Positions 1 through 64,000 of a stretch of DNA of 64,000 bases are shown here, piece after piece. The notes beneath the pieces were generated by a model. It was not told the DNA's origin, ran no database searches, and saw nothing but the letters and a program-made list of their open reading frames with translations. The translations under genes and the position numbers were made by a program. Origin of the DNA: a virus; the IMG/VR virus record IMGVR_UViG_3300005689_000056, positions 35,462-99,461 of that record. The stretch is one strand, 5' to 3'. Positions within the stretch are counted from its first letter, which is position 1. Each line of letters begins with the position of its first letter.

Positions 1-837
1 AAAGACCGGTGCCAATTGGCACCCAAGAATAGTATTAAAGAAAACCTAAAAACGAATAGTGATGATGGAGGACGTTTGGCTTCGCCGCACGTCGGGAGGG
101 TTCGTAGAGTAAGGCCAGCAACCACCCAGCAGGAAAATGCAATTGATTGCAAAAGCAAGATCCTGTCCATCGCACAGAAAGCCGCTGAGCGTTCCGCTAC
201 AAAGCAGTTGGAGAAAGTTCGGCGGGGCCGCGCCGCCGCGCCCGGGGCAATTACGCTTACCGATCTTAACGCTACGTGGAAGCGTTGTATGGTGCAGGCG
301 TTCGGTAAGTGCGCGGTGGGTGCTCTTACACATGTCGAGTACGGTGTATTCAAAAAGATCGTGAAGGCCCACGATATATCATTCCCGTGGGTTGAGTTCT
401 TTGAGTGGATCATTGGGTCTTGGTCCGCACTGAACGACGACCACAAGAGGCGTGTGGATTACGCGAGGAAGAAAGAGGGCGGGTGGCCCCCCACCGATGA
501 TGGTTCTTTCTACCTAGGTACCGAGACACCCATGCTGTCGTCGGTGGTTAAGAATCTGGTCAAGCTCTCACGCATCTACACAGACAACCGCAACCGCGCA
601 GTGTCACGCGTTACGTCGGATGCCGCCAAGTACATTGAAGAGGCGGAGCGTCAGCGAGTACGCGCGGAGAAGGCCGAGAAAGCACTGCAGAAAGTATCGT
701 CCTTGCGTAGCACCCGGAAAGATACCCCAGCACCCGCGCGGCGGCAGCGTAGCGCCGTGGCGACTATCGCTAGGCCGGAGGATGATGACTACTTCGCAAA
801 AGACGACCAGCTACCTGATTGGGAGGCTCAAGGATGA
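1..837 (+). CDS. Putative replication initiator-like protein, 5'-truncated
   Basis: Frame is open from base 1; lies directly upstream of loader-like and DnaB genes; function inferred from context only. Confidence 0.5.
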   Translation, partial: KDRCQLAPKNSIKENLKTNSDDGGRLASPHVGRVRRVRPATTQQENAIDCKSKILSIAQKAAERSATKQLEKVRRGRAAAPGAITLTDLNATWKRCMVQAFGKCAVGALTHVEYGVFKKIVKAHDISFPWVEFFEWIIGSWSALNDDHKRRVDYARKKEGGWPPTDDGSFYLGTETPMLSSVVKNLVKLSRIYTDNRNRAVSRVTSDAAKYIEEAERQRVRAEKAEKALQKVSSLRSTRKDTPAPARRQRSAVATIARPEDDDYFAKDDQLPDWEAQG

Positions 838-1427
838 ACAAGCACGAGATGTTGCGGGCAGGGATACCTGCAGACGCTATCGCCACTACGTTACCCAATG
901 CTGGGTTTCAAAACATACGTGATCGTATTCGCGATGGCTCTTTGCTGGTACCCGGTAGGGCTATCGTTGTCGCTCCAGCGGGTGTAACCAACACCGAGTC
1001 GGTAGGTCGTGCGGAGTTGGCTTTTTATCTGACGATGAAGGAGTTGATGCTAGCTAGCAAGGTTGATGGGGTGATCCTGTCTCTTGCCGAGCTAAACATG
1101 ATGATCCTTGAGGGTCGAGATACTGCCAACCATCGTGCGGTAGGTGACGGGCTGGAGATCTATGACCTAGGTACAGAGGATACGCTTTTGGGTGTCTCAG
1201 GATTCGTGGCTAACGGTGAGTCTTACATCGAGCCCCGGGTCCGGGAATTCCTCTCAGCCTTGCTACTGAAGTGGATGCGTAGAGGTAACCGCATTGTGTT
1301 CGGTTGTCATTGTTTTGCCTCACGCCTTGATAGTTGGTGGCCCCCGCACCTTGTGGCCTACATCGCACGTAACGGCGACACTTTCAATATCGGTAGCCTC
1401 AGCGATTCGGGGGCAGAGAATGAGTGA
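834..1427 (+). CDS. Possible degenerate DnaC-like helicase loader
   Basis: ATG overlaps the upstream stop; sits between initiator-like gene and DnaB; no intact Walker A. Confidence 0.4.
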   Translation: MNKHEMLRAGIPADAIATTLPNAGFQNIRDRIRDGSLLVPGRAIVVAPAGVTNTESVGRAELAFYLTMKELMLASKVDGVILSLAELNMMILEGRDTANHRAVGDGLEIYDLGTEDTLLGVSGFVANGESYIEPRVREFLSALLLKWMRRGNRIVFGCHCFASRLDSWWPPHLVAYIARNGDTFNIGSLSDSGAENE

Positions 1428-2676
1428 CGGGCTCAAGCTCATAGCCACCATTATCGATAACGGTAGCGTTCGTGCATTGAGGGAGATACCGTCGGAGCTA
1501 TTCGTGGAGGACGAGATACCGGTGTATCAGTTTATCCGGTCTCACTACCGACGGTACGGGGTACTGCCGGCGTACAGCACGGTAGAGGAGGAGTGTGACA
1601 TATCTATACCGGAACCAGAAGAAGGTATCGACTACTACCTGAAGAAGGTCAACGATAGGCGTATGTACAGCCTATTGCGCACGCAGTACTCTGAACTCCA
1701 GTCGTGTATGCGGGCTTACGATATGGATGCTGCGGCTGAGGTTATCGCAGGTATGCGCTCTACTACCCAGTCGCTTCGTATGGACGTGGATGTTATGGGG
1801 CTTGTAGAGGCGGCGTCCGCTGTGATGGATGAGTACGCTGTTGCGCACGAGAACCCCGGGCTTGCCGGCGTACCTACTTTGTGGCCGAGATACGATGAAT
1901 TGGTCGGGGGGTATCAGGGCGGTGACCTAGTCACCTACGTGGCTCGTCCCGGGGTTGGTAAGACGTACACGCTGCTAAGGCACGCACAGGCGGCTTACGC
2001 TACGGGTCATAGTATTCTGGTCGTATCTATGGAGATGACCATCACCCAGATGTCGCGCCGCTTCATGTCACTGGTCACAGGTATTGGCGCTGACTACATC
2101 CGACGAGGCCGTCTATCAACCTACGCAAGGCGCAGACTGCAGCAGTACGTTGATGACCTAGAGAGTACCGACAGGGCGCACTTTTTCACCGGGGGCGTTC
2201 GCAAGACCCCGTCTGACGTTGATATCCTCATACAGGAACTCAGGCCGGATATCTGCTACATCGACAGTATCTATCTCATGAACTCGGACAACAAGAAAGC
2301 CGTAACACGTCCGGACAAGGTGTCGGCAATCTTCGATGAGACGAAGCAGATTGCTGTCGCCCGCAAGTTGCCTATCGTCGCTACATCACAGTACAACCGG
2401 CTATCTGGAAAGAAAGGCAAAGACGGGTCACTTGAGACCATCGCGTATAGTGACGCCATCTCTACCCACAGTTCGGTAATACTATCGTTACAGGAAGGGT
2501 TGCCGGGTCGCGAGGCAGTCACGCGCCAAGGTACCCTGATTAAGGGTCGCGAGGGGGAGGCAGGTACTGTTTTCTACCACTACTCGTTTAGACCCGTAAA
2601 CATGGATGAGATGACGCCAGAAGAGATCGGGAATGAGACACAGGACGGTGAGCCCGATCTCGATTGGGTTGGTTGA
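1420..2676 (+). CDS. dnaB: DnaB-like replicative helicase
   Basis: ARPGVGKT Walker A, SMEM, YIDSIYLM, SQYNR, KGREG motifs. Confidence 0.92.
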   Translation: MSDGLKLIATIIDNGSVRALREIPSELFVEDEIPVYQFIRSHYRRYGVLPAYSTVEEECDISIPEPEEGIDYYLKKVNDRRMYSLLRTQYSELQSCMRAYDMDAAAEVIAGMRSTTQSLRMDVDVMGLVEAASAVMDEYAVAHENPGLAGVPTLWPRYDELVGGYQGGDLVTYVARPGVGKTYTLLRHAQAAYATGHSILVVSMEMTITQMSRRFMSLVTGIGADYIRRGRLSTYARRRLQQYVDDLESTDRAHFFTGGVRKTPSDVDILIQELRPDICYIDSIYLMNSDNKKAVTRPDKVSAIFDETKQIAVARKLPIVATSQYNRLSGKKGKDGSLETIAYSDAISTHSSVILSLQEGLPGREAVTRQGTLIKGREGEAGTVFYHYSFRPVNMDEMTPEEIGNETQDGEPDLDWVG

Positions 2677-2700
2677 AATCGATTGCAAAGTGGGGATGCC

Positions 2701-2904
2701 ATGGACCGGTACGCGTATCTACTCAGCCTAGATGAGATCTTCTTCGTGAAGGAGCATCAGGATAGCCCGCAGGTTCAGGCACTCATTGCCACCTGCGAAA
2801 AGATTGTAGACCTTGAGGAGCAACTTGACGCGCTGCGCGATACGATGGCTGTGCAGAGTCAGGAAATGTTCCGGCGTAGAAGGAGAGTACGGCGTGACGT
2901 ATAG
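2701..2904 (+). CDS. Small hypothetical protein with Arg-rich C-terminus
   Basis: GGGG-like RBS; fills the gap between helicase and polymerase. Confidence 0.6.
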   Translation: MDRYAYLLSLDEIFFVKEHQDSPQVQALIATCEKIVDLEEQLDALRDTMAVQSQEMFRRRRRVRRDV

Positions 2905-5590
2905 CCAGCATTGCGAAGGCTGCCCCCTGCACGGTACGGGGGTGCCAGTGAGCCACAAAGGCTCTACATTGTCGCGGTTTGTCGTTGTCACAGATACACC
3001 ATCGCAGTACAACGCACGCGAGGGTCGTCTGTTATCGAATAGCGCCAGTACCGTGCTCGGTAAGGCCATGAAGGCTGCGGGGTTTGAGAGGGATGACTTC
3101 TGCTACTACCCGCAGGTTCGTTGCCCGCACGAGGCCGACCAGTACAGCACCAAAGAGAAGAAAGCCATCAGGGATCACTGTAGGCCGCACATGGTTGAGT
3201 TCGTCCAGCGTGTAAAGCCGGAGGCGGTGATACCGCTTGGTGCAGAGGCCTCCAGACAGGTACTGTCGCGGGCAGCTAAGATCACCAAAGTTCGCGGGGT
3301 GGTAGAGCATAGCGATGAGCTAGACACTCACGTTTTCCCTATGCTCAGCCCGGGTATGGTGACGATGTACCCTCAGCACCAGCAGACTTTCTATGCGGAC
3401 TGCCGTGCCCTGAGCGAGCTATGCGACGTATCGTTCAACCTTCGGGTACGGTCTCGCAAGATGCTGGGGCGGTACGAGTTCATTGACGATCTGCAGTTCC
3501 TGATCGACATGGAGCCTACGCTTCTATTCTTCGACACGGAAAACACCGGCTTGTCGTGGTTCCATGAAGGTAAGCACGACGTTCGCGACTACGACCCGCA
3601 CACCTGCGGTAAGGAGTTTGACCCAGCGGCTGCTATCCTCACGATGCAGTTTACTGTCAAGGCCGGCGAGTCCTACATGCTTGTGTGGGATCACCCGGAG
3701 CGCCCCGCGTCCCCACGAGCGAAAGCCAAGCTGCGCAAGCAGTTGCGTAGGCTACTATGCAACCCCAAGACGCGGGTGATAAGCCAGAACGCCAAGTACG
3801 ACGCTACGTATATGGCCGGTGTTGAGGGCATAGACTACCGTATCGGCGGGTGCACACTCATGCTGGCTACGCTACTTGACGAGAACTCACTATCGCGAAG
3901 CCAAGATACGCTGGTTCGACAGTGGGTGCCTGAGATGGCCGGGTATGCTGACCACTTCAACGCGACTACCGATAAGTCACGTATGTGGGAGGTGCCGCTA
4001 GACAAACTCATAAACTACGGTTGCGGTGACGCGGATAGCGGCTTCAGGCTCTATAAGAAGTTGATTAAAGAGGTGTCATCCGATAAGCGGCTACTTGATC
4101 ACTACCGGTATGTGTCCTTGCCGGGTCTTAACACTTTCAAGGGCATCGAGTTGCGGGGGATGGACGTAGACGAAGATGCACTGGATGCGTTCGAGACCCT
4201 TATGGACGGCATGGTGACTGAGCAGTATTCGTCGCTGATAGAGCAGGTACCGCGCAGCATCAAGCGTAAGCACCTGCAAGAATTTGCTGAGAAGAAGAAG
4301 AAACCAGAAGACGCCTTGAAGTTTTCCCGGGCAGAATTTGTGCGGGACATTCTCTTTACACACAGGGACGGGTTCCGGCTGAGGCCCAAAGTCTTCACAA
4401 AGACTACGGCCAAGTTGTCTGCAGATAAGCGAATACCTAGCACATCCACCAAGGACCATCTACCGTACTTCCATGACGACTGCCCTTTCACGATTGAGTT
4501 GTCTGAGTACATTAAAAACGAGCGGCTGCTTAATACCAGTGTTCGCGGGTTTAAAAAGAAGTACATACACGCAGCTAAGGTCAGGCCTACCTACAGTCTG
4601 ACCACGGCGCGTACTGGGCGCACGTCTTCCGAAGACCCTAACGGCCAGAACTTCCCTAAGCGCGGGAAGATGGCTAAGGCTTACAGGCGCTGCTTTGTAG
4701 CTCCGGAAGGTTACTATGTCTTAGAGGCCGACTTATCGCAAGCAGAGCTACGAATATCTGCAGATGAAGCCAACGAGACCACGATGCTCAAGGTCTATCG
4801 TGAGGGGGGCGACATCCATACCGAGACAGCCACAATCGTGATGGGTCTTACTAAGGCCGCATTCTTGAAACTACCGGTGTCGGAGCAGAAGGACGCGCGG
4901 CAGAAAGCTAAGGCTGTGAACTTCGGCTTCATTTACGGTATGGGTTGGCGTAAGTTTATCGGCTACGCTAAGACGCAATACGGTGTTGAATTTACCGACG
5001 ATGAAGCGCAGCGCATCCGGTCTCAGTTCTTCATCAAGTACAGTAAGCTGGAAGCATGGCACGAGAAGTACCGCAATATGGCTAGGCGCGATAAGCAGGT
5101 ACGTTCGTATAGTGGGCGGATACGCCATCTACCAATGATCGACTCTGAGGATGAGATGGTGCAGCAGGAGGCAGGCCGGCAGGCGATCAATAGCCCTGTA
5201 CAGGAGTTCGCTTCTTCGCTTGGCGTTATGGCGATGTCTCGCCTGTCGGAAGAGATCGACCCTCGATACCTTGCTCCGATAGCGTTCGTGCATGACGCTA
5301 TCTATTGCTTGGTACCCAAGCAGCACCTTGAGTGGGGGGCCAAGACCCTCAAGTGGTACATGGAGACTAACCCGATTGAGGAGTGGTTTGGTATCCGCAT
5401 GAAGTGCCCTATTGTCGCGGATGTATCGTTCGGTATTAATTTCGGTGATACGTTTGAGTTGAAGGGTCTCACACTAGATGAGCCGTACGACTTCAGCGTG
5501 TTCTCGGCAGCAGAGGACGACGATGCGCCCTATATCGAGGTTGTAGAACAAGCTGATCCGCCTAACTACGGCCTGATCGAGTACGATTGA
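2894..5590 (+). CDS. Family A DNA polymerase with N-terminal uracil-DNA-glycosylase-like domain and 3'-5' exonuclease
   Basis: AGGAG RBS before GTG 2894; CEGCPL Cys cluster; FFDTE, QNAKYD, YGCGDAD exo motifs; TGRTSS, ADLSQAELR, KAVNFGFIYG, VHDA polymerase motifs. Confidence 0.93.
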   Translation: MTYSQHCEGCPLHGTGVPVSHKGSTLSRFVVVTDTPSQYNAREGRLLSNSASTVLGKAMKAAGFERDDFCYYPQVRCPHEADQYSTKEKKAIRDHCRPHMVEFVQRVKPEAVIPLGAEASRQVLSRAAKITKVRGVVEHSDELDTHVFPMLSPGMVTMYPQHQQTFYADCRALSELCDVSFNLRVRSRKMLGRYEFIDDLQFLIDMEPTLLFFDTENTGLSWFHEGKHDVRDYDPHTCGKEFDPAAAILTMQFTVKAGESYMLVWDHPERPASPRAKAKLRKQLRRLLCNPKTRVISQNAKYDATYMAGVEGIDYRIGGCTLMLATLLDENSLSRSQDTLVRQWVPEMAGYADHFNATTDKSRMWEVPLDKLINYGCGDADSGFRLYKKLIKEVSSDKRLLDHYRYVSLPGLNTFKGIELRGMDVDEDALDAFETLMDGMVTEQYSSLIEQVPRSIKRKHLQEFAEKKKKPEDALKFSRAEFVRDILFTHRDGFRLRPKVFTKTTAKLSADKRIPSTSTKDHLPYFHDDCPFTIELSEYIKNERLLNTSVRGFKKKYIHAAKVRPTYSLTTARTGRTSSEDPNGQNFPKRGKMAKAYRRCFVAPEGYYVLEADLSQAELRISADEANETTMLKVYREGGDIHTETATIVMGLTKAAFLKLPVSEQKDARQKAKAVNFGFIYGMGWRKFIGYAKTQYGVEFTDDEAQRIRSQFFIKYSKLEAWHEKYRNMARRDKQVRSYSGRIRHLPMIDSEDEMVQQEAGRQAINSPVQEFASSLGVMAMSRLSEEIDPRYLAPIAFVHDAIYCLVPKQHLEWGAKTLKWYMETNPIEEWFGIRMKCPIVADVSFGINFGDTFELKGLTLDEPYDFSVFSAAEDDDAPYIEVVEQADPPNYGLIEYD

Positions 5591-5614
5591 CAAAGAAATT
5601 GATACAGGTATAAT
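5587..5614 (+). promoter_or_regulatory. Sigma70-type promoter
   Basis: TTGACA-16 bp-TATAAT, then AGGAGG and ATG 5636. Confidence 0.8.
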
Positions 5615-5635
5615 GTAACTTTCGTAGGAGGCCAT

Positions 5636-6058
5636 ATGGCTATACGCGTTAGAAGGGTTCGCCGGGGTGGGGCCGACGTAAACCCACACAAAGATACGAT
5701 GGACCGGCTTTTGCAATCGATTGCAGAAAAGCAGGAGGAGGCTGCGCGTCTGACTTCTCTTGCTGCGGCGGAGCTAGTCCAGCTTAACGGCTTGATGGGC
5801 GACTTGAAGCTGGGTACCTACCAGTTCGAGAATATCTACGCCACCCGCGCTCAATCTACAGGTCGGGCCACGAACTTTATTGACCCTGCGGCATTCCGTA
5901 AGGAGTGTGCGAGTGATAAGGAATTCTACGGCGCGGTGACCGTATCCATTACCGAGGCTAAGGCCATCCTGCCGGGTAAGGTCTTGGAGAAGATCATTGA
6001 GACGAAGCCGGCCAAGCCCGGTCCTTACACTACCAAGGTTAGTCGCAAGGTGAAGTGA
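5636..6058 (+). CDS. Hypothetical protein with N-terminal RVRRVR
   Basis: Strong RBS and promoter; stop overlaps primase start. Confidence 0.8.
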   Translation: MAIRVRRVRRGGADVNPHKDTMDRLLQSIAEKQEEAARLTSLAAAELVQLNGLMGDLKLGTYQFENIYATRAQSTGRATNFIDPAAFRKECASDKEFYGAVTVSITEAKAILPGKVLEKIIETKPAKPGPYTTKVSRKVK

Positions 6059-7050
6059 TGGACCGGGAAAGTATTCACGCATTCATGAGTGAGGTCGCGG
6101 GGCCTAATATCGAACTGATCGACCATCCCAGTTGGGTGTCCTTCAGGTGTGTGTTGGCTCCGTGGACGCATGAGCGTGGTACAGATCGCACGCCTTCTGC
6201 AGGTATCTCGATAAACGAGGGCGGCACCAGTATTTACCATTGCTGGGCGTGCGGGGGTAAGAACAAAGGCCCGCTCGATTGGCTTCTGCGACGGCTGGAG
6301 GGCTTTACTGGGGACTCGTATCGTGAGTTGCGTCAATCTATCGACGGTACCGAGTTTATTGGCGGTGCGTTGCCTGAGTGGGGGTCGAAGGCTAGAGCCC
6401 GGTCACGTCTTCAGTTCCTAGACGAAGACATCTATATGGATCTGTTCGATAGTGCCGTAGGGCATCCTTACTTGAAGAGTAGGGGCCTCAATAGGTGGGC
6501 TACGAAAACACTGCAACTAATGGTAGACCCTGCGGACTCTCGCGGAGAGGAGCGCATAGTATTTCCAGTGTTTACGCCCGGGGGGAGGTTGGTAGGTTTC
6601 TCGGGCAGGGCTACAGGTGAAGATGTAGACCCAAAGGTTCGTGATTACTTTGGTTTGGTTAAGGAAGAGGTATTGTTAGGTTCGCATCTACTAGAACCGG
6701 ATGATGAGTACGTGATGGTTGTCGAAGGCCTTTTCGACTACGCGAAGTCCGTTATGTATGGCTTCCCGGCAGTCGCCGCTATGCATGCGGGGCTTACGGC
6801 AGCACAGGCTAAAATCTTGCGCAATCTAGGTAAGCCGGTAGTACTGATGTACGACGATGACAACGCCGGTAGGGATGCTACGGATAAGGCGATAGAGGCG
6901 TTGCTGCCATATCTTCCAGTAAGTTACGTCCGGTACCCCAAACGTAGGAAGGTAGGGGGAGGTAAATGTGTGAAGACAAAAAGCGATCCCGGGTCGCTAA
7001 GCGAAGCCGAGATGGTATCCATGGTGGCGGCAAGAAAAATCGTAGTTTGA
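6055..7050 (+). CDS. DNA primase (zinc finger plus TOPRIM)
   Basis: YHCWAC, GFSGR, VVEGLFD, YDDDNAG, SDPG motifs. Confidence 0.9.
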   Translation: MMDRESIHAFMSEVAGPNIELIDHPSWVSFRCVLAPWTHERGTDRTPSAGISINEGGTSIYHCWACGGKNKGPLDWLLRRLEGFTGDSYRELRQSIDGTEFIGGALPEWGSKARARSRLQFLDEDIYMDLFDSAVGHPYLKSRGLNRWATKTLQLMVDPADSRGEERIVFPVFTPGGRLVGFSGRATGEDVDPKVRDYFGLVKEEVLLGSHLLEPDDEYVMVVEGLFDYAKSVMYGFPAVAAMHAGLTAAQAKILRNLGKPVVLMYDDDNAGRDATDKAIEALLPYLPVSYVRYPKRRKVGGGKCVKTKSDPGSLSEAEMVSMVAARKIVV

Positions 7051-7406
7051 CAGTTGTACCGTGCCTACCTAGTATTACGTCTGACGCCGACGAGGGTATA
7101 GATATAGCAGCTAGACTGCTTAGCCCTTTGCGTCAAGGTAAGGGAGTAACCCTGAGCGTTACGGATAAGAGATTGAGCAAGAAACGGCGGATTAAATCCG
7201 CCACACTGTTTCTTACACCGGGTTCCGCCTATGGCGGCAGTGATAGCGTGATCTTGGCTTCGATGCCGGGGTACGGCAGTGAATTGTTCGATATCTATAC
7301 CGTCAAGCCTATGGTCTTTTACCGTGTTGGTTTGAGTATGCGTCTTTCGCGGGCGCTGGTAGCAGCAATCACTGATGTTTTTCAAGGAGTAAATCATGGT
7401 TCGTAA
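7047..7406 (+). CDS. Hypothetical protein, start uncertain
   Basis: Open frame fills the primase-SSB gap; TTG 7047 overlaps the primase stop. Confidence 0.45.
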   Translation: MTVVPCLPSITSDADEGIDIAARLLSPLRQGKGVTLSVTDKRLSKKRRIKSATLFLTPGSAYGGSDSVILASMPGYGSELFDIYTVKPMVFYRVGLSMRLSRALVAAITDVFQGVNHGS

Positions 7407-8661
7407 GGCAGCAAGAACCTCTGCACATCGCGGTGCGGAAGGGCGTGCAAAAGCCGAGGCAGAGCGTGAACGCGCCGCAGCCCGCGCCGAGGCTCGCAAA
7501 AACCAAGGTAACATCCCGTTCCGGTTCCGCGTACCGGTGGGTGAGACGACACAGGCAATCATCTGCGATGAGGAGCCGTACTTTTTCCGGTTTGAGCACA
7601 ACCTGAAGAATCCGAAGACTGGCAAGTGGGATACATTCACCGGTTGCGTCGCGGAGTACGACAACTGCCCAGTGTGCGCCGCCACGGACAAGGAAGCGTA
7701 TTACGCGATGTACCTTACCGTGATTGACCTTACGCCGTTTGAGACCAAGAACGGTGACGAAGTCGAGTTCAGTCGCAAGTTGCTGGTCGTCAAGCCGGCG
7801 CAACAGAAAAAGTTTCTTCGCATGTATGCCAAGGCCGAGGCCAAGGGCAATACTCTGCGGGGGGCGCTGATCGAGTTTACCCGTGACTCTGACAAGGATG
7901 CGTCCATCGGTAACGAGATCGAACTACTCGAATACGTGGATGAGGAGGAGCTTGAGACCTACACTCGCTCGTGGAAGGACAAGGACGGTAAGCGTCACGA
8001 GGAGATCTGTCACGAAGTACTGGACTATGACGAGCTTTTCCCTGAACCCGACGTTGATCAACTTCGTGCGCTGGTAGGCGGCGAGCCGGTTCCCGGTAGC
8101 CGCGAGCATGAACGCTCAGCGCTTGGTCGTGGTAGCAGCCGTCGCACCTCGCGCCGCGATGAGGAAGCGGACGATGAGGAGGAAGAAGACGAAGGCAAGC
8201 ACGCTCGCGGTCGTATGCGGACAGGCGGTAAGGCTCCAGCCAAGGCAGCTACCAAGACCCGCCCCGCCGCGCGCCGCGCTCGTGAGGAGGAAGAGGAAGG
8301 GGACGATGAGGACGATGAGGAGGACGATGAGGCTGCACCCCCACGCCGTGGTCGTTCGTCTACCAAGACCCGCCCCGCCGCGCGCCGCGCTCGTGAGGAG
8401 GAAGAGGAGACCAAACCGTCCCGTCGTGGTCGCCCGGCGGCAAAGAAGGCTGACGATCCGCCATTCGACACCGACGACGATGAGGAGGAAGAGGAAGACG
8501 ACGAGGAGGAGGATACCAAGGCCTCCGCCAAGACCCGTCCCGCACCGCGTCGTGGTCGTTCGGTAGCGAAGAAAGACGACGAAGAGGAAGAAGAAGAGGA
8601 AGAAGAAGAGAAGGTTAATCGGCGCAACCCCCGTCGTGTATCCATGCGTCGCGGTCGGTAA
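7396..8661 (+). CDS. Putative single-stranded DNA-binding protein with long charged disordered tail
   Basis: AAGGAG RBS; H..C..CPVC zinc-like N-domain as in phage SSBs; alternating D/E and R/K blocks. Confidence 0.65.
   Translation: MVRKAARTSAHRGAEGRAKAEAERERAAARAEARKNQGNIPFRFRVPVGETTQAIICDEEPYFFRFEHNLKNPKTGKWDTFTGCVAEYDNCPVCAATDKEAYYAMYLTVIDLTPFETKNGDEVEFSRKLLVVKPAQQKKFLRMYAKAEAKGNTLRGALIEFTRDSDKDASIGNEIELLEYVDEEELETYTRSWKDKDGKRHEEICHEVLDYDELFPEPDVDQLRALVGGEPVPGSREHERSALGRGSSRRTSRRDEEADDEEEEDEGKHARGRMRTGGKAPAKAATKTRPAARRAREEEEEGDDEDDEEDDEAAPPRRGRSSTKTRPAARRAREEEEETKPSRRGRPAAKKADDPPFDTDDDEEEEEDDEEEDTKASAKTRPAPRRGRSVAKKDDEEEEEEEEEEKVNRRNPRRVSMRRGR
8249..8408 (+). repeat. 49-bp perfect direct repeat inside the SSB-like tail
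   Basis: 8249-8297 equals 8360-8408, encoding TKTRPAARRAREEEE twice. Confidence 0.9.
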
Positions 8662-8705
8662 TACACTTTGAAGGGTGCGGGGGTGTAAGCCTCCGCACAT
8701 ACCAC

Positions 8706-10286
8706 ATGAAAGCCTACGTATCCGGTGCGGTGTATCTCCCACGTAAGTTTTTCGAAAGCCGGGACTTGGAGTCAGACCTGACTATCAAGTACTACAAAAT
8801 GGGTGAGCCAGACCCTCTGTATGTAGAGGCGTTCCAGCACGAAGGTAAGTACGTCGCTGTCCCGCGCGATTACGGTTTGCAATTGATTGCAGATCACGGT
8901 CTAGGCTTTGAAGATCGTATGTCTGACGGGCAGGATATGGACTACCCTAAAGTAGTCAAACACACAGGTGCGTACGCCTACCAGAAAGACTTCGTAAATC
9001 TGATTCTCGAGACTTGCAATGAAAGTAACGACTTTCTGATATCCGCCGCTACCGGTAAAGGTAAGACGGTGATGTCGTTGTCTGTATTCCAGAAGTTGGG
9101 GGTAAACGCTATTGTCGTGGTTGATCAACAAAACCTGCTTGACCAGTGGGTTGATCGAGCCAAGACCGTACTAGGCCTTACCGACGACCAGATAGGTATA
9201 GTGCAGGGGGGCAGAGCGGACTACGAAGGCAAGCATGTAACCATCGCTATGATGCAAACGCTTGTGTCCAGAAAGTACAGCGAGTCTTTCTACGACTACT
9301 TCGGCGTGGTTGTTTTTGACGAGGCCCATACGGCGGGTGCTCCGACATTCTCGCGGGCGTTGATGATGTTCTCGGCCCGTACTAGGTTCGGCGTGTCCGC
9401 TACTATCGAACGTCGCGATGCCTTACAGACTCTGCTTACTCACAACCTTGGGGCGGTTCGGGCAGAGCTAAAAGACAAGCACGACACCTCGTATGTGTAC
9501 TACGTTGAGAACTCAAGCATTTACTCGTGGTATGCAAATGTCTCACCTAAGACGGGCAGAATGCTGTCCGAGGTCGCGGAGGATACCGACAGAAATCTGG
9601 TACTAGCCACAGCGGCTAAATGGCTGTATGACTCAGGAAGAACTGTTCTTGTTCTTAGTGACCGCATCGAGCAGCTTGAAGCCCTACAGGTACTACTATC
9701 CTGTATGGGTGTCCCGGAGGACGAGTCGGCGGTATATACCGGCTACCACACGGTATGGGCGTACCGTAAAAATCCGAGACCGCTACGTAAGCCTATGGAT
9801 TACGTGCGTGGTACGGAATTCACACCGGTCATTCTCACCCCGGTTAAAAAGAAGCTGTCAAAGAAAACTAAGGCGGAGATGTTAGGTAGTACGCCTGCCA
9901 AGATAAAAATATTGCTCGCTACTTTCGGTATGTTCGCTAAGGGCGTGGATGTGCCGGAACTGTCCGGCGGGGTGGATGCCACCCCTAGGGCTAGGGCTGA
10001 GCAGGCTCACGGTAGAATTCTTCGTGTACGAGACGGTAAGCTGGTTCCTATATGGGTGACCCTGCGGGATGTTAATTCTTACCGTAACGATCATCAGTTT
10101 GCACAGCGCGTGAAGGACTACGCGGCGAGTTCTGCGGAGATATACAGATGGAGAATAGGAAAGGGACTGCGTCGAATCGACGTAGACGATCTGGTACGCG
10201 AAGCCAGACAGAACGTAGCACGCCTGAAAAAGCTACGGATCGAAACGAGCTTAGACGGCAACAATACGCTAGTGACCCCGCCCTAG
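8706..10286 (+). CDS. Superfamily 2 (DEAH) helicase
   Basis: AATGKGKT, VFDEAH, SAT, KGVDVP, QAHGRILR. Confidence 0.9.
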   Translation: MKAYVSGAVYLPRKFFESRDLESDLTIKYYKMGEPDPLYVEAFQHEGKYVAVPRDYGLQLIADHGLGFEDRMSDGQDMDYPKVVKHTGAYAYQKDFVNLILETCNESNDFLISAATGKGKTVMSLSVFQKLGVNAIVVVDQQNLLDQWVDRAKTVLGLTDDQIGIVQGGRADYEGKHVTIAMMQTLVSRKYSESFYDYFGVVVFDEAHTAGAPTFSRALMMFSARTRFGVSATIERRDALQTLLTHNLGAVRAELKDKHDTSYVYYVENSSIYSWYANVSPKTGRMLSEVAEDTDRNLVLATAAKWLYDSGRTVLVLSDRIEQLEALQVLLSCMGVPEDESAVYTGYHTVWAYRKNPRPLRKPMDYVRGTEFTPVILTPVKKKLSKKTKAEMLGSTPAKIKILLATFGMFAKGVDVPELSGGVDATPRARAEQAHGRILRVRDGKLVPIWVTLRDVNSYRNDHQFAQRVKDYAASSAEIYRWRIGKGLRRIDVDDLVREARQNVARLKKLRIETSLDGNNTLVTPP

Positions 10287-10693
10287 CAGAACGTATCAAA
10301 CGTAGGCAGCGAGAGGCTTACCGGGATCAGCACCCAAAGCAGGATAGCGCTCTGCGTAATGGTCTCTTGTGTCGTGGGGTCAATCGAGAGGTCACGTATG
10401 GTGAGGAGGGCAGGCCACGCTACCTTGAGGTCTATACGGTACCGGAGGCGGCAGAGGCTATGGGTAGGTCGATGCTCGGGTTTAAGCGCTGGATAACCAA
10501 CGGCCTTATCCCGCCACCCATCCTGCAGGACACGGTTTTTCAGTACAAGCAGTATAGCTATGGGGAGCTTGAGGCTATCCGTAGTGAGATTGTCAGGCAC
10601 GAGCGGGAGTTTTCGTATTTTACTGCCAAGCATCAGGTGACAATTCACCGGGTGTGGCAGGCGGTGCAGGCTTACAGATCGCGACATATGTGA
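10148..10693 (+). CDS. MerR/excisionase-like HTH DNA-binding protein
   Basis: YTVPEAAEAMGRS..GFKRWITNGLIP pattern; start overlaps helicase end and is uncertain. Confidence 0.65.
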   Translation: MENRKGTASNRRRRSGTRSQTERSTPEKATDRNELRRQQYASDPALAERIKRRQREAYRDQHPKQDSALRNGLLCRGVNREVTYGEEGRPRYLEVYTVPEAAEAMGRSMLGFKRWITNGLIPPPILQDTVFQYKQYSYGELEAIRSEIVRHEREFSYFTAKHQVTIHRVWQAVQAYRSRHM

Positions 10694-10701
10694 GGTGAGT
10701 T

Positions 10702-11037
10702 ATGGATTCAGGGAGAGTAAGACGGGTGCGACCCAGCGGTGAGGGGGCTTCCGAGGAAACCGTAGAGGTGGTATCTACCTCGGTTACAGGGCAGGCATCG
10801 CCCACCGTAAAGCAACGTACGCTGAGTGTGCGCAAGTTTGTCACTCAGCCGGCGTACGTAGGGGTCTCTGCCGGGGTAACCAAAGAGACAGGGTCGTACG
10901 AGTTTCTGCGGGTAGACATCACCGTCAATATGCCGTGCTACGTAGAGGAAGTGGATCGCGTATCTCACGAGGTTGCAGAGTATGTTGCGCAGCGTCTTGA
11001 CGAAGAGATAACCGAGTATCTTGGCGGGGAGGAATAA
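10702..11037 (+). CDS. Hypothetical protein with N-terminal GRVRRVRP
   Basis: GAGGTG RBS; tight packing. Confidence 0.75.
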   Translation: MDSGRVRRVRPSGEGASEETVEVVSTSVTGQASPTVKQRTLSVRKFVTQPAYVGVSAGVTKETGSYEFLRVDITVNMPCYVEEVDRVSHEVAEYVAQRLDEEITEYLGGEE

Positions 11038-11038
11038 C

Positions 11039-12160
11039 ATGGCTAGACCTAAGAAGACTGCAGTACCGGAAGACAGCGACGCTAACGAGCTTGAGCAGAC
11101 GCTGAAAGAGGTACGTAAACGCTTCGGCGACACCAGCGTATCGTCTGGCTCGACCATCGTACAGCCGGAGCGAGTGTCTACGGGTAGTTTTGTTTTGGAC
11201 TTCCAGACACTGGGCGGTATCCCGAGAGGGCGAGCCACCATGATTGTCGGAGAGCGCCACTCAGGCAAGACCACTATTGCTTGCAAGGTGACAGCATCCG
11301 CCCAGCGGCAGTACCCGGACGAGGCCGTAGCATTGGTAGATGCAGAGGGTACATTTGACGCTGTTTGGGCGGCTAAACTCGGCGTAGATCTTGATCGCCT
11401 TGTCTTGTTCCAGCCGGAGACTGGAGAGGCAGCGGTAGATGTTATCGATGCATTTATCGGAACGCGAGAAGTCTCTATGGTGATTGTTGATTCTGTCGCC
11501 GCGCTCACCCCGATGGCGGAGATCGAAAGCAGTGCCGAGGATGCACATGTTGGTCTTCAGGCCCGGCTAGTTGGCGGTATGATCCGTAAGGCTACGGCGG
11601 GCATGATTCGCGAGCGTAGGCGCGGCCATAATATCGGGCTACTTTTCCTGAACCAGTACCGTTCGAAGATTGGCGGGTTTGCAAAGTTCGGCGAACCCAA
11701 GACCATCCCCGGCGGCAGGGCGCTGGAGTTCGCCACGTCATTACAGATCGTGATGAAGAACAAAGAGAACACCGGCAAGGACGAGATCGGTAATGACGCT
11801 GTGACTGTAAATGATCATAGCTTCCAGATCACCAAGAACAAGATGAATAGCGGTGGCCGTACCGGTGAGTTCCGGCTGTTGAGGCAAGATGACGACGATC
11901 TCGGCCTGAAGGAAGGGGACATCGACGACGCGGGTACCATGCTGGCTTACGCGAAAAAGTTTGGCGCGTACACTGGAGGCGGTAGCTCTTGGGCTCTTGA
12001 GTTTTGGTCTCATGAGCTAAAGTTCAAGGGGCTGGAGCACGCAAAGCGCGCACTCTACGCAGATCGTTCCTTGTACTGGGATCTACGTAACTTCCTCATT
12101 GCAAGTCAGGCCGAGGCTCTTGGTATGCCTGAGTACTTCGTAGAGAGGTTCCTCGTATGA
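11039..12160 (+). CDS. recA: RecA-family recombinase
   Basis: STGSFVLD..GGIPRGR, GERHSGKTT, VDAEG, IVDSVAAL, PGGRALEF. Confidence 0.93.
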   Translation: MARPKKTAVPEDSDANELEQTLKEVRKRFGDTSVSSGSTIVQPERVSTGSFVLDFQTLGGIPRGRATMIVGERHSGKTTIACKVTASAQRQYPDEAVALVDAEGTFDAVWAAKLGVDLDRLVLFQPETGEAAVDVIDAFIGTREVSMVIVDSVAALTPMAEIESSAEDAHVGLQARLVGGMIRKATAGMIRERRRGHNIGLLFLNQYRSKIGGFAKFGEPKTIPGGRALEFATSLQIVMKNKENTGKDEIGNDAVTVNDHSFQITKNKMNSGGRTGEFRLLRQDDDDLGLKEGDIDDAGTMLAYAKKFGAYTGGGSSWALEFWSHELKFKGLEHAKRALYADRSLYWDLRNFLIASQAEALGMPEYFVERFLV

Positions 12161-12522
12161 GTCGCGAGTCTTTTCTGAATCGCGATACCAAGCACGGTAA
12201 CGCCTCTTACCGCAGATCTCGTAAACAGGAGAAAGAACTGTCTATCAGGCTGCGGGGGAGGCAAACTGTAGCGTCGGGTAGTAAAGCAGAGAAGGGGGAT
12301 GTGAGGGTCAAGCGTATTCTACGGCTTGAGGCGAAGACGACTAAACATCGCAGCTTTTCTGTAACCCTTGACATGATTAATCAGATAGAGGAGGCTGCGC
12401 TTTCGAGCGAGGAGCTTCCCTGCATCTTGATAGAGTTCAACGATGGCAACGGCAAGCGAATCAAAGAAGTGGCCGTAGTACCAAGTTACGTACTTGACGA
12501 CCTTGTCTCTAAACATAGTTGA
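12157..12522 (+). CDS. PD-(D/E)XK nuclease, Hjc-like resolvase
   Basis: QEKE..SGS..KGDV..LEAK spacing. Confidence 0.65.
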   Translation: MSRESFLNRDTKHGNASYRRSRKQEKELSIRLRGRQTVASGSKAEKGDVRVKRILRLEAKTTKHRSFSVTLDMINQIEEAALSSEELPCILIEFNDGNGKRIKEVAVVPSYVLDDLVSKHS

Positions 12523-12536
12523 AATCGATTGCAAAC

Positions 12537-13415
12537 ATGACTACCAAATCCAGAGTAGTGCGCCGTAAAAAGGCTGACCCGGAAGGCGATTCACCCGTAG
12601 TGGTTTATGGGCAAGATGATACCCCGGTAATTGACTTGCTTCTTAGTGCTAAGCGCAAGCGTGACAAGTTTCGGAGAGGCGAGTACCTGCACGTATCCGA
12701 CGTGGTAGGTAAGTGCGTACGTAAGATAGCGCTGTCGGAGGCACACGGGATGCCTATGCCTACTGAGCCTATCACGCACTCGATGGCAATGACCTTTGCA
12801 CAGGGTAGTGCCTTGCACGACTACGTGAAGAGCGCACTTGTGCGACACCCCGACATGCCACTATGGGGGTCTTGGACTTGCAAGTGTGGAGCCAGTTTGG
12901 AGGAGCGTCGTTCTCATGCTGAGGTGGCTGATCTGCATTGCGAGGATTGTGGGGGGCCTCTCGATCAGTATGTAGAGATTGACATCAAGGATACGGAGTT
13001 ACTGGTTAGCGGTTCGCCTGACGTTATCCTGAAAGAACCGACCAAGAACTGCTACCACATTCTTGAAATCAAATCGATGTCTCATGAGGAGTGGAAGGGT
13101 CTCGTACGCGCCAAGCCTGACCATATTGTGCAGGTCGTCATGTACTGGTATCTCATGCGTCGGGCGGGGTTCCGTACCACCTCTACGGTCTCTGTACTAT
13201 ATGTCACCAAGGGTTTTGTGTTTAAAGGCCAGCCCTTCAAAGAGTTCGTTATTGATTGTGATACCGCGCTACGCCATATTGATGACTACATCGAGGACGC
13301 AAAGGCCTTCGCTCGTTTTCGCGAGACAGGCGAGCTACCGGTACGTACCAAGTGCGCAACGATAAATTGCCCAGAAGCTAAGAAGTGTCACGTAGCTATG
13401 GAGTGTTTCTCGTGA
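12537..13415 (+). CDS. Cas4-like PD-(D/E)XK exonuclease
   Basis: CVRK, G..LH, GSPD..LEIKS, QVVMY, C-terminal Cys cluster. Confidence 0.75.
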   Translation: MTTKSRVVRRKKADPEGDSPVVVYGQDDTPVIDLLLSAKRKRDKFRRGEYLHVSDVVGKCVRKIALSEAHGMPMPTEPITHSMAMTFAQGSALHDYVKSALVRHPDMPLWGSWTCKCGASLEERRSHAEVADLHCEDCGGPLDQYVEIDIKDTELLVSGSPDVILKEPTKNCYHILEIKSMSHEEWKGLVRAKPDHIVQVVMYWYLMRRAGFRTTSTVSVLYVTKGFVFKGQPFKEFVIDCDTALRHIDDYIEDAKAFARFRETGELPVRTKCATINCPEAKKCHVAMECFS

Positions 13416-13939
13416 TAGTCATGGGTATGGACCCCAGCCTTACCAGCTTTGGGGTTGCCTATCGCGATGTCGGGGGGAGGCTGTGCGCTAACAGGATCAG
13501 CACGCCCGGCAACAAGCGCGGGTCGGAGCGTCTTGATTACCTAGAAACTACCGTAGCCTACTATCTGGATAAGTACAAACCTGAAGTAGTAGCCTACGAG
13601 GATTACGCGTATGGTAAAGGCCCGCGCAACAGCAATAACCTTTTCGGTATTGGGGAGCTAGGCGGGGTAATTAAGTTATTGCTTTACCGTCGTGGGGTTG
13701 CTATATTGACGGTTCCACCGACGAGCCTAAAACTTTTCGCTACTGGCTCAGGGCGTGCCGAGAAGTCGGACGTAGCCGCATTCATCCAAGAGACAGAGGG
13801 GGTAACTTTTGCAACGTCCGACCAGAGCGATGCGGCAGCGCTTCTGAAGTTGGGCGAGATGGCGACGCATACTACAATGAGGCCTCGCTTACGGACCCAC
13901 CCGCAGCGCAGGGCGATAGCAGGTTGTCAATGGTTGTAG
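13412..13939 (+). CDS. RuvC-like Holliday junction resolvase
   Basis: GMDPSLTSFG, AYED, ELGGVIK, DQSDAA. Confidence 0.85.
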   Translation: MIVMGMDPSLTSFGVAYRDVGGRLCANRISTPGNKRGSERLDYLETTVAYYLDKYKPEVVAYEDYAYGKGPRNSNNLFGIGELGGVIKLLLYRRGVAILTVPPTSLKLFATGSGRAEKSDVAAFIQETEGVTFATSDQSDAAALLKLGEMATHTTMRPRLRTHPQRRAIAGCQWL

Positions 13940-14052
13940 TTTGCAATCGATATCAAATTTTCTGGCGTTTGCAGTTTTTGAAGAACGTAGTACTATTCAT
14001 CCACGCAGTAACCACGCATCGGTAACAATCCATCAACTGATAGGTACCCAAA

Positions 14053-15417
14053 ATGGCAAAGAAAGCAGCATTCAAGATCGGTGACACCGTCAATTTCCTC
14101 GGCTACTCCGAGGAGATGCCTGACAACGAAAAGATCCTCACCGAAGGCAACACCTACACGGTGGTTGAGGTAAACGACGCAGAGGAACTGGTCAGCGTCG
14201 AGATGGCGAACCCGGAATTCAACCCGAAGAAGGCCGAAAGCGACAAGAACCCGAAGACCCTGATTGTCGATGTCTTCCTCAACGAAGTCGAGCTTGCCGA
14301 CGGTGAGGAAGAAGAGGCCCCGCCGCCGAAGAAGGCTGCTTCCAAGACCGCCGCCAAGGGCAAGGCCAAGGGCAAGGCTGTCGCTGAGGAAGAAGAGGAA
14401 GAAGAGGAAGAGGAAGCCGACGAGGAAGAGGAAGAAGAAGAGGAAGAAGCCCCGCCGCCGAAGAAGACCGCCGCCAAGGGCAAGGCCGCTGCCAAGGAAG
14501 AAACCAAGGCCAAGACTCCGGCGAAGAAAACTGCCGCGAAGGCTCCTGCCAAGGCTGACGCCAAGACGAAGGCTCCCGCCAAGTCGAAGGCCAAGGACGA
14601 AGAAGAGGCCGACGAGGACGATCTGCCCGATCTGGAGAACGAAGACGAGGAAGTCGCAGCCTTGGTCGAAGAGGCCGAAAACGTCCTCGATCTGGCCGAA
14701 GAACTGATCAATGACAGCGCGGCAATCGACTACAAGCTGGGCGGCGTGCTCTACCATATCCGCAAGGGCAAGTTGCACCACAAGGCCGACAAGCGCTACC
14801 GCGAGGCCGGCGGCTTTGGTCTCTACGTCAAGGAACGCCTGAACGTCGAGTACCGCAAGGCGATGAACCTGATCGAGATCTACGTCAACTTCAACCTCGC
14901 CGGCATCAGCGGTGAGAAGGTGGCCGAGATCGGCTGGACCAAGGCAAGCAAGATCGCCTCGCTGATGAGCCAGAAGCTCAAGGGCGGCGCAGAGGTCGAT
15001 GACCTTGGCGAACTCGGCGAAGAACTGGTCAAGGTCGCCGAGAATTCGTCGGTCAGCGATCTGGTCGATACGATCAAGGAAGATTACGCAGTTGCCGGCG
15101 CCAGCAAGGGCGAAAAGGTCAAGCGTATTACCTTCCGGTTCCGCCTGATCGAGAACGCCGGGGCGGCAGTCACCGAGGTACTGGAGGCTCAGGCGAAGCT
15201 GATGGGGGCGAAAGACTTGTCGGATGCTTTCGAACACATCGTGATGGAATGGGCCGTCGAGCATATGGACACCCCGCCCGAGATCAAGGTGCCGGCCGAG
15301 GGCAAGACGGCAGGCAAGTCGGCAGGCAAGTCGGCAGGTAAGGCAGCATCTGCCTCCACCGCCAAGGGCAAGACGGCAGGCAAGACCACCGCCCGCCGTG
15401 CCCGTACCGAAGAGTAA
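14053..15417 (+). CDS. Acidic and Lys/Ala-rich protein, likely abundant
   Basis: Strong codon bias, upstream TTGCAG-16-TACTAT, own terminator, poly-E and histone-like KKTAAK blocks. Confidence 0.85.
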   Translation: MAKKAAFKIGDTVNFLGYSEEMPDNEKILTEGNTYTVVEVNDAEELVSVEMANPEFNPKKAESDKNPKTLIVDVFLNEVELADGEEEEAPPPKKAASKTAAKGKAKGKAVAEEEEEEEEEEADEEEEEEEEEAPPPKKTAAKGKAAAKEETKAKTPAKKTAAKAPAKADAKTKAPAKSKAKDEEEADEDDLPDLENEDEEVAALVEEAENVLDLAEELINDSAAIDYKLGGVLYHIRKGKLHHKADKRYREAGGFGLYVKERLNVEYRKAMNLIEIYVNFNLAGISGEKVAEIGWTKASKIASLMSQKLKGGAEVDDLGELGEELVKVAENSSVSDLVDTIKEDYAVAGASKGEKVKRITFRFRLIENAGAAVTEVLEAQAKLMGAKDLSDAFEHIVMEWAVEHMDTPPEIKVPAEGKTAGKSAGKSAGKAASASTAKGKTAGKTTARRARTEE

Positions 15418-15438
15418 TCTTCCCTCACGGTAGTACCG

Positions 15439-15471
15439 GGGCATAGTCGAGAGGCTATGCCCTATTTTTTT
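15439..15471 (+). terminator. Intrinsic terminator
   Basis: GGGCATAG..CTATGCCC stem followed by a T tract. Confidence 0.85.
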
Positions 15472-15497
15472 GTACCTAACATTTGCTGAGGTGAAGC

Positions 15498-15731
15498 ATG
15501 GGCGAGAGACTAGCCTGCATGGATTGCAGGCACTGGCAGAGTGTACCGGCTGGTAGTACATACGCTAGCGGGTTGTGTGGGCATCCTAATCTAGTGGAGC
15601 ATCTTGACCCTACTACCGGATGGGTTGCTGGACCGCATAACTTGTACATACTATCGAGCAGTGCGTGTCGTGAGGTGCTAAGTCTTTGTGCGGGCGAAGC
15701 AAAGTGGTTTGAGCCGTTGGTGAAGGAGTAA
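15498..15731 (+). CDS. Small Cys-rich protein
   Basis: GAGGTG RBS; CMDCRHW..C..C..C. Confidence 0.6.
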   Translation: MGERLACMDCRHWQSVPAGSTYASGLCGHPNLVEHLDPTTGWVAGPHNLYILSSSACREVLSLCAGEAKWFEPLVKE

Positions 15732-15735
15732 GGAC

Positions 15736-16440
15736 ATGCCGGGAGCAAAGAAACACGTAAGGCGTGCACGCAGTCGCGTACGGGCTGCTACGTCTTTGGG
15801 GGTGCCTCGCGTAGAGATGCACTATCTGGACATTTCGTCTATCGTACCCTACGAGTTGAACCCGAGGGATAACGCTGCCGCTATCGAGTCTGTCGCTAAC
15901 TCCATCCGTAGTTTTGGGTTCCTTGTACCCGTAGTCGTGGACGCTAATAATGTACTTGTGGCGGGGCACACCCGGGTCGAGGCAGCTAAGACCCTAGGCC
16001 TTAATGAAGTACCTGCTATCAAGGCTGACAAACTCACCCCAGACCAGATTGACGCGTTCCGTATCATCGATAACAAGGTATCGGAACTCGCACGCTGGGA
16101 CTTCGACCTACTGTCGGTCGAGATCACCCGGCTTACCGGGTCGGGTATTGAGTTCGTTGGTTACGGCTTTACGCAGGAAGAGGTTGATTGTCTCTCGGAT
16201 GCTGTGGCCGACGATTGCCTCAATGTCGATAACCTCGTAGACCAAGAGGCCCGGGACCGCACACGACGCGCGGAACGGCGCGCACCAGCTACGGCACGGT
16301 TCGTGTTGGGGGAGTTGGTATTCTTCATCACAGCCACGGAGTACCGGAACTGGGTAAGCGGGGTACGAGAGCTTTGCGACTACGACGAGACCGCCATCAC
16401 CGCAGAGATCAAGCGGCGTCTCGGTATTTCACAGGGGTAA
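15736..16440 (+). CDS. ParB/Srx-domain protein
   Basis: YELNPRDN, SIRSFGFLVPVVVD, AGHTRVEAA, DNKVSE. Confidence 0.88.
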   Translation: MPGAKKHVRRARSRVRAATSLGVPRVEMHYLDISSIVPYELNPRDNAAAIESVANSIRSFGFLVPVVVDANNVLVAGHTRVEAAKTLGLNEVPAIKADKLTPDQIDAFRIIDNKVSELARWDFDLLSVEITRLTGSGIEFVGYGFTQEEVDCLSDAVADDCLNVDNLVDQEARDRTRRAERRAPATARFVLGELVFFITATEYRNWVSGVRELCDYDETAITAEIKRRLGISQG

Positions 16441-16444
16441 TGGC

Positions 16445-17935
16445 ATGATCAAGAATACGCCTATTAGCTCGCTGCAGCCTGACAAGAAAAACCCTCGCAA
16501 GGCAGACGACGCCAGACTAGGGCTACTGCGATTGTCGCTCGCTAAACTCGGGTTTATCATGCCTGTGTACTCCACGCCGGGTGGTATGCTTTTGTCCGGA
16601 CACCAGCGTCAGCGAGTAGCTACCGAGATGGGCATCGAAAACATCCCGGTGGTTACCATCAAGGTAGCCGAGAAAGACATCCAAGGTATCAACATCCTGT
16701 TCAACCGCGCCACGAACGATTTTGGGGCACTGGATACAGGGGCTAAGGCCAAGGATAAGTTAGATATCGAGACGGTTATTGAGGCTGCGGATAATCTGCC
16801 CGACTTTGATCACGAGAACTGGTTTGCACTCGATTGCAAAAATGAAAACATTCGAGGTCTGGGCAAGGACGATAGCGACCGCTACGACAAGAAAGCTGTA
16901 GTCGTAGCTACCAGCCTGATGCGAATGGGTATCGAGATCCCGGTAGTCATCTCCCAGTCTGGCAAGATCGTAAACGGTATCAATCGATTGTTCGCGGCGA
17001 AGGAGGCGGGGCGTACGGAGTGGCCGGTTATCCGTATCCCCGACGAGTACGCTACGGTAGCTCTCAACTTCCTGAACTACCTCTCGATGGACTTCCACGT
17101 AGATGAGGACTTCGCCAGACTGATGCGGTATTCGGCTTTCCGACGCCCGCAGAACAATCGAGGCAACGTACCGAAGGCCTACAGATTCTGGGCGAATGGG
17201 GGGCGTACGCTACTTGACCGCGATTCATACAGCCCGGAATACTGGCGCAACTTCCGTGATCTGCACGGGCTTAGCGTTTTGGATTTTGGTGCTGGTCTCT
17301 GCAAGGTCAAGCCGTTCTTGGAAGAACGTGGCATGGCTTGCAGCGAGTTTGAGCCATACCGCATCGACCCTGAGAGCGGGGTGGGCGTGCCGTCCCCTGA
17401 CTACTCACGTATGAAGGCCCGAGAGTTCCTTACCGAGATTGCGGATGGTCGTGTGTTCACTTCGATCTTTCTGGCATCGGTACTCAACAGCATCCCGTTT
17501 CCGAAAGATCGTATGGCTGTGCTCGCCATCGTCAATGCGTTGTCGAGCAAGGACACAGTCACCTATGGTACCTGCAGGGATATCTCTGACTTTGTTTACG
17601 AGTATGGCGGCATCCGTCAGGCCAACTACTTCGTATTCGACTCAGAGCCGGGGGTTCGTGTAGGTGACGTAGTTAAGTCCCCCAAGATCCAGAAGTTCCA
17701 TACACAGGAAGAGGCAGAGGCTATGTTCTCTCGCCTGTGGGTGAAGCGCGAGTACTGGCCGGGCGGGAACGTCTTCTATTTCAAGCTGTCGTCACCCAAG
17801 ACCGTCAACCCTAAAGTACTATCTCAGGCGCTGGAGTTGGAGTTTGAGCTACCATATGCAGATGGTGCGGATATGGGGCTCAGTACGTATGCTAAGAAGT
17901 GCTTTGGCAAGCGTCTTGGGATCAAGCTGCCTTAA
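16445..17935 (+). CDS. Tandem ParB/Srx domains fused to a SAM-methyltransferase-like domain
   Basis: NPRK..LSGHQR and IVNGINRL ParB-like motifs; VLDFGAG SAM motif I; SVLNSIP. Confidence 0.75.
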   Translation: MIKNTPISSLQPDKKNPRKADDARLGLLRLSLAKLGFIMPVYSTPGGMLLSGHQRQRVATEMGIENIPVVTIKVAEKDIQGINILFNRATNDFGALDTGAKAKDKLDIETVIEAADNLPDFDHENWFALDCKNENIRGLGKDDSDRYDKKAVVVATSLMRMGIEIPVVISQSGKIVNGINRLFAAKEAGRTEWPVIRIPDEYATVALNFLNYLSMDFHVDEDFARLMRYSAFRRPQNNRGNVPKAYRFWANGGRTLLDRDSYSPEYWRNFRDLHGLSVLDFGAGLCKVKPFLEERGMACSEFEPYRIDPESGVGVPSPDYSRMKAREFLTEIADGRVFTSIFLASVLNSIPFPKDRMAVLAIVNALSSKDTVTYGTCRDISDFVYEYGGIRQANYFVFDSEPGVRVGDVVKSPKIQKFHTQEEAEAMFSRLWVKREYWPGGNVFYFKLSSPKTVNPKVLSQALELEFELPYADGADMGLSTYAKKCFGKRLGIKLP

Positions 17936-17956
17936 CAACAACTGTGGGTGATACTC

Positions 17957-18703
17957 ATGACTTTGAAGATCGAGAATGGGAGGGTTATTCACTACCCTAC
18001 TGGTGACAAGTTCGCTTTCGACGGGGAGGTGGCTTTGATCTTCCCTGATATGGCCCGGAGGTCAATACCTTTGTACGATGAAGTACACCGTATGCACGCC
18101 TCGCTACTGTCCCACGTGTGGGATACGAAGTCGGCGCATGTAGTGGATGTCGGGGCCTCGCGGGGAGAATTTTTCCGTGCTATTTGCAATCAATTGCAAT
18201 GCTCGGAGCGCCACCCTCCTAGCTGGTTGCGTCTTACCGCTATCGATTCGTCACCACACATGATGGCTAGACTGAAAGACGATATGCCTAAAGTGGAAGT
18301 CATCACCGGGTATGCTCAAGACTTGCAGCCTCTTGAGCATAAGGCAGATGTGATATCTATGTTCTACATTCTGCAATTCATCGAGGCTGACGCGGATAAG
18401 TTGAAGGCCTTGCGCTGGGCAGCGGATAACCTCAAGCCGGGCGGGGTATTGCTGCTAGGGCAGAAAGATACGGTGACACATACGTACGACGCTATGTTCA
18501 CTAGGGAGTACCATAACTTTAGGCGCCGCAACGGCTACACCATTGCGGAGATTGCGGCTAAGTCTGCCGCACTCAAGAACTCGATGTGGACTAGCTCGCC
18601 AGCATGGCTTGAGGATATGTGCATCCAAGCCGGGTTCTGCGACTATGTCGTAACGTCGCGTTGGCTGCAGTTTTCTACCAGCATCTGCACTATTGGGGGG
18701 TAA
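17957..18703 (+). CDS. CmoA-like SAM-dependent enzyme
   Basis: FDGEVALIFPDMARRSIPLY, DVGASRG, AIDSSPHM, ILQF, NGYTIAEI parallel to CmoA; start could be 17948. Confidence 0.8.
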   Translation: MTLKIENGRVIHYPTGDKFAFDGEVALIFPDMARRSIPLYDEVHRMHASLLSHVWDTKSAHVVDVGASRGEFFRAICNQLQCSERHPPSWLRLTAIDSSPHMMARLKDDMPKVEVITGYAQDLQPLEHKADVISMFYILQFIEADADKLKALRWAADNLKPGGVLLLGQKDTVTHTYDAMFTREYHNFRRRNGYTIAEIAAKSAALKNSMWTSSPAWLEDMCIQAGFCDYVVTSRWLQFSTSICTIGG

Positions 18704-18704
18704 C

Positions 18705-19454
18705 ATGGCTGACAGGGAAAATGGAGAGACTGTAGGTCGTCGCATCTCGCGTCGGCGTTCAGGCTTTGCGTTCTCGGGGGCTTCTGTCTCTGACTCCACG
18801 CAGCAGCAAGGCGGCAATATCAATGACGGTGTGGAGAGGATGGTCAATACCCCGCCATCGTCTTTACCGCCGCCTGAGCCACCACAGACAATCGCGGGGA
18901 CGCCGTCTGAGGACTTCAACCCGCAGGGGCGTCTGGCGCAGGTGCGCCGCCGTTCTACCACCTACGAACGAGAGTACCGGCTGAATCTACTACACCGCCT
19001 CATGATGCGTGGGGTACCGCTCGATGAGATAGCAAACCAGCTTGGTATCTCTGTGTCTCAGGTATATCGTGATCGTGACGAGTTGAAGGAGCGCCATCGC
19101 GCATCGTCTCGCAGTCTGGATATCGACGAGATCATCGGAGACAGCAAGGGGTATTACGAGGAAGCTGGTGCTATGGCTATGCGCGCCGCCTCCAAGAACG
19201 ACCTACCCTACGCAATGCGTCTTGCGGCTGTACGTACAGCGTTAGCCGCCAAGAATGACATGCACCGTTTCTTCCAGACAGCAGGTGTCTATGACGTGTT
19301 GCGTTTTCGCAAGGCGCAGGACGGTAACGGTACGTCCGATGTTCGTCGCCTCATGGAGAATACTGAGCGCCTTCTGTCCGGCGGTCTGGGTGACCTCAGC
19401 GGTGCGGTCAACGACGCTATCGATTCTGGCGATCAGGAGAATCTTGACCTATGA
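18705..19454 (+). CDS. Terminase small subunit (putative)
   Basis: HTH LDEIANQLGISVSQVYRD; stop overlaps TerL start. Confidence 0.7.
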   Translation: MADRENGETVGRRISRRRSGFAFSGASVSDSTQQQGGNINDGVERMVNTPPSSLPPPEPPQTIAGTPSEDFNPQGRLAQVRRRSTTYEREYRLNLLHRLMMRGVPLDEIANQLGISVSQVYRDRDELKERHRASSRSLDIDEIIGDSKGYYEEAGAMAMRAASKNDLPYAMRLAAVRTALAAKNDMHRFFQTAGVYDVLRFRKAQDGNGTSDVRRLMENTERLLSGGLGDLSGAVNDAIDSGDQENLDL

Positions 19455-22336
19455 CTGCCACACACACCCGCCGCGTAGGGAGACGACGGACCCCGGGTGC
19501 CGCGCCGGGGGTTAGCGAGCAGGCTCGCGCCATGGTTCAAGGGGCGTGGGAGGAGGCTGAACGTTGCGAGAATAAGCTGTTCGGTGAGATGTACGCCACC
19601 GCGTTAGAGCGCAAGGTGTATTACAACGATACGGTGCTATTCGACTTCATGAAGCACCTCACGCACGCTCCGGTAGGCATAGAAGAGTTTCTGTCGGGGT
19701 CGGAGTTTCTGGGGGCTACTGACATATCGTTGTGGCCCGAAGTACGCGCAGCCATCGTTGATATTAACAAGTACTGGTGGAAAGGTCAGGTAGGAGGGGC
19801 CAAGCATGAGGCTCTTCTGATGGGCTCGTGTGTAGACGCGCTAACCGAGTTTTTAACCCCGAACGGCTGGAAGTATATTTCCGATTTTGAGGAAGGTGAT
19901 CTTGTCGGTCAATACTCGGTAGACGGTACTCTAGAGTTTGTGACACCGCAGGCGTACATCCGCCGCCGCCACCGAATGTTTTACCACTTCGCACCTCGGG
20001 GCGGTCTGGATATGATGTTAACTCCGGGGCATCGCGTTATCTACCGGAACAGGAACACCGGGGAAATCTGCGAGATGTCCGCAGAGGACGTGGCCGAGAA
20101 CCACAATAGAACTGCTACCGGGTTCACAGGTAAGTTCCTATCTACCTTTACCCCTACGGGGCGGGTAGGGATTGATCTATCCGACGAACAGATCCGTGTG
20201 ATGGTTATGGTTCATGCCGATGGCTCCTTTGATACAAGGGATGACTCCAGTTGGTGTAATGTGATCGTAAAAAAGCCGCGGAAAATTCGCAGGGCTAGGC
20301 GTATCCTTCAGGAGGCGGGTATTGCGTTTACTGAAGTACCGCACAACGGAGACTACCGCCGCATCCGTTTTTACGCGCCGCAACGGAACAAGACATACGA
20401 GGGTTGGTGGGGTTGCACACAGGACCAGCTCCGTATTGTTACCGACGAGGTAATGCACTGGGATGGCTCCGCGAGGCACCAACAGTTCTACACTGCGAAG
20501 AAAGAGGAAGCTGATTTCATCCAGTACGCCTATCTCGCTACAGGGGTACGGGCTACCATGCAGTGGCAAGATCGCGGGGGAAATCGGTCTGTCGAGTATA
20601 GGGTGAAGCGTTGTCGTTCCGCTGAATACACCATGTCCGCTTCGCCTAAAGGGCCTGAAGCACAGCTTGTTGAAGCCAGTGATGGGTATTGCTACTGCTT
20701 CACACTGCCTACGGGTATGTGGTTGGCGAGGCGCAACGGTAGTGTATACGTCACCGGGAACACAGGTAGCGGAAAAACGGAAATATCGAAGATTACCCAG
20801 CTATACCACCTTTACCTGTTGTCCTGCTTGGACAACCCGCAAGGCTACTACGGCCTGCCGAAAGCGACCTCTATTGTGTTCGCTATCATGGCCGCTAAGC
20901 CGCACGTGACGAAGAAGGTTATCTACGACCCTCTGCGCCACATGATTGAGCACATCCCGTATTTTCAGAAGCACCTACGACCGAGCAAGCTGGTTGAGTC
21001 CGAGATGATCTTTGAGGAGAAGAACATCCGTGTAGTGCCTGCGGGTGTGGACGCCGACTCGATCCTAGGTGAAGCAGTACTTTCGGGGATCATTGACGAA
21101 ATCAACTTCATGAACGTTGTGCTACGTTCTAAGAAGGCAGAGGTAACCACAGGCCGCGCTGGGGTCTACGATCAGGCCCAGACAATACACAGTGCAATGA
21201 CCCGCCGTATCAAGGGTCGTTTCACCAAGCCCGGACCCAAGATAGGGATACTCTGTACGTCATCGTCAACCCGCTATAAAGGGGACTTTACCGACAAGCG
21301 TAAGGCTCAGGCTCTGCAGCACGACGAGCAAGGTATCTACATCTACGATAGGCCGCAATACGAGGTAAAACCTCAAGAAAATTTCTGTGGGCAAAAGTTT
21401 AGGCTGCTTGTCGGTAACGACATGATCAACGATGTGCGTATCCTGAAGGACGGGGACGCCGTACCGCCAGAGGCTCGCGTTCTAGACATCCCCATCGAGT
21501 ATGAGACGGAGTTCCAGAGAGACCCGCATTCCGCCCTACGAGACATCTGCGGTATATCCACCTCGGCTATTTCCCCCTTCATTACCCGTCGTTTCAAGAT
21601 CTACGAGGCTGTGTCTGCCGGGGAGGAGGAAGGTATCCAGTCGTTCCTCAACAAGGACAACGTTATTCTAGGTGTGGATGGGATGCCGGTCGTGAAGTAC
21701 AGCCATTACTGTACCGACCCCTCACGTCCGCGCTATGTGCACGTTGACTTGTCGAAGACCGGGGACAGTTGTGGTATCGCCATGCTGAGATACGATGGCC
21801 TCACCTCCGTTACACGCAGTAATGGGGCTATCGAGAAGCTACCTATCGCTACCATTGAGATGGCGTGCTCAATACAGCCTGACTCCAATAATGAAATAGA
21901 TTTTGCGGAGGTTCGTACATGGATACGGCAGCTACGTGATGTATACGGGTACCCGATCAGGGCGGTAACATACGACGGTATCTTTAGTATCGAGTCCGTA
22001 CAGCAGTGGCGCAAGATAGGTATGCGCACTGGTAATATTTCGGTAGACAGAACGTCCGCACCGTACAAAAACCTGCGTGACGCCTATAACGATAACCGCA
22101 TACGGCAGTACCATCAGGAGGTACTGATCCGCGAGCTTTTTGATTTGGAGTACGATGACGATAAGGACAAAGTCGATCACCCGGTGAATGGCAGTAAGGA
22201 TGTGGCGGATGCAGTGGCCGGCGCCTACTACTCGATGCTGACCAAGCGCAGTACTTGGGTGTCCGAGTCAGGTAACGAGGTAATAGGTAATGGCCGTGCG
22301 GAATTTGGTGAACGTTTCGAGGGGAGTAGGCGATGA
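19451..22336 (+). CDS. Terminase large subunit, intein-containing
   Basis: Walker A GS/TGSGKT split by an insertion, IIDEINF Walker B, HVDLS..DSCG and KDVADA nuclease motifs. Confidence 0.92.
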   Translation: MTATHTRRVGRRRTPGAAPGVSEQARAMVQGAWEEAERCENKLFGEMYATALERKVYYNDTVLFDFMKHLTHAPVGIEEFLSGSEFLGATDISLWPEVRAAIVDINKYWWKGQVGGAKHEALLMGSCVDALTEFLTPNGWKYISDFEEGDLVGQYSVDGTLEFVTPQAYIRRRHRMFYHFAPRGGLDMMLTPGHRVIYRNRNTGEICEMSAEDVAENHNRTATGFTGKFLSTFTPTGRVGIDLSDEQIRVMVMVHADGSFDTRDDSSWCNVIVKKPRKIRRARRILQEAGIAFTEVPHNGDYRRIRFYAPQRNKTYEGWWGCTQDQLRIVTDEVMHWDGSARHQQFYTAKKEEADFIQYAYLATGVRATMQWQDRGGNRSVEYRVKRCRSAEYTMSASPKGPEAQLVEASDGYCYCFTLPTGMWLARRNGSVYVTGNTGSGKTEISKITQLYHLYLLSCLDNPQGYYGLPKATSIVFAIMAAKPHVTKKVIYDPLRHMIEHIPYFQKHLRPSKLVESEMIFEEKNIRVVPAGVDADSILGEAVLSGIIDEINFMNVVLRSKKAEVTTGRAGVYDQAQTIHSAMTRRIKGRFTKPGPKIGILCTSSSTRYKGDFTDKRKAQALQHDEQGIYIYDRPQYEVKPQENFCGQKFRLLVGNDMINDVRILKDGDAVPPEARVLDIPIEYETEFQRDPHSALRDICGISTSAISPFITRRFKIYEAVSAGEEEGIQSFLNKDNVILGVDGMPVVKYSHYCTDPSRPRYVHVDLSKTGDSCGIAMLRYDGLTSVTRSNGAIEKLPIATIEMACSIQPDSNNEIDFAEVRTWIRQLRDVYGYPIRAVTYDGIFSIESVQQWRKIGMRTGNISVDRTSAPYKNLRDAYNDNRIRQYHQEVLIRELFDLEYDDDKDKVDHPVNGSKDVADAVAGAYYSMLTKRSTWVSESGNEVIGNGRAEFGERFEGSRR
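19829..20761 (+). mobile_element. Intein (311 aa) with LAGLIDADG-like endonuclease region
   Basis: Begins CVDALTEFLTPNGW, has TPGH block B, HADGS and HWDGS motifs, ends RRNGSVYVTGN before Thr. Confidence 0.9.
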
Positions 22337-22638
22337 TTGAGGATAGCTGGATCGCATTTGGGTGCATATCTTACGCGTTTATTGGCCTGCTTAAGGTAGT
22401 AGTGGTTTTCCACTCAGCCGTGTATGCAGGCTACGTGTATCAGACATTGAGCTACCGACATACCCGCAGTAGCGTTACGCGTCTTGAGCGCAGGCTATAT
22501 ACGGCTATCTGCTTGGCGGTGGTTGCAGTGTTGTGGCCGTTGATGCTTTTGCGGGAGGGTCGTAGGTTTTTCGTAGCTTACGGCAGGCATGAGGTCTATC
22601 GGGCGATTGAGCTTGAGATGGTGAACAGATACCTCTGA
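22333..22638 (+). CDS. Small membrane protein
   Basis: Two hydrophobic segments; overlaps TerL stop. Confidence 0.6.
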   Translation: MIEDSWIAFGCISYAFIGLLKVVVVFHSAVYAGYVYQTLSYRHTRSSVTRLERRLYTAICLAVVAVLWPLMLLREGRRFFVAYGRHEVYRAIELEMVNRYL

Positions 22639-22648
22639 CAGGTGCATC

Positions 22649-22834
22649 GTGTACGTAGTCGAGGTGGTCATGACCAATCGCGTAGTGGAGCGCGCGCTAC
22701 GGACTACGGATTATGACTTGGCACTGGACACATTTGATGCCAAGAAAAAGACAAAGGTTCGTGAGGTGAGATTGGTCAAGGTTGTATATGGTGTGCGGGC
22801 TGTGCTCAAGTACGTACAGAAGCACAGGAAATAG
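22649..22834 (+). CDS. Hypothetical protein
   Basis: Packed ORF ending before a terminator. Confidence 0.5.
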   Translation: MYVVEVVMTNRVVERALRTTDYDLALDTFDAKKKTKVREVRLVKVVYGVRAVLKYVQKHRK

Positions 22835-22837
22835 ACT

Positions 22838-22857
22838 AGCCCCGCAAGGGGCTTTTT
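22838..22857 (+). terminator. Intrinsic terminator
   Basis: AGCCCC-GCAA-GGGGCT-TTTT. Confidence 0.8.
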
Positions 22858-22872
22858 GTTGAGAGGTGTGAG

Positions 22873-23067
22873 ATGGAATACGACCAGTGGGGTGTGTTTG
22901 TTCCGGGTATTGGAAGGATCGGGGCGGTATGTGGTAGTCTGACCAGCGACGAGAGTACGGCTAGGCTGGTAGCGCTCAGTAAGTATTCTGAGGAGGGTAA
23001 TCGCCCGGCAGGTAGCATGAAGAAGGTCATATACGAAGACGACGATTTTTCCGTGTCGCCGGAGTAA
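22873..23067 (+). CDS. Hypothetical protein
   Basis: GAGGTG RBS. Confidence 0.55.
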   Translation: MEYDQWGVFVPGIGRIGAVCGSLTSDESTARLVALSKYSEEGNRPAGSMKKVIYEDDDFSVSPE

Positions 23068-23121
23068 GGTATTTCAGTAGTCGGTGTATCCGCATAGTTT
23101 TGCAATCGATTGCACATTACC

Positions 23122-23322
23122 ATGACTACACACAAATACGAGCAAGACGAAGATACCGTGGATGTATACGTGATTACGGTCTACCACTCCGACGATGGCG
23201 AGGTTAACTTTGTTGTCGAGGGTGTAGCTGACGACGAGGATTCACTAGCTTGCGTTGCTGATGTGTTGCATGATGTGGCCGACTCACTTATCAGCGGCGC
23301 GGTAGATTCCACGAAACATTGA
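23122..23322 (+). CDS. Small acidic hypothetical protein
   Basis: Protein-like composition; weak RBS. Confidence 0.5.
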   Translation: MTTHKYEQDEDTVDVYVITVYHSDDGEVNFVVEGVADDEDSLACVADVLHDVADSLISGAVDSTKH

Positions 23323-23372
23323 AAAAAGGGTACTGGCACACGGTGCCCCCTATCTAGGGGTGAGGTAAGTTA

Positions 23373-23963
23373 ATGCGGACTATGAAGAGTGTTATCCCCG
23401 GGTCCACGACAGACAAGGTTTTGCGTCTGTTACAGAGCAGAGGCCCGATGCGTGAGCCTGACATCCGCAAGGCGCTAGGGCTGGGTAGGCGTATGTGCGC
23501 TTTCCTGATATGGATGCGCGACCGTGAACTGCTTGATTGCGAGACTGTGCTACCGAAAGGACACACTAGGCCCACACGTATGTGGTCAGCGCGAACCAAC
23601 TACTCCACTGCCTACGCTCTCGATCAGCGCCTGAGTCAGGTACTTTACCTAGTAGACGCGATAGGTATGGTCACCGTCAATGATGTGGTTTCTTACCTAG
23701 GGGTCACTAAGTTTTGTGCGATCAAGTACATCGCCTTACTGGCTGCGTCAGGTCTCGTAAAGCAGTCGCGCGGGTGGGAGAACGGACGGCTCGTGAAATT
23801 CTCTCAACGTCTTGATACCCAGTATGCTGCACCTAGCCGTAATCAAGAGCCGTCTACGGGTGAGGTCAAGACCCGACCGCCAGCCCCAGTGAGTCACGGT
23901 GCGTTACTCGATTTTGTAGTCAGTCAACTAGGCCACCTACCAGAGCCCTTGTGTGGGGACTAA
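23373..23963 (+). CDS. Tandem winged-helix DNA-binding protein (putative)
   Basis: GAGGT RBS; two wHTH-like segments (LQSRGPMREPDIRKALGL; VTVNDVVSYLGV). Confidence 0.6.
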   Translation: MRTMKSVIPGSTTDKVLRLLQSRGPMREPDIRKALGLGRRMCAFLIWMRDRELLDCETVLPKGHTRPTRMWSARTNYSTAYALDQRLSQVLYLVDAIGMVTVNDVVSYLGVTKFCAIKYIALLAASGLVKQSRGWENGRLVKFSQRLDTQYAAPSRNQEPSTGEVKTRPPAPVSHGALLDFVVSQLGHLPEPLCGD

Positions 23964-24013
23964 AATTCTGTACTGGCACAGTATCGCCCCTACTACTGCC
24001 TGTGTTAGTGTGT

Positions 24014-24042
24014 TTGACAAAGAATCGTAACTGGGTGATAAT
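24014..24042 (+). promoter_or_regulatory. Sigma70-type promoter
   Basis: TTGACA-17 bp-GATAAT; shares TTGACAAAGAA with the 5587 promoter. Confidence 0.75.
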
Positions 24043-24048
24043 CTGCGA

Positions 24049-24600
24049 ACTCTCTGAGTGCCAAGCGCTGTACTGTCTGCAGATCGGTGGCGCTGGACCG
24101 GTAGTGCGGCTCTTCTGGGTTGCTGCAGGTAACGTGGGCGATGTAGATACGCGCACACGCACATCGTAAGTATCCGCTATGTGGATCGGCCACACAGTGC
24201 GATTGCGGGTAAAGTACGGTCATAGAGAAACACGAACGAGGGGGGACTATATGAACGTTGCGGCACGTATGGGCGGACTGGTAATCCGCGTATGCTTGCC
24301 GTTCTCCATGGGGGTAGCAGCCGCGCTTGCCGTTTGCGGGGCCTACGTGAGTACGGCGTACATTGATGTCGGATACAGTACGCCACCGGGCGGTGCGCCC
24401 GCCAGAATCTCACGGATTGCGACAACCCCCAGTGTGCCGAGAAAAGTGCCGAAGGCACCGCATCTGGAGTACGGCTAGATGGTGGGGCTCTGCTACCGAC
24501 AAAGCCCCCTAAATAGCAGATAGAGACCTGAAGGAAGGGGCCGTGTGGTTTGCGACCCCACCAAAGAGACCAGCGAATAACGCACGCTGTACGTTATTCG
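24049..24600 (+). ncRNA. Candidate ~550-nt structured RNA
   Basis: Follows a promoter, has many nested inverted repeats and only a weak ORF. Confidence 0.4.
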
Positions 24601-24634
24601 GTGTTTTCTAGGTGTAATAGTGAGAGGAGGTAGC

Positions 24635-24919
24635 ATGGGTTACTACATCCAAGGGCCATTGTCTGGAAAGGGAGCGCACCTTGTGCGCGAGTACGGTGCC
24701 ACGGCTTGCAGCGAGAAGGATGCACGGGCTGCGCTCGATTCCGAGGACATGGTGCCGGTGTGCGTCGTAGACAACGGTATGTTCGACGCGGCGGCACTGG
24801 CCTACGACAAGCAAGAGTTTGATGTGTTTGCCGGTGATACTTCTGGTCGCCCGAAGCGGTGGTATATCATGTCTCGGGCGCGGGCTTACGAACTTTCTGG
24901 GTACAAGGTGAAGAAATGA
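24635..24919 (+). CDS. Hypothetical protein
   Basis: AGGAGG RBS; stop overlaps next start. Confidence 0.75.
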   Translation: MGYYIQGPLSGKGAHLVREYGATACSEKDARAALDSEDMVPVCVVDNGMFDAAALAYDKQEFDVFAGDTSGRPKRWYIMSRARAYELSGYKVKK

Positions 24920-25428
24920 AGATCATCGAAGGGCTGAAGAAGCTCAAAGAACTGAAGATCAAGGCCGACGATCTCGCGGTGCGTATCCGCAATCATTGCG
25001 CGGACCTGTCGCACGAAACACCGCGCTACACAGATCAGGCGGCACAGGTGCAATCATGGATCGACGCACGGCGAGATATCGTGAAAGAGATCCTGCGCCT
25101 GCGTATCGCCATCCAGCGCACGAACCTTCTGGTACGCGTGGTTGTCGAGACAGAGGACGGCGTATCGGTGGAGAAGACCATCGCCGAGTGGATTCACCGC
25201 CGCAAGGACTTGGCTGCGATGGAGATGGAGTCGTACGCCGTGCTTACCGACCGGGGGCTGAAAGAGGGCCACCTGCCGCAGTCGAGCGGCGTACCGCTGG
25301 AAGTGAAGATCCGCCGGTATTTCTCGCAGCAGCACCGTGATGAGCGGTATTCTGCTCTGAAGGCCGAACCACTCCGCATCGACTCAGCACTGGAGGTTGC
25401 TAACGCAATCAATGATCTGGTAGAGTAG
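24916..25428 (+). CDS. Coiled-coil protein resembling the DIP1984-like family
   Basis: MKIIEGLK..IQRTN..TIAEW..RR..IDSALEVAN pattern; family recalled from memory, not searched. Confidence 0.6.
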   Translation: MKIIEGLKKLKELKIKADDLAVRIRNHCADLSHETPRYTDQAAQVQSWIDARRDIVKEILRLRIAIQRTNLLVRVVVETEDGVSVEKTIAEWIHRRKDLAAMEMESYAVLTDRGLKEGHLPQSSGVPLEVKIRRYFSQQHRDERYSALKAEPLRIDSALEVANAINDLVE

Positions 25429-25440
25429 TAACCGCTTAAC

Positions 25441-25718
25441 GTTGCAGCGGACGTGCGGAGACAAAATCGTTAATCAGGCCTAAGCTAAGCCGGGTAAGTG
25501 CTAAGCATCTGACTCCTAATCAGACCAAGGCAAGTCCCTCAATGGGCAACCTCAAGTGTCATGGTTTAAGGCTAAAGGTAGTAAGGTTTAGTCAGATTAA
25601 GGCGGTAAGTGTTATGTGCGTAAGGATGACGCCTGTAGGTTAGGCAAAATCCCTGTACGAAGTTAGGCGCCCTGAGCCTTACGAATCTTCGAGGGCTTCC
25701 CGTATGGGTTGCTGCAAC
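25441..25718 (+). ncRNA. Candidate ~280-nt structured RNA with YAAG repeats
   Basis: GTTGCAGC/GCTGCAAC ends pair; 9 TAAG and 3 CAAG; anticodon-like hairpin at 25508-25524; no + strand ORF. Confidence 0.6.
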
Positions 25719-25951
25719 CACCAACACCGCAGGGGGCGCAATACCCCCTGCACTTTCACAGTCTATCGGCCAGCTTCGTGCCTGCGCACGGCGCCCGTCC
25801 GGCTCCTCCCTCCCCTCACCGGACGAGCGCTGCCTGATACCCCCCGGCACGAAGCTGCCCCATAGACTGTCAACCGCATACAGGCGGCACAGCGTATAAT
25901 CGCAATCGATTTCAACTCTCCAAAAAGGGGGAATATCTGTGAGATATAGCA

Positions 25952-26068
25952 ATGCGCTTCTTACTAGACATCATTACCGTGATATGCGGCCTGATCGTAC
26001 TGATTGCACTCGCTTCGGCGTCCCCGGTGTCATCATTTCTCGGTTGGATGGTTAGCTTGCTGAAATGA
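25952..26068 (+). CDS. 38-aa hydrophobic peptide
   Basis: MRFLLDIITVICGLIVLIALASAS..; stop overlaps ATG 26065. Confidence 0.45.
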   Translation: MRFLLDIITVICGLIVLIALASASPVSSFLGWMVSLLK

Positions 26069-26403
26069 TTTTCGATAAGGAACAATGGCCGCTATCTGTG
26101 TCGTATGGCGGGCCTGATCTGTACGCGGGGGTAGTAAGCCCTTTTGTGTCGGTATGTAATGGTGACACCGGTAAGGTTCTCTACCGTGTGCGGGTGGTAC
26201 CGCCTACGGCGTTCTTTCCTTTTGCTGCGCAGCTTGTAGGCCTGACCGCCTTGGCTGCGGAGGGCGGTAAAGTTAAGTTCTTTCTTGAGGACTGGGGGGA
26301 CGTGTGGTCTTTCGGATTCTCTGCCCGAGGGGACATGTACGACCTATGGCCTTATAAAGAGCTACCGGTGTGGGCCGAGAAACGATTCAAGGTGACGAAA
26401 TGA
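26065..26403 (+). CDS. Hypothetical protein
   Basis: ATGA coupling on both sides. Confidence 0.6.
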   Translation: MIFDKEQWPLSVSYGGPDLYAGVVSPFVSVCNGDTGKVLYRVRVVPPTAFFPFAAQLVGLTALAAEGGKVKFFLEDWGDVWSFGFSARGDMYDLWPYKELPVWAEKRFKVTK

Positions 26404-26732
26404 GACCTGAGCCTGCGAAGTTTACGAAAGACAACCCGTGCACGAAAAAACACATATGGAACTGCTTCGCCGGGCCGCAGGGGTTGCGACCAGTAAGTGT
26501 AGTAGCCGCACAGGCACAGATAGGCGTGTATGTACCACGGGTGATGGAGCGAAATGCTCGCCTAGTATGTAAGACTGTCAAAGGTACTGACTACTACGAG
26601 CTTACGCCGGAGGGTGAAGAGTGGCTTACGGCAGGTATCCGTAGCTACCTGAAGAACCACCCCTCGGAGGCCGGGGAGGTGACGTACCCGCCAGATACCT
26701 TACCTGCTAGAGTAAGACGAGTACGCCGCTGA
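26400..26732 (+). CDS. Winged-helix-like protein with C-terminal RVRRVRR
   Basis: YYELTPEGEEWL wing motif. Confidence 0.6.
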   Translation: MRPEPAKFTKDNPCTKKHIWNCFAGPQGLRPVSVVAAQAQIGVYVPRVMERNARLVCKTVKGTDYYELTPEGEEWLTAGIRSYLKNHPSEAGEVTYPPDTLPARVRRVRR

Positions 26733-26794
26733 GGGATCTACCCTCGCTGGGGGTAGTATCATGGTAACCCATACAACGCATATAGGCTCCAGAC

Positions 26795-27076
26795 ATGTAC
26801 CCGAACCTGAGACCAACCGACCTTGTAGCCAAGCTGGCACGGGTCAACCAGAACAGCACTTTGCGAGTTCTGTCCAACACATATTCACCTGACTTCCCTG
26901 TGGATGCGCGCACGCGAACTGCGGTACGCGAGGCGTTGGGGGAGGTAGCTGCTTTTCTGGATATGTCACCAAAAGAGATCTGTGAATTCGGTCCAGATGC
27001 TGCTACGCGGGCAACGCCTGAACAAGTAGTAGCATGCCATACCGCGTATGTTGATCTTATTGACTCTCGCGGATAA
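26795..27076 (+). CDS. Hypothetical protein
   Basis: Packed + strand ORF. Confidence 0.5.
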   Translation: MYPNLRPTDLVAKLARVNQNSTLRVLSNTYSPDFPVDARTRTAVREALGEVAAFLDMSPKEICEFGPDAATRATPEQVVACHTAYVDLIDSRG

Positions 27077-27101
27077 CACCCACTCTGTAAAGGGAGCACA
27101 T

Positions 27102-27356
27102 ATGTACGATATCTACTTCGATGCACGTCATGCCGTGTGGCGTATCCGTATTGTCACTTTAACAGCGTTACTGTTCACCAGCAGCGAGGTTGTCTGTGAT
27201 CCGGAGGCCGCCGATGGTTCTCTGGGCCAACCCATGGGTTTTGAGTCCTTCACTGCCGCCGAGGCGTACGTGGAGCGGGTAGGCATTAATCGCGCATACA
27301 CCCGCCGTTTTCCGCGCGAGCACGTCACGCTGTCGGAGGCCGTACGTGCAGCGTAG
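27102..27356 (+). CDS. Hypothetical protein
   Basis: AGGGAG RBS. Confidence 0.65.
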   Translation: MYDIYFDARHAVWRIRIVTLTALLFTSSEVVCDPEAADGSLGQPMGFESFTAAEAYVERVGINRAYTRRFPREHVTLSEAVRAA

Positions 27357-27600
27357 GATAACAAGGCAGCGCCGACAGCCGCCCGATGTGGCACTTACGG
27401 TCACTGTATCGTTCGTGAGTGTATCAGGGCCGGCATTGGACGAGGCCGCGCTAGCTGAGTGGTTGCGTGCGGCCATCCTGCAACACCACCGCACACGGGC
27501 CGGGTGGGCTGACTCATTACCCGGGTCGCACGATGCTCGGTGCGGTATTGCTGTTCCGGAGGTTTCAATTGTCAGTTCGAAGAAGGATCGTGTTTCGTAG
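27346..27600 (+). CDS. Hypothetical protein
   Basis: GGAGG RBS before GTG. Confidence 0.5.
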   Translation: MQRRITRQRRQPPDVALTVTVSFVSVSGPALDEAALAEWLRAAILQHHRTRAGWADSLPGSHDARCGIAVPEVSIVSSKKDRVS

Positions 27601-27774
27601 AATCCGGCCTGTAGGCTATGTAGCGTCTCTCGACCTGCATAGTCTTGTCCGTGCCCGTATTGCTCGTGCCATCGAGCGAGAGCGTGGTAAAGGTAGGATA
27701 AAAGTACGGTTACCGCGCAGATAAATGCGGTACTGGCACACATTCACACCAACCTTTGTGTAACTGGAGCGCAC

Positions 27775-27993
27775 ATGCTTTCAGCCATCGTAGTAACTGT
27801 ATCATCACCCGCAGGCTCCGGTACTGAGGCCTATATTGTGACACACACGCCCGACTGCGACCCCGACGCTATAGGTCGTGATCTGTGCTCTAGCTGGGAG
27901 GACGACGTGTCAACCGCGAGCTACGAGATCGTTGATCTTGAGCATCTGGTTTCTATTCAGTACGGCGGGCAAGCCGTGCTCACTACGGGGTAG
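27775..27993 (+). CDS. Hypothetical protein
   Basis: GGAG RBS. Confidence 0.6.
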   Translation: MLSAIVVTVSSPAGSGTEAYIVTHTPDCDPDAIGRDLCSSWEDDVSTASYEIVDLEHLVSIQYGGQAVLTTG

Positions 27994-28039
27994 TACAGAA
28001 CAGGTAATATACATACACCACAAACAGGAGGTATCACAA

Positions 28040-28276
28040 ATGGCAACGAAGAAAGCTGCATGGACCCCGGCGTCTGGCAGGGTCGGTCGCAACGCGTCGT
28101 ATTCCGTGGATGACAAGGGCGTCATGACGATCACGGTCGATTTGAACATTCGCCTCGGGCCGTCTGCCAGCGGCAAGACGATGATCATCGCCACCACTGA
28201 AGGCAACAAGTCTATCGAGGGCGGCGCGGGAGCCGTGATCGGTATGAATATCTACACCAAGGAGGGTGTCAAGTGA
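28040..28276 (+). CDS. Small hypothetical protein
   Basis: AGGAGG RBS; GPSASGKTMIIATTEGN motif. Confidence 0.75.
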   Translation: MATKKAAWTPASGRVGRNASYSVDDKGVMTITVDLNIRLGPSASGKTMIIATTEGNKSIEGGAGAVIGMNIYTKEGVK

Positions 28277-28545
28277 AACGCAAAGACATGAAGAAACTCT
28301 ACGACCGTGCGATGGACGTATCGAACAATCTGATCCTCGGCGACGACGCCCACGCGGGCCGCACCGTACGTGATCTGGCCGACGCCTTCCGTGCGTACCA
28401 CTCTGCGCACCGCAAGGCCGGCAAGGTAGTGAAAGCGTACAGTAAGAAGGCTGACGAGCATTACGTCCAGTATCTGGGGAGAACCTGCCGACCTGACGTA
28501 CCGGAGAAGCCCAGCAAAAAGAAGAAAAAGCAGAAAAAGCAGTAG
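28273..28545 (+). CDS. Basic hypothetical protein
   Basis: GGAGGG RBS; GTGA coupling. Confidence 0.65.
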   Translation: MKRKDMKKLYDRAMDVSNNLILGDDAHAGRTVRDLADAFRAYHSAHRKAGKVVKAYSKKADEHYVQYLGRTCRPDVPEKPSKKKKKQKKQ

Positions 28546-28599
28546 TGGGTACTGCAGCCAGCCTTCGGGGCTGGCTAGAGTATCTACGCTGGAGGATGT

Positions 28600-28887
28600 A
28601 TGGACCGCATTGTAAGTTTCAGTCAGGCAAAAAAACTCTATGTGAATCGCTACACCATGGAGCATGTACCTGCGTGGGCGAAAGCCCCAGTGAATCACCC
28701 GGAGCGCGGTACCGTGTATTACGCCCCGCAGTACCGGACTGATAAGGAGTGGTACGAGAACTCGGTGTTCCCGGGCGAGGCTATCGACGGACTGGTAGTA
28801 CAGAAGAACGAAACACACTGTATGACCCGTAACGCTACTTGGCCGCTCGGTAAGTGGTTGGATAAGCCGTACGTGATTCCTCTATAA
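28600..28887 (+). CDS. Hypothetical protein
   Basis: GGAGG RBS. Confidence 0.7.
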   Translation: MDRIVSFSQAKKLYVNRYTMEHVPAWAKAPVNHPERGTVYYAPQYRTDKEWYENSVFPGEAIDGLVVQKNETHCMTRNATWPLGKWLDKPYVIPL

Positions 28888-28917
28888 TTGCAATCAATCT
28901 CAAAAAGGGGAAACAAG

Positions 28918-29376
28918 ATGCTTGATGAACAGCAGGTTCGCGCCTTGCGTACTGGCGACACGCTCTACAGCAACGCAGTTGAGTTTGTAGGGCCGGATGG
29001 TAATGTGCCCGGGACAGCGACAGTTCTGGCAAGACCGCGCAAGGTCGGTGACAGCTTCGTATTGAAGGTACGTCGTGAGTATGGGGCTTTCGCTGAGGGC
29101 ACCATTGGTAAGGAGGGCTGGCCCCTCTGGCGTACGCAGGAAGAGAAAACCGACGAGGACGAAGTACATGTGCCGGAGCCGGCACGGCGCGGTGGCTATC
29201 GGCCTGCGCGGTCGGACGCCTCAGTACCGGCAGCACCCGTCGTGACGCAGCCAGAACACAAACTGGACGCACCTACCGCGTCGGTGCACGTGCGCCGGGT
29301 ACCCAGAACGCCTCGGCCTGTCGCCCAGACAGAGAGCGAGCGTATTTCTGCCAAGCTGGCCGCACTCTTCAAGTAG
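28918..29376 (+). CDS. Hypothetical protein
   Basis: AAGGGG RBS. Confidence 0.65.
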   Translation: MLDEQQVRALRTGDTLYSNAVEFVGPDGNVPGTATVLARPRKVGDSFVLKVRREYGAFAEGTIGKEGWPLWRTQEEKTDEDEVHVPEPARRGGYRPARSDASVPAAPVVTQPEHKLDAPTASVHVRRVPRTPRPVAQTESERISAKLAALFK

Positions 29377-29412
29377 TAGCATACCCACACAGTCTCACAA
29401 AGGAGAAACGCC

Positions 29413-29862
29413 ATGACTGCCAAAACCGTAACCACCACGACCACTGCCCGTACTTCGAAGCGCGTAGCGGTCACACTGAAGCCGACGCGTAAGGGTTTCC
29501 ACTACCTTGTGGATGGCGCTCGCCCTACCGCCGGTCCCCGCCTGATGGCACACACGCATGCCGCACTGGAGTTTCTTGGCCTTTTGACCGGCAAGTCTGC
29601 ACTTCGTTCGGCAGCGGAGCGCCTGATGGGCCATACCGCCATCACTTATCATGTCACTGCGCGCAATATGGAAGCACGCGCAGAGACCGTCAAACTCACT
29701 GCCAAAGGGCTGAAGAGCTTCAAGGCCCGGGTCGATACCGGCAGGGTTGATCTCGATCTGGCGGCGGCTTTTCTTGCTGCCATCTCCAAAGGTCGCCCGT
29801 CTGTGGCATACTCGATTCAAGCAGACCACCTGATGGTCGAGCGCGACATTCAGATCCAGTGA
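29413..29862 (+). CDS. Hypothetical protein
   Basis: CTCACAAAGGAG leader. Confidence 0.75.
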   Translation: MTAKTVTTTTTARTSKRVAVTLKPTRKGFHYLVDGARPTAGPRLMAHTHAALEFLGLLTGKSALRSAAERLMGHTAITYHVTARNMEARAETVKLTAKGLKSFKARVDTGRVDLDLAAAFLAAISKGRPSVAYSIQADHLMVERDIQIQ

Positions 29863-29871
29863 GGTGAAACC

Positions 29872-30096
29872 ATGGAAGCACAGATTCGTAGCCAGCGTAC
29901 TGCGCCACCCTCGGAGCGGCGCTGGGACTGGGGCACCGCCCAGTTCATTGATGACATGATCGATTACCTCGCAGGCGGCGGTGACCGAGCTACTGCAGGA
30001 ATGCACATGATCGAGCGCGGTATCTCTGAGGAGACCCGCACACGCGTACTTCGTGGGGTGGCGTACAAACACCATCTTAGCGGGGTGGCTCAATGA
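29872..30096 (+). CDS. Hypothetical protein
   Basis: GAGGTG RBS. Confidence 0.6.
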   Translation: MEAQIRSQRTAPPSERRWDWGTAQFIDDMIDYLAGGGDRATAGMHMIERGISEETRTRVLRGVAYKHHLSGVAQ

Positions 30097-30404
30097 CGCC
30101 GCAAGTACGTTACGACTCTTGGCTGATTGTAAGTTCGGAGCTTGGTGACGAAGTCGTGCCTTGCTCTTTGGTGGGTTGCGGGGCGCATAGCTGCGTTGTT
30201 ACTGAGGATGACGATACCTTCGACGAACTTTTCTCTCTGGCGAACTCGTTTGTGCAGGGTTGTCACATTACGCAGTTTGAGATCAGGGACGGCTGGGGGG
30301 CACGGCTCACCATGCCCGGATACTTGGACTGCACAGAGTGGACGATTTTCCGTACCAAGGAAGAAGCCGAAGAGTACCTGAAAGACCTGCAGGAGGGCGA
30401 CTGA
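30093..30404 (+). CDS. Hypothetical protein
   Basis: ATGA coupling; GWGARLTMPGYLDCTEW. Confidence 0.7.
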   Translation: MTPQVRYDSWLIVSSELGDEVVPCSLVGCGAHSCVVTEDDDTFDELFSLANSFVQGCHITQFEIRDGWGARLTMPGYLDCTEWTIFRTKEEAEEYLKDLQEGD

Positions 30405-30405
30405 T

Positions 30406-30741
30406 ATGCAGCGCATACCCGTGAGTTTTCCTGCGATGGATACTATCCGTCTGGTAGCGGCGGGACTAGACCCCGAGGTCTATCTGGTCAAGAAACTAGA
30501 TCGCGTTGTGGTAAGTGATCTCGTGGGCGTGCCGGACTTCACGGGGTACGGTTACGTAGTAGGCTTCGAGACCAGTCAAGCTGATGGTCTGGATTACTAT
30601 GTTATCTCACTCACTGTGACCGAGTATCGCGGTGTGCTTGAGCCTTCCGACGAGAGGGTACGTGTTGTAGTAAATGGAACCCCGAAGGAAGGTGGTGGTT
30701 TCTACAGCAGCGTTGTGCTAGACCGTAAGCCTGCCGGGTAG
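30406..30741 (+). CDS. Hypothetical protein
   Basis: AGGAGG RBS. Confidence 0.65.
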   Translation: MQRIPVSFPAMDTIRLVAAGLDPEVYLVKKLDRVVVSDLVGVPDFTGYGYVVGFETSQADGLDYYVISLTVTEYRGVLEPSDERVRVVVNGTPKEGGGFYSSVVLDRKPAG

Positions 30742-30777
30742 CGTATAGTTAAGTCTCTCACACAGGAGGGCTTCGAC

Positions 30778-31053
30778 ATGGCAACGACCAAAGGACGTGT
30801 GGTACTTGTGATGCGTAAGGTATCACGCCCCGTTTCCGGGGAACAGATCGGCGAGCGTATGTATGCTGTAGCTAACCCGGCAATCAGGCCAGCCCTAGGC
30901 GGCGGGTACTGCATCGACGTAGAACGGTCAGTAGTAGTTTCGTGGTCTGGGGGCGAACTCAGCGACCGCCTGCGGGTAATGAAGTCTCTGGTAGAAGACG
31001 GCTTCTCTATCGAGGACGAGGGTTCTTATATGGGTAGTCTTGGTCTGGTATAG
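30778..31053 (+). CDS. Hypothetical protein
   Basis: CTCACACAGGAG leader. Confidence 0.7.
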   Translation: MATTKGRVVLVMRKVSRPVSGEQIGERMYAVANPAIRPALGGGYCIDVERSVVVSWSGGELSDRLRVMKSLVEDGFSIEDEGSYMGSLGLV

Positions 31054-31079
31054 TTACGTCTCCACTTAGGAGACCTACT

Positions 31080-31634
31080 ATGCTGCTTAGCTACACTGAA
31101 CTTTGTGAATTGATCGAGCAAGGACTGGTTACGGGTACCGACGAGTACCCGATATCCTTCAACGATGTAAACTCTGCGTCCCTCGATATCCACCTGTCCG
31201 ATACCGTGTTGGTAGATAACGAGCGGCGCGGTAAAATCATCGACTACGCCAACCGTGAAAAACCATCCATGCAGACTGTCCGTATTCACCGGGCAGACGG
31301 GTATGTGCTTGCTCCGGGGGAGGGTATCCTTGCGTCAAGCACTGAGACTTTTAACCTGCCTTCGCACATTTCTGCCGAGTACAAGCTGAAGTCGTCAATG
31401 GCTCGCATTTTTCTGGAGCACCTAAATGCTGGCTGGTGTGATGCTGGGTGGCATGGGTCACGATTAACCCTAGAACTGATCAATCTGTCCTGCACGTACG
31501 GTATTCGTCTGCGCCCCGGCGATGCTATCGGTCAAGTTGTGTTTTTCAAACATGCACCGGTACCTTACGAGAAAAGCTATGCTGCGCGCGGGAGATATAA
31601 CAATGATGGCGCGGTGTCAGGCATCAAACCTTGA
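31080..31634 (+). CDS. dcd: dCTP deaminase
   Basis: NSASLDIHL, LKSSMAR, AGWCDAGWHG..LTLELIN, IGQVVF. Confidence 0.88.
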   Translation: MLLSYTELCELIEQGLVTGTDEYPISFNDVNSASLDIHLSDTVLVDNERRGKIIDYANREKPSMQTVRIHRADGYVLAPGEGILASSTETFNLPSHISAEYKLKSSMARIFLEHLNAGWCDAGWHGSRLTLELINLSCTYGIRLRPGDAIGQVVFFKHAPVPYEKSYAARGRYNNDGAVSGIKP

Positions 31635-31635
31635 T

Positions 31636-31857
31636 ATGCAAAACTACCACGTGAGTATCGGTGGTATACCTTTGTGTGAGTCGTGTCTTCCCTCTTCGGT
31701 GATCGGTACTCTGGAAGAAAACGGCATGCATGTTACGTGTGGGCATCAGTATCTACATAGTGCGCGGAAGCTGGCTGGCGCTCTGTGCGCTAATGGTTAC
31801 CTAGCCGATGTGATACTCGGGCCATGTCCGAACATACGGCGCAGCAACACACCTTAG
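31636..31857 (+). CDS. Small Cys-containing protein
   Basis: Packed ORF after dcd. Confidence 0.45.
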   Translation: MQNYHVSIGGIPLCESCLPSSVIGTLEENGMHVTCGHQYLHSARKLAGALCANGYLADVILGPCPNIRRSNTP

Positions 31858-31925
31858 CAGTGAAGCCCCGGCACACCAGTGTCGGGGGTATTATCTAGTC
31901 CTAGACAAACCGCAAAGGGGTTGAA

Positions 31926-32195
31926 ATGACCAAGAAACAACACATCGCAGCACTCCGCCTGTCGCCTCTTGGCGAAGAGGGAGTGTCACAGATCCGCAAG
32001 ATCGTGGAGGAGCGTAAGTACCGTAAGGTCAACGAGGTGATGGTTGACGTGTTCACGGCTTCTGCCTTCATTGCAGTGTACGACGCCGTGAATGACGCCA
32101 ATAAAGAGAAGCTGCGCGGTAAGGCGGTCTTTGAGGCCTGCGACATCGCGTTGCGGGTTATCAACAAGGCCAACGCTGAGGGGAGAGCAAAATGA
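31926..32195 (+). CDS. Hypothetical protein
   Basis: AAGGGG RBS. Confidence 0.7.
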   Translation: MTKKQHIAALRLSPLGEEGVSQIRKIVEERKYRKVNEVMVDVFTASAFIAVYDAVNDANKEKLRGKAVFEACDIALRVINKANAEGRAK

Positions 32196-32707
32196 CTGTA
32201 CAACACCCATCCAACGCTCCGGTGGCGTGGACAGGCGGAACGCGACCCGGCAAATTCCTCAGCATCTCCAGCAGTGAGAGAGCATACCGCTCAGCTATCT
32301 TCCGCAAGCATGTGGATATATACGTGGAGTTCTGGGGGGCGAAACCGCCTCGCGATATACTGCGCACTTACTACAACTGGGCGCGATACGACGCGCACGC
32401 CACCGTGCAATCGATTGCAAAATCGCCAGAAGAACCTGCCGCAGAGAAGCGGCTAGCGTACGGTAGAGCGAAGTACTCTGGACCTACGGATAGTCGAGGT
32501 AGCCGTATGCTGCTACGCTGGCTATCGGGAACCGGGGCTCTGCGAGTGAAGGACTGCACCCTCGATTGGCCGGGCGGCTGGAGTGCCCACAGCCCGCTGG
32601 AGAAGGCTGGGGCTACCTGCCTATTCGATGATCGCGGGTGGGTGTATTTCTCTGTACCTGCGGATACGGCGAAAGACATGGTGGATGCCCTTCGCACTGC
32701 CACGTAG
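32192..32707 (+). CDS. Hypothetical protein
   Basis: ATGA coupling. Confidence 0.6.
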   Translation: MTVQHPSNAPVAWTGGTRPGKFLSISSSERAYRSAIFRKHVDIYVEFWGAKPPRDILRTYYNWARYDAHATVQSIAKSPEEPAAEKRLAYGRAKYSGPTDSRGSRMLLRWLSGTGALRVKDCTLDWPGGWSAHSPLEKAGATCLFDDRGWVYFSVPADTAKDMVDALRTAT

Positions 32708-32760
32708 AACGTACTGCCTTCGCGTATAATGAGGGCTCACAGACCAGCAAGGGGCCGCAC

Positions 32761-33096
32761 ATGGCACGCAAAACCACCAAAGCAGCACAGGCTGCTATCG
32801 ATCACTACAACGCGTGTTTGCAGCACGCAGAAGGTGTCCTTCGCGTACGCGCTACCGCTCCGGTAGAGTCGTGGACAGACCACGCTCATCGCTGGACGCC
32901 GGAGTATGTAGAGGCGTTCATGGCTGGCGTAGCACACACGGTCGAGATGGTACTCTCGCAGCAGGGCTGCTACGCAGGCTTTTATTACGTTGGGGCCACC
33001 GGTACGTTTCTGCACAACCGGGTAGCTGCCGGGGCGGAGATCGGAGACAACCCTGAGTTCCGCGAGTGGCGCAGGGTATACATTGCGAGGGGGTAA
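32761..33096 (+). CDS. Hypothetical protein
   Basis: TATAAT at 32725 and AAGGGG RBS. Confidence 0.7.
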   Translation: MARKTTKAAQAAIDHYNACLQHAEGVLRVRATAPVESWTDHAHRWTPEYVEAFMAGVAHTVEMVLSQQGCYAGFYYVGATGTFLHNRVAAGAEIGDNPEFREWRRVYIARG

Positions 33097-33098
33097 CC

Positions 33099-33515
33099 AT
33101 GCTGTACGAGATACACGACATCGGAGTACTGCATGCACAGGACGCGCTGATTGCGGCGTTACAGAAGTCACCATATCGCTGTAACGGCTGGTATGACGTA
33201 TCCGGTGTCGGTGAAGTATACATCCGTATGGGGTCTCGCCGTGCCTTTACGCTGGACGGTATGGAGCAGCCTGCCATGCTCGAAACCATCGACGTGGCTA
33301 ACGTCACCGTGTGGGAGCCGTACCGGCGGCGCGGGGTGATGAAGTCGATATTGGCGGCATGCTACCTTCTAGGACAGAAGCGCTGCTATCAGGCCTTGTA
33401 TGTAGAGAATGTACATAACGAGCACCTGAGACGGTTTCTCGGGCAGGACTCTCGCTGGGTAGTGTCACGCGGGGACATAGTTGTACCATCTTTCTACACC
33501 CTAATTAAGGAGTAA
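33099..33515 (+). CDS. GNAT-like acetyltransferase
   Basis: IDVANVTVWEPYRRRGVMKSIL acetyl-CoA motif; VENVHN. Confidence 0.6.
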   Translation: MLYEIHDIGVLHAQDALIAALQKSPYRCNGWYDVSGVGEVYIRMGSRRAFTLDGMEQPAMLETIDVANVTVWEPYRRRGVMKSILAACYLLGQKRCYQALYVENVHNEHLRRFLGQDSRWVVSRGDIVVPSFYTLIKE

Positions 33516-33519
33516 CGCC

Positions 33520-33846
33520 GTGCGCCCCGAACAAGCCATTCAAGAGTCCATGCAGAAAGTCTATACTTCACTGCACAACATCCACGCCCGCCGCGAAGAT
33601 CCGAACATCTCCGATGCGGAGATTGTGTCGCTCGCGGCTACGTATACTGCCTCGGCAATGGCAGCAGCCTGCGACTTGCTCACTCACGCCATCGCACAGC
33701 AGGCCATTCTCAGTGGGCCGGGCAGCGAGAATACTCTGGTTACCGTATTCGTTGCTGAGCTTCGGGAGAGCCTGTGGCAGGCTATGGCGGGTATCGAATC
33801 CACACACGCTATCAATGTCGCAAAGGAGCAGAGCCGTGCAAGTTGA
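33520..33846 (+). CDS. Hypothetical protein
   Basis: AAGGAG RBS. Confidence 0.65.
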   Translation: MRPEQAIQESMQKVYTSLHNIHARREDPNISDAEIVSLAATYTASAMAAACDLLTHAIAQQAILSGPGSENTLVTVFVAELRESLWQAMAGIESTHAINVAKEQSRAS

Positions 33847-34360
33847 TGACCGTACTATCGACCTACGGAAAGTGTGCCATACCCGACCGGGCGATCTGGT
33901 ACGCATTCACGCGTTTGACGGTGTAGAGCGCGGCTTGTTTCTTGTATGCTCCGCTGGCAAGATCAGTCGTGAACTCAAGTCAGCCGGCCTGTACGAGTCC
34001 GATAAACCGGTGTTCATGGTCGACATTCGCTCAGGTGTTGCAGAGCAGTTACCTCACCTGTCGGCACACGTGGCTGCGGTCGAGCGAAATGCTTGTGTAG
34101 TAATCGGCGAGGACGATACCAGTGGATCAGAGAAATCGCCGCGCCGTAAAGCTAATAAGTCTCCTGCAGAGTTTGCCAAAGAACTCTCTGCCGCGTACGG
34201 TCTTTCGCTCGTTGCTCTGACCGAGGATTTCAGCGAGGAGCAATGGTGGTTCAAGGAACTGGAGAAGATGGTCTTTAATGGTACGGATGAACAGCGGAGG
34301 GCGGTGGCAGTGGTTCGTAGTCTACTGGCCCAGATAGGTGAGGCGCGGGTGAAGCCATGA
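33836..34360 (+). CDS. Hypothetical protein
   Basis: AAGGAG RBS before GTG. Confidence 0.65.
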   Translation: MQVDDRTIDLRKVCHTRPGDLVRIHAFDGVERGLFLVCSAGKISRELKSAGLYESDKPVFMVDIRSGVAEQLPHLSAHVAAVERNACVVIGEDDTSGSEKSPRRKANKSPAEFAKELSAAYGLSLVALTEDFSEEQWWFKELEKMVFNGTDEQRRAVAVVRSLLAQIGEARVKP

Positions 34361-34653
34361 AAATGTCAAAGGAAAACCTGCAATTTTTGCAGGAGCGCAT
34401 CGAGCCTCTGGATACCGACAAACTGCGGACAGCGTATCGCGAACAGGGTCTCTCGCCAGTACGATACATGTTCGACCTGTTCTATAAGTCCAAGGTTCGG
34501 ATAGGTGATGGAGTGGGTATGTCGGGGGATATCGTCGAGCCCGGACTTAATGACGAGCATCTGGAGACGGCTCTGAGGACTATTCTTGCCATACCCCGGT
34601 CTTGTGTCGTGATTCCTATTAAACTAGGAAAGCGGCAGCCGTCACTGTTTTGA
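34357..34653 (+). CDS. Hypothetical protein
   Basis: ATGA coupling. Confidence 0.65.
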   Translation: MKMSKENLQFLQERIEPLDTDKLRTAYREQGLSPVRYMFDLFYKSKVRIGDGVGMSGDIVEPGLNDEHLETALRTILAIPRSCVVIPIKLGKRQPSLF

Positions 34654-34731
34654 GGCGATTTACGGGAAAATACTGGGGTTTTCCCGCAAGCTGTCTCGGG
34701 GTAGAATAGATCCACTCGCAAAGGAGAGATC

Positions 34732-35052
34732 ATGAAATATCGAATTCACTACTGTATTGCTTCGGTCGTACATGTCGAGCGCGCCGGGGAGCCTGTCGTC
34801 ATGGTGATGTATGACGGCATTGATAGGCAGACTGGGCATGTTGCGACTATCTACGAGCCTGAGTGGGTAGAACGTGACGGCCAGCACTACCCCGCCGTAT
34901 CTAGTGTTGAGCTTGCAGAGCACTTCCGTGAGTATGTGCCGCACAAGGTGACCGAAGCCATCAATAATCATTTCAGGCATATGTTTGCGTTGCCTGAAGA
35001 GGTACGCAGAACGTACATCGACGCTATCTCTTCTTTTGAGGTGGAAGCATGA
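34732..35052 (+). CDS. Hypothetical protein
   Basis: CTCGCAAAGGAG leader. Confidence 0.7.
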   Translation: MKYRIHYCIASVVHVERAGEPVVMVMYDGIDRQTGHVATIYEPEWVERDGQHYPAVSSVELAEHFREYVPHKVTEAINNHFRHMFALPEEVRRTYIDAISSFEVEA

Positions 35053-35435
35053 AAAACGACGACATTCAGACTGTCATACCGGTTGTGGTCAGGGCGTACC
35101 TAGAAGCCGCCATGTTTACTGACTCCGGGCACGACGAAGGTAACGTACCTCCGCACTCTGAGTTCTCGAGTTACGGAGTACTGCAGGCCTATGCCACGGT
35201 CGCCGACTTTCTCAAGCAGTGTGACGAGGTTGGGCTTCTGGATGCGTACGTTGAGACGGGGCGCACGTGGGACGCTTTCGGCCACGACGTATGGCTTACC
35301 CGTAATCGCCACGGCACCGGGTTCTGGGATCGCGGCATGGGTGAGCTTGGGGATAAACTCACCGCGCTTGCTAACCTTCTGGGTACGGCCTATGTGGTCG
35401 AGACCGACGATTTACTTGTTTGTTTTGAGGGGTAG
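35049..35435 (+). CDS. Hypothetical protein
   Basis: GAGGTG RBS; GHDVWLTRNRHGTGFWDR motif. Confidence 0.75.
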   Translation: MKNDDIQTVIPVVVRAYLEAAMFTDSGHDEGNVPPHSEFSSYGVLQAYATVADFLKQCDEVGLLDAYVETGRTWDAFGHDVWLTRNRHGTGFWDRGMGELGDKLTALANLLGTAYVVETDDLLVCFEG

Positions 35436-35437
35436 CC

Positions 35438-35620
35438 ATGAACATTCGTGATGTGCAGGGGATCATCAAGATCCACCACAAGCTGGACAAGTTCCCCACT
35501 GAGGCCATGGCTGAATCGGAGATGGAGCGTCTGCGCCGCAAAGTTGCGCGGGGCGATATCTCTGGAGGTGACCGCCAGTTGGCAGAGAAGCTGGGGCTTT
35601 GCGGTAAAGGAGGCAAGTAA
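35438..35620 (+). CDS. Hypothetical protein
   Basis: GAGGGG RBS. Confidence 0.6.
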   Translation: MNIRDVQGIIKIHHKLDKFPTEAMAESEMERLRRKVARGDISGGDRQLAEKLGLCGKGGK

Positions 35621-35847
35621 TGGATATCGAACGGGCGCAGGCCCTCACCCCCGGAAAGACTGTTCGTTGCCCTCCAGACCGTGGCGAACCGGGCTATATC
35701 GGCAAGGTCACCCACGTATCGCAGCAGGTGCAAATCGCGCTGAATGGCACTAAGTACGTGTGGGTTACGGTAGCTAAACGTACCGCGATTCACGGATCTG
35801 TCGTACATCCGCAGAGTGCCGTATGGCCGTCTAACAGGCTAGGCTAA
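35620..35847 (+). CDS. Hypothetical protein
   Basis: AGGAGG RBS. Confidence 0.65.
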   Translation: MDIERAQALTPGKTVRCPPDRGEPGYIGKVTHVSQQVQIALNGTKYVWVTVAKRTAIHGSVVHPQSAVWPSNRLG

Positions 35848-35848
35848 A

Positions 35849-36118
35849 ATGCAATCGATTGCAGATAGGCCTAGCATACCGCCTGAGATGATCGCTTTCC
35901 AGCAGACCATGCAGAAGTACGCTGCCCCGGGGTTTTGGGTCACGCTGCGCCCGGACGGCAGCGAGGCGTACTTGGTAGGCTCTGGCAATCAGTTGCGGGG
36001 GATGGTCATTCACTACATTGTCCGGGACTGCCCGACGGTGGCGATCATCCACTTTCTTTCTACCATGTACCCGGGACACTACGACGTGTTCGCGGGTTTT
36101 GGAGGGCATCATGACTGA
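35849..36118 (+). CDS. Hypothetical protein, start uncertain
   Basis: Packed ORF beginning in a 16-bp palindrome. Confidence 0.45.
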   Translation: MQSIADRPSIPPEMIAFQQTMQKYAAPGFWVTLRPDGSEAYLVGSGNQLRGMVIHYIVRDCPTVAIIHFLSTMYPGHYDVFAGFGGHHD

Positions 36119-36296
36119 ACGGGTAGTTATTCGTATCCAAGGGGTACGCTACGAGTCCGTACCTGAAGAGGTCGGCATGAGTTGTAGCTCGTGCGATCTC
36201 TACGAGCCACACAGGCCGTGTAACCCGGAGGTGCCGGGCTCGGACTACTCCGACTGGTGTAACATCAACAAGTCTGTATTTCGTATTCTGGAGTAG
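36111..36296 (+). CDS. Small Cys-rich protein
   Basis: GGAGGG RBS. Confidence 0.55.
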   Translation: MTERVVIRIQGVRYESVPEEVGMSCSSCDLYEPHRPCNPEVPGSDYSDWCNINKSVFRILE

Positions 36297-36298
36297 CC

Positions 36299-36523
36299 AT
36301 GCACTACGAGATCAATGTGTCGCATAAAGGCCGGCATCTTTTCGCAACGCACCCGCGAAGCCTTACGCACAAGGTGGAAGCAGTCGAGCTTTTCGAGAAG
36401 TTCCAGAAGCTGTTTCCTGCCGATGATGGGTACACCGTCCGCATGTATCGCTGCGAGCGTTCTGCGCAGCTTGTATCGGTAAAGGCGGGGGTTGATGCTA
36501 CTGGCGAGGCGTATAATGGATGA
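36299..36523 (+). CDS. Hypothetical protein
   Basis: GGAG RBS. Confidence 0.65.
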   Translation: MHYEINVSHKGRHLFATHPRSLTHKVEAVELFEKFQKLFPADDGYTVRMYRCERSAQLVSVKAGVDATGEAYNG

Positions 36524-36881
36524 CGCACGCCATCGCATCAAAGCTACCGCGCTGAAGCGCACCATAACCCGCACTAAAAACGCTGCTAAGCGGGCTCCAA
36601 GCCTCGAAGCCAAGCTAGACCTACAACGACGGGTCAAAGGGCTGGAAGAGGATCTACGCCTGCATAACCTCAATTATTTTGAACTTACTGGCACGGCACA
36701 TCGCTTACCCGAGCGATACGTGCAGGCGTTAGTAAGAGCGGTGGATGAGGCCGCGGATTGGCGTGGGGTGTTGGCTGGTAACCCGGACCCCGAACCGCTG
36801 CGGGAGTTCGATGCGTTCATAGCTACGGCTCGTTGTGCTCTGGAGATGGTGCGGGACAATAACACCAAGCTACCTGAGTAG
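36516..36881 (+). CDS. Hypothetical protein
   Basis: GAGG RBS. Confidence 0.6.
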   Translation: MDDARHRIKATALKRTITRTKNAAKRAPSLEAKLDLQRRVKGLEEDLRLHNLNYFELTGTAHRLPERYVQALVRAVDEAADWRGVLAGNPDPEPLREFDAFIATARCALEMVRDNNTKLPE

Positions 36882-36944
36882 TTCTGCAATCGATTGCAAA
36901 CACTGCAGGGCGTACTATTGGATCTCTCACACAGGAGCAGGATC

Positions 36945-37274
36945 ATGAAGCTGGATCGCGAACATTTCAAGGCGCGTGGTATGTACGCTGCCCACCTCCT
37001 CAACCGCATGAACTGGCCTTACCTTACTCGTGAGGTTCCGGTTTATGGGTTGGGTACTTCGTGGCAGAGCAAGGCCTTTCGCGAAGGTTTCGAAGAGCAG
37101 TTGACCATGCTGCATCGGCAAGGCTCAGCCCGTCGAGCCCACGCTGTTGCGCTCTACGAGGAGGCGCGCAAGTCTGCACAGGCGGACAACATGCCTCGCT
37201 TCACTCGCTGCTTCCGCAAGATGCGTGAAATGCTTGACCGGGAGTTCGCCCCGGCCACGGCTGCGAGACGCTAA
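36945..37274 (+). CDS. Hypothetical protein
   Basis: CTCACACAGGAG leader. Confidence 0.7.
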   Translation: MKLDREHFKARGMYAAHLLNRMNWPYLTREVPVYGLGTSWQSKAFREGFEEQLTMLHRQGSARRAHAVALYEEARKSAQADNMPRFTRCFRKMREMLDREFAPATAARR

Positions 37275-37275
37275 C

Positions 37276-37488
37276 ATGGCGCTGCACATAACTCGCGATG
37301 AGCGCGGCTATCTCCGAGTAGTGGAGATCGTTATCTCGGCATACGAGACGAAACGCACATTCTGGTACTACGACACCGACCGATGGTTGCGTACAGTGCG
37401 GGGCGTCGCCGGGGAGGAGCCTACCTTACCTATGGTGGGTAGTGAGATCATGTGGGTAAAGCGGTACTACCTGCCACGGCTACAATAG
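37276..37488 (+). CDS. Hypothetical protein
   Basis: ATG 1 nt after the previous stop. Confidence 0.55.
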   Translation: MALHITRDERGYLRVVEIVISAYETKRTFWYYDTDRWLRTVRGVAGEEPTLPMVGSEIMWVKRYYLPRLQ

Positions 37489-37527
37489 TCTTCGTCAGCA
37501 GTTCAATCTCTTACAGGAGAATGTGTC

Positions 37528-37860
37528 ATGGGCCTAATCGCCAACGTCTATCGCAGCCCCTGCATGGGCGATTGCACCAAAAACGGTGTGTCATCGCAAC
37601 ACGATACCTTTGTCGTGGAAAACTGCGATGGGCCTTTCAAGGCCAGCCCGGATACCCCCGCGCTGTTCTTGATCCGCCACCGCAGTATCCCGACTGTGGT
37701 TCTGGCGAGCACGCAGCCCCACCATGTGTCGGGGGCGATGTTCGGTGGCAACTTCCTCTACACCAGCGACAGTCGGTTCCGCGAGATGTGCCGCCTCCTC
37801 ACCGGCTATGAGTGGCACGGCCCTGTACCCATCCACGACCGTTTCGAGGTGCTACCGTGA
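37528..37860 (+). CDS. Hypothetical protein
   Basis: ACAGGAG RBS; MFGGNF..SDSRF..PIHDRFE motif. Confidence 0.75.
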   Translation: MGLIANVYRSPCMGDCTKNGVSSQHDTFVVENCDGPFKASPDTPALFLIRHRSIPTVVLASTQPHHVSGAMFGGNFLYTSDSRFREMCRLLTGYEWHGPVPIHDRFEVLP

Positions 37861-38114
37861 GCGTACGCGTGCATACCGGCGTACCCGGCAGCTTCTGTGT
37901 CGTTCAGATCGGCCAGAACTGGGAGGAGTATATCGACGCACGTAAGTCGCCTGACTTCGGTTATTCAGATATCGAGTATGTGTGTCGTGGGCACCTCCGT
38001 AATACAGTACGCGTGCTCAACATCGCAGCCCCTGAGTACATCGTCGGTTTGCTGAGAGACGTGGCACGCACAGGCGATGTTGCTGCGGCTTTCGATAGCA
38101 GGTGCGCGGGGTAG
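37857..38114 (+). CDS. Hypothetical protein
   Basis: GTGA coupling. Confidence 0.55.
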   Translation: MSVRVHTGVPGSFCVVQIGQNWEEYIDARKSPDFGYSDIEYVCRGHLRNTVRVLNIAAPEYIVGLLRDVARTGDVAAAFDSRCAG

Positions 38115-38142
38115 GATACCTCTACTTCAAAGGAGTAGCACA

Positions 38143-38352
38143 ATGGCTAAGCTGGTAACACTTGAGGCGAACAGAACGTACGCCACACCCCTGAACGCGA
38201 TCAAGGCGGTGGAGAAGAGGTTTCCTCCGTCTGGCAATGATGGTTTGTGGTACTTCATACAGACCACGCGTGACGGGCGTTACTTCCCTGTCTTTGTCGG
38301 GGAGTCTGCAGTTCAGGCCGGCGTACATTTCCACTTCAACGTAATCATGTAA
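38143..38352 (+). CDS. Hypothetical protein
   Basis: AAGGAG RBS. Confidence 0.7.
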   Translation: MAKLVTLEANRTYATPLNAIKAVEKRFPPSGNDGLWYFIQTTRDGRYFPVFVGESAVQAGVHFHFNVIM

Positions 38353-38400
38353 GGTGGGATGTCCTAACGGTGGCTAGAGTATCAGTCAAATTTAAGGAGC

Positions 38401-38676
38401 ATGGCTGTGAATAAACGCAACTCGCTGCAGAAAATGATGAGCCGGGAGCGACTGTATGTCGTCGCCTCATCCGGTAACCGCCATGTGGGCTTCAAGAATC
38501 CGGCAGTAGGTAACCGTAGCAGGGTGACGCGCCGTTTCGCGGGGCGTGGCAAGTACTGTGGCACGCAGTTCCTCCGCTACCGTATCTGCGCAGGTAAATT
38601 CCGTGCGGTATTCCGTAGCACGTATGGCTGGGGTACTAGCGATGTCTCGTGGTTCGATTACTATGTTGTGGGGTAG
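38401..38676 (+). CDS. Basic hypothetical protein
   Basis: Packed ORF; start uncertain. Confidence 0.45.
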   Translation: MAVNKRNSLQKMMSRERLYVVASSGNRHVGFKNPAVGNRSRVTRRFAGRGKYCGTQFLRYRICAGKFRAVFRSTYGWGTSDVSWFDYYVVG

Positions 38677-38729
38677 GGGCGGTACCCTCACCTCACCTAT
38701 AATATAGGCACTCACACAGGAGCCACGCC

Positions 38730-38984
38730 ATGCAATACACCCTGCAGCAGAAAGGCACGCATGAAGGTCAGAATACCTATCTCTACGAAGGTGAAGATGG
38801 GTCTCGGGTTTGCTTCTACGCAGATAAGACCGTGCCTTTCCACTATATCTTCCTACCCGTCGCTATGCACAAGCCGGCGAGTCTCGCACTTGAGTTCCGC
38901 ATTATCTCTGCGTTTGTCTCGAATGGTTTGTGCCAGCACGAGCTTGGTGGTTTCGACGCAGCCATCCAGACGCTGGAGGTATAA
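38730..38984 (+). CDS. Hypothetical protein
   Basis: CTCACACAGGAG leader. Confidence 0.7.
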   Translation: MQYTLQQKGTHEGQNTYLYEGEDGSRVCFYADKTVPFHYIFLPVAMHKPASLALEFRIISAFVSNGLCQHELGGFDAAIQTLEV

Positions 38985-38987
38985 GTC

Positions 38988-39221
38988 ATGAAATGGCTGC
39001 AGAACGTTGTTATGTTCCGCTACTCTGTAGATCGGGAGCGGGCACGCGACATCATCAAGTTGGCTGAGGAGCGTCGCGCACCCGGCGCTGGGTGGCGTGG
39101 TATTTCAGAAGAAACCATGAATAGCATTCTGGACGAGACCGCGCTTGAGTACCTGATGAAGCTATCGGACGAAGAGGCCGAAGAACTCAACCGCGAGAAC
39201 AGCCTGATTGTTCGGCAGTAA
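38988..39221 (+). CDS. Hypothetical protein
   Basis: GGAGGT RBS. Confidence 0.65.
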   Translation: MKWLQNVVMFRYSVDRERARDIIKLAEERRAPGAGWRGISEETMNSILDETALEYLMKLSDEEAEELNRENSLIVRQ

Positions 39222-39250
39222 TTCTGCAATCGATTGCAAAAGGTACCGAC

Positions 39251-39508
39251 ATGGAATCACGCACCTACCAGACACTGCAGGGCCATAAGTTGTGGCCTTG
39301 GTATAGCATCCGCATCGAAACGAGGGGCGGGTCAAAGCATGTGACGTTTTGCTCCCGCGTACATGTGAATACGGAAGTAGAGGTGGGTTTCTGTTACGAC
39401 GCCTACCAATTCTCGGACCACCAGATTCTGGCAGACCGTGATTTGATGACGTGGGTAATCAACCGATACGGTGTGTCTCTGTTCGACGGCGATGTTAGCG
39501 CGGGGTGA
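39251..39508 (+). CDS. Hypothetical protein
   Basis: AAGGT RBS after a palindrome. Confidence 0.6.
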   Translation: MESRTYQTLQGHKLWPWYSIRIETRGGSKHVTFCSRVHVNTEVEVGFCYDAYQFSDHQILADRDLMTWVINRYGVSLFDGDVSAG

Positions 39509-39514
39509 TACAGA

Positions 39515-39715
39515 ATGACCAATCAGACATTAACCAAACCGCACATCAGGATTCTGCGTAGCTCAGGGGCGGTGTACGAGTGCCAGCTACCGGGCGGGGC
39601 GGTCACTGGATGGGGCGATACACCCGAGCAGGCGTATAAGAACTGGGCGGAGATGATGCGTTCGCAGTACGGCACATCGAAACCTGCCCGGCGGGGGGAT
39701 ACCTTATATCAATAG
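39515..39715 (+). CDS. Small hypothetical protein
   Basis: GGGGTG RBS; GWGDTPEQAY. Confidence 0.6.
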   Translation: MTNQTLTKPHIRILRSSGAVYECQLPGGAVTGWGDTPEQAYKNWAEMMRSQYGTSKPARRGDTLYQ

Positions 39716-40044
39716 TAAATCCCCCGCTACTGCTATGTATGCGAATAAGTGGGCGGGGGGCATATTAATAATCCTATATATTACTGTTACTCTGTCTTAC
39801 ACGATCCCCTCTGGCCTGACTGTTTTCTGCTGCTGGCACAAATTTAAAATGTGCTATATACAATTCGTGCTGTTCTGCTATTGTGCTGGCCTACCGTAAG
39901 TTACTGATATTGTTGAAAATTATGTGCTGGCACAGGTCCGCATCAACCTACTGGTGCTGTTCGTGAAGCCTGTAATGTGGTGCTGATTACTGGTGCTGAG
40001 TGCTGAAACGTGGTGCTGCTGGCTGCTGAAATGTGGTGCTGCCG

Positions 40045-40127
40045 TGGTATATACTGTTGGTGCCTCATGGTATATACTGTTGCGGTTTATGGTATATACT
40101 GTTGGGGGTTTATGGTATATACCGTGG
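40045..40127 (+). repeat. Four direct repeats of TGGTATATACTGTTG, period 22-23 bp
   Basis: Copies start at 40045, 40068, 40090 and 40113 (last is TGGTATATACCGTGG). Confidence 0.9.
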
Positions 40128-40136
40128 AGAAAAGTG

Positions 40137-40388
40137 ATGGCTTTCAAGAGTGATGACGGGGTTAAAGTACGTAAGGTTTTGTTGTCTCTGGATGAAGAAA
40201 CCATAGAAGTGTTTCGTAGTGTTGGGGGAGGTAATGTGAGTCTAGGTGCTCGTATGGTTGCTAAAGGACGCCCCCGCAAAAAGGTGCAGAAGAGTTTAGA
40301 GGAGCGCTGTGATGAGCACTTCGAAAAGCTGGGGGTTAAACCATCGTTGGTTGCTAGGCGGCGGTGGATGCACGATAACGCTGATTAG
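40137..40388 (+). CDS. Ribbon-helix-helix-like DNA-binding protein
   Basis: GGAGA RBS; RKVLLSLDEETIEVFRSVGGGNVSLGAR pattern. Confidence 0.6.
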   Translation: MAFKSDDGVKVRKVLLSLDEETIEVFRSVGGGNVSLGARMVAKGRPRKKVQKSLEERCDEHFEKLGVKPSLVARRRWMHDNAD

Positions 40389-40457
40389 TTTGCAATCGAT
40401 TGCACGAGGTAAGATAGGGGCTCTTAACCACCCCGCAACTCATACAGGAGTTCTACC

Positions 40458-40832
40458 ATGAACGACCAGAACAACGAAACTGATGCCGTCCCGTTTCGCT
40501 CGGCGAATCGCAAGTTCTATGACCACGTGTGCGCGTTCCTCGAAGAGAACGGTTACTGTGTCGTACCGTTCGCCACGTGGTTGGATATTCGCGGTATGGC
40601 TTTTAACCTTAGCCGTATCCACGCGATCAAACTGCTCCGCAATCAGGCGTTCTATACGGAGAAGAAGACGGTCATCCTGCCGGAGGATTTCACCCGCCTG
40701 CCGAATCGCGCTTTCGTGCAGTACACGTTCAAGTATTGTGCTACCGAGATCGTGACGCGTAGGCTCTCACTCTCTGACGCCAAATGCATCATCGACTTGT
40801 TGATCTACAACGAGGACGCGTTCGGTAAGTAA
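40458..40832 (+). CDS. Hypothetical protein
   Basis: CTCATACAGGAG leader. Confidence 0.7.
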   Translation: MNDQNNETDAVPFRSANRKFYDHVCAFLEENGYCVVPFATWLDIRGMAFNLSRIHAIKLLRNQAFYTEKKTVILPEDFTRLPNRAFVQYTFKYCATEIVTRRLSLSDAKCIIDLLIYNEDAFGK

Positions 40833-40897
40833 TTCTGGCGGGGGGAGATGTACCCTGTCTCCCCTACAATAAAGGTTCTTAAACAGGAGGCCACATC

Positions 40898-41158
40898 ATG
40901 AAACTGAGCGCACTCAAAAAACTGGTAGCAGACATGGAGGAACTGACCCTCGACCGTGACCCGGATGTCCGCTTCTACATCACCCGCAACGAGGCTGAAC
41001 GCGAAGCCGGTCCCAAACAGTCTGCTCACTTTATCGAGATGGAGCCACATGCCAACACCTCCCTGCGCGATTGCGTGGTTGTCGTGCAGTACCCCGAGTT
41101 GATCCCTGATGTAGGCGACTTCTCCATCCCGATGACCCTCCTCAACGTGTATCGCTGA
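40898..41158 (+). CDS. Hypothetical protein
   Basis: ACAGGAGG RBS; terminator follows. Confidence 0.7.
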   Translation: MKLSALKKLVADMEELTLDRDPDVRFYITRNEAEREAGPKQSAHFIEMEPHANTSLRDCVVVVQYPELIPDVGDFSIPMTLLNVYR

Positions 41159-41163
41159 TCACG

Positions 41164-41183
41164 GGGGCGAAAGCCCCTTTTTT
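41164..41183 (+). terminator. Intrinsic terminator
   Basis: GGGGC-GAAA-GCCCC-TTTTTT. Confidence 0.85.
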
Positions 41184-41369
41184 ATTGTGTCTAAAATATT
41201 GTGCTGGCACCGCGCCACCATAACCTACTGGTGCTGTATCGTACCTCCCGCACCCTGCTGCTGGTGAGTGGTGCTGAAGTGGTGATATGTGGTGGGTTAG
41301 CCGGCAACCTGACGCGGGCGGGGTACTGACCTTACGCCATAATGGAACCCTCACAAAGGAGAACGCACC

Positions 41370-41558
41370 ATGTACGAAGCCCGTATCTTTCTTATCGATG
41401 AACAAGGCACCCGTGACCTCTTCACCAATCGCGTTTTTCACGGCGAAGACCGCGATCAAGCGGAAGACCGCGCCTGCAAATACCTCAACGATACCGACGC
41501 CGACAGCAAGGTCGGTGAGGAATGCGTTTTCGATATCGTCGTTTCGGCGAGGCACTGA
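41370..41558 (+). CDS. Hypothetical protein
   Basis: CTCACAAAGGAG leader. Confidence 0.7.
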   Translation: MYEARIFLIDEQGTRDLFTNRVFHGEDRDQAEDRACKYLNDTDADSKVGEECVFDIVVSARH

Positions 41559-41632
41559 AATGCAATTGATTGCACTCACCGCGTGGGGCGCGCTCGTCTA
41601 TTACGCGTTCTACACCTTCTGAGAGGTACATC

Positions 41633-41818
41633 ATGGAACACTGCACATACTCTGAGTTGAAGCGCAGTACTCTGTGGTACTGGTTCTTGATCTATAAACT
41701 TTACGTTGATGGGGTCTGCATGGATATAAAGGCGGGGGTGATGGATGATTTCGGTAACTTCTACCCCCTGACATATGGTAAGACCAGTATGGTTCTGCGT
41801 CCGGGAGATGGCAGTTAA
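41633..41818 (+). CDS. Hypothetical protein
   Basis: GAGGT RBS. Confidence 0.55.
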   Translation: MEHCTYSELKRSTLWYWFLIYKLYVDGVCMDIKAGVMDDFGNFYPLTYGKTSMVLRPGDGS

Positions 41819-41873
41819 CCTGCGGGGCTTCGGCCCCAAAATTCTATACTGGCACGTGCGCCGTATAACCATA

Positions 41874-42011
41874 GTGCTGCCTGAGCGCTGCGTAGCGCTG
41901 GTGACTGCTGCCGAGTGCTGGTGACTGGTGAGTGCTGGTGGTGCTGATGGGTGGTGGCACTGGTGCTGACTGACTGCTGCTGGTGGGTGGCTCCAGACCG
42001 TTGGTGCCCTG
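41874..42011 (+). repeat. CTG/GTG-saturated non-coding tract
   Basis: About 31 CTG/GTG triplets in 138 nt; GCTGGTGG at 41934 and 41979; similar tracts at ~39950-40045 and ~41227-41295. Confidence 0.8.
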
Positions 42012-42055
42012 CCCCGGACCTATCCAGACGGGGTAGGTCGCGCACCCATTTCGGG

Positions 42056-42102
42056 TTATCCACATATCCACAGGAAACGCCACCCGCGCGAAGTTATTCA
42101 CA
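42056..42102 (+). promoter_or_regulatory. Cluster of DnaA-box-like 9-mers
   Basis: TTATCCACA 42056, ATATCCACA 42064, TTATTCACA 42094. Confidence 0.6.
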
Positions 42103-42190
42103 GGTCGAGATTTTGCAACCGATTGCAAGACCCATGCCAATTTGTGCCGCCATGGCGAAGAAAAAGTTTTCAGATAATGGCTAAGAATCC

Positions 42191-42219
42191 TTTACATGCA
42201 CCTATTCATAGACTACTAT
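42191..42219 (+). promoter_or_regulatory. Sigma70-type promoter
   Basis: TTTACA-17 bp-TACTAT. Confidence 0.6.
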
Positions 42220-42338
42220 TCAGTTGTCGCAGGTAAGGCGGCTACCCCTAGATTCACGGGCGAGACCAAACGGCTAACTACCGAATGGCGCGAGAGCGGA
42301 AAACGGAAAACGTAGCACTCTTTCATAAAGGAAAAACC

Positions 42339-42794
42339 ATGAGCACCCAAAAGCAAACCCAAGTTCAAGCCCAGACCCAGACCCAGACCACCGCGAAGGC
42401 GAAGGCGAAGGCGAAGGCGCCCAGCAAGGCGCAACAGGTCGCAGCGAAAACAGCAGCAGTTGCGACGAAAGCGGTATCGGGCGTAACCCTTGAACAAATT
42501 GCAGTATTGTCAGATATCGCGAAGCGCTTTATCGCTCGGGGTATTGAGTACCATGGCAAGCAAGGGAGCATCCAAAAAGCCGATGGCCGCATAACGGCGA
42601 TTGGAAAACTTGCCAACCGGGCAATCAAGGATAAAGAAGCGATTCTAAAATCGCTTCATACGGGATGCGATACCCCACAAGGCGGTAAAATGGTCCGGGT
42701 CGCAGGCGGAAAATTCCCGTATCAGTTGCAAGACGCCTACCTCGTAAGCGGTCGCGCGGATTCGCAGGCAGTTTTCTCGCTTCTACTTTCCTAA
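42339..42794 (+). CDS. Basic hypothetical protein with QT/AK repeats
   Basis: AAGGA RBS; hairpin follows. Confidence 0.75.
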   Translation: MSTQKQTQVQAQTQTQTTAKAKAKAKAPSKAQQVAAKTAAVATKAVSGVTLEQIAVLSDIAKRFIARGIEYHGKQGSIQKADGRITAIGKLANRAIKDKEAILKSLHTGCDTPQGGKMVRVAGGKFPYQLQDAYLVSGRADSQAVFSLLLS

Positions 42795-42844
42795 TCTAAT
42801 CGCCCCGATCAAACGGTCGGGGCAAGCCTACAAAGGGGCGCACC

Positions 42845-43204
42845 ATGAAAACAGACATCAAAGGCAAGATTTACTCCATCCGCTATATGAATAGCATGCG
42901 CCTATGTCGCGCGCAGTCAGCAGAGCAAGCGCGGCGGATCTTCGCGCGCTCGATTAATTCAGAGGTTGCCGATGGCAGGCGCCATGTCCGGATCAGCATT
43001 GAACAGGTCCGGGTCTATGCCGGCAGCCTTTCCGATATCGCACAGTCGGGATACGATGCGGCATGCCGCGCGGATCTCGAGCATGTAACGGCTTCGCGCG
43101 AGTTGCGCGCAATGCACAAGCAATCGTACTTTAATTGGGCATTGAATCCGAACGAAGTCAAACGGGATAAGGTAATGGGCAAACTTGCGCGGCTCTTCGC
43201 GTAA
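42845..43204 (+). CDS. Hypothetical protein
   Basis: AAGGGG RBS; hairpin follows. Confidence 0.7.
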   Translation: MKTDIKGKIYSIRYMNSMRLCRAQSAEQARRIFARSINSEVADGRRHVRISIEQVRVYAGSLSDIAQSGYDAACRADLEHVTASRELRAMHKQSYFNWALNPNEVKRDKVMGKLARLFA

Positions 43205-43265
43205 CGCAAGCGCCCCCCAGTCGAAAGGCAGGGGGGGCATCTTCCTATACAGAGGAAAAACAACC

Positions 43266-43367
43266 ATGATCAAATCGACCTTATTCATCGTTGGCGGGTA
43301 TCTCTCTTTCATCGCGTATGAATTCCATGCCGCGATACAAGCCATTGCGGATTTGATGGCGCGATAG
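43266..43367 (+). CDS. 33-aa hydrophobic peptide
   Basis: GAGGA RBS. Confidence 0.55.
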   Translation: MIKSTLFIVGGYLSFIAYEFHAAIQAIADLMAR

Positions 43368-43381
43368 CCTAGGCAATATCC

Positions 43382-43425
43382 ATGCCCGGTCTAAAAAATC
43401 GGGCATAGAATTTTTCTATTTTTTT
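43382..43425 (+). terminator. Probable terminator
   Basis: ATGCCCGGT..ATCGGGCAT stem followed by T-rich tracts. Confidence 0.55.
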
Positions 43426-43704
43426 ATGTAGGTACGTGCTGTCACTTTTTTCTACATACCGAGTTTTTGAATGACTATATACAATTCTTGCCTTTGATCC
43501 CTCAATGATCCCTCAACAAGTTTGCAGGTCGTAGCAGGGAACCCATCTAGCCGAGCGCACAGGTAAAACACGGTTTCGTGCGGGGGAGGGTGGAGTCGTT
43601 CTCTACTTAGTATTTACTTGCGGGCGCCCCTATACAATTCTTTACCCACTCTACGATGATTCGTGACCTTGTCGTATGCGGTTTTACCTACGATATTTCT
43701 GGTA

Positions 43705-43733
43705 TTGAAGGTATATACAATTCTTGGTATAAT
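43705..43733 (+). promoter_or_regulatory. Sigma70-type promoter with extended -10
   Basis: TTGAAG-17 bp-TATAAT with TGn; TATATACAATTC box in the spacer. Confidence 0.7.
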
Positions 43734-43796
43734 GGCCGTAATAGGTATTGGGTTGATTTTGCAATCGATTGCAGTTTCTTGCGAGTCGGGGGAGGT

Positions 43797-45260
43797 ATGG
43801 CTAAGCGGATCAAGGTTGTGCGCGGTAGGGTTGGGGAGGGTGTTGGGGGTGGGGAAGTACAGTACCCGGAGCATGAGTCGTATGTGGCTTATCGTGGGGA
43901 TTTGTATGTTGTGGTTGGGCATCGGAAGGACATTGGGTTGGTGCAGGTGCGGAAGTGGCATGCGCAAGGGGTTGCCAGCCAGATGGTTCCGGTGTCGGAT
44001 GTCGCTCGGGTGAGTTTGTATTGGGTGGAGGCGTACATCGAGAGGTTTGAGCGGGCGCTTGAGGGGATGCGGGGTTGGTGTCGGAGTCGCCGTAATCAGA
44101 GGGCTAGCGAGGAGGTTTATAACAACCTTGTGGCGTCACTGCAGCAGGACGGCACGCAGGACTTGGACGGCGGGTGGGCCTCTCTGTTAGGTTCTGTGGA
44201 CGTTGCGGATAATGGTGGGTCGGCGGCGTTGTTGAATATGGATTATGCTGCCATCGAGAATAGAGTAATGGCGCATATCGATGGCTTGCCATTATTTTCA
44301 GATATCGGCGGGCGGGCCTCTACGGCGGGCACAGCGAGACAGGCAGCGCTAGGCATGCTTCGTACCGTTGGGGGCGGATTTCCTGTTGATATGCAGGACT
44401 TGGTAGAGGCGTTCAGGACGTACCGTACGGTGATGTACAAGTTGGCGAGCGAGGCCGGGTACCGTATAGGCATCGCGCTGGGGTCGGATGTAGCTACCCT
44501 GAACCAGCAGGCGGGCGTGTTTCGCATCCTACAGATAGATGACGACGCAGACGGTTTTCGCACGCAGGTGGTTATTGTCCGGGCGCACGCTCTTGAGTAC
44601 ATGTTTGACCTTGGCTCCAGCACGGCTGCACCACTTACAGGGATAGCACGTGGGGTCATCGTGTATAGAACCTCTGGCGATGATGTAGTTGCAGCTAGAG
44701 GTGTGTATCGCGCGCTCGACACCGACTACATCCATATGGAGGCAGAAACCTACGGTGGAGTTCCGTCTGTGCCTCGCGAGATACACAGAAGCGCTATCCT
44801 CGGATACTACATCGCCAAACAGGACATACTGTACGCCGAGTCGCTACCGTCGCTAATAGGTAAGCGCGTGAGTATGCTCGTACATGCACCCGAAGAAGCA
44901 TATAGCAGCGTAGGGACGGTTACGGGTGTAGTTCTGGGCATGCCCGGAAACGATATGCGTGTGCGGACAGACCAGAGTGACTACTCTACGTTCGTCAGCC
45001 GCGATAGGATACACCGTCTTACGGTAATGGGGGATGCGGTAGTGGATGCTAACCATGCCTTAGTAAGCTGGTCGGTGCGTTCAAGACTCGGTATGAGCGA
45101 CACTCCGATAAACGTGACGTATATCGATAGCGCTCGCGTAGTTACTACCCTACCTGCATTACGAGTCAGCCATACTGCCGGAGCGGTAAGCGTTGTGGAG
45201 GCAGGTACTAACGATGAGCCTGCCGCTATACCTCGTAGCAGCTTGATGATGGTGAGGTAG
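43797..45260 (+). CDS. Hypothetical multidomain protein
   Basis: GGAGGT RBS before ATG 43797. Confidence 0.75.
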   Translation: MAKRIKVVRGRVGEGVGGGEVQYPEHESYVAYRGDLYVVVGHRKDIGLVQVRKWHAQGVASQMVPVSDVARVSLYWVEAYIERFERALEGMRGWCRSRRNQRASEEVYNNLVASLQQDGTQDLDGGWASLLGSVDVADNGGSAALLNMDYAAIENRVMAHIDGLPLFSDIGGRASTAGTARQAALGMLRTVGGGFPVDMQDLVEAFRTYRTVMYKLASEAGYRIGIALGSDVATLNQQAGVFRILQIDDDADGFRTQVVIVRAHALEYMFDLGSSTAAPLTGIARGVIVYRTSGDDVVAARGVYRALDTDYIHMEAETYGGVPSVPREIHRSAILGYYIAKQDILYAESLPSLIGKRVSMLVHAPEEAYSSVGTVTGVVLGMPGNDMRVRTDQSDYSTFVSRDRIHRLTVMGDAVVDANHALVSWSVRSRLGMSDTPINVTYIDSARVVTTLPALRVSHTAGAVSVVEAGTNDEPAAIPRSSLMMVR

Positions 45261-45335
45261 CCAGTGAGCGGCCAGATACGGGGCATGATTCGTATGATTG
45301 GCTTGGAAGTTTGGTAGACGAGATTAACGAGAGAG

Positions 45336-45668
45336 GTGCAGATCGTGACAGCCCGGGTACAGAGAACACGGACGGTTGAATGGCGCGTGCATTGGGTTGA
45401 TTCCGGGCAGGACCGCGTCTGTTATATAGGTAGATGGCAGGTAGGGCGGGTAGTTCGCCGGGTGGCGCATAGAAGGGTTACCTACGTAGCGCACTTCTCA
45501 GTGCCCGGCATCCACGGACCTGTAGCGACTGAGCAGGATCAGCAGGTAGCAGCCATGAAGTTGATGGCGAAAGTCAAAGAATGGTTAGGAGGCTTGAGTG
45601 ACGATCCGCCGAGTATTGAGGACGAGAAAGAAAGAGCCAGAACCCGCCGAGTCCGCGCCGCCAAGTAG
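45336..45668 (+). CDS. Hypothetical protein
   Basis: Packed ORF. Confidence 0.5.
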   Translation: MQIVTARVQRTRTVEWRVHWVDSGQDRVCYIGRWQVGRVVRRVAHRRVTYVAHFSVPGIHGPVATEQDQQVAAMKLMAKVKEWLGGLSDDPPSIEDEKERARTRRVRAAK

Positions 45669-46005
45669 TGCCGCGAGCGTAGGCCGGGTGCGTCGGGTTC
45701 GGTCGGGGGCTAGAGAGGTAAAACCCCGATATGTCGTGGATTGGGAGGCGTCTTGGGGGGCTAAGTTGCAGCTATATCTCATGACTTCCTTCCTGTACTA
45801 CCAGATGAATAGGAGCGTGATAACCAACGACGACTACGACAGGTTGTGTAAGGAGTTACTGGCTGGGTGGCGTACCGGCAAGCACCAACACAAGCACTTG
45901 GTGACTGCCGACGATCTACGCGCTGTCACGGGGTATGCTATTGAATACCCTCGCATGGTTATAGGCGGGGCGATGACGCTGTTGGATAGACATCAGGAGG
46001 TATGA
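45598..46005 (+). CDS. Stand-alone NAD-dependent ligase domain Ia-like protein
   Basis: AGGAGG RBS; YYQMNRSVITNDDYDRLCKEL resembles the LigA Ia motif. Confidence 0.6.
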   Translation: MTIRRVLRTRKKEPEPAESAPPSSAASVGRVRRVRSGAREVKPRYVVDWEASWGAKLQLYLMTSFLYYQMNRSVITNDDYDRLCKELLAGWRTGKHQHKHLVTADDLRAVTGYAIEYPRMVIGGAMTLLDRHQEV

Positions 46006-46431
46006 ATGTTCGAAGAAGTGAAGGAAGGATCGCCGGTATGGGAAGCCGCGCAGACTGTGCGGGAGTCCCTACGTAAAGACGTGGAGCCTATGGTTCAGAC
46101 GTGGGAGGATCTGTACAAGCTCGTTCGCGATAACGCCTCAGCCGCACAGGCCGAGCCAGTCATCTTCATCGCCATGGGCGCTATCGCGCTATCTACCGCG
46201 CTGGTCATGGCTCTCAGAGATATGCCCGAGGAGGGGGACTGCAAGGTTATTCTCGCCAAGACGTTCGATTACATGGTGTTCAGGCCAGACATTATCGGTA
46301 TCGATTTCTTGGTTACAGCCGTCACTACCGCCAAGCTGGCGGAGTTGGCTAAGGTCTCTGAAACACTACTAAGGCACGCGCAGGTGGCAGAGGACAGCGA
46401 GCCGCCGAAAACCGGGAGGGTACTACATTGA
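46006..46431 (+). CDS. Hypothetical protein
   Basis: AGGAGG RBS. Confidence 0.7.
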   Translation: MFEEVKEGSPVWEAAQTVRESLRKDVEPMVQTWEDLYKLVRDNASAAQAEPVIFIAMGAIALSTALVMALRDMPEEGDCKVILAKTFDYMVFRPDIIGIDFLVTAVTTAKLAELAKVSETLLRHAQVAEDSEPPKTGRVLH

Positions 46432-46685
46432 GCGAACAACTAGACAAAGACTACGGCAAACACTATCGGTTCTCCTACCGTGGGTTGAAGTTGGACCCAT
46501 ACCGTGTCATGTCGGTGTACAAGATCACGCATCCAGCCCACCAGCACGCCATCAAAAAACTACTTCGTGTGGGGGCGTCGGTCAAGGATCTACGCCAAGA
46601 TATCGAAGAAACCATCGTAACCCTTAAACGTTGGTTGGAAATGATGGACGAGGACGAGCCTGCAATCGATTGCAAAAAGGAGTAG
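46428..46685 (+). CDS. DUF3310-like phage protein
   Basis: LDPYRV..HAIKKLLR.G..KDLRQDIEE. Confidence 0.55.
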   Translation: MSEQLDKDYGKHYRFSYRGLKLDPYRVMSVYKITHPAHQHAIKKLLRVGASVKDLRQDIEETIVTLKRWLEMMDEDEPAIDCKKE

Positions 46686-46689
46686 CGCA

Positions 46690-46938
46690 ATGGCTAAAGA
46701 TAGAAACATCAAGGTGCGTCATCACTCCAGCGATGGTGTTAAATACACGAGATCGTATTCGTCGCTGGAGAACGCTATCGCTACCAGCACGCGGATGGCG
46801 CTCATAGTCGGTCGGGTCAAGGACGTGTGGGAGATCTACCATGCGGTAACCAGCATGCAGATCGGTACCATCAGAGTGACAGCGCAGGGCTCGCTCAAAA
46901 CCGGGTGGGTTTGGGATGGTGAAGATGTCAAGGCGTAG
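46690..46938 (+). CDS. Hypothetical protein
   Basis: AAGGAG RBS. Confidence 0.65.
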   Translation: MAKDRNIKVRHHSSDGVKYTRSYSSLENAIATSTRMALIVGRVKDVWEIYHAVTSMQIGTIRVTAQGSLKTGWVWDGEDVKA

Positions 46939-47932
46939 AGGTATCGGGGTTACGCCCTCTGAGGTTCGACTTAGCGAGCACTTTTTGCTGTCCGACTTCA
47001 TGGGATGTAACAGCGTGTACGTTAAGGGGCTCAAAAATCGGTTCGTAGACCCGACTGGGGGGTGTCTAGCGGAGGGGGAATACCTTTGCGACACCCTCCT
47101 AGAGCCTATTCTGGCTCACTTCGGGCCGCTTAGTATCAGCTACGGGTACATCTCGCCGGAGCTTAGCGAGCAGATTGTGGGGTATCAAGACCCTACAAAG
47201 CCCTCGTACCACCGCTGGGATAAGGGTGCAGCAGCCGATATTTGCCTACATTTGGGGGTAAAAAAGACCGCACCGGTCTATCTGGCGCACGAAATTGACG
47301 AAAATTTCGCCTATTCTAGGCTAATTTCGTACTCTGAGAGCCCTTTTTTGTGTGTTTCTACGCAAATTTCGGAGCAAAATAGGCCAAGAAAGGCGTTTTA
47401 CGAGAATCGGTACCAAGGAAAGCCAAAAGTTAAGCCTCTGTTCGTCAAAAAGAGCGCTAATCCAGTCACGCGCACTCAGCAAGGTAAAGACCTAGTACTG
47501 GAGCACGACTGGCGCGGCGCCGGGTATCCGACCCATCATGGCGGAGGTATTCTGCAGTGGCACCACCGTAGAGCCTCCGACTTCACCATGGTTTCGGACT
47601 TCCTGTACTCGGACGAGGCTGTTTGGCACGGTGTGCGTAACTTTCCCGGACGCGAGGTAGATCCGGGGTGGTTTGAGGCGGCAGGAGAGGTGTACGATAG
47701 CGCCCTACGGGCTCTCGGCGTACCGCGCCTTAGTATCGTCAAGGGTTTCGAGCGAGGAGCTACAGACATGTTTTCGTGGGCGGAGACTTTTGCTTTTGTG
47801 GTTATACCGCCCACGTATGTAGATCCGTCGGATGTGGCGGAAGCGTTCTTTATGGGTGGGGGTGTATCGGCCTGCAGCGTAGACAACACCAGTAGAAGAG
47901 TCACCGTAGTAGGTTCGTACGTAAGGGGGTAG
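46925..47932 (+). CDS. Peptidase M15-like protein (possible cell-wall hydrolase)
   Basis: LSEHFLLSDF, LLEPI..HFGPLSISYGY, SYH..GAAADI. Confidence 0.6.
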   Translation: MSRRRGIGVTPSEVRLSEHFLLSDFMGCNSVYVKGLKNRFVDPTGGCLAEGEYLCDTLLEPILAHFGPLSISYGYISPELSEQIVGYQDPTKPSYHRWDKGAAADICLHLGVKKTAPVYLAHEIDENFAYSRLISYSESPFLCVSTQISEQNRPRKAFYENRYQGKPKVKPLFVKKSANPVTRTQQGKDLVLEHDWRGAGYPTHHGGGILQWHHRRASDFTMVSDFLYSDEAVWHGVRNFPGREVDPGWFEAAGEVYDSALRALGVPRLSIVKGFERGATDMFSWAETFAFVVIPPTYVDPSDVAEAFFMGGGVSACSVDNTSRRVTVVGSYVRG

Positions 47933-47934
47933 GT

Positions 47935-48360
47935 ATGACGAAGCGCATTAAGGTACTAGGTAGGCGGGCGAAGCCTGTAGCATCAGTACAAAAGACTGAA
48001 CCGCAGGCCTCAGCGGGTATCCCGCGCCGCATGCTGGACTTTTCGTTGGATCACCATACAGGACCGTCTACGTACGATGCTGTACCGAACCTTGACGGTA
48101 GCTATTCTTACCATACTACAGACCGGCCTGCTAGTGCGCCGTACGACATGCGTATGGAGTATGATCACTTACATAGGCAGTACTTGTTTAGCATGACACT
48201 TAACGGCAGACGACTATCTGTAGCCATGGACTACCATCTCAGTAGAGTGTGGCGAGACGATAACCGGGAGATAGCACGGTATGTGGCCGTGATGTTCACA
48301 GATCAAATACGTAGTGAGATATCTGAGACAGTTGCTACGCTACTGGCTGGTATGACATGA
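47935..48360 (+). CDS. Hypothetical protein
   Basis: AAGGGGG RBS. Confidence 0.6.
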   Translation: MTKRIKVLGRRAKPVASVQKTEPQASAGIPRRMLDFSLDHHTGPSTYDAVPNLDGSYSYHTTDRPASAPYDMRMEYDHLHRQYLFSMTLNGRRLSVAMDYHLSRVWRDDNREIARYVAVMFTDQIRSEISETVATLLAGMT

Positions 48361-48743
48361 AACCCGTCCGCAGTAAAGAGCCGACCAGATGCGGCATCAG
48401 ACGGGCGAAGTCACCGCAAGAGCACCCGTTACTTGCTGGGGTAGTATGGGTCACGGCGCCGGGAGGCCGCAAGGCGGCTTATATCAGGTTCTCTGAGGAT
48501 CTTGTTGATGAGGTAGGTAACGCCTTACCGTACGGGGTATCTGCAGAGCACCCGGCATTTTTGAAATTGGTGCAGTATCCGTCTCGTGGGGTCTGGAGAC
48601 TCTACGCGATGTATCTAGATAGAAGTAGGTCCGCGTTCCTTTGGGAATACAACGAACAGCCATCTTGGCTTCTTAGTGGAGGTAGCGCAAATGCACGGAA
48701 GAGTTCGAAGGGTGAGGCCAGCAGCCCCGGTGGAGGAAGTTGA
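48357..48743 (+). CDS. Hypothetical protein
   Basis: ATGA coupling. Confidence 0.55.
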   Translation: MKPVRSKEPTRCGIRRAKSPQEHPLLAGVVWVTAPGGRKAAYIRFSEDLVDEVGNALPYGVSAEHPAFLKLVQYPSRGVWRLYAMYLDRSRSAFLWEYNEQPSWLLSGGSANARKSSKGEASSPGGGS

Positions 48744-49008
48744 AGAGGATGTAGTAGAGGAGTCACTACCTGAAGAAGAGGAAGACGAGGACGAACAGGC
48801 AGAGCCGGGCAGTGATGCGGACAAGGATCGTATCGAGAACAAGTACCGCGATAGGGCGGTTACCCCACTCAAAGCGATTCGAGGGTTCTGTGTACTTTGT
48901 ATGGGGTGCCAGCCAAAACTCGTAGCCTCGTGTACGGCAACCAAGTGCATCCTCTACCCTTACCGTTTCGGTAAGAACCCGTATCAGCGTCGCGGCCCCC
49001 GCGATTGA
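48691..49008 (+). CDS. Acidic zinc-finger-like protein with N-terminal GRVRRVRP
   Basis: GGAGGT RBS; PLKAIRGFCVLCMG..C..C.LYPYRFG. Confidence 0.7.
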   Translation: MHGRVRRVRPAAPVEEVEEDVVEESLPEEEEDEDEQAEPGSDADKDRIENKYRDRAVTPLKAIRGFCVLCMGCQPKLVASCTATKCILYPYRFGKNPYQRRGPRD

Positions 49009-49040
49009 TTTTGCAATCGATTTCAAACTGGAGAGCCAGA

Positions 49041-49715
49041 ATGGACAACAACGATGTAAGTTTTCAAGACCGGGTGTGGGGTTGGGTCTGCGAGTGCTTC
49101 GGTGCTCCAGTAGCATACAACGTACGTGAGCGGGAGCACAGGTTTATCGAGGAAGCTATCGAGTTGGTGCAGGCGTCAGGATGCTCGAAAGAGGATGTAC
49201 TGATGCTTGTGGATTACGTGTATGGTCGCCCGGCCGGCGATGTGGCTCAGGAGGTCGGCGGGGTGATGATTACCCTCAACGCACTATGTACGCGCCGGGG
49301 GGTAGATGTCAAAAAAGCGGCGATGGCAGAATACGAGCGTATTAACCGCCCCGACACTCTCGAGAAGATTAGACTGAAGCAGGCTACGAAGCCGAAGGAT
49401 TCCCCATTGCCGGAGGGTACAGGGGCGAAGGAGACCAACGAGCAAGGGTGGGCTTTCGTCTTCTATCGGCGTGACGACGGTACCGTAGTTGCGCTCTCTA
49501 CGGATGTGAACGAGGCACTGACTACGCTGTATGACCAGTACGGCGAAGGCAATGTGGCGGGGGTGGTAGCTAGTAATGACCCTCGAATCAGCCGGCTAGT
49601 GGTACGGTCTGGCGGGCATTGGCACTTCTTTGCGGAGAAGGTGCGGGAGATGTACCGTATCGGTGCATCGCTGGGGGCACTACCGCATGCGGAGGGGAAC
49701 AGACGTGGCTACTGA
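49041..49715 (+). CDS. MazG-like nucleotide pyrophosphohydrolase domain protein
   Basis: RFIEEAIELVQA..QEVGGV all-alpha pattern. Confidence 0.55.
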   Translation: MDNNDVSFQDRVWGWVCECFGAPVAYNVREREHRFIEEAIELVQASGCSKEDVLMLVDYVYGRPAGDVAQEVGGVMITLNALCTRRGVDVKKAAMAEYERINRPDTLEKIRLKQATKPKDSPLPEGTGAKETNEQGWAFVFYRRDDGTVVALSTDVNEALTTLYDQYGEGNVAGVVASNDPRISRLVVRSGGHWHFFAEKVREMYRIGASLGALPHAEGNRRGY

Positions 49716-50142
49716 TTTCAAGCGCACCGTACGGTATGTTGTTTTTAAACTCAGCGACATGGACAAGTACTTGACTGAGTATGCTCGGTCGCAGATTTAC
49801 AAGTACGGTCGTGAGCTAGCGTCGGCTAGGCGGTTTGACTGCAGGCCACCGCTTAACGCGGTAGTAGTCGAGCAGGATTGGCCGGAGTTCGATGTGGTAT
49901 GGGCGCTTATCGAGGCCCGCGTTCGTCGTGAAGCAGGGCCGGAGCCAGACGGCAAGCCACGGCCAGAATTATTGGCTTTGGCGAAGGCAGCGGGGGCACG
50001 CATCACGGGTACCCCAGACGGGCGGGAGCCTGTCGAGGTCGTATTCTCTACTAACGCGTGGAGGGCTTTTGACTCATTACTACTGAACGGCGCCGGCACC
50101 CAGCCCGGGTGTACCGGCCACAAAGATATTGTGGAGAACTGA
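49705..50142 (+). CDS. Hypothetical protein
   Basis: GGAGGGG RBS; RYVVFKLSD..AVVVEQDWPEF. Confidence 0.65.
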   Translation: MATDFKRTVRYVVFKLSDMDKYLTEYARSQIYKYGRELASARRFDCRPPLNAVVVEQDWPEFDVVWALIEARVRREAGPEPDGKPRPELLALAKAAGARITGTPDGREPVEVVFSTNAWRAFDSLLLNGAGTQPGCTGHKDIVEN

Positions 50143-50307
50143 ATGACAGACGAACAGCACCGAGAGTTTGAAGCCGTAACGCGTCCGGTGATCGAATGGC
50201 TGAACGCAAACGGAAACCCTAACATGGTGATCGTGATCGCCCCGGCTACCGCCGTGTTGTACGGCGGAGAGATTGCGTACGTGACTGACGACTACCTTCG
50301 CGACTGA
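50143..50307 (+). CDS. Small hypothetical protein
   Basis: GGAG RBS; MTDEQHREFEAVTRPVIEWL; below the ORF-track cutoff. Confidence 0.6.
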   Translation: MTDEQHREFEAVTRPVIEWLNANGNPNMVIVIAPATAVLYGGEIAYVTDDYLRD

Positions 50308-50680
50308 CGTACGGTATAGCGTCAGAGATTAGTGGGTGGGCGCAGCGGAGGCCCGCTGCGCCTTAGATCCGGAAGGCTGATTAGTAGAGGTATGTATGAA
50401 GATTGGAGCACTGATGTTATTTCAGCGGATGCACTGCAACGGCACGCCGAGCAGCAGCATCGTGGTAGCTTCATGGCATTGGAAGTGGTCTTTGACGTGG
50501 CGGTGGCACCTTGCGTGGTCGCCCGGAATTCCCGGGTGTCGGGGCGCACACTTCATGCGGACACATAGAAGTCAAGGATTCAACTTTCACGCAGGTGTAG
50601 ACGTTCCTTTACTCGGTAGGTTATCGCTGCAGACGCAACCAAACATGCCGACTCGCGGAGTTCATCAGGAGAGGTAGTAT

Positions 50681-50866
50681 ATGTGTTTCAGCGGATATAT
50701 CTTGGTACTGGTACTAGCTACCAGTTCCTCGGCCTACTCTGGGGCCACTACGGTTCAGGCCGAATTCGAGACCGAGCAACGTTGTATGGCTGCGGGTACT
50801 GCGATTAATGAAAACGCGCACAAGCGTGGTAGCCACGTACTGACTTGGGGCTGCTTCAAGCGCTAA
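50681..50866 (+). CDS. Small secreted-type protein
   Basis: GAGGT RBS; hydrophobic N-terminus and Cys pair. Confidence 0.55.
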   Translation: MCFSGYILVLVLATSSSAYSGATTVQAEFETEQRCMAAGTAINENAHKRGSHVLTWGCFKR

Positions 50867-50881
50867 CATACGGTGGTATAT

Positions 50882-51259
50882 ATGGAATTCAAGATCACGG
50901 AAGACAAGGTTAATCGCATGCTGGAGAATAGCCTCCGGAAAGCTATCAGCGAGTACCTAGTAGGTGGGTACGGAATCAACGCTACCTTACGTAAAATGGT
51001 AGACGCGACTATTAAGAGGCAGGAGGCTGTCATAGCGGAGGCGATAGAGGATGCAGTCGCCAGAGCCGTAGTGTCGCCGGGGTTTTTGCAGACCGTCGAG
51101 AAAGAGATCGCTACTGCCATGGCTAATGTGTATCGCGGTTCGTTTGACGCAGTGGTCAAGGCCGCTGCTAAGCAGGCCGCTAATAACGAGGTTGTTGCCC
51201 GTCGCGTCGCGGAGCTTACGAGACAGGCAGCAGGGATACCAAACGATCCCGGCGTCTAG
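50882..51259 (+). CDS. Hypothetical helical protein
   Basis: GGTGG RBS; terminator follows. Confidence 0.6.
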   Translation: MEFKITEDKVNRMLENSLRKAISEYLVGGYGINATLRKMVDATIKRQEAVIAEAIEDAVARAVVSPGFLQTVEKEIATAMANVYRGSFDAVVKAAAKQAANNEVVARRVAELTRQAAGIPNDPGV

Positions 51260-51285
51260 CCTAGTTTGCAATCGATTGCACACAG

Positions 51286-51313
51286 AACCCGCGCCAGTCG
51301 CGGGTTTTATTTT
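51286..51313 (+). terminator. Intrinsic terminator
   Basis: AACCCGCG-CCAGT-CGCGGGTT-TTATTTT. Confidence 0.75.
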
Positions 51314-51393
51314 ATCTACATGCCGAGTCTGTTGCCTTTTTACCACAAAGCCCCTATATTCTTTCCGGCAAACAACCATAAAGGTGCACGGAA

Positions 51394-51750
51394 ATGGATA
51401 CGGTCAAAACGTACTGCGCAAAAGTCGAGGAGGTTCATTCCGCCGACGACTATATTCTCTTGGTTAACCTTGGTGTAGATGGCCTATTCAAGCGCGTTCG
51501 CGTACGTCTGGCCGGCGTTGACACCCCCAATGCCTACAAGGCTTCTGCCGATACCGAGGCGGGCAAGGTCAGAGATGAGTGTAAGAAAATTCTTTCGAAC
51601 CGCTGCCGGATTGAAGTAGTCTCGGAGGGTAAGGGCGGCTGGATTGTGCGTATGTACACGCATGAGACAGACACCGAAGTCATCTGCATTAACGATCTGC
51701 TGTGTAGTCGCGGATACGTATACAAGGCACCGTCCGGGGTGGCCCAGTGA
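51394..51750 (+). CDS. Thermonuclease (SNase)-like protein
   Basis: VEEVHSADD..RVRLAGVDTP..INDLL; catalytic motif looks divergent. Confidence 0.65.
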   Translation: MDTVKTYCAKVEEVHSADDYILLVNLGVDGLFKRVRVRLAGVDTPNAYKASADTEAGKVRDECKKILSNRCRIEVVSEGKGGWIVRMYTHETDTEVICINDLLCSRGYVYKAPSGVAQ

Positions 51751-53339
51751 GTACACATACCAAACACATCAAGCGCGTGCGTCGCAGTGGTGATGAAGGC
51801 AACGTTACTGCACGTGTCCGTCGCATCCGTATCGGTGTAAACCGCGCCGACCGCACACGCCAGAAAAGTAAAGATGACGGCCTGCTGCTGTCTGGCGGAG
51901 ACTACCCGCTTACGCCTCCGTACGAGATATCAAGACTGTCTCAGCTTATCGAGACCAGTAACATGCTCAAGCAGTGCGTCGCGGCGATGGTAACGAACGT
52001 GGGTCTTTGCGGGTGGGAGGTGGTACCTGCACATCCGGATATCCCGATGGACCCGAACGAGAAAGAGGAGCTTGAGTCGTTCGTGGAAAGCCCGAACTCT
52101 GAAGAGAGTCTGACAACCATCCACGCCAAGATCGTCAACGACAAAGAATCTCTCGGCTTTGGGTTCCTTGAGGTGATCAGAGACACGCAGCGTCGTGTAT
52201 CTATCCTTCGTCATGCCCCCGCAGAGACGACGCGCTTGTGCCCGAAGGACACCGAAGAGGTACTTGTCGAGTACGACGTGGCGCGCGGGCCTCGTGTTTC
52301 GATGGTCCGGGAGGTTCGCACTTTCCGCAAATACGTTCAGGTCGTAGGTGGTACCTATACCTACTTCAAGGAGTTCGGTGACCCCCGCAAGATGGACTAT
52401 CGCACAGGTCGGTTTGCCAAGCGCGGGTCGCCTGTGGCGCCCGAGTACGAAGCTACCGAGCTTATCCATTACCGCCACCTGTCCCCTGACGCGTACGGCG
52501 TACCGCGATGGACGAACCAGATCCCGGCTATCCTAGGCTCTCGCGAGGCTGAAGAGGTCAACCTGCGGTATTTCGAGGACAATACGGTACCGCCCATGCT
52601 GCTATCCGTGGCGGGTGGCCGTCTTACTGCAGAGTCCTTCCGGTCACTGAAGCGTCTGATCGAAGGCCGGGGTGTGGGTAAAGAGCGACAGAACCAGATT
52701 CTACTTATCGAGGCTATCCCTGAACAGGAAAACCTTGACAGCAAGGGTACTGTGTCATTGCAGGTAGATAAACTGACGGACGCCAGACCCTCAGATGCGC
52801 TATTCAGTGCGTACGATGAGGCGAATCAGGCCAAGATTCGGTCTTCTTTCCGTCTCCCCCCGGTCGCTGTAGGGCTCTCGCAGGACGTGACATTTGCTAC
52901 AGCCAACGTATCCACCTTCGTAGCAGAGTCGCAGGTGTATGCCCCTGAGCGGAAGGACTACGACGAAAAATACAACAAGATGATCGTCAATAACCGTAAT
53001 GGGCTCAACCTCAAGACTGTCAAGCTGAAGAGCAAGAACCCGTCGATCACTAACCCTGAGATTCTTCTGAAGGCACTCACTGCCCTGAACGTAATGGGTG
53101 GCTTGACTCCGCGATCAGCACAGATTGCTGCAACCGCAGCGCTCAACACGGATATCGAACGGTACCCCGAGCCGGGAGAGGAAGGCTACGAAGAGTGGAT
53201 GGACAAACCTATCGCCCTCACATTGCGCAATACCACGGCCAATACGCACAATGAGCAGTCGGTGAAAGATGACGAGGTGAAGAAGATCGAGGACGATGGT
53301 GACGTGGGCGCTATACAGCCTGAGCACGGGTCGGAGTAA
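51747..53339 (+). CDS. Portal protein (PBSX XkdE-like)
   Basis: GFGFLEVIRD, YGVPRW, N.RYFEDNTVP, IRSSFRLPP; first gene of the head module. Confidence 0.88.
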   Translation: MSTHTKHIKRVRRSGDEGNVTARVRRIRIGVNRADRTRQKSKDDGLLLSGGDYPLTPPYEISRLSQLIETSNMLKQCVAAMVTNVGLCGWEVVPAHPDIPMDPNEKEELESFVESPNSEESLTTIHAKIVNDKESLGFGFLEVIRDTQRRVSILRHAPAETTRLCPKDTEEVLVEYDVARGPRVSMVREVRTFRKYVQVVGGTYTYFKEFGDPRKMDYRTGRFAKRGSPVAPEYEATELIHYRHLSPDAYGVPRWTNQIPAILGSREAEEVNLRYFEDNTVPPMLLSVAGGRLTAESFRSLKRLIEGRGVGKERQNQILLIEAIPEQENLDSKGTVSLQVDKLTDARPSDALFSAYDEANQAKIRSSFRLPPVAVGLSQDVTFATANVSTFVAESQVYAPERKDYDEKYNKMIVNNRNGLNLKTVKLKSKNPSITNPEILLKALTALNVMGGLTPRSAQIAATAALNTDIERYPEPGEEGYEEWMDKPIALTLRNTTANTHNEQSVKDDEVKKIEDDGDVGAIQPEHGSE

Positions 53340-53344
53340 GAAAC

Positions 53345-53938
53345 ATGCAATCGATTGCAAATTCCAAACTCAAGCGCAGGTCCGACAAGCAGTGGGACCG
53401 CATCGTGATGGCCGAAGTGTTGATCCCCGGCACCCCTAACGTGTTCGGCGATCTATGGACTGAGGAAGGTATCCAAGACGCTGTGCAGAAATACATGGTG
53501 CTTGGGTACATCATCGACGTAGAGCACGACATGGTGGATGTGACAGGTAAAGCCCACGTTGTCGAGTCGTTCATTGCGCGTGAGGGGGACACCACATTCA
53601 TTCCCGGCTCTTGGGTCATCGGTATGTATATCCCGGACGATGATCTCTGGGACAAGGTACTATCGGGGGAGATTAATGGTTTCTCGTTCGAGGCCGTCGT
53701 ATCTATGTTGGAGGGCGTGCTAGTATATGAGGACGACAACTTTCGAACCGGATACACTGAGCCAGACCCGTATGACGGGCATCGCCATCCCTTCGCCGTA
53801 TGGGTGGATGACGATAACCGACCGACAGCGGGAGGTACGGAAGAAGTTGACGGTCATTCACACACCATTACTACCCACTCTGTGACCGATGAGGCCGAAG
53901 GTCACACCCACCGATTCACCATACTGCAGGAGGTGTAA
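53345..53938 (+). CDS. Prohead protease (XkdF-like) with His-rich tail
   Basis: IDVEHD, VVESFIA, GSWVIG, GEINGFS; three GHxH repeats. Confidence 0.82.
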   Translation: MQSIANSKLKRRSDKQWDRIVMAEVLIPGTPNVFGDLWTEEGIQDAVQKYMVLGYIIDVEHDMVDVTGKAHVVESFIAREGDTTFIPGSWVIGMYIPDDDLWDKVLSGEINGFSFEAVVSMLEGVLVYEDDNFRTGYTEPDPYDGHRHPFAVWVDDDNRPTAGGTEEVDGHSHTITTHSVTDEAEGHTHRFTILQEV

Positions 53939-53941
53939 AGC

Positions 53942-55294
53942 ATGAGTACCGAAAAGAAACGCAACGTCAACGTACTGACCATGGATACTCCGAAATCACT
54001 TACGTTGACGAAGCACCCAGCCAATCAGATTGGTTTTCGCGTGGTCCGCAGCGATACCGGGGAAGAGACGATTGCCCGCCGCGTTCGCCGCGCCCGTTCC
54101 GACCAGAAAACCTCCTTCCTCTATATCGAGTTCCCCGCCGGCACCGCGCCTGAAGATGCCGCCAAAGAGGCCGAAGCGTTTGGCGTCAAGGGTTACGAGG
54201 TGATCGCCGAGGACGACCGCGTTATCGTGCGCCGTAGTGACTACGTTCTCAGCGATGCGCCGACCGTTTCGGTCAACATCGGCGGTGGGCGCAAGGTCGT
54301 TATGCTGCGTTCGGATATCAATGCCGACCCGGCACCAGACAGCGGTTTGCAATTGATTGCACTCAGCTTCGATAAGAGTGTGTATCGCTCCGACGACGAG
54401 GTTTCTCAGTACCTCCAAGACAAAGGTATTGACACGTCAGCCGGCGCCGTCGAGAATACCGACACGCACTACATTTTCCGGCGCAGTGATGTGAAAGCGG
54501 AAGGTACTGCCGGGAAGATCGAGGTTGATTCTGGTGTAACGGTTTCTGTGGTTCGCGCCGACATCATGGATGTCCCCGAACCTCTTCTGGTGGTGGTGAA
54601 CGAGGCGGCATACGGTAGCTGGGGTTGGGGGCAGTTGGACTTCAGTGCAGCCATGGCCGATGTTGAGTTCTCTCGGATGTCGGACGAGGCAATCTACCGC
54701 CTTCGTGACGTACTGGAAAACATTCTCTTCTACAACCGTCTTCCGGTAGCTGCGCGTAAGGAGCTTATCGCTCGCGCTACCAGTCAATTTTCCAGCTTCA
54801 TCGGTAGCCTGCTTGATGGGTTGCCGGAAGGTGTGGTTTTAGCGAGTCGTTCTGACAATCAAAAGGAGTCACAGATGAGTACCAAGAAAACTGAAGGCGA
54901 GGCCCAGACGATCACCCGCGCCGATGTCGAAACCATCGTTGCCGAGTCGTTGTCCAAGGCACTGCCGGATGCGCTGACGAAAGCGCTGGAAGGCGCGAAC
55001 ATCACCCGTTCGGAACCCACCCCCGAGCCCACCCCGGAAGATCCCGTTTTGAAGTCGCTGGAGAACATCACCCGCTCCCTCGGTGAACTCTCTACCTCGG
55101 TTACCGCCGTCAGCGACCGTGTTGGCAAGATCGAATCGACTACCGTTGTCCGCTCCGATTCGCCGGATGACGAAGATGACGACGATGACGATGCTGAGGG
55201 TGACGACAACGAAGCCACCAACAAGACCCGGAACAAGACCGCCAAGCGTACCGATGTGTTTGCCGGCATCTTCAGCCGCAATCTGCGCGCCTGA
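53942..55294 (+). CDS. Scaffold or protease-associated head protein
   Basis: Between protease and capsid; acidic and helical C-terminus. Confidence 0.7.
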   Translation: MSTEKKRNVNVLTMDTPKSLTLTKHPANQIGFRVVRSDTGEETIARRVRRARSDQKTSFLYIEFPAGTAPEDAAKEAEAFGVKGYEVIAEDDRVIVRRSDYVLSDAPTVSVNIGGGRKVVMLRSDINADPAPDSGLQLIALSFDKSVYRSDDEVSQYLQDKGIDTSAGAVENTDTHYIFRRSDVKAEGTAGKIEVDSGVTVSVVRADIMDVPEPLLVVVNEAAYGSWGWGQLDFSAAMADVEFSRMSDEAIYRLRDVLENILFYNRLPVAARKELIARATSQFSSFIGSLLDGLPEGVVLASRSDNQKESQMSTKKTEGEAQTITRADVETIVAESLSKALPDALTKALEGANITRSEPTPEPTPEDPVLKSLENITRSLGELSTSVTAVSDRVGKIESTTVVRSDSPDDEDDDDDDAEGDDNEATNKTRNKTAKRTDVFAGIFSRNLRA

Positions 55295-55323
55295 TCACCA
55301 CACCACCTTTACGAGGAGTAGCC

Positions 55324-56271
55324 ATGACCACACGTAACAAAACCCTCCTGCAGCGTGCCGATATCGCACTGTCGGACCTCGCAGCCAACGGCGGTTTGCT
55401 GGATGCTGAGCAGGCGAATGCCTTCATCGACATGGTGATGGAGCAGCCCACCATCCTGCGCCGTGTTCGCACCATCCGTATGACCGCCCCGCGCCGCAAG
55501 ATCAATCGTATCGGCTTCGCCAGCCGTATTCTGCGTGCCGCCCGCCAGACCGGGGGCGAGAACGACGACGGTACCAACGACCGCTACCTGCTGGCTTCGG
55601 AGCGCTCCAAGCCGACCACCTCGCAGTTTGAGATCAACACCGAGGAAGTCATCGCCGAGATCCGGCTGCCTTACGAACTGTTCGAGGACAACATCGAAGG
55701 CGACTCGCTGGAGTCGCACATCATGCGCCTGATCGCCGAACGCGCGGCAATCGATCTGGAAGAACTCGCACTGGCTGCTGACACCACCTCCGGCGACTCC
55801 TTCCTCGCCCTGCACGATGGCTACCTCAAGCGCATGAGCGTCAATGTGGTGGACAACCTGAGCGCAGGCATCACCCCGGCTCTGTTCAAGAACGGTATGC
55901 TCGCGATGCCGCAGAAGTACCTGCGCAATCTGTCCCAGATGTCGCATGTCATTTCTGTCGCCAACACGATCAAGTATCGCGACGTTGTTGCGCAGCGCGC
56001 CACCGGCTACGGCGACGCAATGCTGACCTCGCAACAAGCGATCAACGCCTACGGTGTGCCGGTCGATGCGGCACCGATGCTGGCCGCTGTCGGTAGCGGC
56101 AATCAGGGCTTCTTCACCTTCCTGCAGAACTTGGTGTTCGGTATCCAGCGCGACATTCGTGTCGAGGTTGACCGTGATATCCGCTCGCGTGAGTTCATCG
56201 TCGTGCTGACCGCACGTGTGGCCTTGGGCGTGGAAGACCCCGACGCTGCCGTGAAGTACGTCAACATCTGA
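55324..56271 (+). CDS. Major capsid protein (HK97 fold, XkdG-like)
   Basis: GAGGAG RBS; GGLLDAEQANAFI, EDNIEG, LHDGYLK; strong codon bias. Confidence 0.92.
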   Translation: MTTRNKTLLQRADIALSDLAANGGLLDAEQANAFIDMVMEQPTILRRVRTIRMTAPRRKINRIGFASRILRAARQTGGENDDGTNDRYLLASERSKPTTSQFEINTEEVIAEIRLPYELFEDNIEGDSLESHIMRLIAERAAIDLEELALAADTTSGDSFLALHDGYLKRMSVNVVDNLSAGITPALFKNGMLAMPQKYLRNLSQMSHVISVANTIKYRDVVAQRATGYGDAMLTSQQAINAYGVPVDAAPMLAAVGSGNQGFFTFLQNLVFGIQRDIRVEVDRDIRSREFIVVLTARVALGVEDPDAAVKYVNI

Positions 56272-56286
56272 TCGTTGATCTTTCAC

Positions 56287-56307
56287 AGGGGGCTTAGGCC
56301 CCCTTCT
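56287..56307 (+). terminator. Hairpin after capsid gene (weak terminator or stabiliser)
   Basis: AGGGGGC-TTAG-GCCCCCT with a poor U tract. Confidence 0.5.
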
Positions 56308-56326
56308 GTCTTCTGGAGGTTGTACC

Positions 56327-56980
56327 ATGGCAATTGAACAAAATTCGCAACTCGGGGTAGGCGGTACCGGGATGCATGGCGCGGGTCAGGGTTCTGCCGC
56401 TCGCATGCTCCGCGAGCTTCAGGGTCTTCGTGTCAGCATTGTGGCTGGTGGCTCGGCAAACACCAAGCTGGCACTCTCCACCATCCGCGATACCGATACC
56501 ATCATCTCAGCCCTGAACAACAACGCCGGCACCATTACCGACGTTACCGGCACCATCAGTATTGACGACCTCCGCGCGGTCGGTACGGTTACTGTCGGTA
56601 CCGCAGCAGCCAACGATACCGTGACTGTGGCGGGTTCCGTCTACATCCTCGTACCGGCCATCGAGAAGGTCGAGCAGTTCGACTACACCAAGGTCAAGGT
56701 TGGTGCGACCGCTGCGGAGACCGCCGCGAATCTCGCAGCCGCCATCAACAAGCGCGAAGGCAACCGCAGCGCCTCGCAGGTGATCGCCACGGCAGCATCC
56801 AACGTTGTTACGGTTCGTGCAGTGGCCGAGGGTACCTCGGGTAACAGCATCACACTGGCCGAGGTCGGTAGCAGCTTCACTGTTTCCGGCGCTACCCTCG
56901 CAGGCGGATCGGCGACGGGTGGTATCCGTTCCACCGGGGCCACCAATTCGGTGATCCTGTTCTGGCTCGAAAAGCCGTAA
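56327..56980 (+). CDS. Virion structural protein (decoration-like)
   Basis: GGAGGT RBS; Gly/Ala/Thr-rich beta-type sequence after the capsid gene. Confidence 0.65.
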   Translation: MAIEQNSQLGVGGTGMHGAGQGSAARMLRELQGLRVSIVAGGSANTKLALSTIRDTDTIISALNNNAGTITDVTGTISIDDLRAVGTVTVGTAAANDTVTVAGSVYILVPAIEKVEQFDYTKVKVGATAAETAANLAAAINKREGNRSASQVIATAASNVVTVRAVAEGTSGNSITLAEVGSSFTVSGATLAGGSATGGIRSTGATNSVILFWLEKP

Positions 56981-57013
56981 TTGCAATCGATTTCAAATCG
57001 GTAGGAGAGAATC

Positions 57014-57490
57014 ATGGGTGCAAAAGTTAAGGTGGTTTTGCTTGGTGCAGGTCGTTGTATGACTCCGGCCAGTGGTTCGGATGTTATCGAGCGCGGTGGT
57101 TCGTTCTTCGTTACGGAAGAGCAGTACGAAACGATGAAAGACCTTACCGGCGTTGATCGTCGTGGTGCTCCGTGCCCCATGTACGAACGTGCCGAATCGC
57201 AAGAGCCGGAAAGCGACGCGGGTGCGGTTCTCTCCGTGGAAGAAGACAAGCCGCTGGACGTGGATGTTCCGGAAGATCTCGCAGCCCATATCGCGGGCGC
57301 CCATGATGGTGACAGCGCCGATGGTGAGGAAGGCGCTGACGAGGGTTCCCCGGAAGGCGGTAATGACGGTGACGACCCGACGAACCAACCGGAGCCCACC
57401 GAAGAAAAAGAACCCGCCGAAACCAAGAGCGAAGCAACTGCCACGGCTGCACGCGTGAGCCGCAGCCGCACCTCCGGCAAGACGAAGTAA
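57014..57490 (+). CDS. Acidic head-associated hypothetical protein
   Basis: AGGAG RBS; position in head module. Confidence 0.65.
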   Translation: MGAKVKVVLLGAGRCMTPASGSDVIERGGSFFVTEEQYETMKDLTGVDRRGAPCPMYERAESQEPESDAGAVLSVEEDKPLDVDVPEDLAAHIAGAHDGDSADGEEGADEGSPEGGNDGDDPTNQPEPTEEKEPAETKSEATATAARVSRSRTSGKTK

Positions 57491-57504
57491 GGGAGATCAG
57501 GATC

Positions 57505-58128
57505 GTGCGCCTTGCTGACCCGAAAAAAGTCCTTGCTGCCGCAGGGATCACCGAGAGCGTAGGCTCTCTTGCATCGGCGGGGCACGCTCTTGATCTGTCT
57601 TTCTCTATTGTCGAAGGTGTTCTGGAATCAAAACTGGACTACGCCTCGGTGATCGATTATTTCGATTACTGGGGCGCCAGTACTTCTGACGGCTTCCAGA
57701 TTTACGATCTGCGCCTGTGTCACAGGTTTGTAGATCCGGATAGCGTAGTTGTGCGGGTGAGTGCGGACGGTTCCTCACTCACCTCTCCCACGTCAGGAGT
57801 CATTGCGGACCCTAGCACGTACAGAGTAGATAGCGAGCGTGGCCTAGTACACCTCACCTCCCCACGGATGCGGGGTGCGTCTATGGTATCTGTGACGTAT
57901 GACTACGGATTCGCTGAAGGCATGCCTGTACCTTCGGCTCTTCAGGATGTCTGTGTTATCGCCGCAGTACTCACACTCAACAGCTTGCCTGCTACGCCGG
58001 CCAATCGCGGGGCTGCTTTGGTGGTCAACGTGCAACGTGCCATCTACGGGCACCTACGCGCCGCCGCCAGCAAGTTTGATCGCCCTCGCCTGAACGTTGA
58101 ACACTACGCCCGCACCGAGGCTCTGTAA
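57505..58128 (+). CDS. Head-tail adaptor
   Basis: YRVDSERGLV, VTYDYGF..VPSALQD. Confidence 0.7.
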   Translation: MRLADPKKVLAAAGITESVGSLASAGHALDLSFSIVEGVLESKLDYASVIDYFDYWGASTSDGFQIYDLRLCHRFVDPDSVVVRVSADGSSLTSPTSGVIADPSTYRVDSERGLVHLTSPRMRGASMVSVTYDYGFAEGMPVPSALQDVCVIAAVLTLNSLPATPANRGAALVVNVQRAIYGHLRAAASKFDRPRLNVEHYARTEAL

Positions 58129-58604
58129 TGTCGACGGTTACGGGCCACAAACGCCTAGTAGCCCGACTAAAGAGGATACGTGAGCGCCTGCCGGAGGTTT
58201 TTGACGACAGCGCTGCTAAAGCCCTCTTAATACGGCGTATGCGGGCAAGGTTTATCGCTGAGATCTCGCCTGACGGCATACCGTGGCCTGCACTAGCGGA
58301 TAGCACCATCGCCCGTAAGAAAAAGAAGGGTATAACCAACCCCGCAAAGAAGCTGATTGAGACAGGCGCAATGTATCGTGCCTTTGGTGAGATTAGCGGA
58401 CGCAACGCCGGCCTGCTGGCTATAAACACCGGTCTGGGTTTCAGGGTAGGTATCGATGATCCTGAGCTTACGATGCGGGCGAGAGTGAACAACTACGGTA
58501 GCTTCCGTGTTCCGGCACGAGAGTTCATGGGTCTAAGCGAGTCTGACGTACGGTCTTACAGAGAAGCTGTGGCGCGCAGACTGCGAAACATAGTTAGGGG
58601 GTAG
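58128..58604 (+). CDS. Virion morphogenesis (tail completion) protein
   Basis: SPDGIPWPALADST, LIETG, VPAREFMG. Confidence 0.8.
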   Translation: MSTVTGHKRLVARLKRIRERLPEVFDDSAAKALLIRRMRARFIAEISPDGIPWPALADSTIARKKKKGITNPAKKLIETGAMYRAFGEISGRNAGLLAINTGLGFRVGIDDPELTMRARVNNYGSFRVPAREFMGLSESDVRSYREAVARRLRNIVRG

Positions 58605-58605
58605 T

Positions 58606-59079
58606 ATGGCTGACAGGACGATTGCAGCGTTATCCGGCGAGCTTGTGTCTTTGGTACAGGAAGTACCTGCATTCTCGGAAGGTTGCTTTTCTGTGTTTGA
58701 CCTTTCGGACCTTAAGGTGAAGTCTAACCATCAGGCGTTCCCTGTCGTAGGGGTGAGCTTTGACGGGGCGGTACCTAACCCCGGTAATCAAGCTACACCA
58801 GCAAACAGCGCAAGTCGTAGTACGGCCTTGGTGCTTATTCAGTTCAGCGTTATACTCGGACTGCAATACAATTTCTCCGGACAGGACGACACCAAGCCTC
58901 ACGGTACGAACCTGCTGGATGATTTGCGTACAAGAATCTCAGGGTATCAAGGGGTGAATAATCGCCCGTGGGTGTGGGTGGGCGAGAAGCCGGAGGATGA
59001 CGCATCTGACGACGGCATTATTTTCTACAGCCAGACTTGGCGCACTACCGTGGCGTCAGTTGGTAAGTTCAACAGCTAG
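58606..59079 (+). CDS. Tail terminator-like protein
   Basis: Size and position before the major tail gene. Confidence 0.6.
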   Translation: MADRTIAALSGELVSLVQEVPAFSEGCFSVFDLSDLKVKSNHQAFPVVGVSFDGAVPNPGNQATPANSASRSTALVLIQFSVILGLQYNFSGQDDTKPHGTNLLDDLRTRISGYQGVNNRPWVWVGEKPEDDASDDGIIFYSQTWRTTVASVGKFNS

Positions 59080-59096
59080 ACGAAGGAGTAACACAA

Positions 59097-59849
59097 ATGG
59101 CTTTGACGAATTACTACTACTCGGGCCAAGGTAGCCTGTTCACCGCCGTGCGCGATACAGTCACCGGCAAGCCGATGGGTTTCGAGCGTCTGGGGAACAT
59201 TCCGGAGCTTTCGCTCGATATCGAGGTGACCAACTTCGAACACAAGGAATCGGAAACCGGCGCCCGGGGCCTCGACTTGATCCTGAACAAGGAACGTAAG
59301 GGTAAGTTCACTTTCAAGATCGAGTCGATCACGCTGGAAAACCTCGCCCTCGGCCTGATGGGTAACATGTCCACCGTGGCTGGCGCGTCTGTCACCGGCG
59401 AGTCTGTGAAGGTCTACCTTGGCAAGCGCACACCCCTCGCCAACCCACGTATCTCGGCTGTGACCATCAACGATGGCGTTACCCCACTCGTCGCTGGTAC
59501 CGACTACACCCTCGATCTGGCGAACGGCGTCATCATCTGGCCGGACACTCACGGCTCTCTGGTGGACGGCGACATCGTTACCGTGGACTACACCCACGGT
59601 GGTTATACCCGTCTCGACTCGTTCACCCAAGCCAGCGCCAACGAGCGTTACCTGCGTTTCGAGGGCCTGAACACCGTGGACGATTCTTTGGTGATCGTTG
59701 ACCTGTTCCGCTGCCAGTTCGACCCGCTGACCGGCTACGGCCTGATCAACGAAGAACTCGCCAGCGTGGACATCACCGGCTCTCTGCTGGCCGACCCGTT
59801 CATCACCTCCGGGTCTCGTTTCTTCATCCAGCGTAACGTGGCGGCGTAA
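59097..59849 (+). CDS. Major tail tube protein
   Basis: YYSGQG, LGNIPEL, EHKES, ENLAL, LRFEGLN; terminator follows. Confidence 0.85.
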   Translation: MALTNYYYSGQGSLFTAVRDTVTGKPMGFERLGNIPELSLDIEVTNFEHKESETGARGLDLILNKERKGKFTFKIESITLENLALGLMGNMSTVAGASVTGESVKVYLGKRTPLANPRISAVTINDGVTPLVAGTDYTLDLANGVIIWPDTHGSLVDGDIVTVDYTHGGYTRLDSFTQASANERYLRFEGLNTVDDSLVIVDLFRCQFDPLTGYGLINEELASVDITGSLLADPFITSGSRFFIQRNVAA

Positions 59850-59867
59850 CCGCCGGTATCGTCAGGG

Positions 59868-59894
59868 CGCCCCTTCGGGGGCGTTTTGTTTTTT
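59868..59894 (+). terminator. Intrinsic terminator
   Basis: CGCCCC-TTCG-GGGGCG then T tract. Confidence 0.85.
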
Positions 59895-59931
59895 GCAACC
59901 AGTTGCAATAATCTAGGTAGGGAGGTTTACT

Positions 59932-60324
59932 GTGGACCGAAATATTTACGCGTACACTGGCCCCGGGCATGACTATCCGGAGTACATCTCAATCAGCGAA
60001 GATGAAAACGGTCGCGTTCGCATCAACATGCGGAGTCGCGGGAATGGCGGTACGGACACTGCGGGTGTGCTCATGACTCGCGACAAGGCAGCGGAGTTGA
60101 GTGAAGTCCTCAGCAGCCACCTCGGTAAACCTCGTGAGTTGCCGAAGGCCCCCAGCCATCCTGATGTTCCGCGACCGTCTGACGATGAACTCGCGGAGCT
60201 TGCTTTGCAAGTGTGCTACGCCATCGAAGCGTGCGGGGCCAGTACGGAACTTACCAAGGCAGTCTGTCTCGCGAGCGACTTGCATACCTACCTGAAAAAA
60301 CCCCGTGTTGTGGAGGGCCAATAA
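59932..60324 (+). CDS. Hypothetical protein inserted in the tail module
   Basis: GGAGGT RBS before GTG. Confidence 0.65.
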   Translation: MDRNIYAYTGPGHDYPEYISISEDENGRVRINMRSRGNGGTDTAGVLMTRDKAAELSEVLSSHLGKPRELPKAPSHPDVPRPSDDELAELALQVCYAIEACGASTELTKAVCLASDLHTYLKKPRVVEGQ

Positions 60325-60325
60325 C

Positions 60326-60742
60326 ATGAGCGATACTGAAGTGAAGAACAGCGGCGACGATTTGGCAAAAGTATTCGACGTGCCGAAGGTGTTCACCTTA
60401 TCTGATGGTCGCGATGTGGTCATCTCGAAGAGCAAGCTGCGCAATCTTACGCGCATCATCAATTTTGCTCAGCGTGTGATTTCTTCGCTCACGTCGGCAG
60501 GCGTGATCGGGGTCTCGGGTACCGGCCTGAGCGTGGCAGTAAACAACCCGTCTGTGATTTTGCAATTGATTGCAGAATTCAGCGACGAGTTTTACTCGAT
60601 TGCTCAGCTTCACGTGTCGCTCAGCCTCGACGAGCTTATGGACATCGATACCGACGATGCGGTGTTGTTGTTCATCGAGATCATCAACTACAACAAACAT
60701 TTTTTCGTACAAAGGGTGGCGCCTCTTCTAAAACTACAGTAA
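60326..60742 (+). CDS. Tail assembly chaperone
   Basis: Position before tape measure; slippery T TTT TTC near the 3' end. Confidence 0.75.
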   Translation: MSDTEVKNSGDDLAKVFDVPKVFTLSDGRDVVISKSKLRNLTRIINFAQRVISSLTSAGVIGVSGTGLSVAVNNPSVILQLIAEFSDEFYSIAQLHVSLSLDELMDIDTDDAVLLFIEIINYNKHFFVQRVAPLLKLQ

Positions 60743-61035
60743 AACGTACGTTGTTCCCCGGTGGTAAAAAGCCGGGGAAGAAAGCCACCCGTTCCGTCAT
60801 AGACGATATCCACTACTTAGTAAGCCACGGTCACGACTTAGAAGCGATAGGTGATTACGACCTCGACCGCTTCGATGCATTCGTAAGTGCCGCAATGCGC
60901 CTAGACGCTGCCAAGCGCCTAGAGTATATTGATGACACCACTGTGGCAGTAGGTAGGCTGTTCGACTCAAAAGGGGAGGCCAGCAAAGAACTACTGTCAG
61001 CGCTTTCAACTATGGCAGGGTTCGAAGATGGCTGA
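60700..61035 (+). CDS. Tail assembly chaperone extension via -1 frameshift
   Basis: -1 frame is open from the slippery site to 61035; no good RBS of its own. Confidence 0.65.
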   Translation, partial: FFRTKGGASSKTTVKRTLFPGGKKPGKKATRSVIDDIHYLVSHGHDLEAIGDYDLDRFDAFVSAAMRLDAAKRLEYIDDTTVAVGRLFDSKGEASKELLSALSTMAGFEDG

Positions 61036-64000
61036 TGAGCTTCTAGCAGTAGATGTACGGGGCACAGACAACGTCTCCCCCGTACTCAAACAAATTGAGT
61101 CCGGGGTTATCCGGTTTGTGGGGGCGGTATCATCCGCCCTCACTGTTTTATCAGTCGTAGGGTTCCCAGTCGCCTCCGCAGCACAGTTCCAGAAAATGCT
61201 GCTGGAGGTGAAGAAGACTACCGACTTTACGTCTGACTCCATGCAGGTTCTGAAAGACGGACTGCTGGAGGTCTCAAAAGGCTCCAATGTCGCTCAGACA
61301 GAGCTAGCCCGTATTGCTGCCCTAGGCGGTCAGATGGGTGTGGGCGAGCAGGGGCCAGAAGCCCTCGTAGCCTTTACGGAAGAACTCTCCCGCGCTGTCA
61401 CCGCTCTGGACGTAAGTGCTGATCTTGCCGCCCCCGCGATGGGTAAGCTGGTCAATATCTTCAACCTACCTCTAGGCGAATTCCGTAACGCTGTCGCCGT
61501 TATCAACCAGTTATCCAACGTCTCCACTGCCACCGCTGAAGAGATCTTGGACGTGATGCGTCGTATCGGCGACTTGGGTGGCTCGTCTACGTTCTCGCAA
61601 TCTGCCGCGCTTTCCGCCCTAGCCATTGATATCGGTCTGACGGCAGAAACGGCAGGCACCACGATTACCAAGATCTTTGCCGACATGAAGTCGGAGGCCG
61701 CTGCGTTTGCCTCCTTCATGGGTATGTCTACTCAAGAGTGGGTTGACATTGTCGGTAACGACGCTGTGACCGGTCTGACTCTGTTCTTGCAGCAACTAAA
61801 CAGGCTACCCGCCGAAGTTGCCGCACAGTCGAAAGTCGAGCTTACGGGCGGTGGTCGTATCTTCGAATTTGTCACCAAGATGCAGAACCAGTTGCGTCAG
61901 GGTGACGGCTCGCGTATGGCTACTCTGCTTCGTGAAGCGAACGAAGAGTGGGTGCTTGGTACGTCTGCGATCAAAGAACAACAGAACGTACTGTCGGGTA
62001 CTATCGCCCAGTGGGAGATCTTCCGTAACCGTGTAAATACGACACTGATCGCGGGAGGTGACGAGGCCCTGCGCGGTATTAACGACTTGCTCGCGTCGCT
62101 AGGCGACACACTATCGGCGCCCGAGTTTGTCGAAGGCTTTGCTACTTTTGTGAGTAACGCCACCGAGGTTACGCGGGCCATCCTGACCATGATGGGGTCT
62201 GTGTCTAGTGTGCTGGGCGGTAGCGGTATTGAGTGGTCGTCAGTGTTCAATATCGCGGGTTTGCTCGTCGCCATCGGGATCATGAAGACTATCCCGGCCC
62301 TTATGGGTCTGGTAGGTCGCGCGGTCACCGGGGCGCGTAATACCCCTAGTTCTGCTGGGGGTGGGGCTGAAGAGCAGCAGATAGCCACGCAGCGTACGCT
62401 ACGCCAGCGCATCGAGGAGCGAGCACGCGCAGCAGTGGATGGCTATAGCCGCGAACAGCAGGCTATTGCTGCGACCTCGACACGTCGTAATGCCGACGCT
62501 GAGATCGCTCGCCGACAAGGCGAGCTAGCCCGCACGCAAGCCACCGCAGCAGCAGAGCATAACGTACTGCTGACTACACTGGAGAGGAACAAGGTAGCAC
62601 TCCGCTATGAGTCGCTACAAGCCACCGCACGGGCAGGACAGATCGAAGCAGCGTGGAACGCCAGACTCGCCACCCTGCAGCAGGCGAGAGTAGTTGCAGA
62701 GCAGAGGCTGGCGGCAGCTATCGCGGCTCGGGATACCGTATCTGAGAGATCCGCACGGGCGGAACTTGCGCGAGTTGGTCGGCAGGCCGGTGGGGTTAAC
62801 TCTAGCTACGCCCAGCAACTACAGCGTGAGCGTCAGCAATCACAGGCGATACTCGCGGGGATGCGTAACGATTACGGACGCACGCTGGAGGATATCCGCA
62901 CCCTGCGTCTTACTACTGGTACCCGCACCTCTATCCTTTCAGGAGAGATTGAGTCGTTCCAGCGTGATCGCGAACGGTTGCTCGCAGAAGTAGCTGCACT
63001 TCAGACCCAGACCAGCCGTAGTCGTCTGTTTACCGGCATGGAGTCGGCTGGTCGGGTCATGATGACCGGACTTATCGGTACCGTGACGGCGGGTATGCGA
63101 GTGATCAACGCTGTGAGTTTGCAATCGTTTGCAAATATGCAGACTAGCGGCACAAGCACTTTCCGCAGCATCGCCACACAAGCTACTGCTATGTCGGTTG
63201 CGGTACGCAACGCGTTCGCATCCATGGCCGGCATCGCCATACCTGCTGGGGCGAGTTTGGGTTTCGTCGGTAACGCTGCGGTAGTTGCGTCTGGCGGCAT
63301 AGCGGCACTAGCGCGAGGGGCTATCCTACTACGCGCAGGGTTGACTGGCCTGATGACTCTTGTAAGCCGGCTCTTCTACCTTTTTATCCTGATCGACATC
63401 GCTAAGATGGCTTTGCAGTTCCTCGGGGTAATGGATGATGTAGAGGCGCTGGTTGATAGCGTGATCGGTAAGTTCAACAAACTGACCGGGCTCAAGATTC
63501 CAAAGTTCTCTGATGCACGTGAGAGTGCGGCGGAAGCACGACAGCTTGAGCAGCAGATTCGCAATCGTGAGCGTCTGTACGCACAGGCGGAGGCTTTCGG
63601 TAAGCGTTTTGGCGAGATCCGCCCAGTAGCAGATATCGAACAAGAACCGTTCAACACGGGTCTTACTGATATGGCGAAGCGGCTAGATACGTTCATCGCT
63701 ACTATCGAGAAAGGTATTCAGTTTGGTGGTAGCGACGAGCTTGTGCCGGCAGAGGCTTTCCTGCAAGGCGCAGACGCCATCCGCACTATCGAGCAGCAGA
63801 TCACCGCCCTTACTGAGCGGCAGCGTGAGCTTAACGAAGAGCAGCAGCGCTCTAGCCAGACGGCAACGTATGACCCCCTCGCGCTGGCTCAGCTTGAGCG
63901 AGCAGCGGCTATCAACGCGCTGGAGGTAGATCAGCAGAAAGAGCTTGAGCGACTGCAAAAAGCCAAAGCTGCTGACGAGAAGGAATACATCGCTCGTCAG
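61028..64000 (+). CDS. Tape measure protein, 3'-truncated
   Basis: ATG 61028 MADELLAVDVRGTDNVS..ELARIAALGGQMG; Ala-rich helical frame running off the window, so absent from the ORF track. Confidence 0.9.
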   Translation, partial: MADELLAVDVRGTDNVSPVLKQIESGVIRFVGAVSSALTVLSVVGFPVASAAQFQKMLLEVKKTTDFTSDSMQVLKDGLLEVSKGSNVAQTELARIAALGGQMGVGEQGPEALVAFTEELSRAVTALDVSADLAAPAMGKLVNIFNLPLGEFRNAVAVINQLSNVSTATAEEILDVMRRIGDLGGSSTFSQSAALSALAIDIGLTAETAGTTITKIFADMKSEAAAFASFMGMSTQEWVDIVGNDAVTGLTLFLQQLNRLPAEVAAQSKVELTGGGRIFEFVTKMQNQLRQGDGSRMATLLREANEEWVLGTSAIKEQQNVLSGTIAQWEIFRNRVNTTLIAGGDEALRGINDLLASLGDTLSAPEFVEGFATFVSNATEVTRAILTMMGSVSSVLGGSGIEWSSVFNIAGLLVAIGIMKTIPALMGLVGRAVTGARNTPSSAGGGAEEQQIATQRTLRQRIEERARAAVDGYSREQQAIAATSTRRNADAEIARRQGELARTQATAAAEHNVLLTTLERNKVALRYESLQATARAGQIEAAWNARLATLQQARVVAEQRLAAAIAARDTVSERSARAELARVGRQAGGVNSSYAQQLQRERQQSQAILAGMRNDYGRTLEDIRTLRLTTGTRTSILSGEIESFQRDRERLLAEVAALQTQTSRSRLFTGMESAGRVMMTGLIGTVTAGMRVINAVSLQSFANMQTSGTSTFRSIATQATAMSVAVRNAFASMAGIAIPAGASLGFVGNAAVVASGGIAALARGAILLRAGLTGLMTLVSRLFYLFILIDIAKMALQFLGVMDDVEALVDSVIGKFNKLTGLKIPKFSDARESAAEARQLEQQIRNRERLYAQAEAFGKRFGEIRPVADIEQEPFNTGLTDMAKRLDTFIATIEKGIQFGGSDELVPAEAFLQGADAIRTIEQQITALTERQRELNEEQQRSSQTATYDPLALAQLERAAAINALEVDQQKELERLQKAKAADEKEYIARQ

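Follow-up and report, generated by a model that had tools for sequence, protein, structure and literature searches.

In the genome of a sludge phage (99,461 bp; IMGVR_UViG_3300005689_000056), the triplets CTG and GTG are avoided on one strand of a stretch of about 1.3 kb. This (C/G)TG avoidance is real, strand-specific and selected, and it acts on synonymous as well as non-coding positions. The purge is conserved over five zones of the same triplet class (class 1) and over two triplet classes. We believe that it probably marks a cis element that works at the DNA level and is tied to the processing of the unpackaged pac end. The window, which is the whole stretch of DNA analysed here, has a length of 64,000 nt and covers positions 35,462-99,461 of the record. 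The following features of the window define the avoidance:

39815-40055, + strand: triplet array 1, tandem (C/G)TG runs and then four GGTATATAC repeats, with 37 (C/G)TG against 3 CA(C/G) in 241 nt.
41198-41295, + strand: triplet array 2, 16 (C/G)TG in 98 nt, with a terminator immediately before it.
41868-42012, + strand: triplet array 3, the left border of the free zone, with 31 (C/G)TG and 2 CA(C/G) in 145 nt.
42012-43435, + strand: zone without (C/G)TG, with a sole GTG at 42144 and 0 against approximately 47 expected within 42145-43435.
43436-43520, + strand: right border, first GTGCTG, then the short direct repeats TGATCCCTCAA (twice) and TATACAATTCTT (twice).

The computed counts of CTG and GTG on the + strand of 42147-43435 were 0 and 0, respectively, and those of ATG and TTG were 27 and 18, respectively, exactly as the original prediction had claimed (none of the first pair, about 45 of the second). 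The count also confirmed that the GTG at 42144 is the only one from 42012 onward. The claimed strand specificity holds as well, because the complementary words occur in the zone at normal density (CAG 31, CAC 9); avoidance of restriction sites or palindromes was rejected on the same numbers, since it would need depletion on both strands. The gap between successive (C/G)TG on the + strand is 1,292 bp (42144 to 43436), and the gap for CTG alone is 1,430 bp (42009 to 43439). CTG and GTG had been described as abundant outside the block, and the second-longest + strand gap in the whole 99,461-bp genome is in fact 164 bp.

From the genome frequencies, 24.0 CTG and 23.3 GTG would be expected in the zone. 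Even a first-order Markov model trained on the block's own sequence gave 16.1 +/- 4.0 (C/G)TG, with a minimum of 5 over 2,000 simulations. In synonymous resampling, the amino-acid sequences were held fixed and the codons were drawn from the phage's own usage; the expected numbers of (C/G)TG in ORF1, ORF2 and ORF3 of the zone were 13.2, 10.7 and 2.1, respectively, and the observed number was 0. For the coding parts of five related zones, the same resampling predicted 85 (C/G)TG, and 2 were seen. Chance or composition as the cause of the zone is ruled out by the Markov and synonymous-codon tests. In approximately 193 kb of unrelated viral contigs together with phages L338C and HJ05, no two different triplets shared a gap this strong, and the single-triplet gap scores were mostly 15 or less. 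A need for unstructured RNA or single-stranded DNA was also rejected, as the zone folds no more poorly than the controls (z = -1.7 against -0.8), and an Rfam search of 39500-44000 returned no known RNA family.

The tract just before the block, which had been called saturated with (C/G)TG, is array 3, and its 31 triplets in 145 nt agree with this description. The arrays are tilings of maximal density in which a spacing of 3 nt dominates (it is also the commonest (C/G)TG spacing within array 1) and the four STGSTG hexamers are similarly frequent (34, 32, 27 and 25). Arrays 1-3 contain 18 of the 21 in-phase (STG)3 on the + strand of the genome. Two exact copies of GCTGGTGG lie in array 3, at 41934 and 41979.

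The genes and signals inside the zone are as follows:

42056-42102, + strand: DnaA-box cluster in a single orientation, TTATCCACA at 42056, ATATCCACA at 42063 and TTATTCACA at 42094.
42113-42128, no strand assigned: 16-bp palindrome TTGCAACCGATTGCAA, one copy of a genome-wide palindrome, read from the sequence.
42191-42219, + strand: predicted sigma70-like promoter (TTTACA, 17-nt spacer, TACTAT), whose consensus scan of 9/12 is alone no better than chance.
42339-42794, + strand: ORF1, 151 aa, with a Lys/Ala/Thr-rich tail and a conserved YHxKQG core; the gene is kept in every zone.
42845-43204, + strand: ORF2, 119 aa, with one homologue (81% identity) and no family match.
43266-43367, + strand: ORF3, 33 aa, a hydrophobic peptide from the ORF list.
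43382-43428, + strand: terminator hairpin and T-run (terminator at 43382-43406), overlapping the 18-nt word AAAAAATCGGGCATAGAA that is common to the relative G1.

The view that the block is one transcription unit was correct for its contents, a promoter, three small genes and a terminator, but not for its extent, because the free stretch begins approximately 80-215 bp before the promoter. The DnaA-box cluster holds 2/3 of the window's exact TTATNCACA copies, and DnaA boxes also flank the zones of the relatives G3 and L042 (5 + 4). In G3, the palindrome TTGCAACCGATTGCAA precedes the ORF1 promoter, and it is also present in phages JP1, RcDurkin and HJ05. The 18-nt word AAAAAATCGGGCATAGAA is not diagnostic, as its 12 other matches in viral contigs are chance. 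The ORF1 family has 13 members, all metagenomic. ORF1 has no sequence match in Pfam, PHROG or PDB; its AlphaFold model is poor (pLDDT 53) and gave no match in Foldseek, and the ESM Atlas offered weak winged-helix-like leads and nothing more. The ORF1 family found no match among cultured phages by tblastn, and hhalign gave no support for a relation with JP1_136. When close relatives were sought through the 534-aa neighbour, ORF1 and ORF2, none was found in the viral contigs or in the first metagenome scan. In the relative G2, a small hydrophobic ORF after ORF1 resembles ORF3 by eye (unaligned), and this copy contains triplets.

Four diverged metagenomic relatives (G1, G2, G3 and L042) have tandem (C/G)TG arrays followed by a zone of 0.9-1.5 kb without them, and each of these zones holds a homologous small gene (ORF1-like) with a Lys/Ala-rich tail. 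The ORF1 protein has diverged to 20-58% identity in these phages, and the array-then-zone layout is kept nonetheless. In the five class-1 zones pooled (four relatives and our own window), GTG was found 0 times against 79.7 expected and CTG 2 times against 75.9 expected. According to the original prediction, free use of CTG and GTG by close relatives would speak against it; the four metagenomic relatives do not use them freely, and only the more distant Pseudomonas phage SM1 (Samunavirus) does. In SM1, an array is present together with a gene of weak similarity to ORF1 (gp093, E = 1.5e-4), and the zone is absent.

Cultured relatives have the identical architecture with another triplet, (A/T)G(A/G/T) (WGD; class 2). 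In the zone of Agrobacterium phage JP1, 0 of these triplets were found against 99 expected, and in the zones of the Rhodobacter phages RcDurkin and RcTiptonus, 0 against approximately 106 expected. The class-2 arrays are purine-rich (WGD)n without a common octamer. For RcDurkin and RcTiptonus, PhageTerm pac termini have been published, which identify them as headful packagers with one defined end, and their records begin at this pac end with the genome present once (PMC8601537). In the RcDurkin record, WGD first appears at nt 3. In both phages, the only relatives with mapped ends, the zone ends at most 2 nt from the published pac terminus, on the non-packaged side. By this analogy, the suggestion that a terminase or end-processing step is involved gains ground, and we predict that the pac cut of this phage falls at the right border (43436-43520). 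In the RcF phages, short repeats follow the cut that the zone abuts. The idea of a terminal repeat or first-injected DNA is not supported, because both relatives with mapped ends package by the headful mechanism and their zone belongs to the side of the cut that stays outside the capsid.

The zones also outrun the predicted transcripts. They start 170-300 nt upstream of the predicted sigma70-like promoters, and those of JP1 and RcDurkin continue 170-230 nt beyond the last terminator. Because the zones run past both promoters and terminators, we consider them a DNA-level feature linked to a DNA end and not an mRNA feature, and the proposed RNase acting on the earliest mRNA is not supported on the same grounds.

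As a tentative proposal, we speculated that an array plus an exclusion zone, written in a clade-specific degenerate triplet, is a new element that programmes the fate of the concatemer end left by terminase: approximately 1 kb of the 3'-ending strand would be spared by an enzyme that reads the triplet on single-stranded DNA, this enzyme would be forced to act at the arrays, and the cut would be recycled into a start of recombination-dependent replication. The element would flank the pac cut on the non-packaged side and consist of two halves on the same strand, namely one to three arrays that tile one degenerate triplet head to tail, and a triplet-purged zone of 0.9-1.5 kb between the last array and the cut. 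When terminase cuts the concatemer, the upstream "orphan" end would become free, and the purged strand would be its 3'-ending strand. Resection in the 5'-to-3' direction may then expose the purged strand as a single-stranded tail of approximately 1 kb, and this tail may enter strand invasion and a recombination-dependent replication that moves in the direction shared by all the genes. An enzyme acting on single-stranded DNA would recognise the triplet as its unit. Where this unit is (C/G)TG, primase is the best candidate, since E. coli DnaG has 5'-CTG as its site. A site-free tail would allow no priming and no fill-in. If resection went beyond the inner border, the arrays would ensure priming and fill-in, with arrays 2 and 1 as back-ups.

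A strand-reading enzyme for (C/G)TG, as first suggested, is still the most economical kind of explanation, and primase is a candidate for its identity. A primase gene at 6055-7050 of the window has matches to Toprim and the DnaG catalytic core. A Cas4/RecB-like exonuclease, RecA and resolvases are encoded by all these phages, and the recombination genes are conserved across the group. The specific version, with primase as the reader and a resected 3' tail of the unpackaged end, is the more doubtful part of this proposal. Primase fits CTG and GTG best, but the class-2 triplet does not fit on the same strand: by the rule of a central pyrimidine, (C/G)TG would suit a primase and includes the DnaG site CTG, and (A/T)G(A/G/T) would do so only through its complement HCW. 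With G as the middle base of WGD, a primase reader would imply that opposite strands are protected in the two classes, which counts against this version. Several other facts count against it as well. The records of RcKickapoo and RcMenchie start elsewhere within the same zone; RcDurkin has an extra 350-bp zone away from the known cut, and G3 has an additional zone upstream of the array, away from any known cut. SM1, L338C and HJ05 have the replication and recombination genes in common and lack the zone. A Samunavirus relative is reported to be circularly permuted with no defined end (PMC10281142). A search for a gene confined to the zone-bearing phages (a "reader") found none, and no gene tracks the presence of the zone.

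Among the other explanations, a Chi-like signal fares best, and we consider it unlikely. RecBCD/AddAB or a phage analogue would enter the orphan end at the pac cut, read the 3'-ending strand, degrade the zone and be switched off at the arrays, so that the rest of the concatemer is protected and RecA is loaded. The exact GCTGGTGG occurs in the arrays of this window, SM1, G1 and G3 and faces an enzyme coming from the zone side, the three arrays stand in series, and the RcDurkin zone adjoins a mapped pac end; the orientation is correct if the DNA end is the right border of the zone, and such an end is mapped in RcDurkin and RcTiptonus only. The precedents are the cos-Chi orientation rule of lambda and the Chi-rich lambdoid phages. 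However, the arrays are degenerate triplet tilings with four equally common STGSTG hexamers and not one repeated octamer, the purine-rich (WGD)n of class 2 share no octamer, and avoidance of an 8-mer needs no purge of every 3-mer. One Chi common to hosts of 38% to 58% GC is also unlikely.

Less likely again is control by DNA modification, in which the phage marks a short degenerate motif, either at T or G in (C/G)TG or at C or A in 5'-CA(C/G) on the opposite strand. Next to pac, one strand would be left without marks and the arrays would carry many, and this could control pac cutting or the use of the end. In P1, pac cutting is controlled by Dam methylation. A ParB / ParB-methyltransferase-fold / CmoA-like module adjoins the terminase in this phage, and the genome-wide 16-bp palindrome, which is conserved, could load ParB-type clamps. 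JP1 and RcDurkin have no detectable homologues of the ParB/CmoA-like module, which could explain their different triplet; in JP1, a glycosyltransferase and a ParB-like nuclease are alternative candidates, and RcKickapoo, a relative of RcDurkin, carries a restriction-type methyltransferase. Methylation control of pac has also been invoked by the authors for the RcF phages (PMC8601537). Nevertheless, the module of this phage also occurs in SM1 and HJ05, which have no zone, and there is no clear reason why one strand alone should be unmarked over 1.3 kb.

It is improbable that the zone serves the control of priming at an origin. The DnaA boxes, the palindrome and the AT-rich promoter region would form the origin, and with no primase sites in the first 1.3 kb of the lagging-strand template, the operon would stay within a single Okazaki fragment, or replication would be biased towards the direction of transcription. 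CTG is the textbook DnaG site, the zone has the length of an Okazaki fragment, and the genes are all on one strand. One-orientation DnaA-box clusters stand at the zone start here and at both zone ends in G3 and L042; however, G1 has no exact DnaA box, and the nearest one in G2 is approximately 380 nt beyond the zone. The GC skew does not switch, the boxes differ from those of the DnaA-box/DnaA-trio unwinding system in their orientation and in their distance from the array (PMC8287927), and the ending of the zone exactly at the RcDurkin pac cut is left unexplained.

The least probable explanation is immunity at the RNA level, by which an early operon mRNA without (C/G)UG escapes a sequence-specific endoribonuclease or an RNA-binding shut-off factor. 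The sense strand is the avoiding one, the 3' border here is approximately 10 nt past the terminator, zero tolerance is what a cutter would impose, and the operon looks early, with a sigma70-like promoter and, in the RcF phages, an RNAP-inhibitor gene just upstream. But the 170-300 nt before the sigma70-like promoters contain 1 triplet against an estimated 28 or so, every array closely follows a terminator, the JP1 and RcDurkin zones pass the last terminator as described above and that of RcDurkin reaches the pac cut, and no RNase family was found.

A complete, strand-specific triplet ban over more than 1 kb, which is kept through deep divergence and rewritten in another triplet in a sister clade, implies a machine that, at one defined point of the phage cycle, reads individual triplets on a single strand of DNA. 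No described element with this signature was found. If the link with pac holds, it addresses an old gap, the fate of the non-encapsidated end after the first packaging cut, and it would tie packaging to recombination-dependent replication. In uncultured phages, the forbidden triplet would then report the sequence specificity of this enzyme, whether primase, a Cas4-like nuclease or one that modifies DNA, and as a computational read-out it can be searched for across other phage genomes. Two cultured and tractable phages, RcDurkin of Rhodobacter capsulatus and JP1 of Agrobacterium, carry the feature, which is therefore directly testable.

Several known systems resemble parts of this element. ACA-less mRNAs escape MazF; avoidance here is not co-extensive with the mRNA (promoters are predicted only), and a MazF-type, transcript-limited avoidance was rejected. 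The injection-stop region of T5 (bioRxiv 10.1101/866236) is similar in its DnaA-box clusters and dense repeats, and in being non-coding and beside the early genes of a large siphovirus. In contrast, T5 has long terminal repeats and the mapped relatives here are headful packagers; no triplet-free zone exists in T5 nt 1-14000, and an analogue of its first-step transfer was rejected. DnaA-trios and the basal unwinding system (PMC8287927) also show tandem one-strand trinucleotides near DnaA boxes, and boxes adjoin array 3 here and the array in G3. The trio consensus is 3'-GAT-5', at most 16 bp from the box and in fixed orientation (PMC8287927), whereas the spacing between box and array here is approximately 45 bp in the opposite orientation, and the zones of G1 and G2 neither contain nor adjoin a box. 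Such origin unwinding needs at least 3 NAN trios no further than approximately 16 bp from a box in the canonical orientation, and an AT-rich element after them, and the arrays were not assigned to it.

In T7, all EcoP15I sites point one way, a strand-biased form of anti-restriction. This orientation and the APOBEC-type depletion in early viral genes (PMC8115780) share with our zone the depletion of a short motif on one strand through a strand-reading host enzyme. These cases are genome-wide or statistical, whereas the exclusion here is complete, with sharp borders and a saturated array. Chi (GCTGGTGG, lambda cos, RecBCD) is likewise a polar, strand-specific signal that is meaningful only from one double-strand end, and the exact octamer in the arrays here is oriented toward the predicted cut. 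Unlike Chi, the arrays are degenerate 3-nt tilings, and the second class uses unrelated purine-rich triplets; array 3 has only two exact copies of GCTGGTGG and the four STGSTG hexamers are similarly frequent, so that we did not class the arrays as a Chi hotspot cluster. We know of no Chi system with a zone purged of every constituent 3-mer.

Primases are, to our knowledge, unique among the well-established classes of enzymes in reading a specific trinucleotide on one strand of DNA. For example, E. coli DnaG reads 5'-CTG, T7 primase 5'-GTC and T4 primase 5'-GTT/GCT, and the middle base of such sites is normally a pyrimidine. Of the two triplets forbidden here, one is CTG, and the class-2 triplet differs in its central G. 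As far as we know, neither a primase-site-free zone nor a primase-site array has been described. Known pac regions are 0.1-0.3 kb long and consist of protein-binding repeats, and we know of none in which a triplet is missing for more than 1 kb as the defining feature. The proposed element nevertheless resembles the pac regions of SPP1 (pacL/pacC/pacR) and P1 (methylation-controlled hexamers), which are also arranged asymmetrically about a defined first cut, with a non-encapsidated and an encapsidated side.

Computed counts bear out the original prediction that a block of the + strand lacks CTG and GTG: between 42147 and 43435 there are 0 CTG and 0 GTG, with 27 ATG and 18 TTG. The avoidance had also been described as strand-specific, and the complementary CAG and CAC do occur 31 and 9 times, respectively, in the same interval. 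The GTG at 42144 is, as noted then, the sole (C/G)TG between 42012 and 43435. Consecutive + strand (C/G)TG triplets are 1,292 bp apart across this purged stretch (the zone, 42012-43435), and the runner-up gap in the entire genome, a single 99,461-bp contig of circular assembly with every long ORF on the + strand, is 164 bp. Genome frequencies predict 47 (C/G)TG in the block. A first-order Markov model trained on the block, and so with the depletion already built in, predicts 16 +/- 4, with a minimum of 5 in 2,000 runs. When the three small genes of the zone (ORF1-3) were redrawn synonymously, with the proteins fixed and the phage's own codon usage, about 26 triplets were expected and 0 were observed, and the non-coding parts of the zone are as empty as the coding parts. 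Therefore, the exclusion is nucleotide-level selection, acting in all frames on one strand.

Arrays and zone of the window (window coordinates, + strand)
39815-40055: array 1, non-coding, upstream of the zone
41198-41295: array 2, non-coding, upstream of the zone, just 3' of the hairpin and T-run closing the upstream genes
41868-42012: array 3, non-coding, upstream of the zone, just 3' of a hairpin without T-run closing the upstream genes
42056-42102: three DnaA boxes in a single orientation, first in the zone
42113-42128: 16-bp palindrome TTGCAAnnnnTTGCAA, a copy of a genome-wide palindrome, after the DnaA boxes
42191-42219: predicted sigma70-like promoter
After the promoter, in this order: ORF1 (151 aa), ORF2 (119 aa), ORF3 (33 aa)
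43382-43406: terminator, after ORF3
43436: first GTGCTG after the zone, with short direct repeats beyond

In the arrays, (C/G)TG triplets stand head to tail, most commonly at 3-nt spacing, then at 4 and 7 nt. GTGGTG, CTGGTG, GTGCTG and CTGCTG have roughly equal frequencies, and complementary words are almost missing. The three arrays hold 18 of the genome's 21 in-phase + strand (STG)3 runs (S, C or G), so that array 3 seems to owe its two exact E. coli Chi octamers to the tiling. A 'CTGGCAC box' (A-rich run, TGTGCTGGCAC, 10 nt, ATAACCTA) is found at 39916, 41193 and 41838, one before each array; a sigma54 promoter is ruled out by the wrong spacing to the GC element. Elsewhere, 14041-15431 has no TAG, GTA, TGT or TAC over 0.6-1.4 kb and no CA(C/G) for 464 bp. 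These gaps sit within long ORFs overlapping on both strands, and the region is probably a gene of odd composition, a different phenomenon from the zone.

Among named phages, the Pseudomonas Samunaviruses SM1 and PaMx31 are the closest relatives (PolA identity 49%). In SM1 an equivalent array with two Chi octamers is present, as is a weak ORF1-like gene, but the zone is missing. Portal-based searches found the diverged viral contigs G1, G2 and G3, with portal identities to the window phage of 62%, 57% and 51%, respectively (GC of G3, 38%). Each has arrays followed by a (C/G)TG-free zone on the gene strand; the avoidance is kept in these contigs and in L042.

(C/G)TG-free zones of the relatives
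G1: 755 bp, or 945 bp if one CTG is allowed
G2: 747 bp, or 896 bp if one CTG is allowed
G3: 1,523 bp; a second zone, at least 882 bp, upstream of the G3 array
L042 (a G3 relative, its ORF1 only 58% identical): 1,529 bp

In the five zones pooled, GTG was observed 0 times against 79.7 expected and CTG 2 times against 75.9, the next most depleted triplet being at 0.38; synonymous resampling of their coding parts gave 85 triplets expected and 2 observed. Each zone holds one ORF1-family homologue. All 13 members of the family are metagenomic, and they share a conserved YHxKQG core and an N-terminal tail rich in Lys, Ala, Ser and Thr; the family gave no Pfam or PDB match, and weak winged-helix-like leads at most. 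An intergenic cassette (GACGGCC...GGCCGTC hairpin, then TATAGGATTATATATC ATG) is repeated between in-zone genes in G3 (L041, about 1913-2235) and L042 (980-1310) and is a possible attenuator or processing signal.

A general scan for triplet gaps that coincide brought up two cultured, more distant relatives with another forbidden triplet, (A/T)G(A/G/T) (class 2). In Agrobacterium phage JP1, AGA, AGG, AGT, TGA, TGG and TGT total 0 against 99 expected in 85,230-86,640, immediately after a purine-rich, C-poor array saturated with (A/T)G(A/G/T). In Rhodobacter phage RcDurkin the gap spans 1,449 bp (about 106 expected), with an array before it and a 350-bp mini-zone flanked by two further arrays, and RcTiptonus has the same gap and arrays. 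The JP1 and RcDurkin arrays likewise tile at 3-nt steps. The product of the chief in-zone gene (RcDurkin gp141, JP1_136) is about 190-210 aa long and has marginal sequence similarity to ORF1; gp141 has a Lys/Ala/Pro-rich N-terminal tail, and JP1_136 has Lys/Ala repeats at the C-terminus only. No comparable zone was found in L338C, HJ05, SM1 or about 193 kb of unrelated viral contigs, and in our literature search a bounded, complete and strand-specific exclusion of a triplet, paired with a saturated array, was nowhere described. Just upstream of its last array, RcDurkin (L065, 92,646-92,834) has a 62-aa gene with the annotation 'RNA polymerase inhibitor', as RcTiptonus, RcMenchie and RcKickapoo do in the equivalent place, all four being RcF phages. 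This position suggests that arrays and zone are located in the early, host-takeover region.

PhageTerm assigned RcDurkin and RcTiptonus to 'P1-type headful' packaging, with a left end set by the cut at pac (the defined first packaging cut) and a spread right end, and the records contain the genome once (PMC8601537). In both records the zone reaches the final base, and in that of RcDurkin a forbidden triplet first occurs at nt 3; therefore, the distal border of the zone is the mapped pac cut to within 2 nt. This coincidence rests on the end mapping of two closely related phages and counts as one observation, and the pac of the window phage is placed by analogy. That the RcKickapoo and RcMenchie records begin elsewhere within the zone, and that one Samunavirus was reported as circularly permuted, are caveats on the link. 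The zone lies on the non-packaged side of the cut, and the purged strand has its 3' end at the orphan end; the terminal repeat or first-injected segment proposed originally fits neither this arrangement nor headful packaging. Directly past the cut, RcDurkin (W01, 1-300) has about nine copies of ATAACCGATT and several of AAAAATTCCAGCA, plausible candidates for terminase small-subunit binding repeats, in which the ATAACC of the 'CTGGCAC box' recurs. The equivalent position of the window (43478-43642) has TGATCCCTCAA and TATACAATTCTT, twice each.

Every mechanistic step that goes further than the sequence statistics and the published mapping of ends is one that we infer. We propose that the first terminase cut would leave the upstream concatemer end free. 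A Cas4/RecB-like exonuclease, RecA and resolvases are encoded by all phages of the group; 5'-to-3' resection would turn the purged strand into a 3' tail about 1 kb long, which would invade another genome copy and prime replication running the way that all genes point. Some enzyme acting on single-stranded DNA would have the forbidden triplet as its recognition unit, and for (C/G)TG, primase would be the obvious candidate reader because CTG is the DnaG site. A tail without sites would remain single-stranded, the arrays, as the densest possible packing of sites, would force priming and fill-in at the inner border, and the two arrays further in would be back-ups. The balance tips towards end processing as the frame. 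The primase version is tentative, well short of an even chance, and its weak point is the central G of class 2, atypical for a primase on that strand.

Two rivals are live. One is exclusion of a DNA-modification motif: the window phage has a ParB-methyltransferase/CmoA-like module, and class 2 phages carry different candidate enzymes. The other is a Chi-like helicase-nuclease signal; a classical Chi cluster does not account for the degenerate tiling, the second triplet class or the purging of every 3-mer. A cause at the level of mRNA is improbable, since the zones start already at the array, 170-300 nt before the sigma70-like promoters (by our estimate, 1 triplet against about 28 expected in this stretch), and class 2 zones run 170-230 nt further than the last terminator. 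A DnaA-box/trio origin system does not match in spacing or orientation, and G1 and G2 have no DnaA boxes within or adjoining their zones. Explanations by duplex structure fail, given the abundance of the complementary triplets.

The palindrome TTGCAAnnnnTTGCAA, a sequence that could be a ParB-type loading site or operator, also occurs in window regions 40389 and 41560 and is conserved across the wider group, with 15, 5 and 1 exact copies in HJ05, RcDurkin and L338C, respectively, several in JP1 and G3, and a TTGCAAGCGCTTGCAC variant in SM1; it often adjoins a TATATAC-type motif and the starts of genes. In early intergenic DNA of SM1 (L002, 21640-22280 and 22560-22590), CCTATATAGG is repeated, once as TATAGGGAGACC, which looks like the start region of a T7-type promoter; in G3, GGGAGACCAT follows a mini-array. 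The annotations of these phages include no single-subunit RNA polymerase. G1 and G2 carry other repeats (CATGAAAA, ACAGGAAGG) instead of such clusters of DnaA boxes as are described next. Perfect DnaA-box clusters (TTATNCACA) in one orientation are found at the start of the window's zone and at both zone ends in G3 (L041/L024, 1116-1231 and 2483-2581, gene orientation) and L042 (184-299 and 1557-1655). These clusters are reminiscent of bipartite origins and of the DnaA boxes in the injection-stop region of T5.
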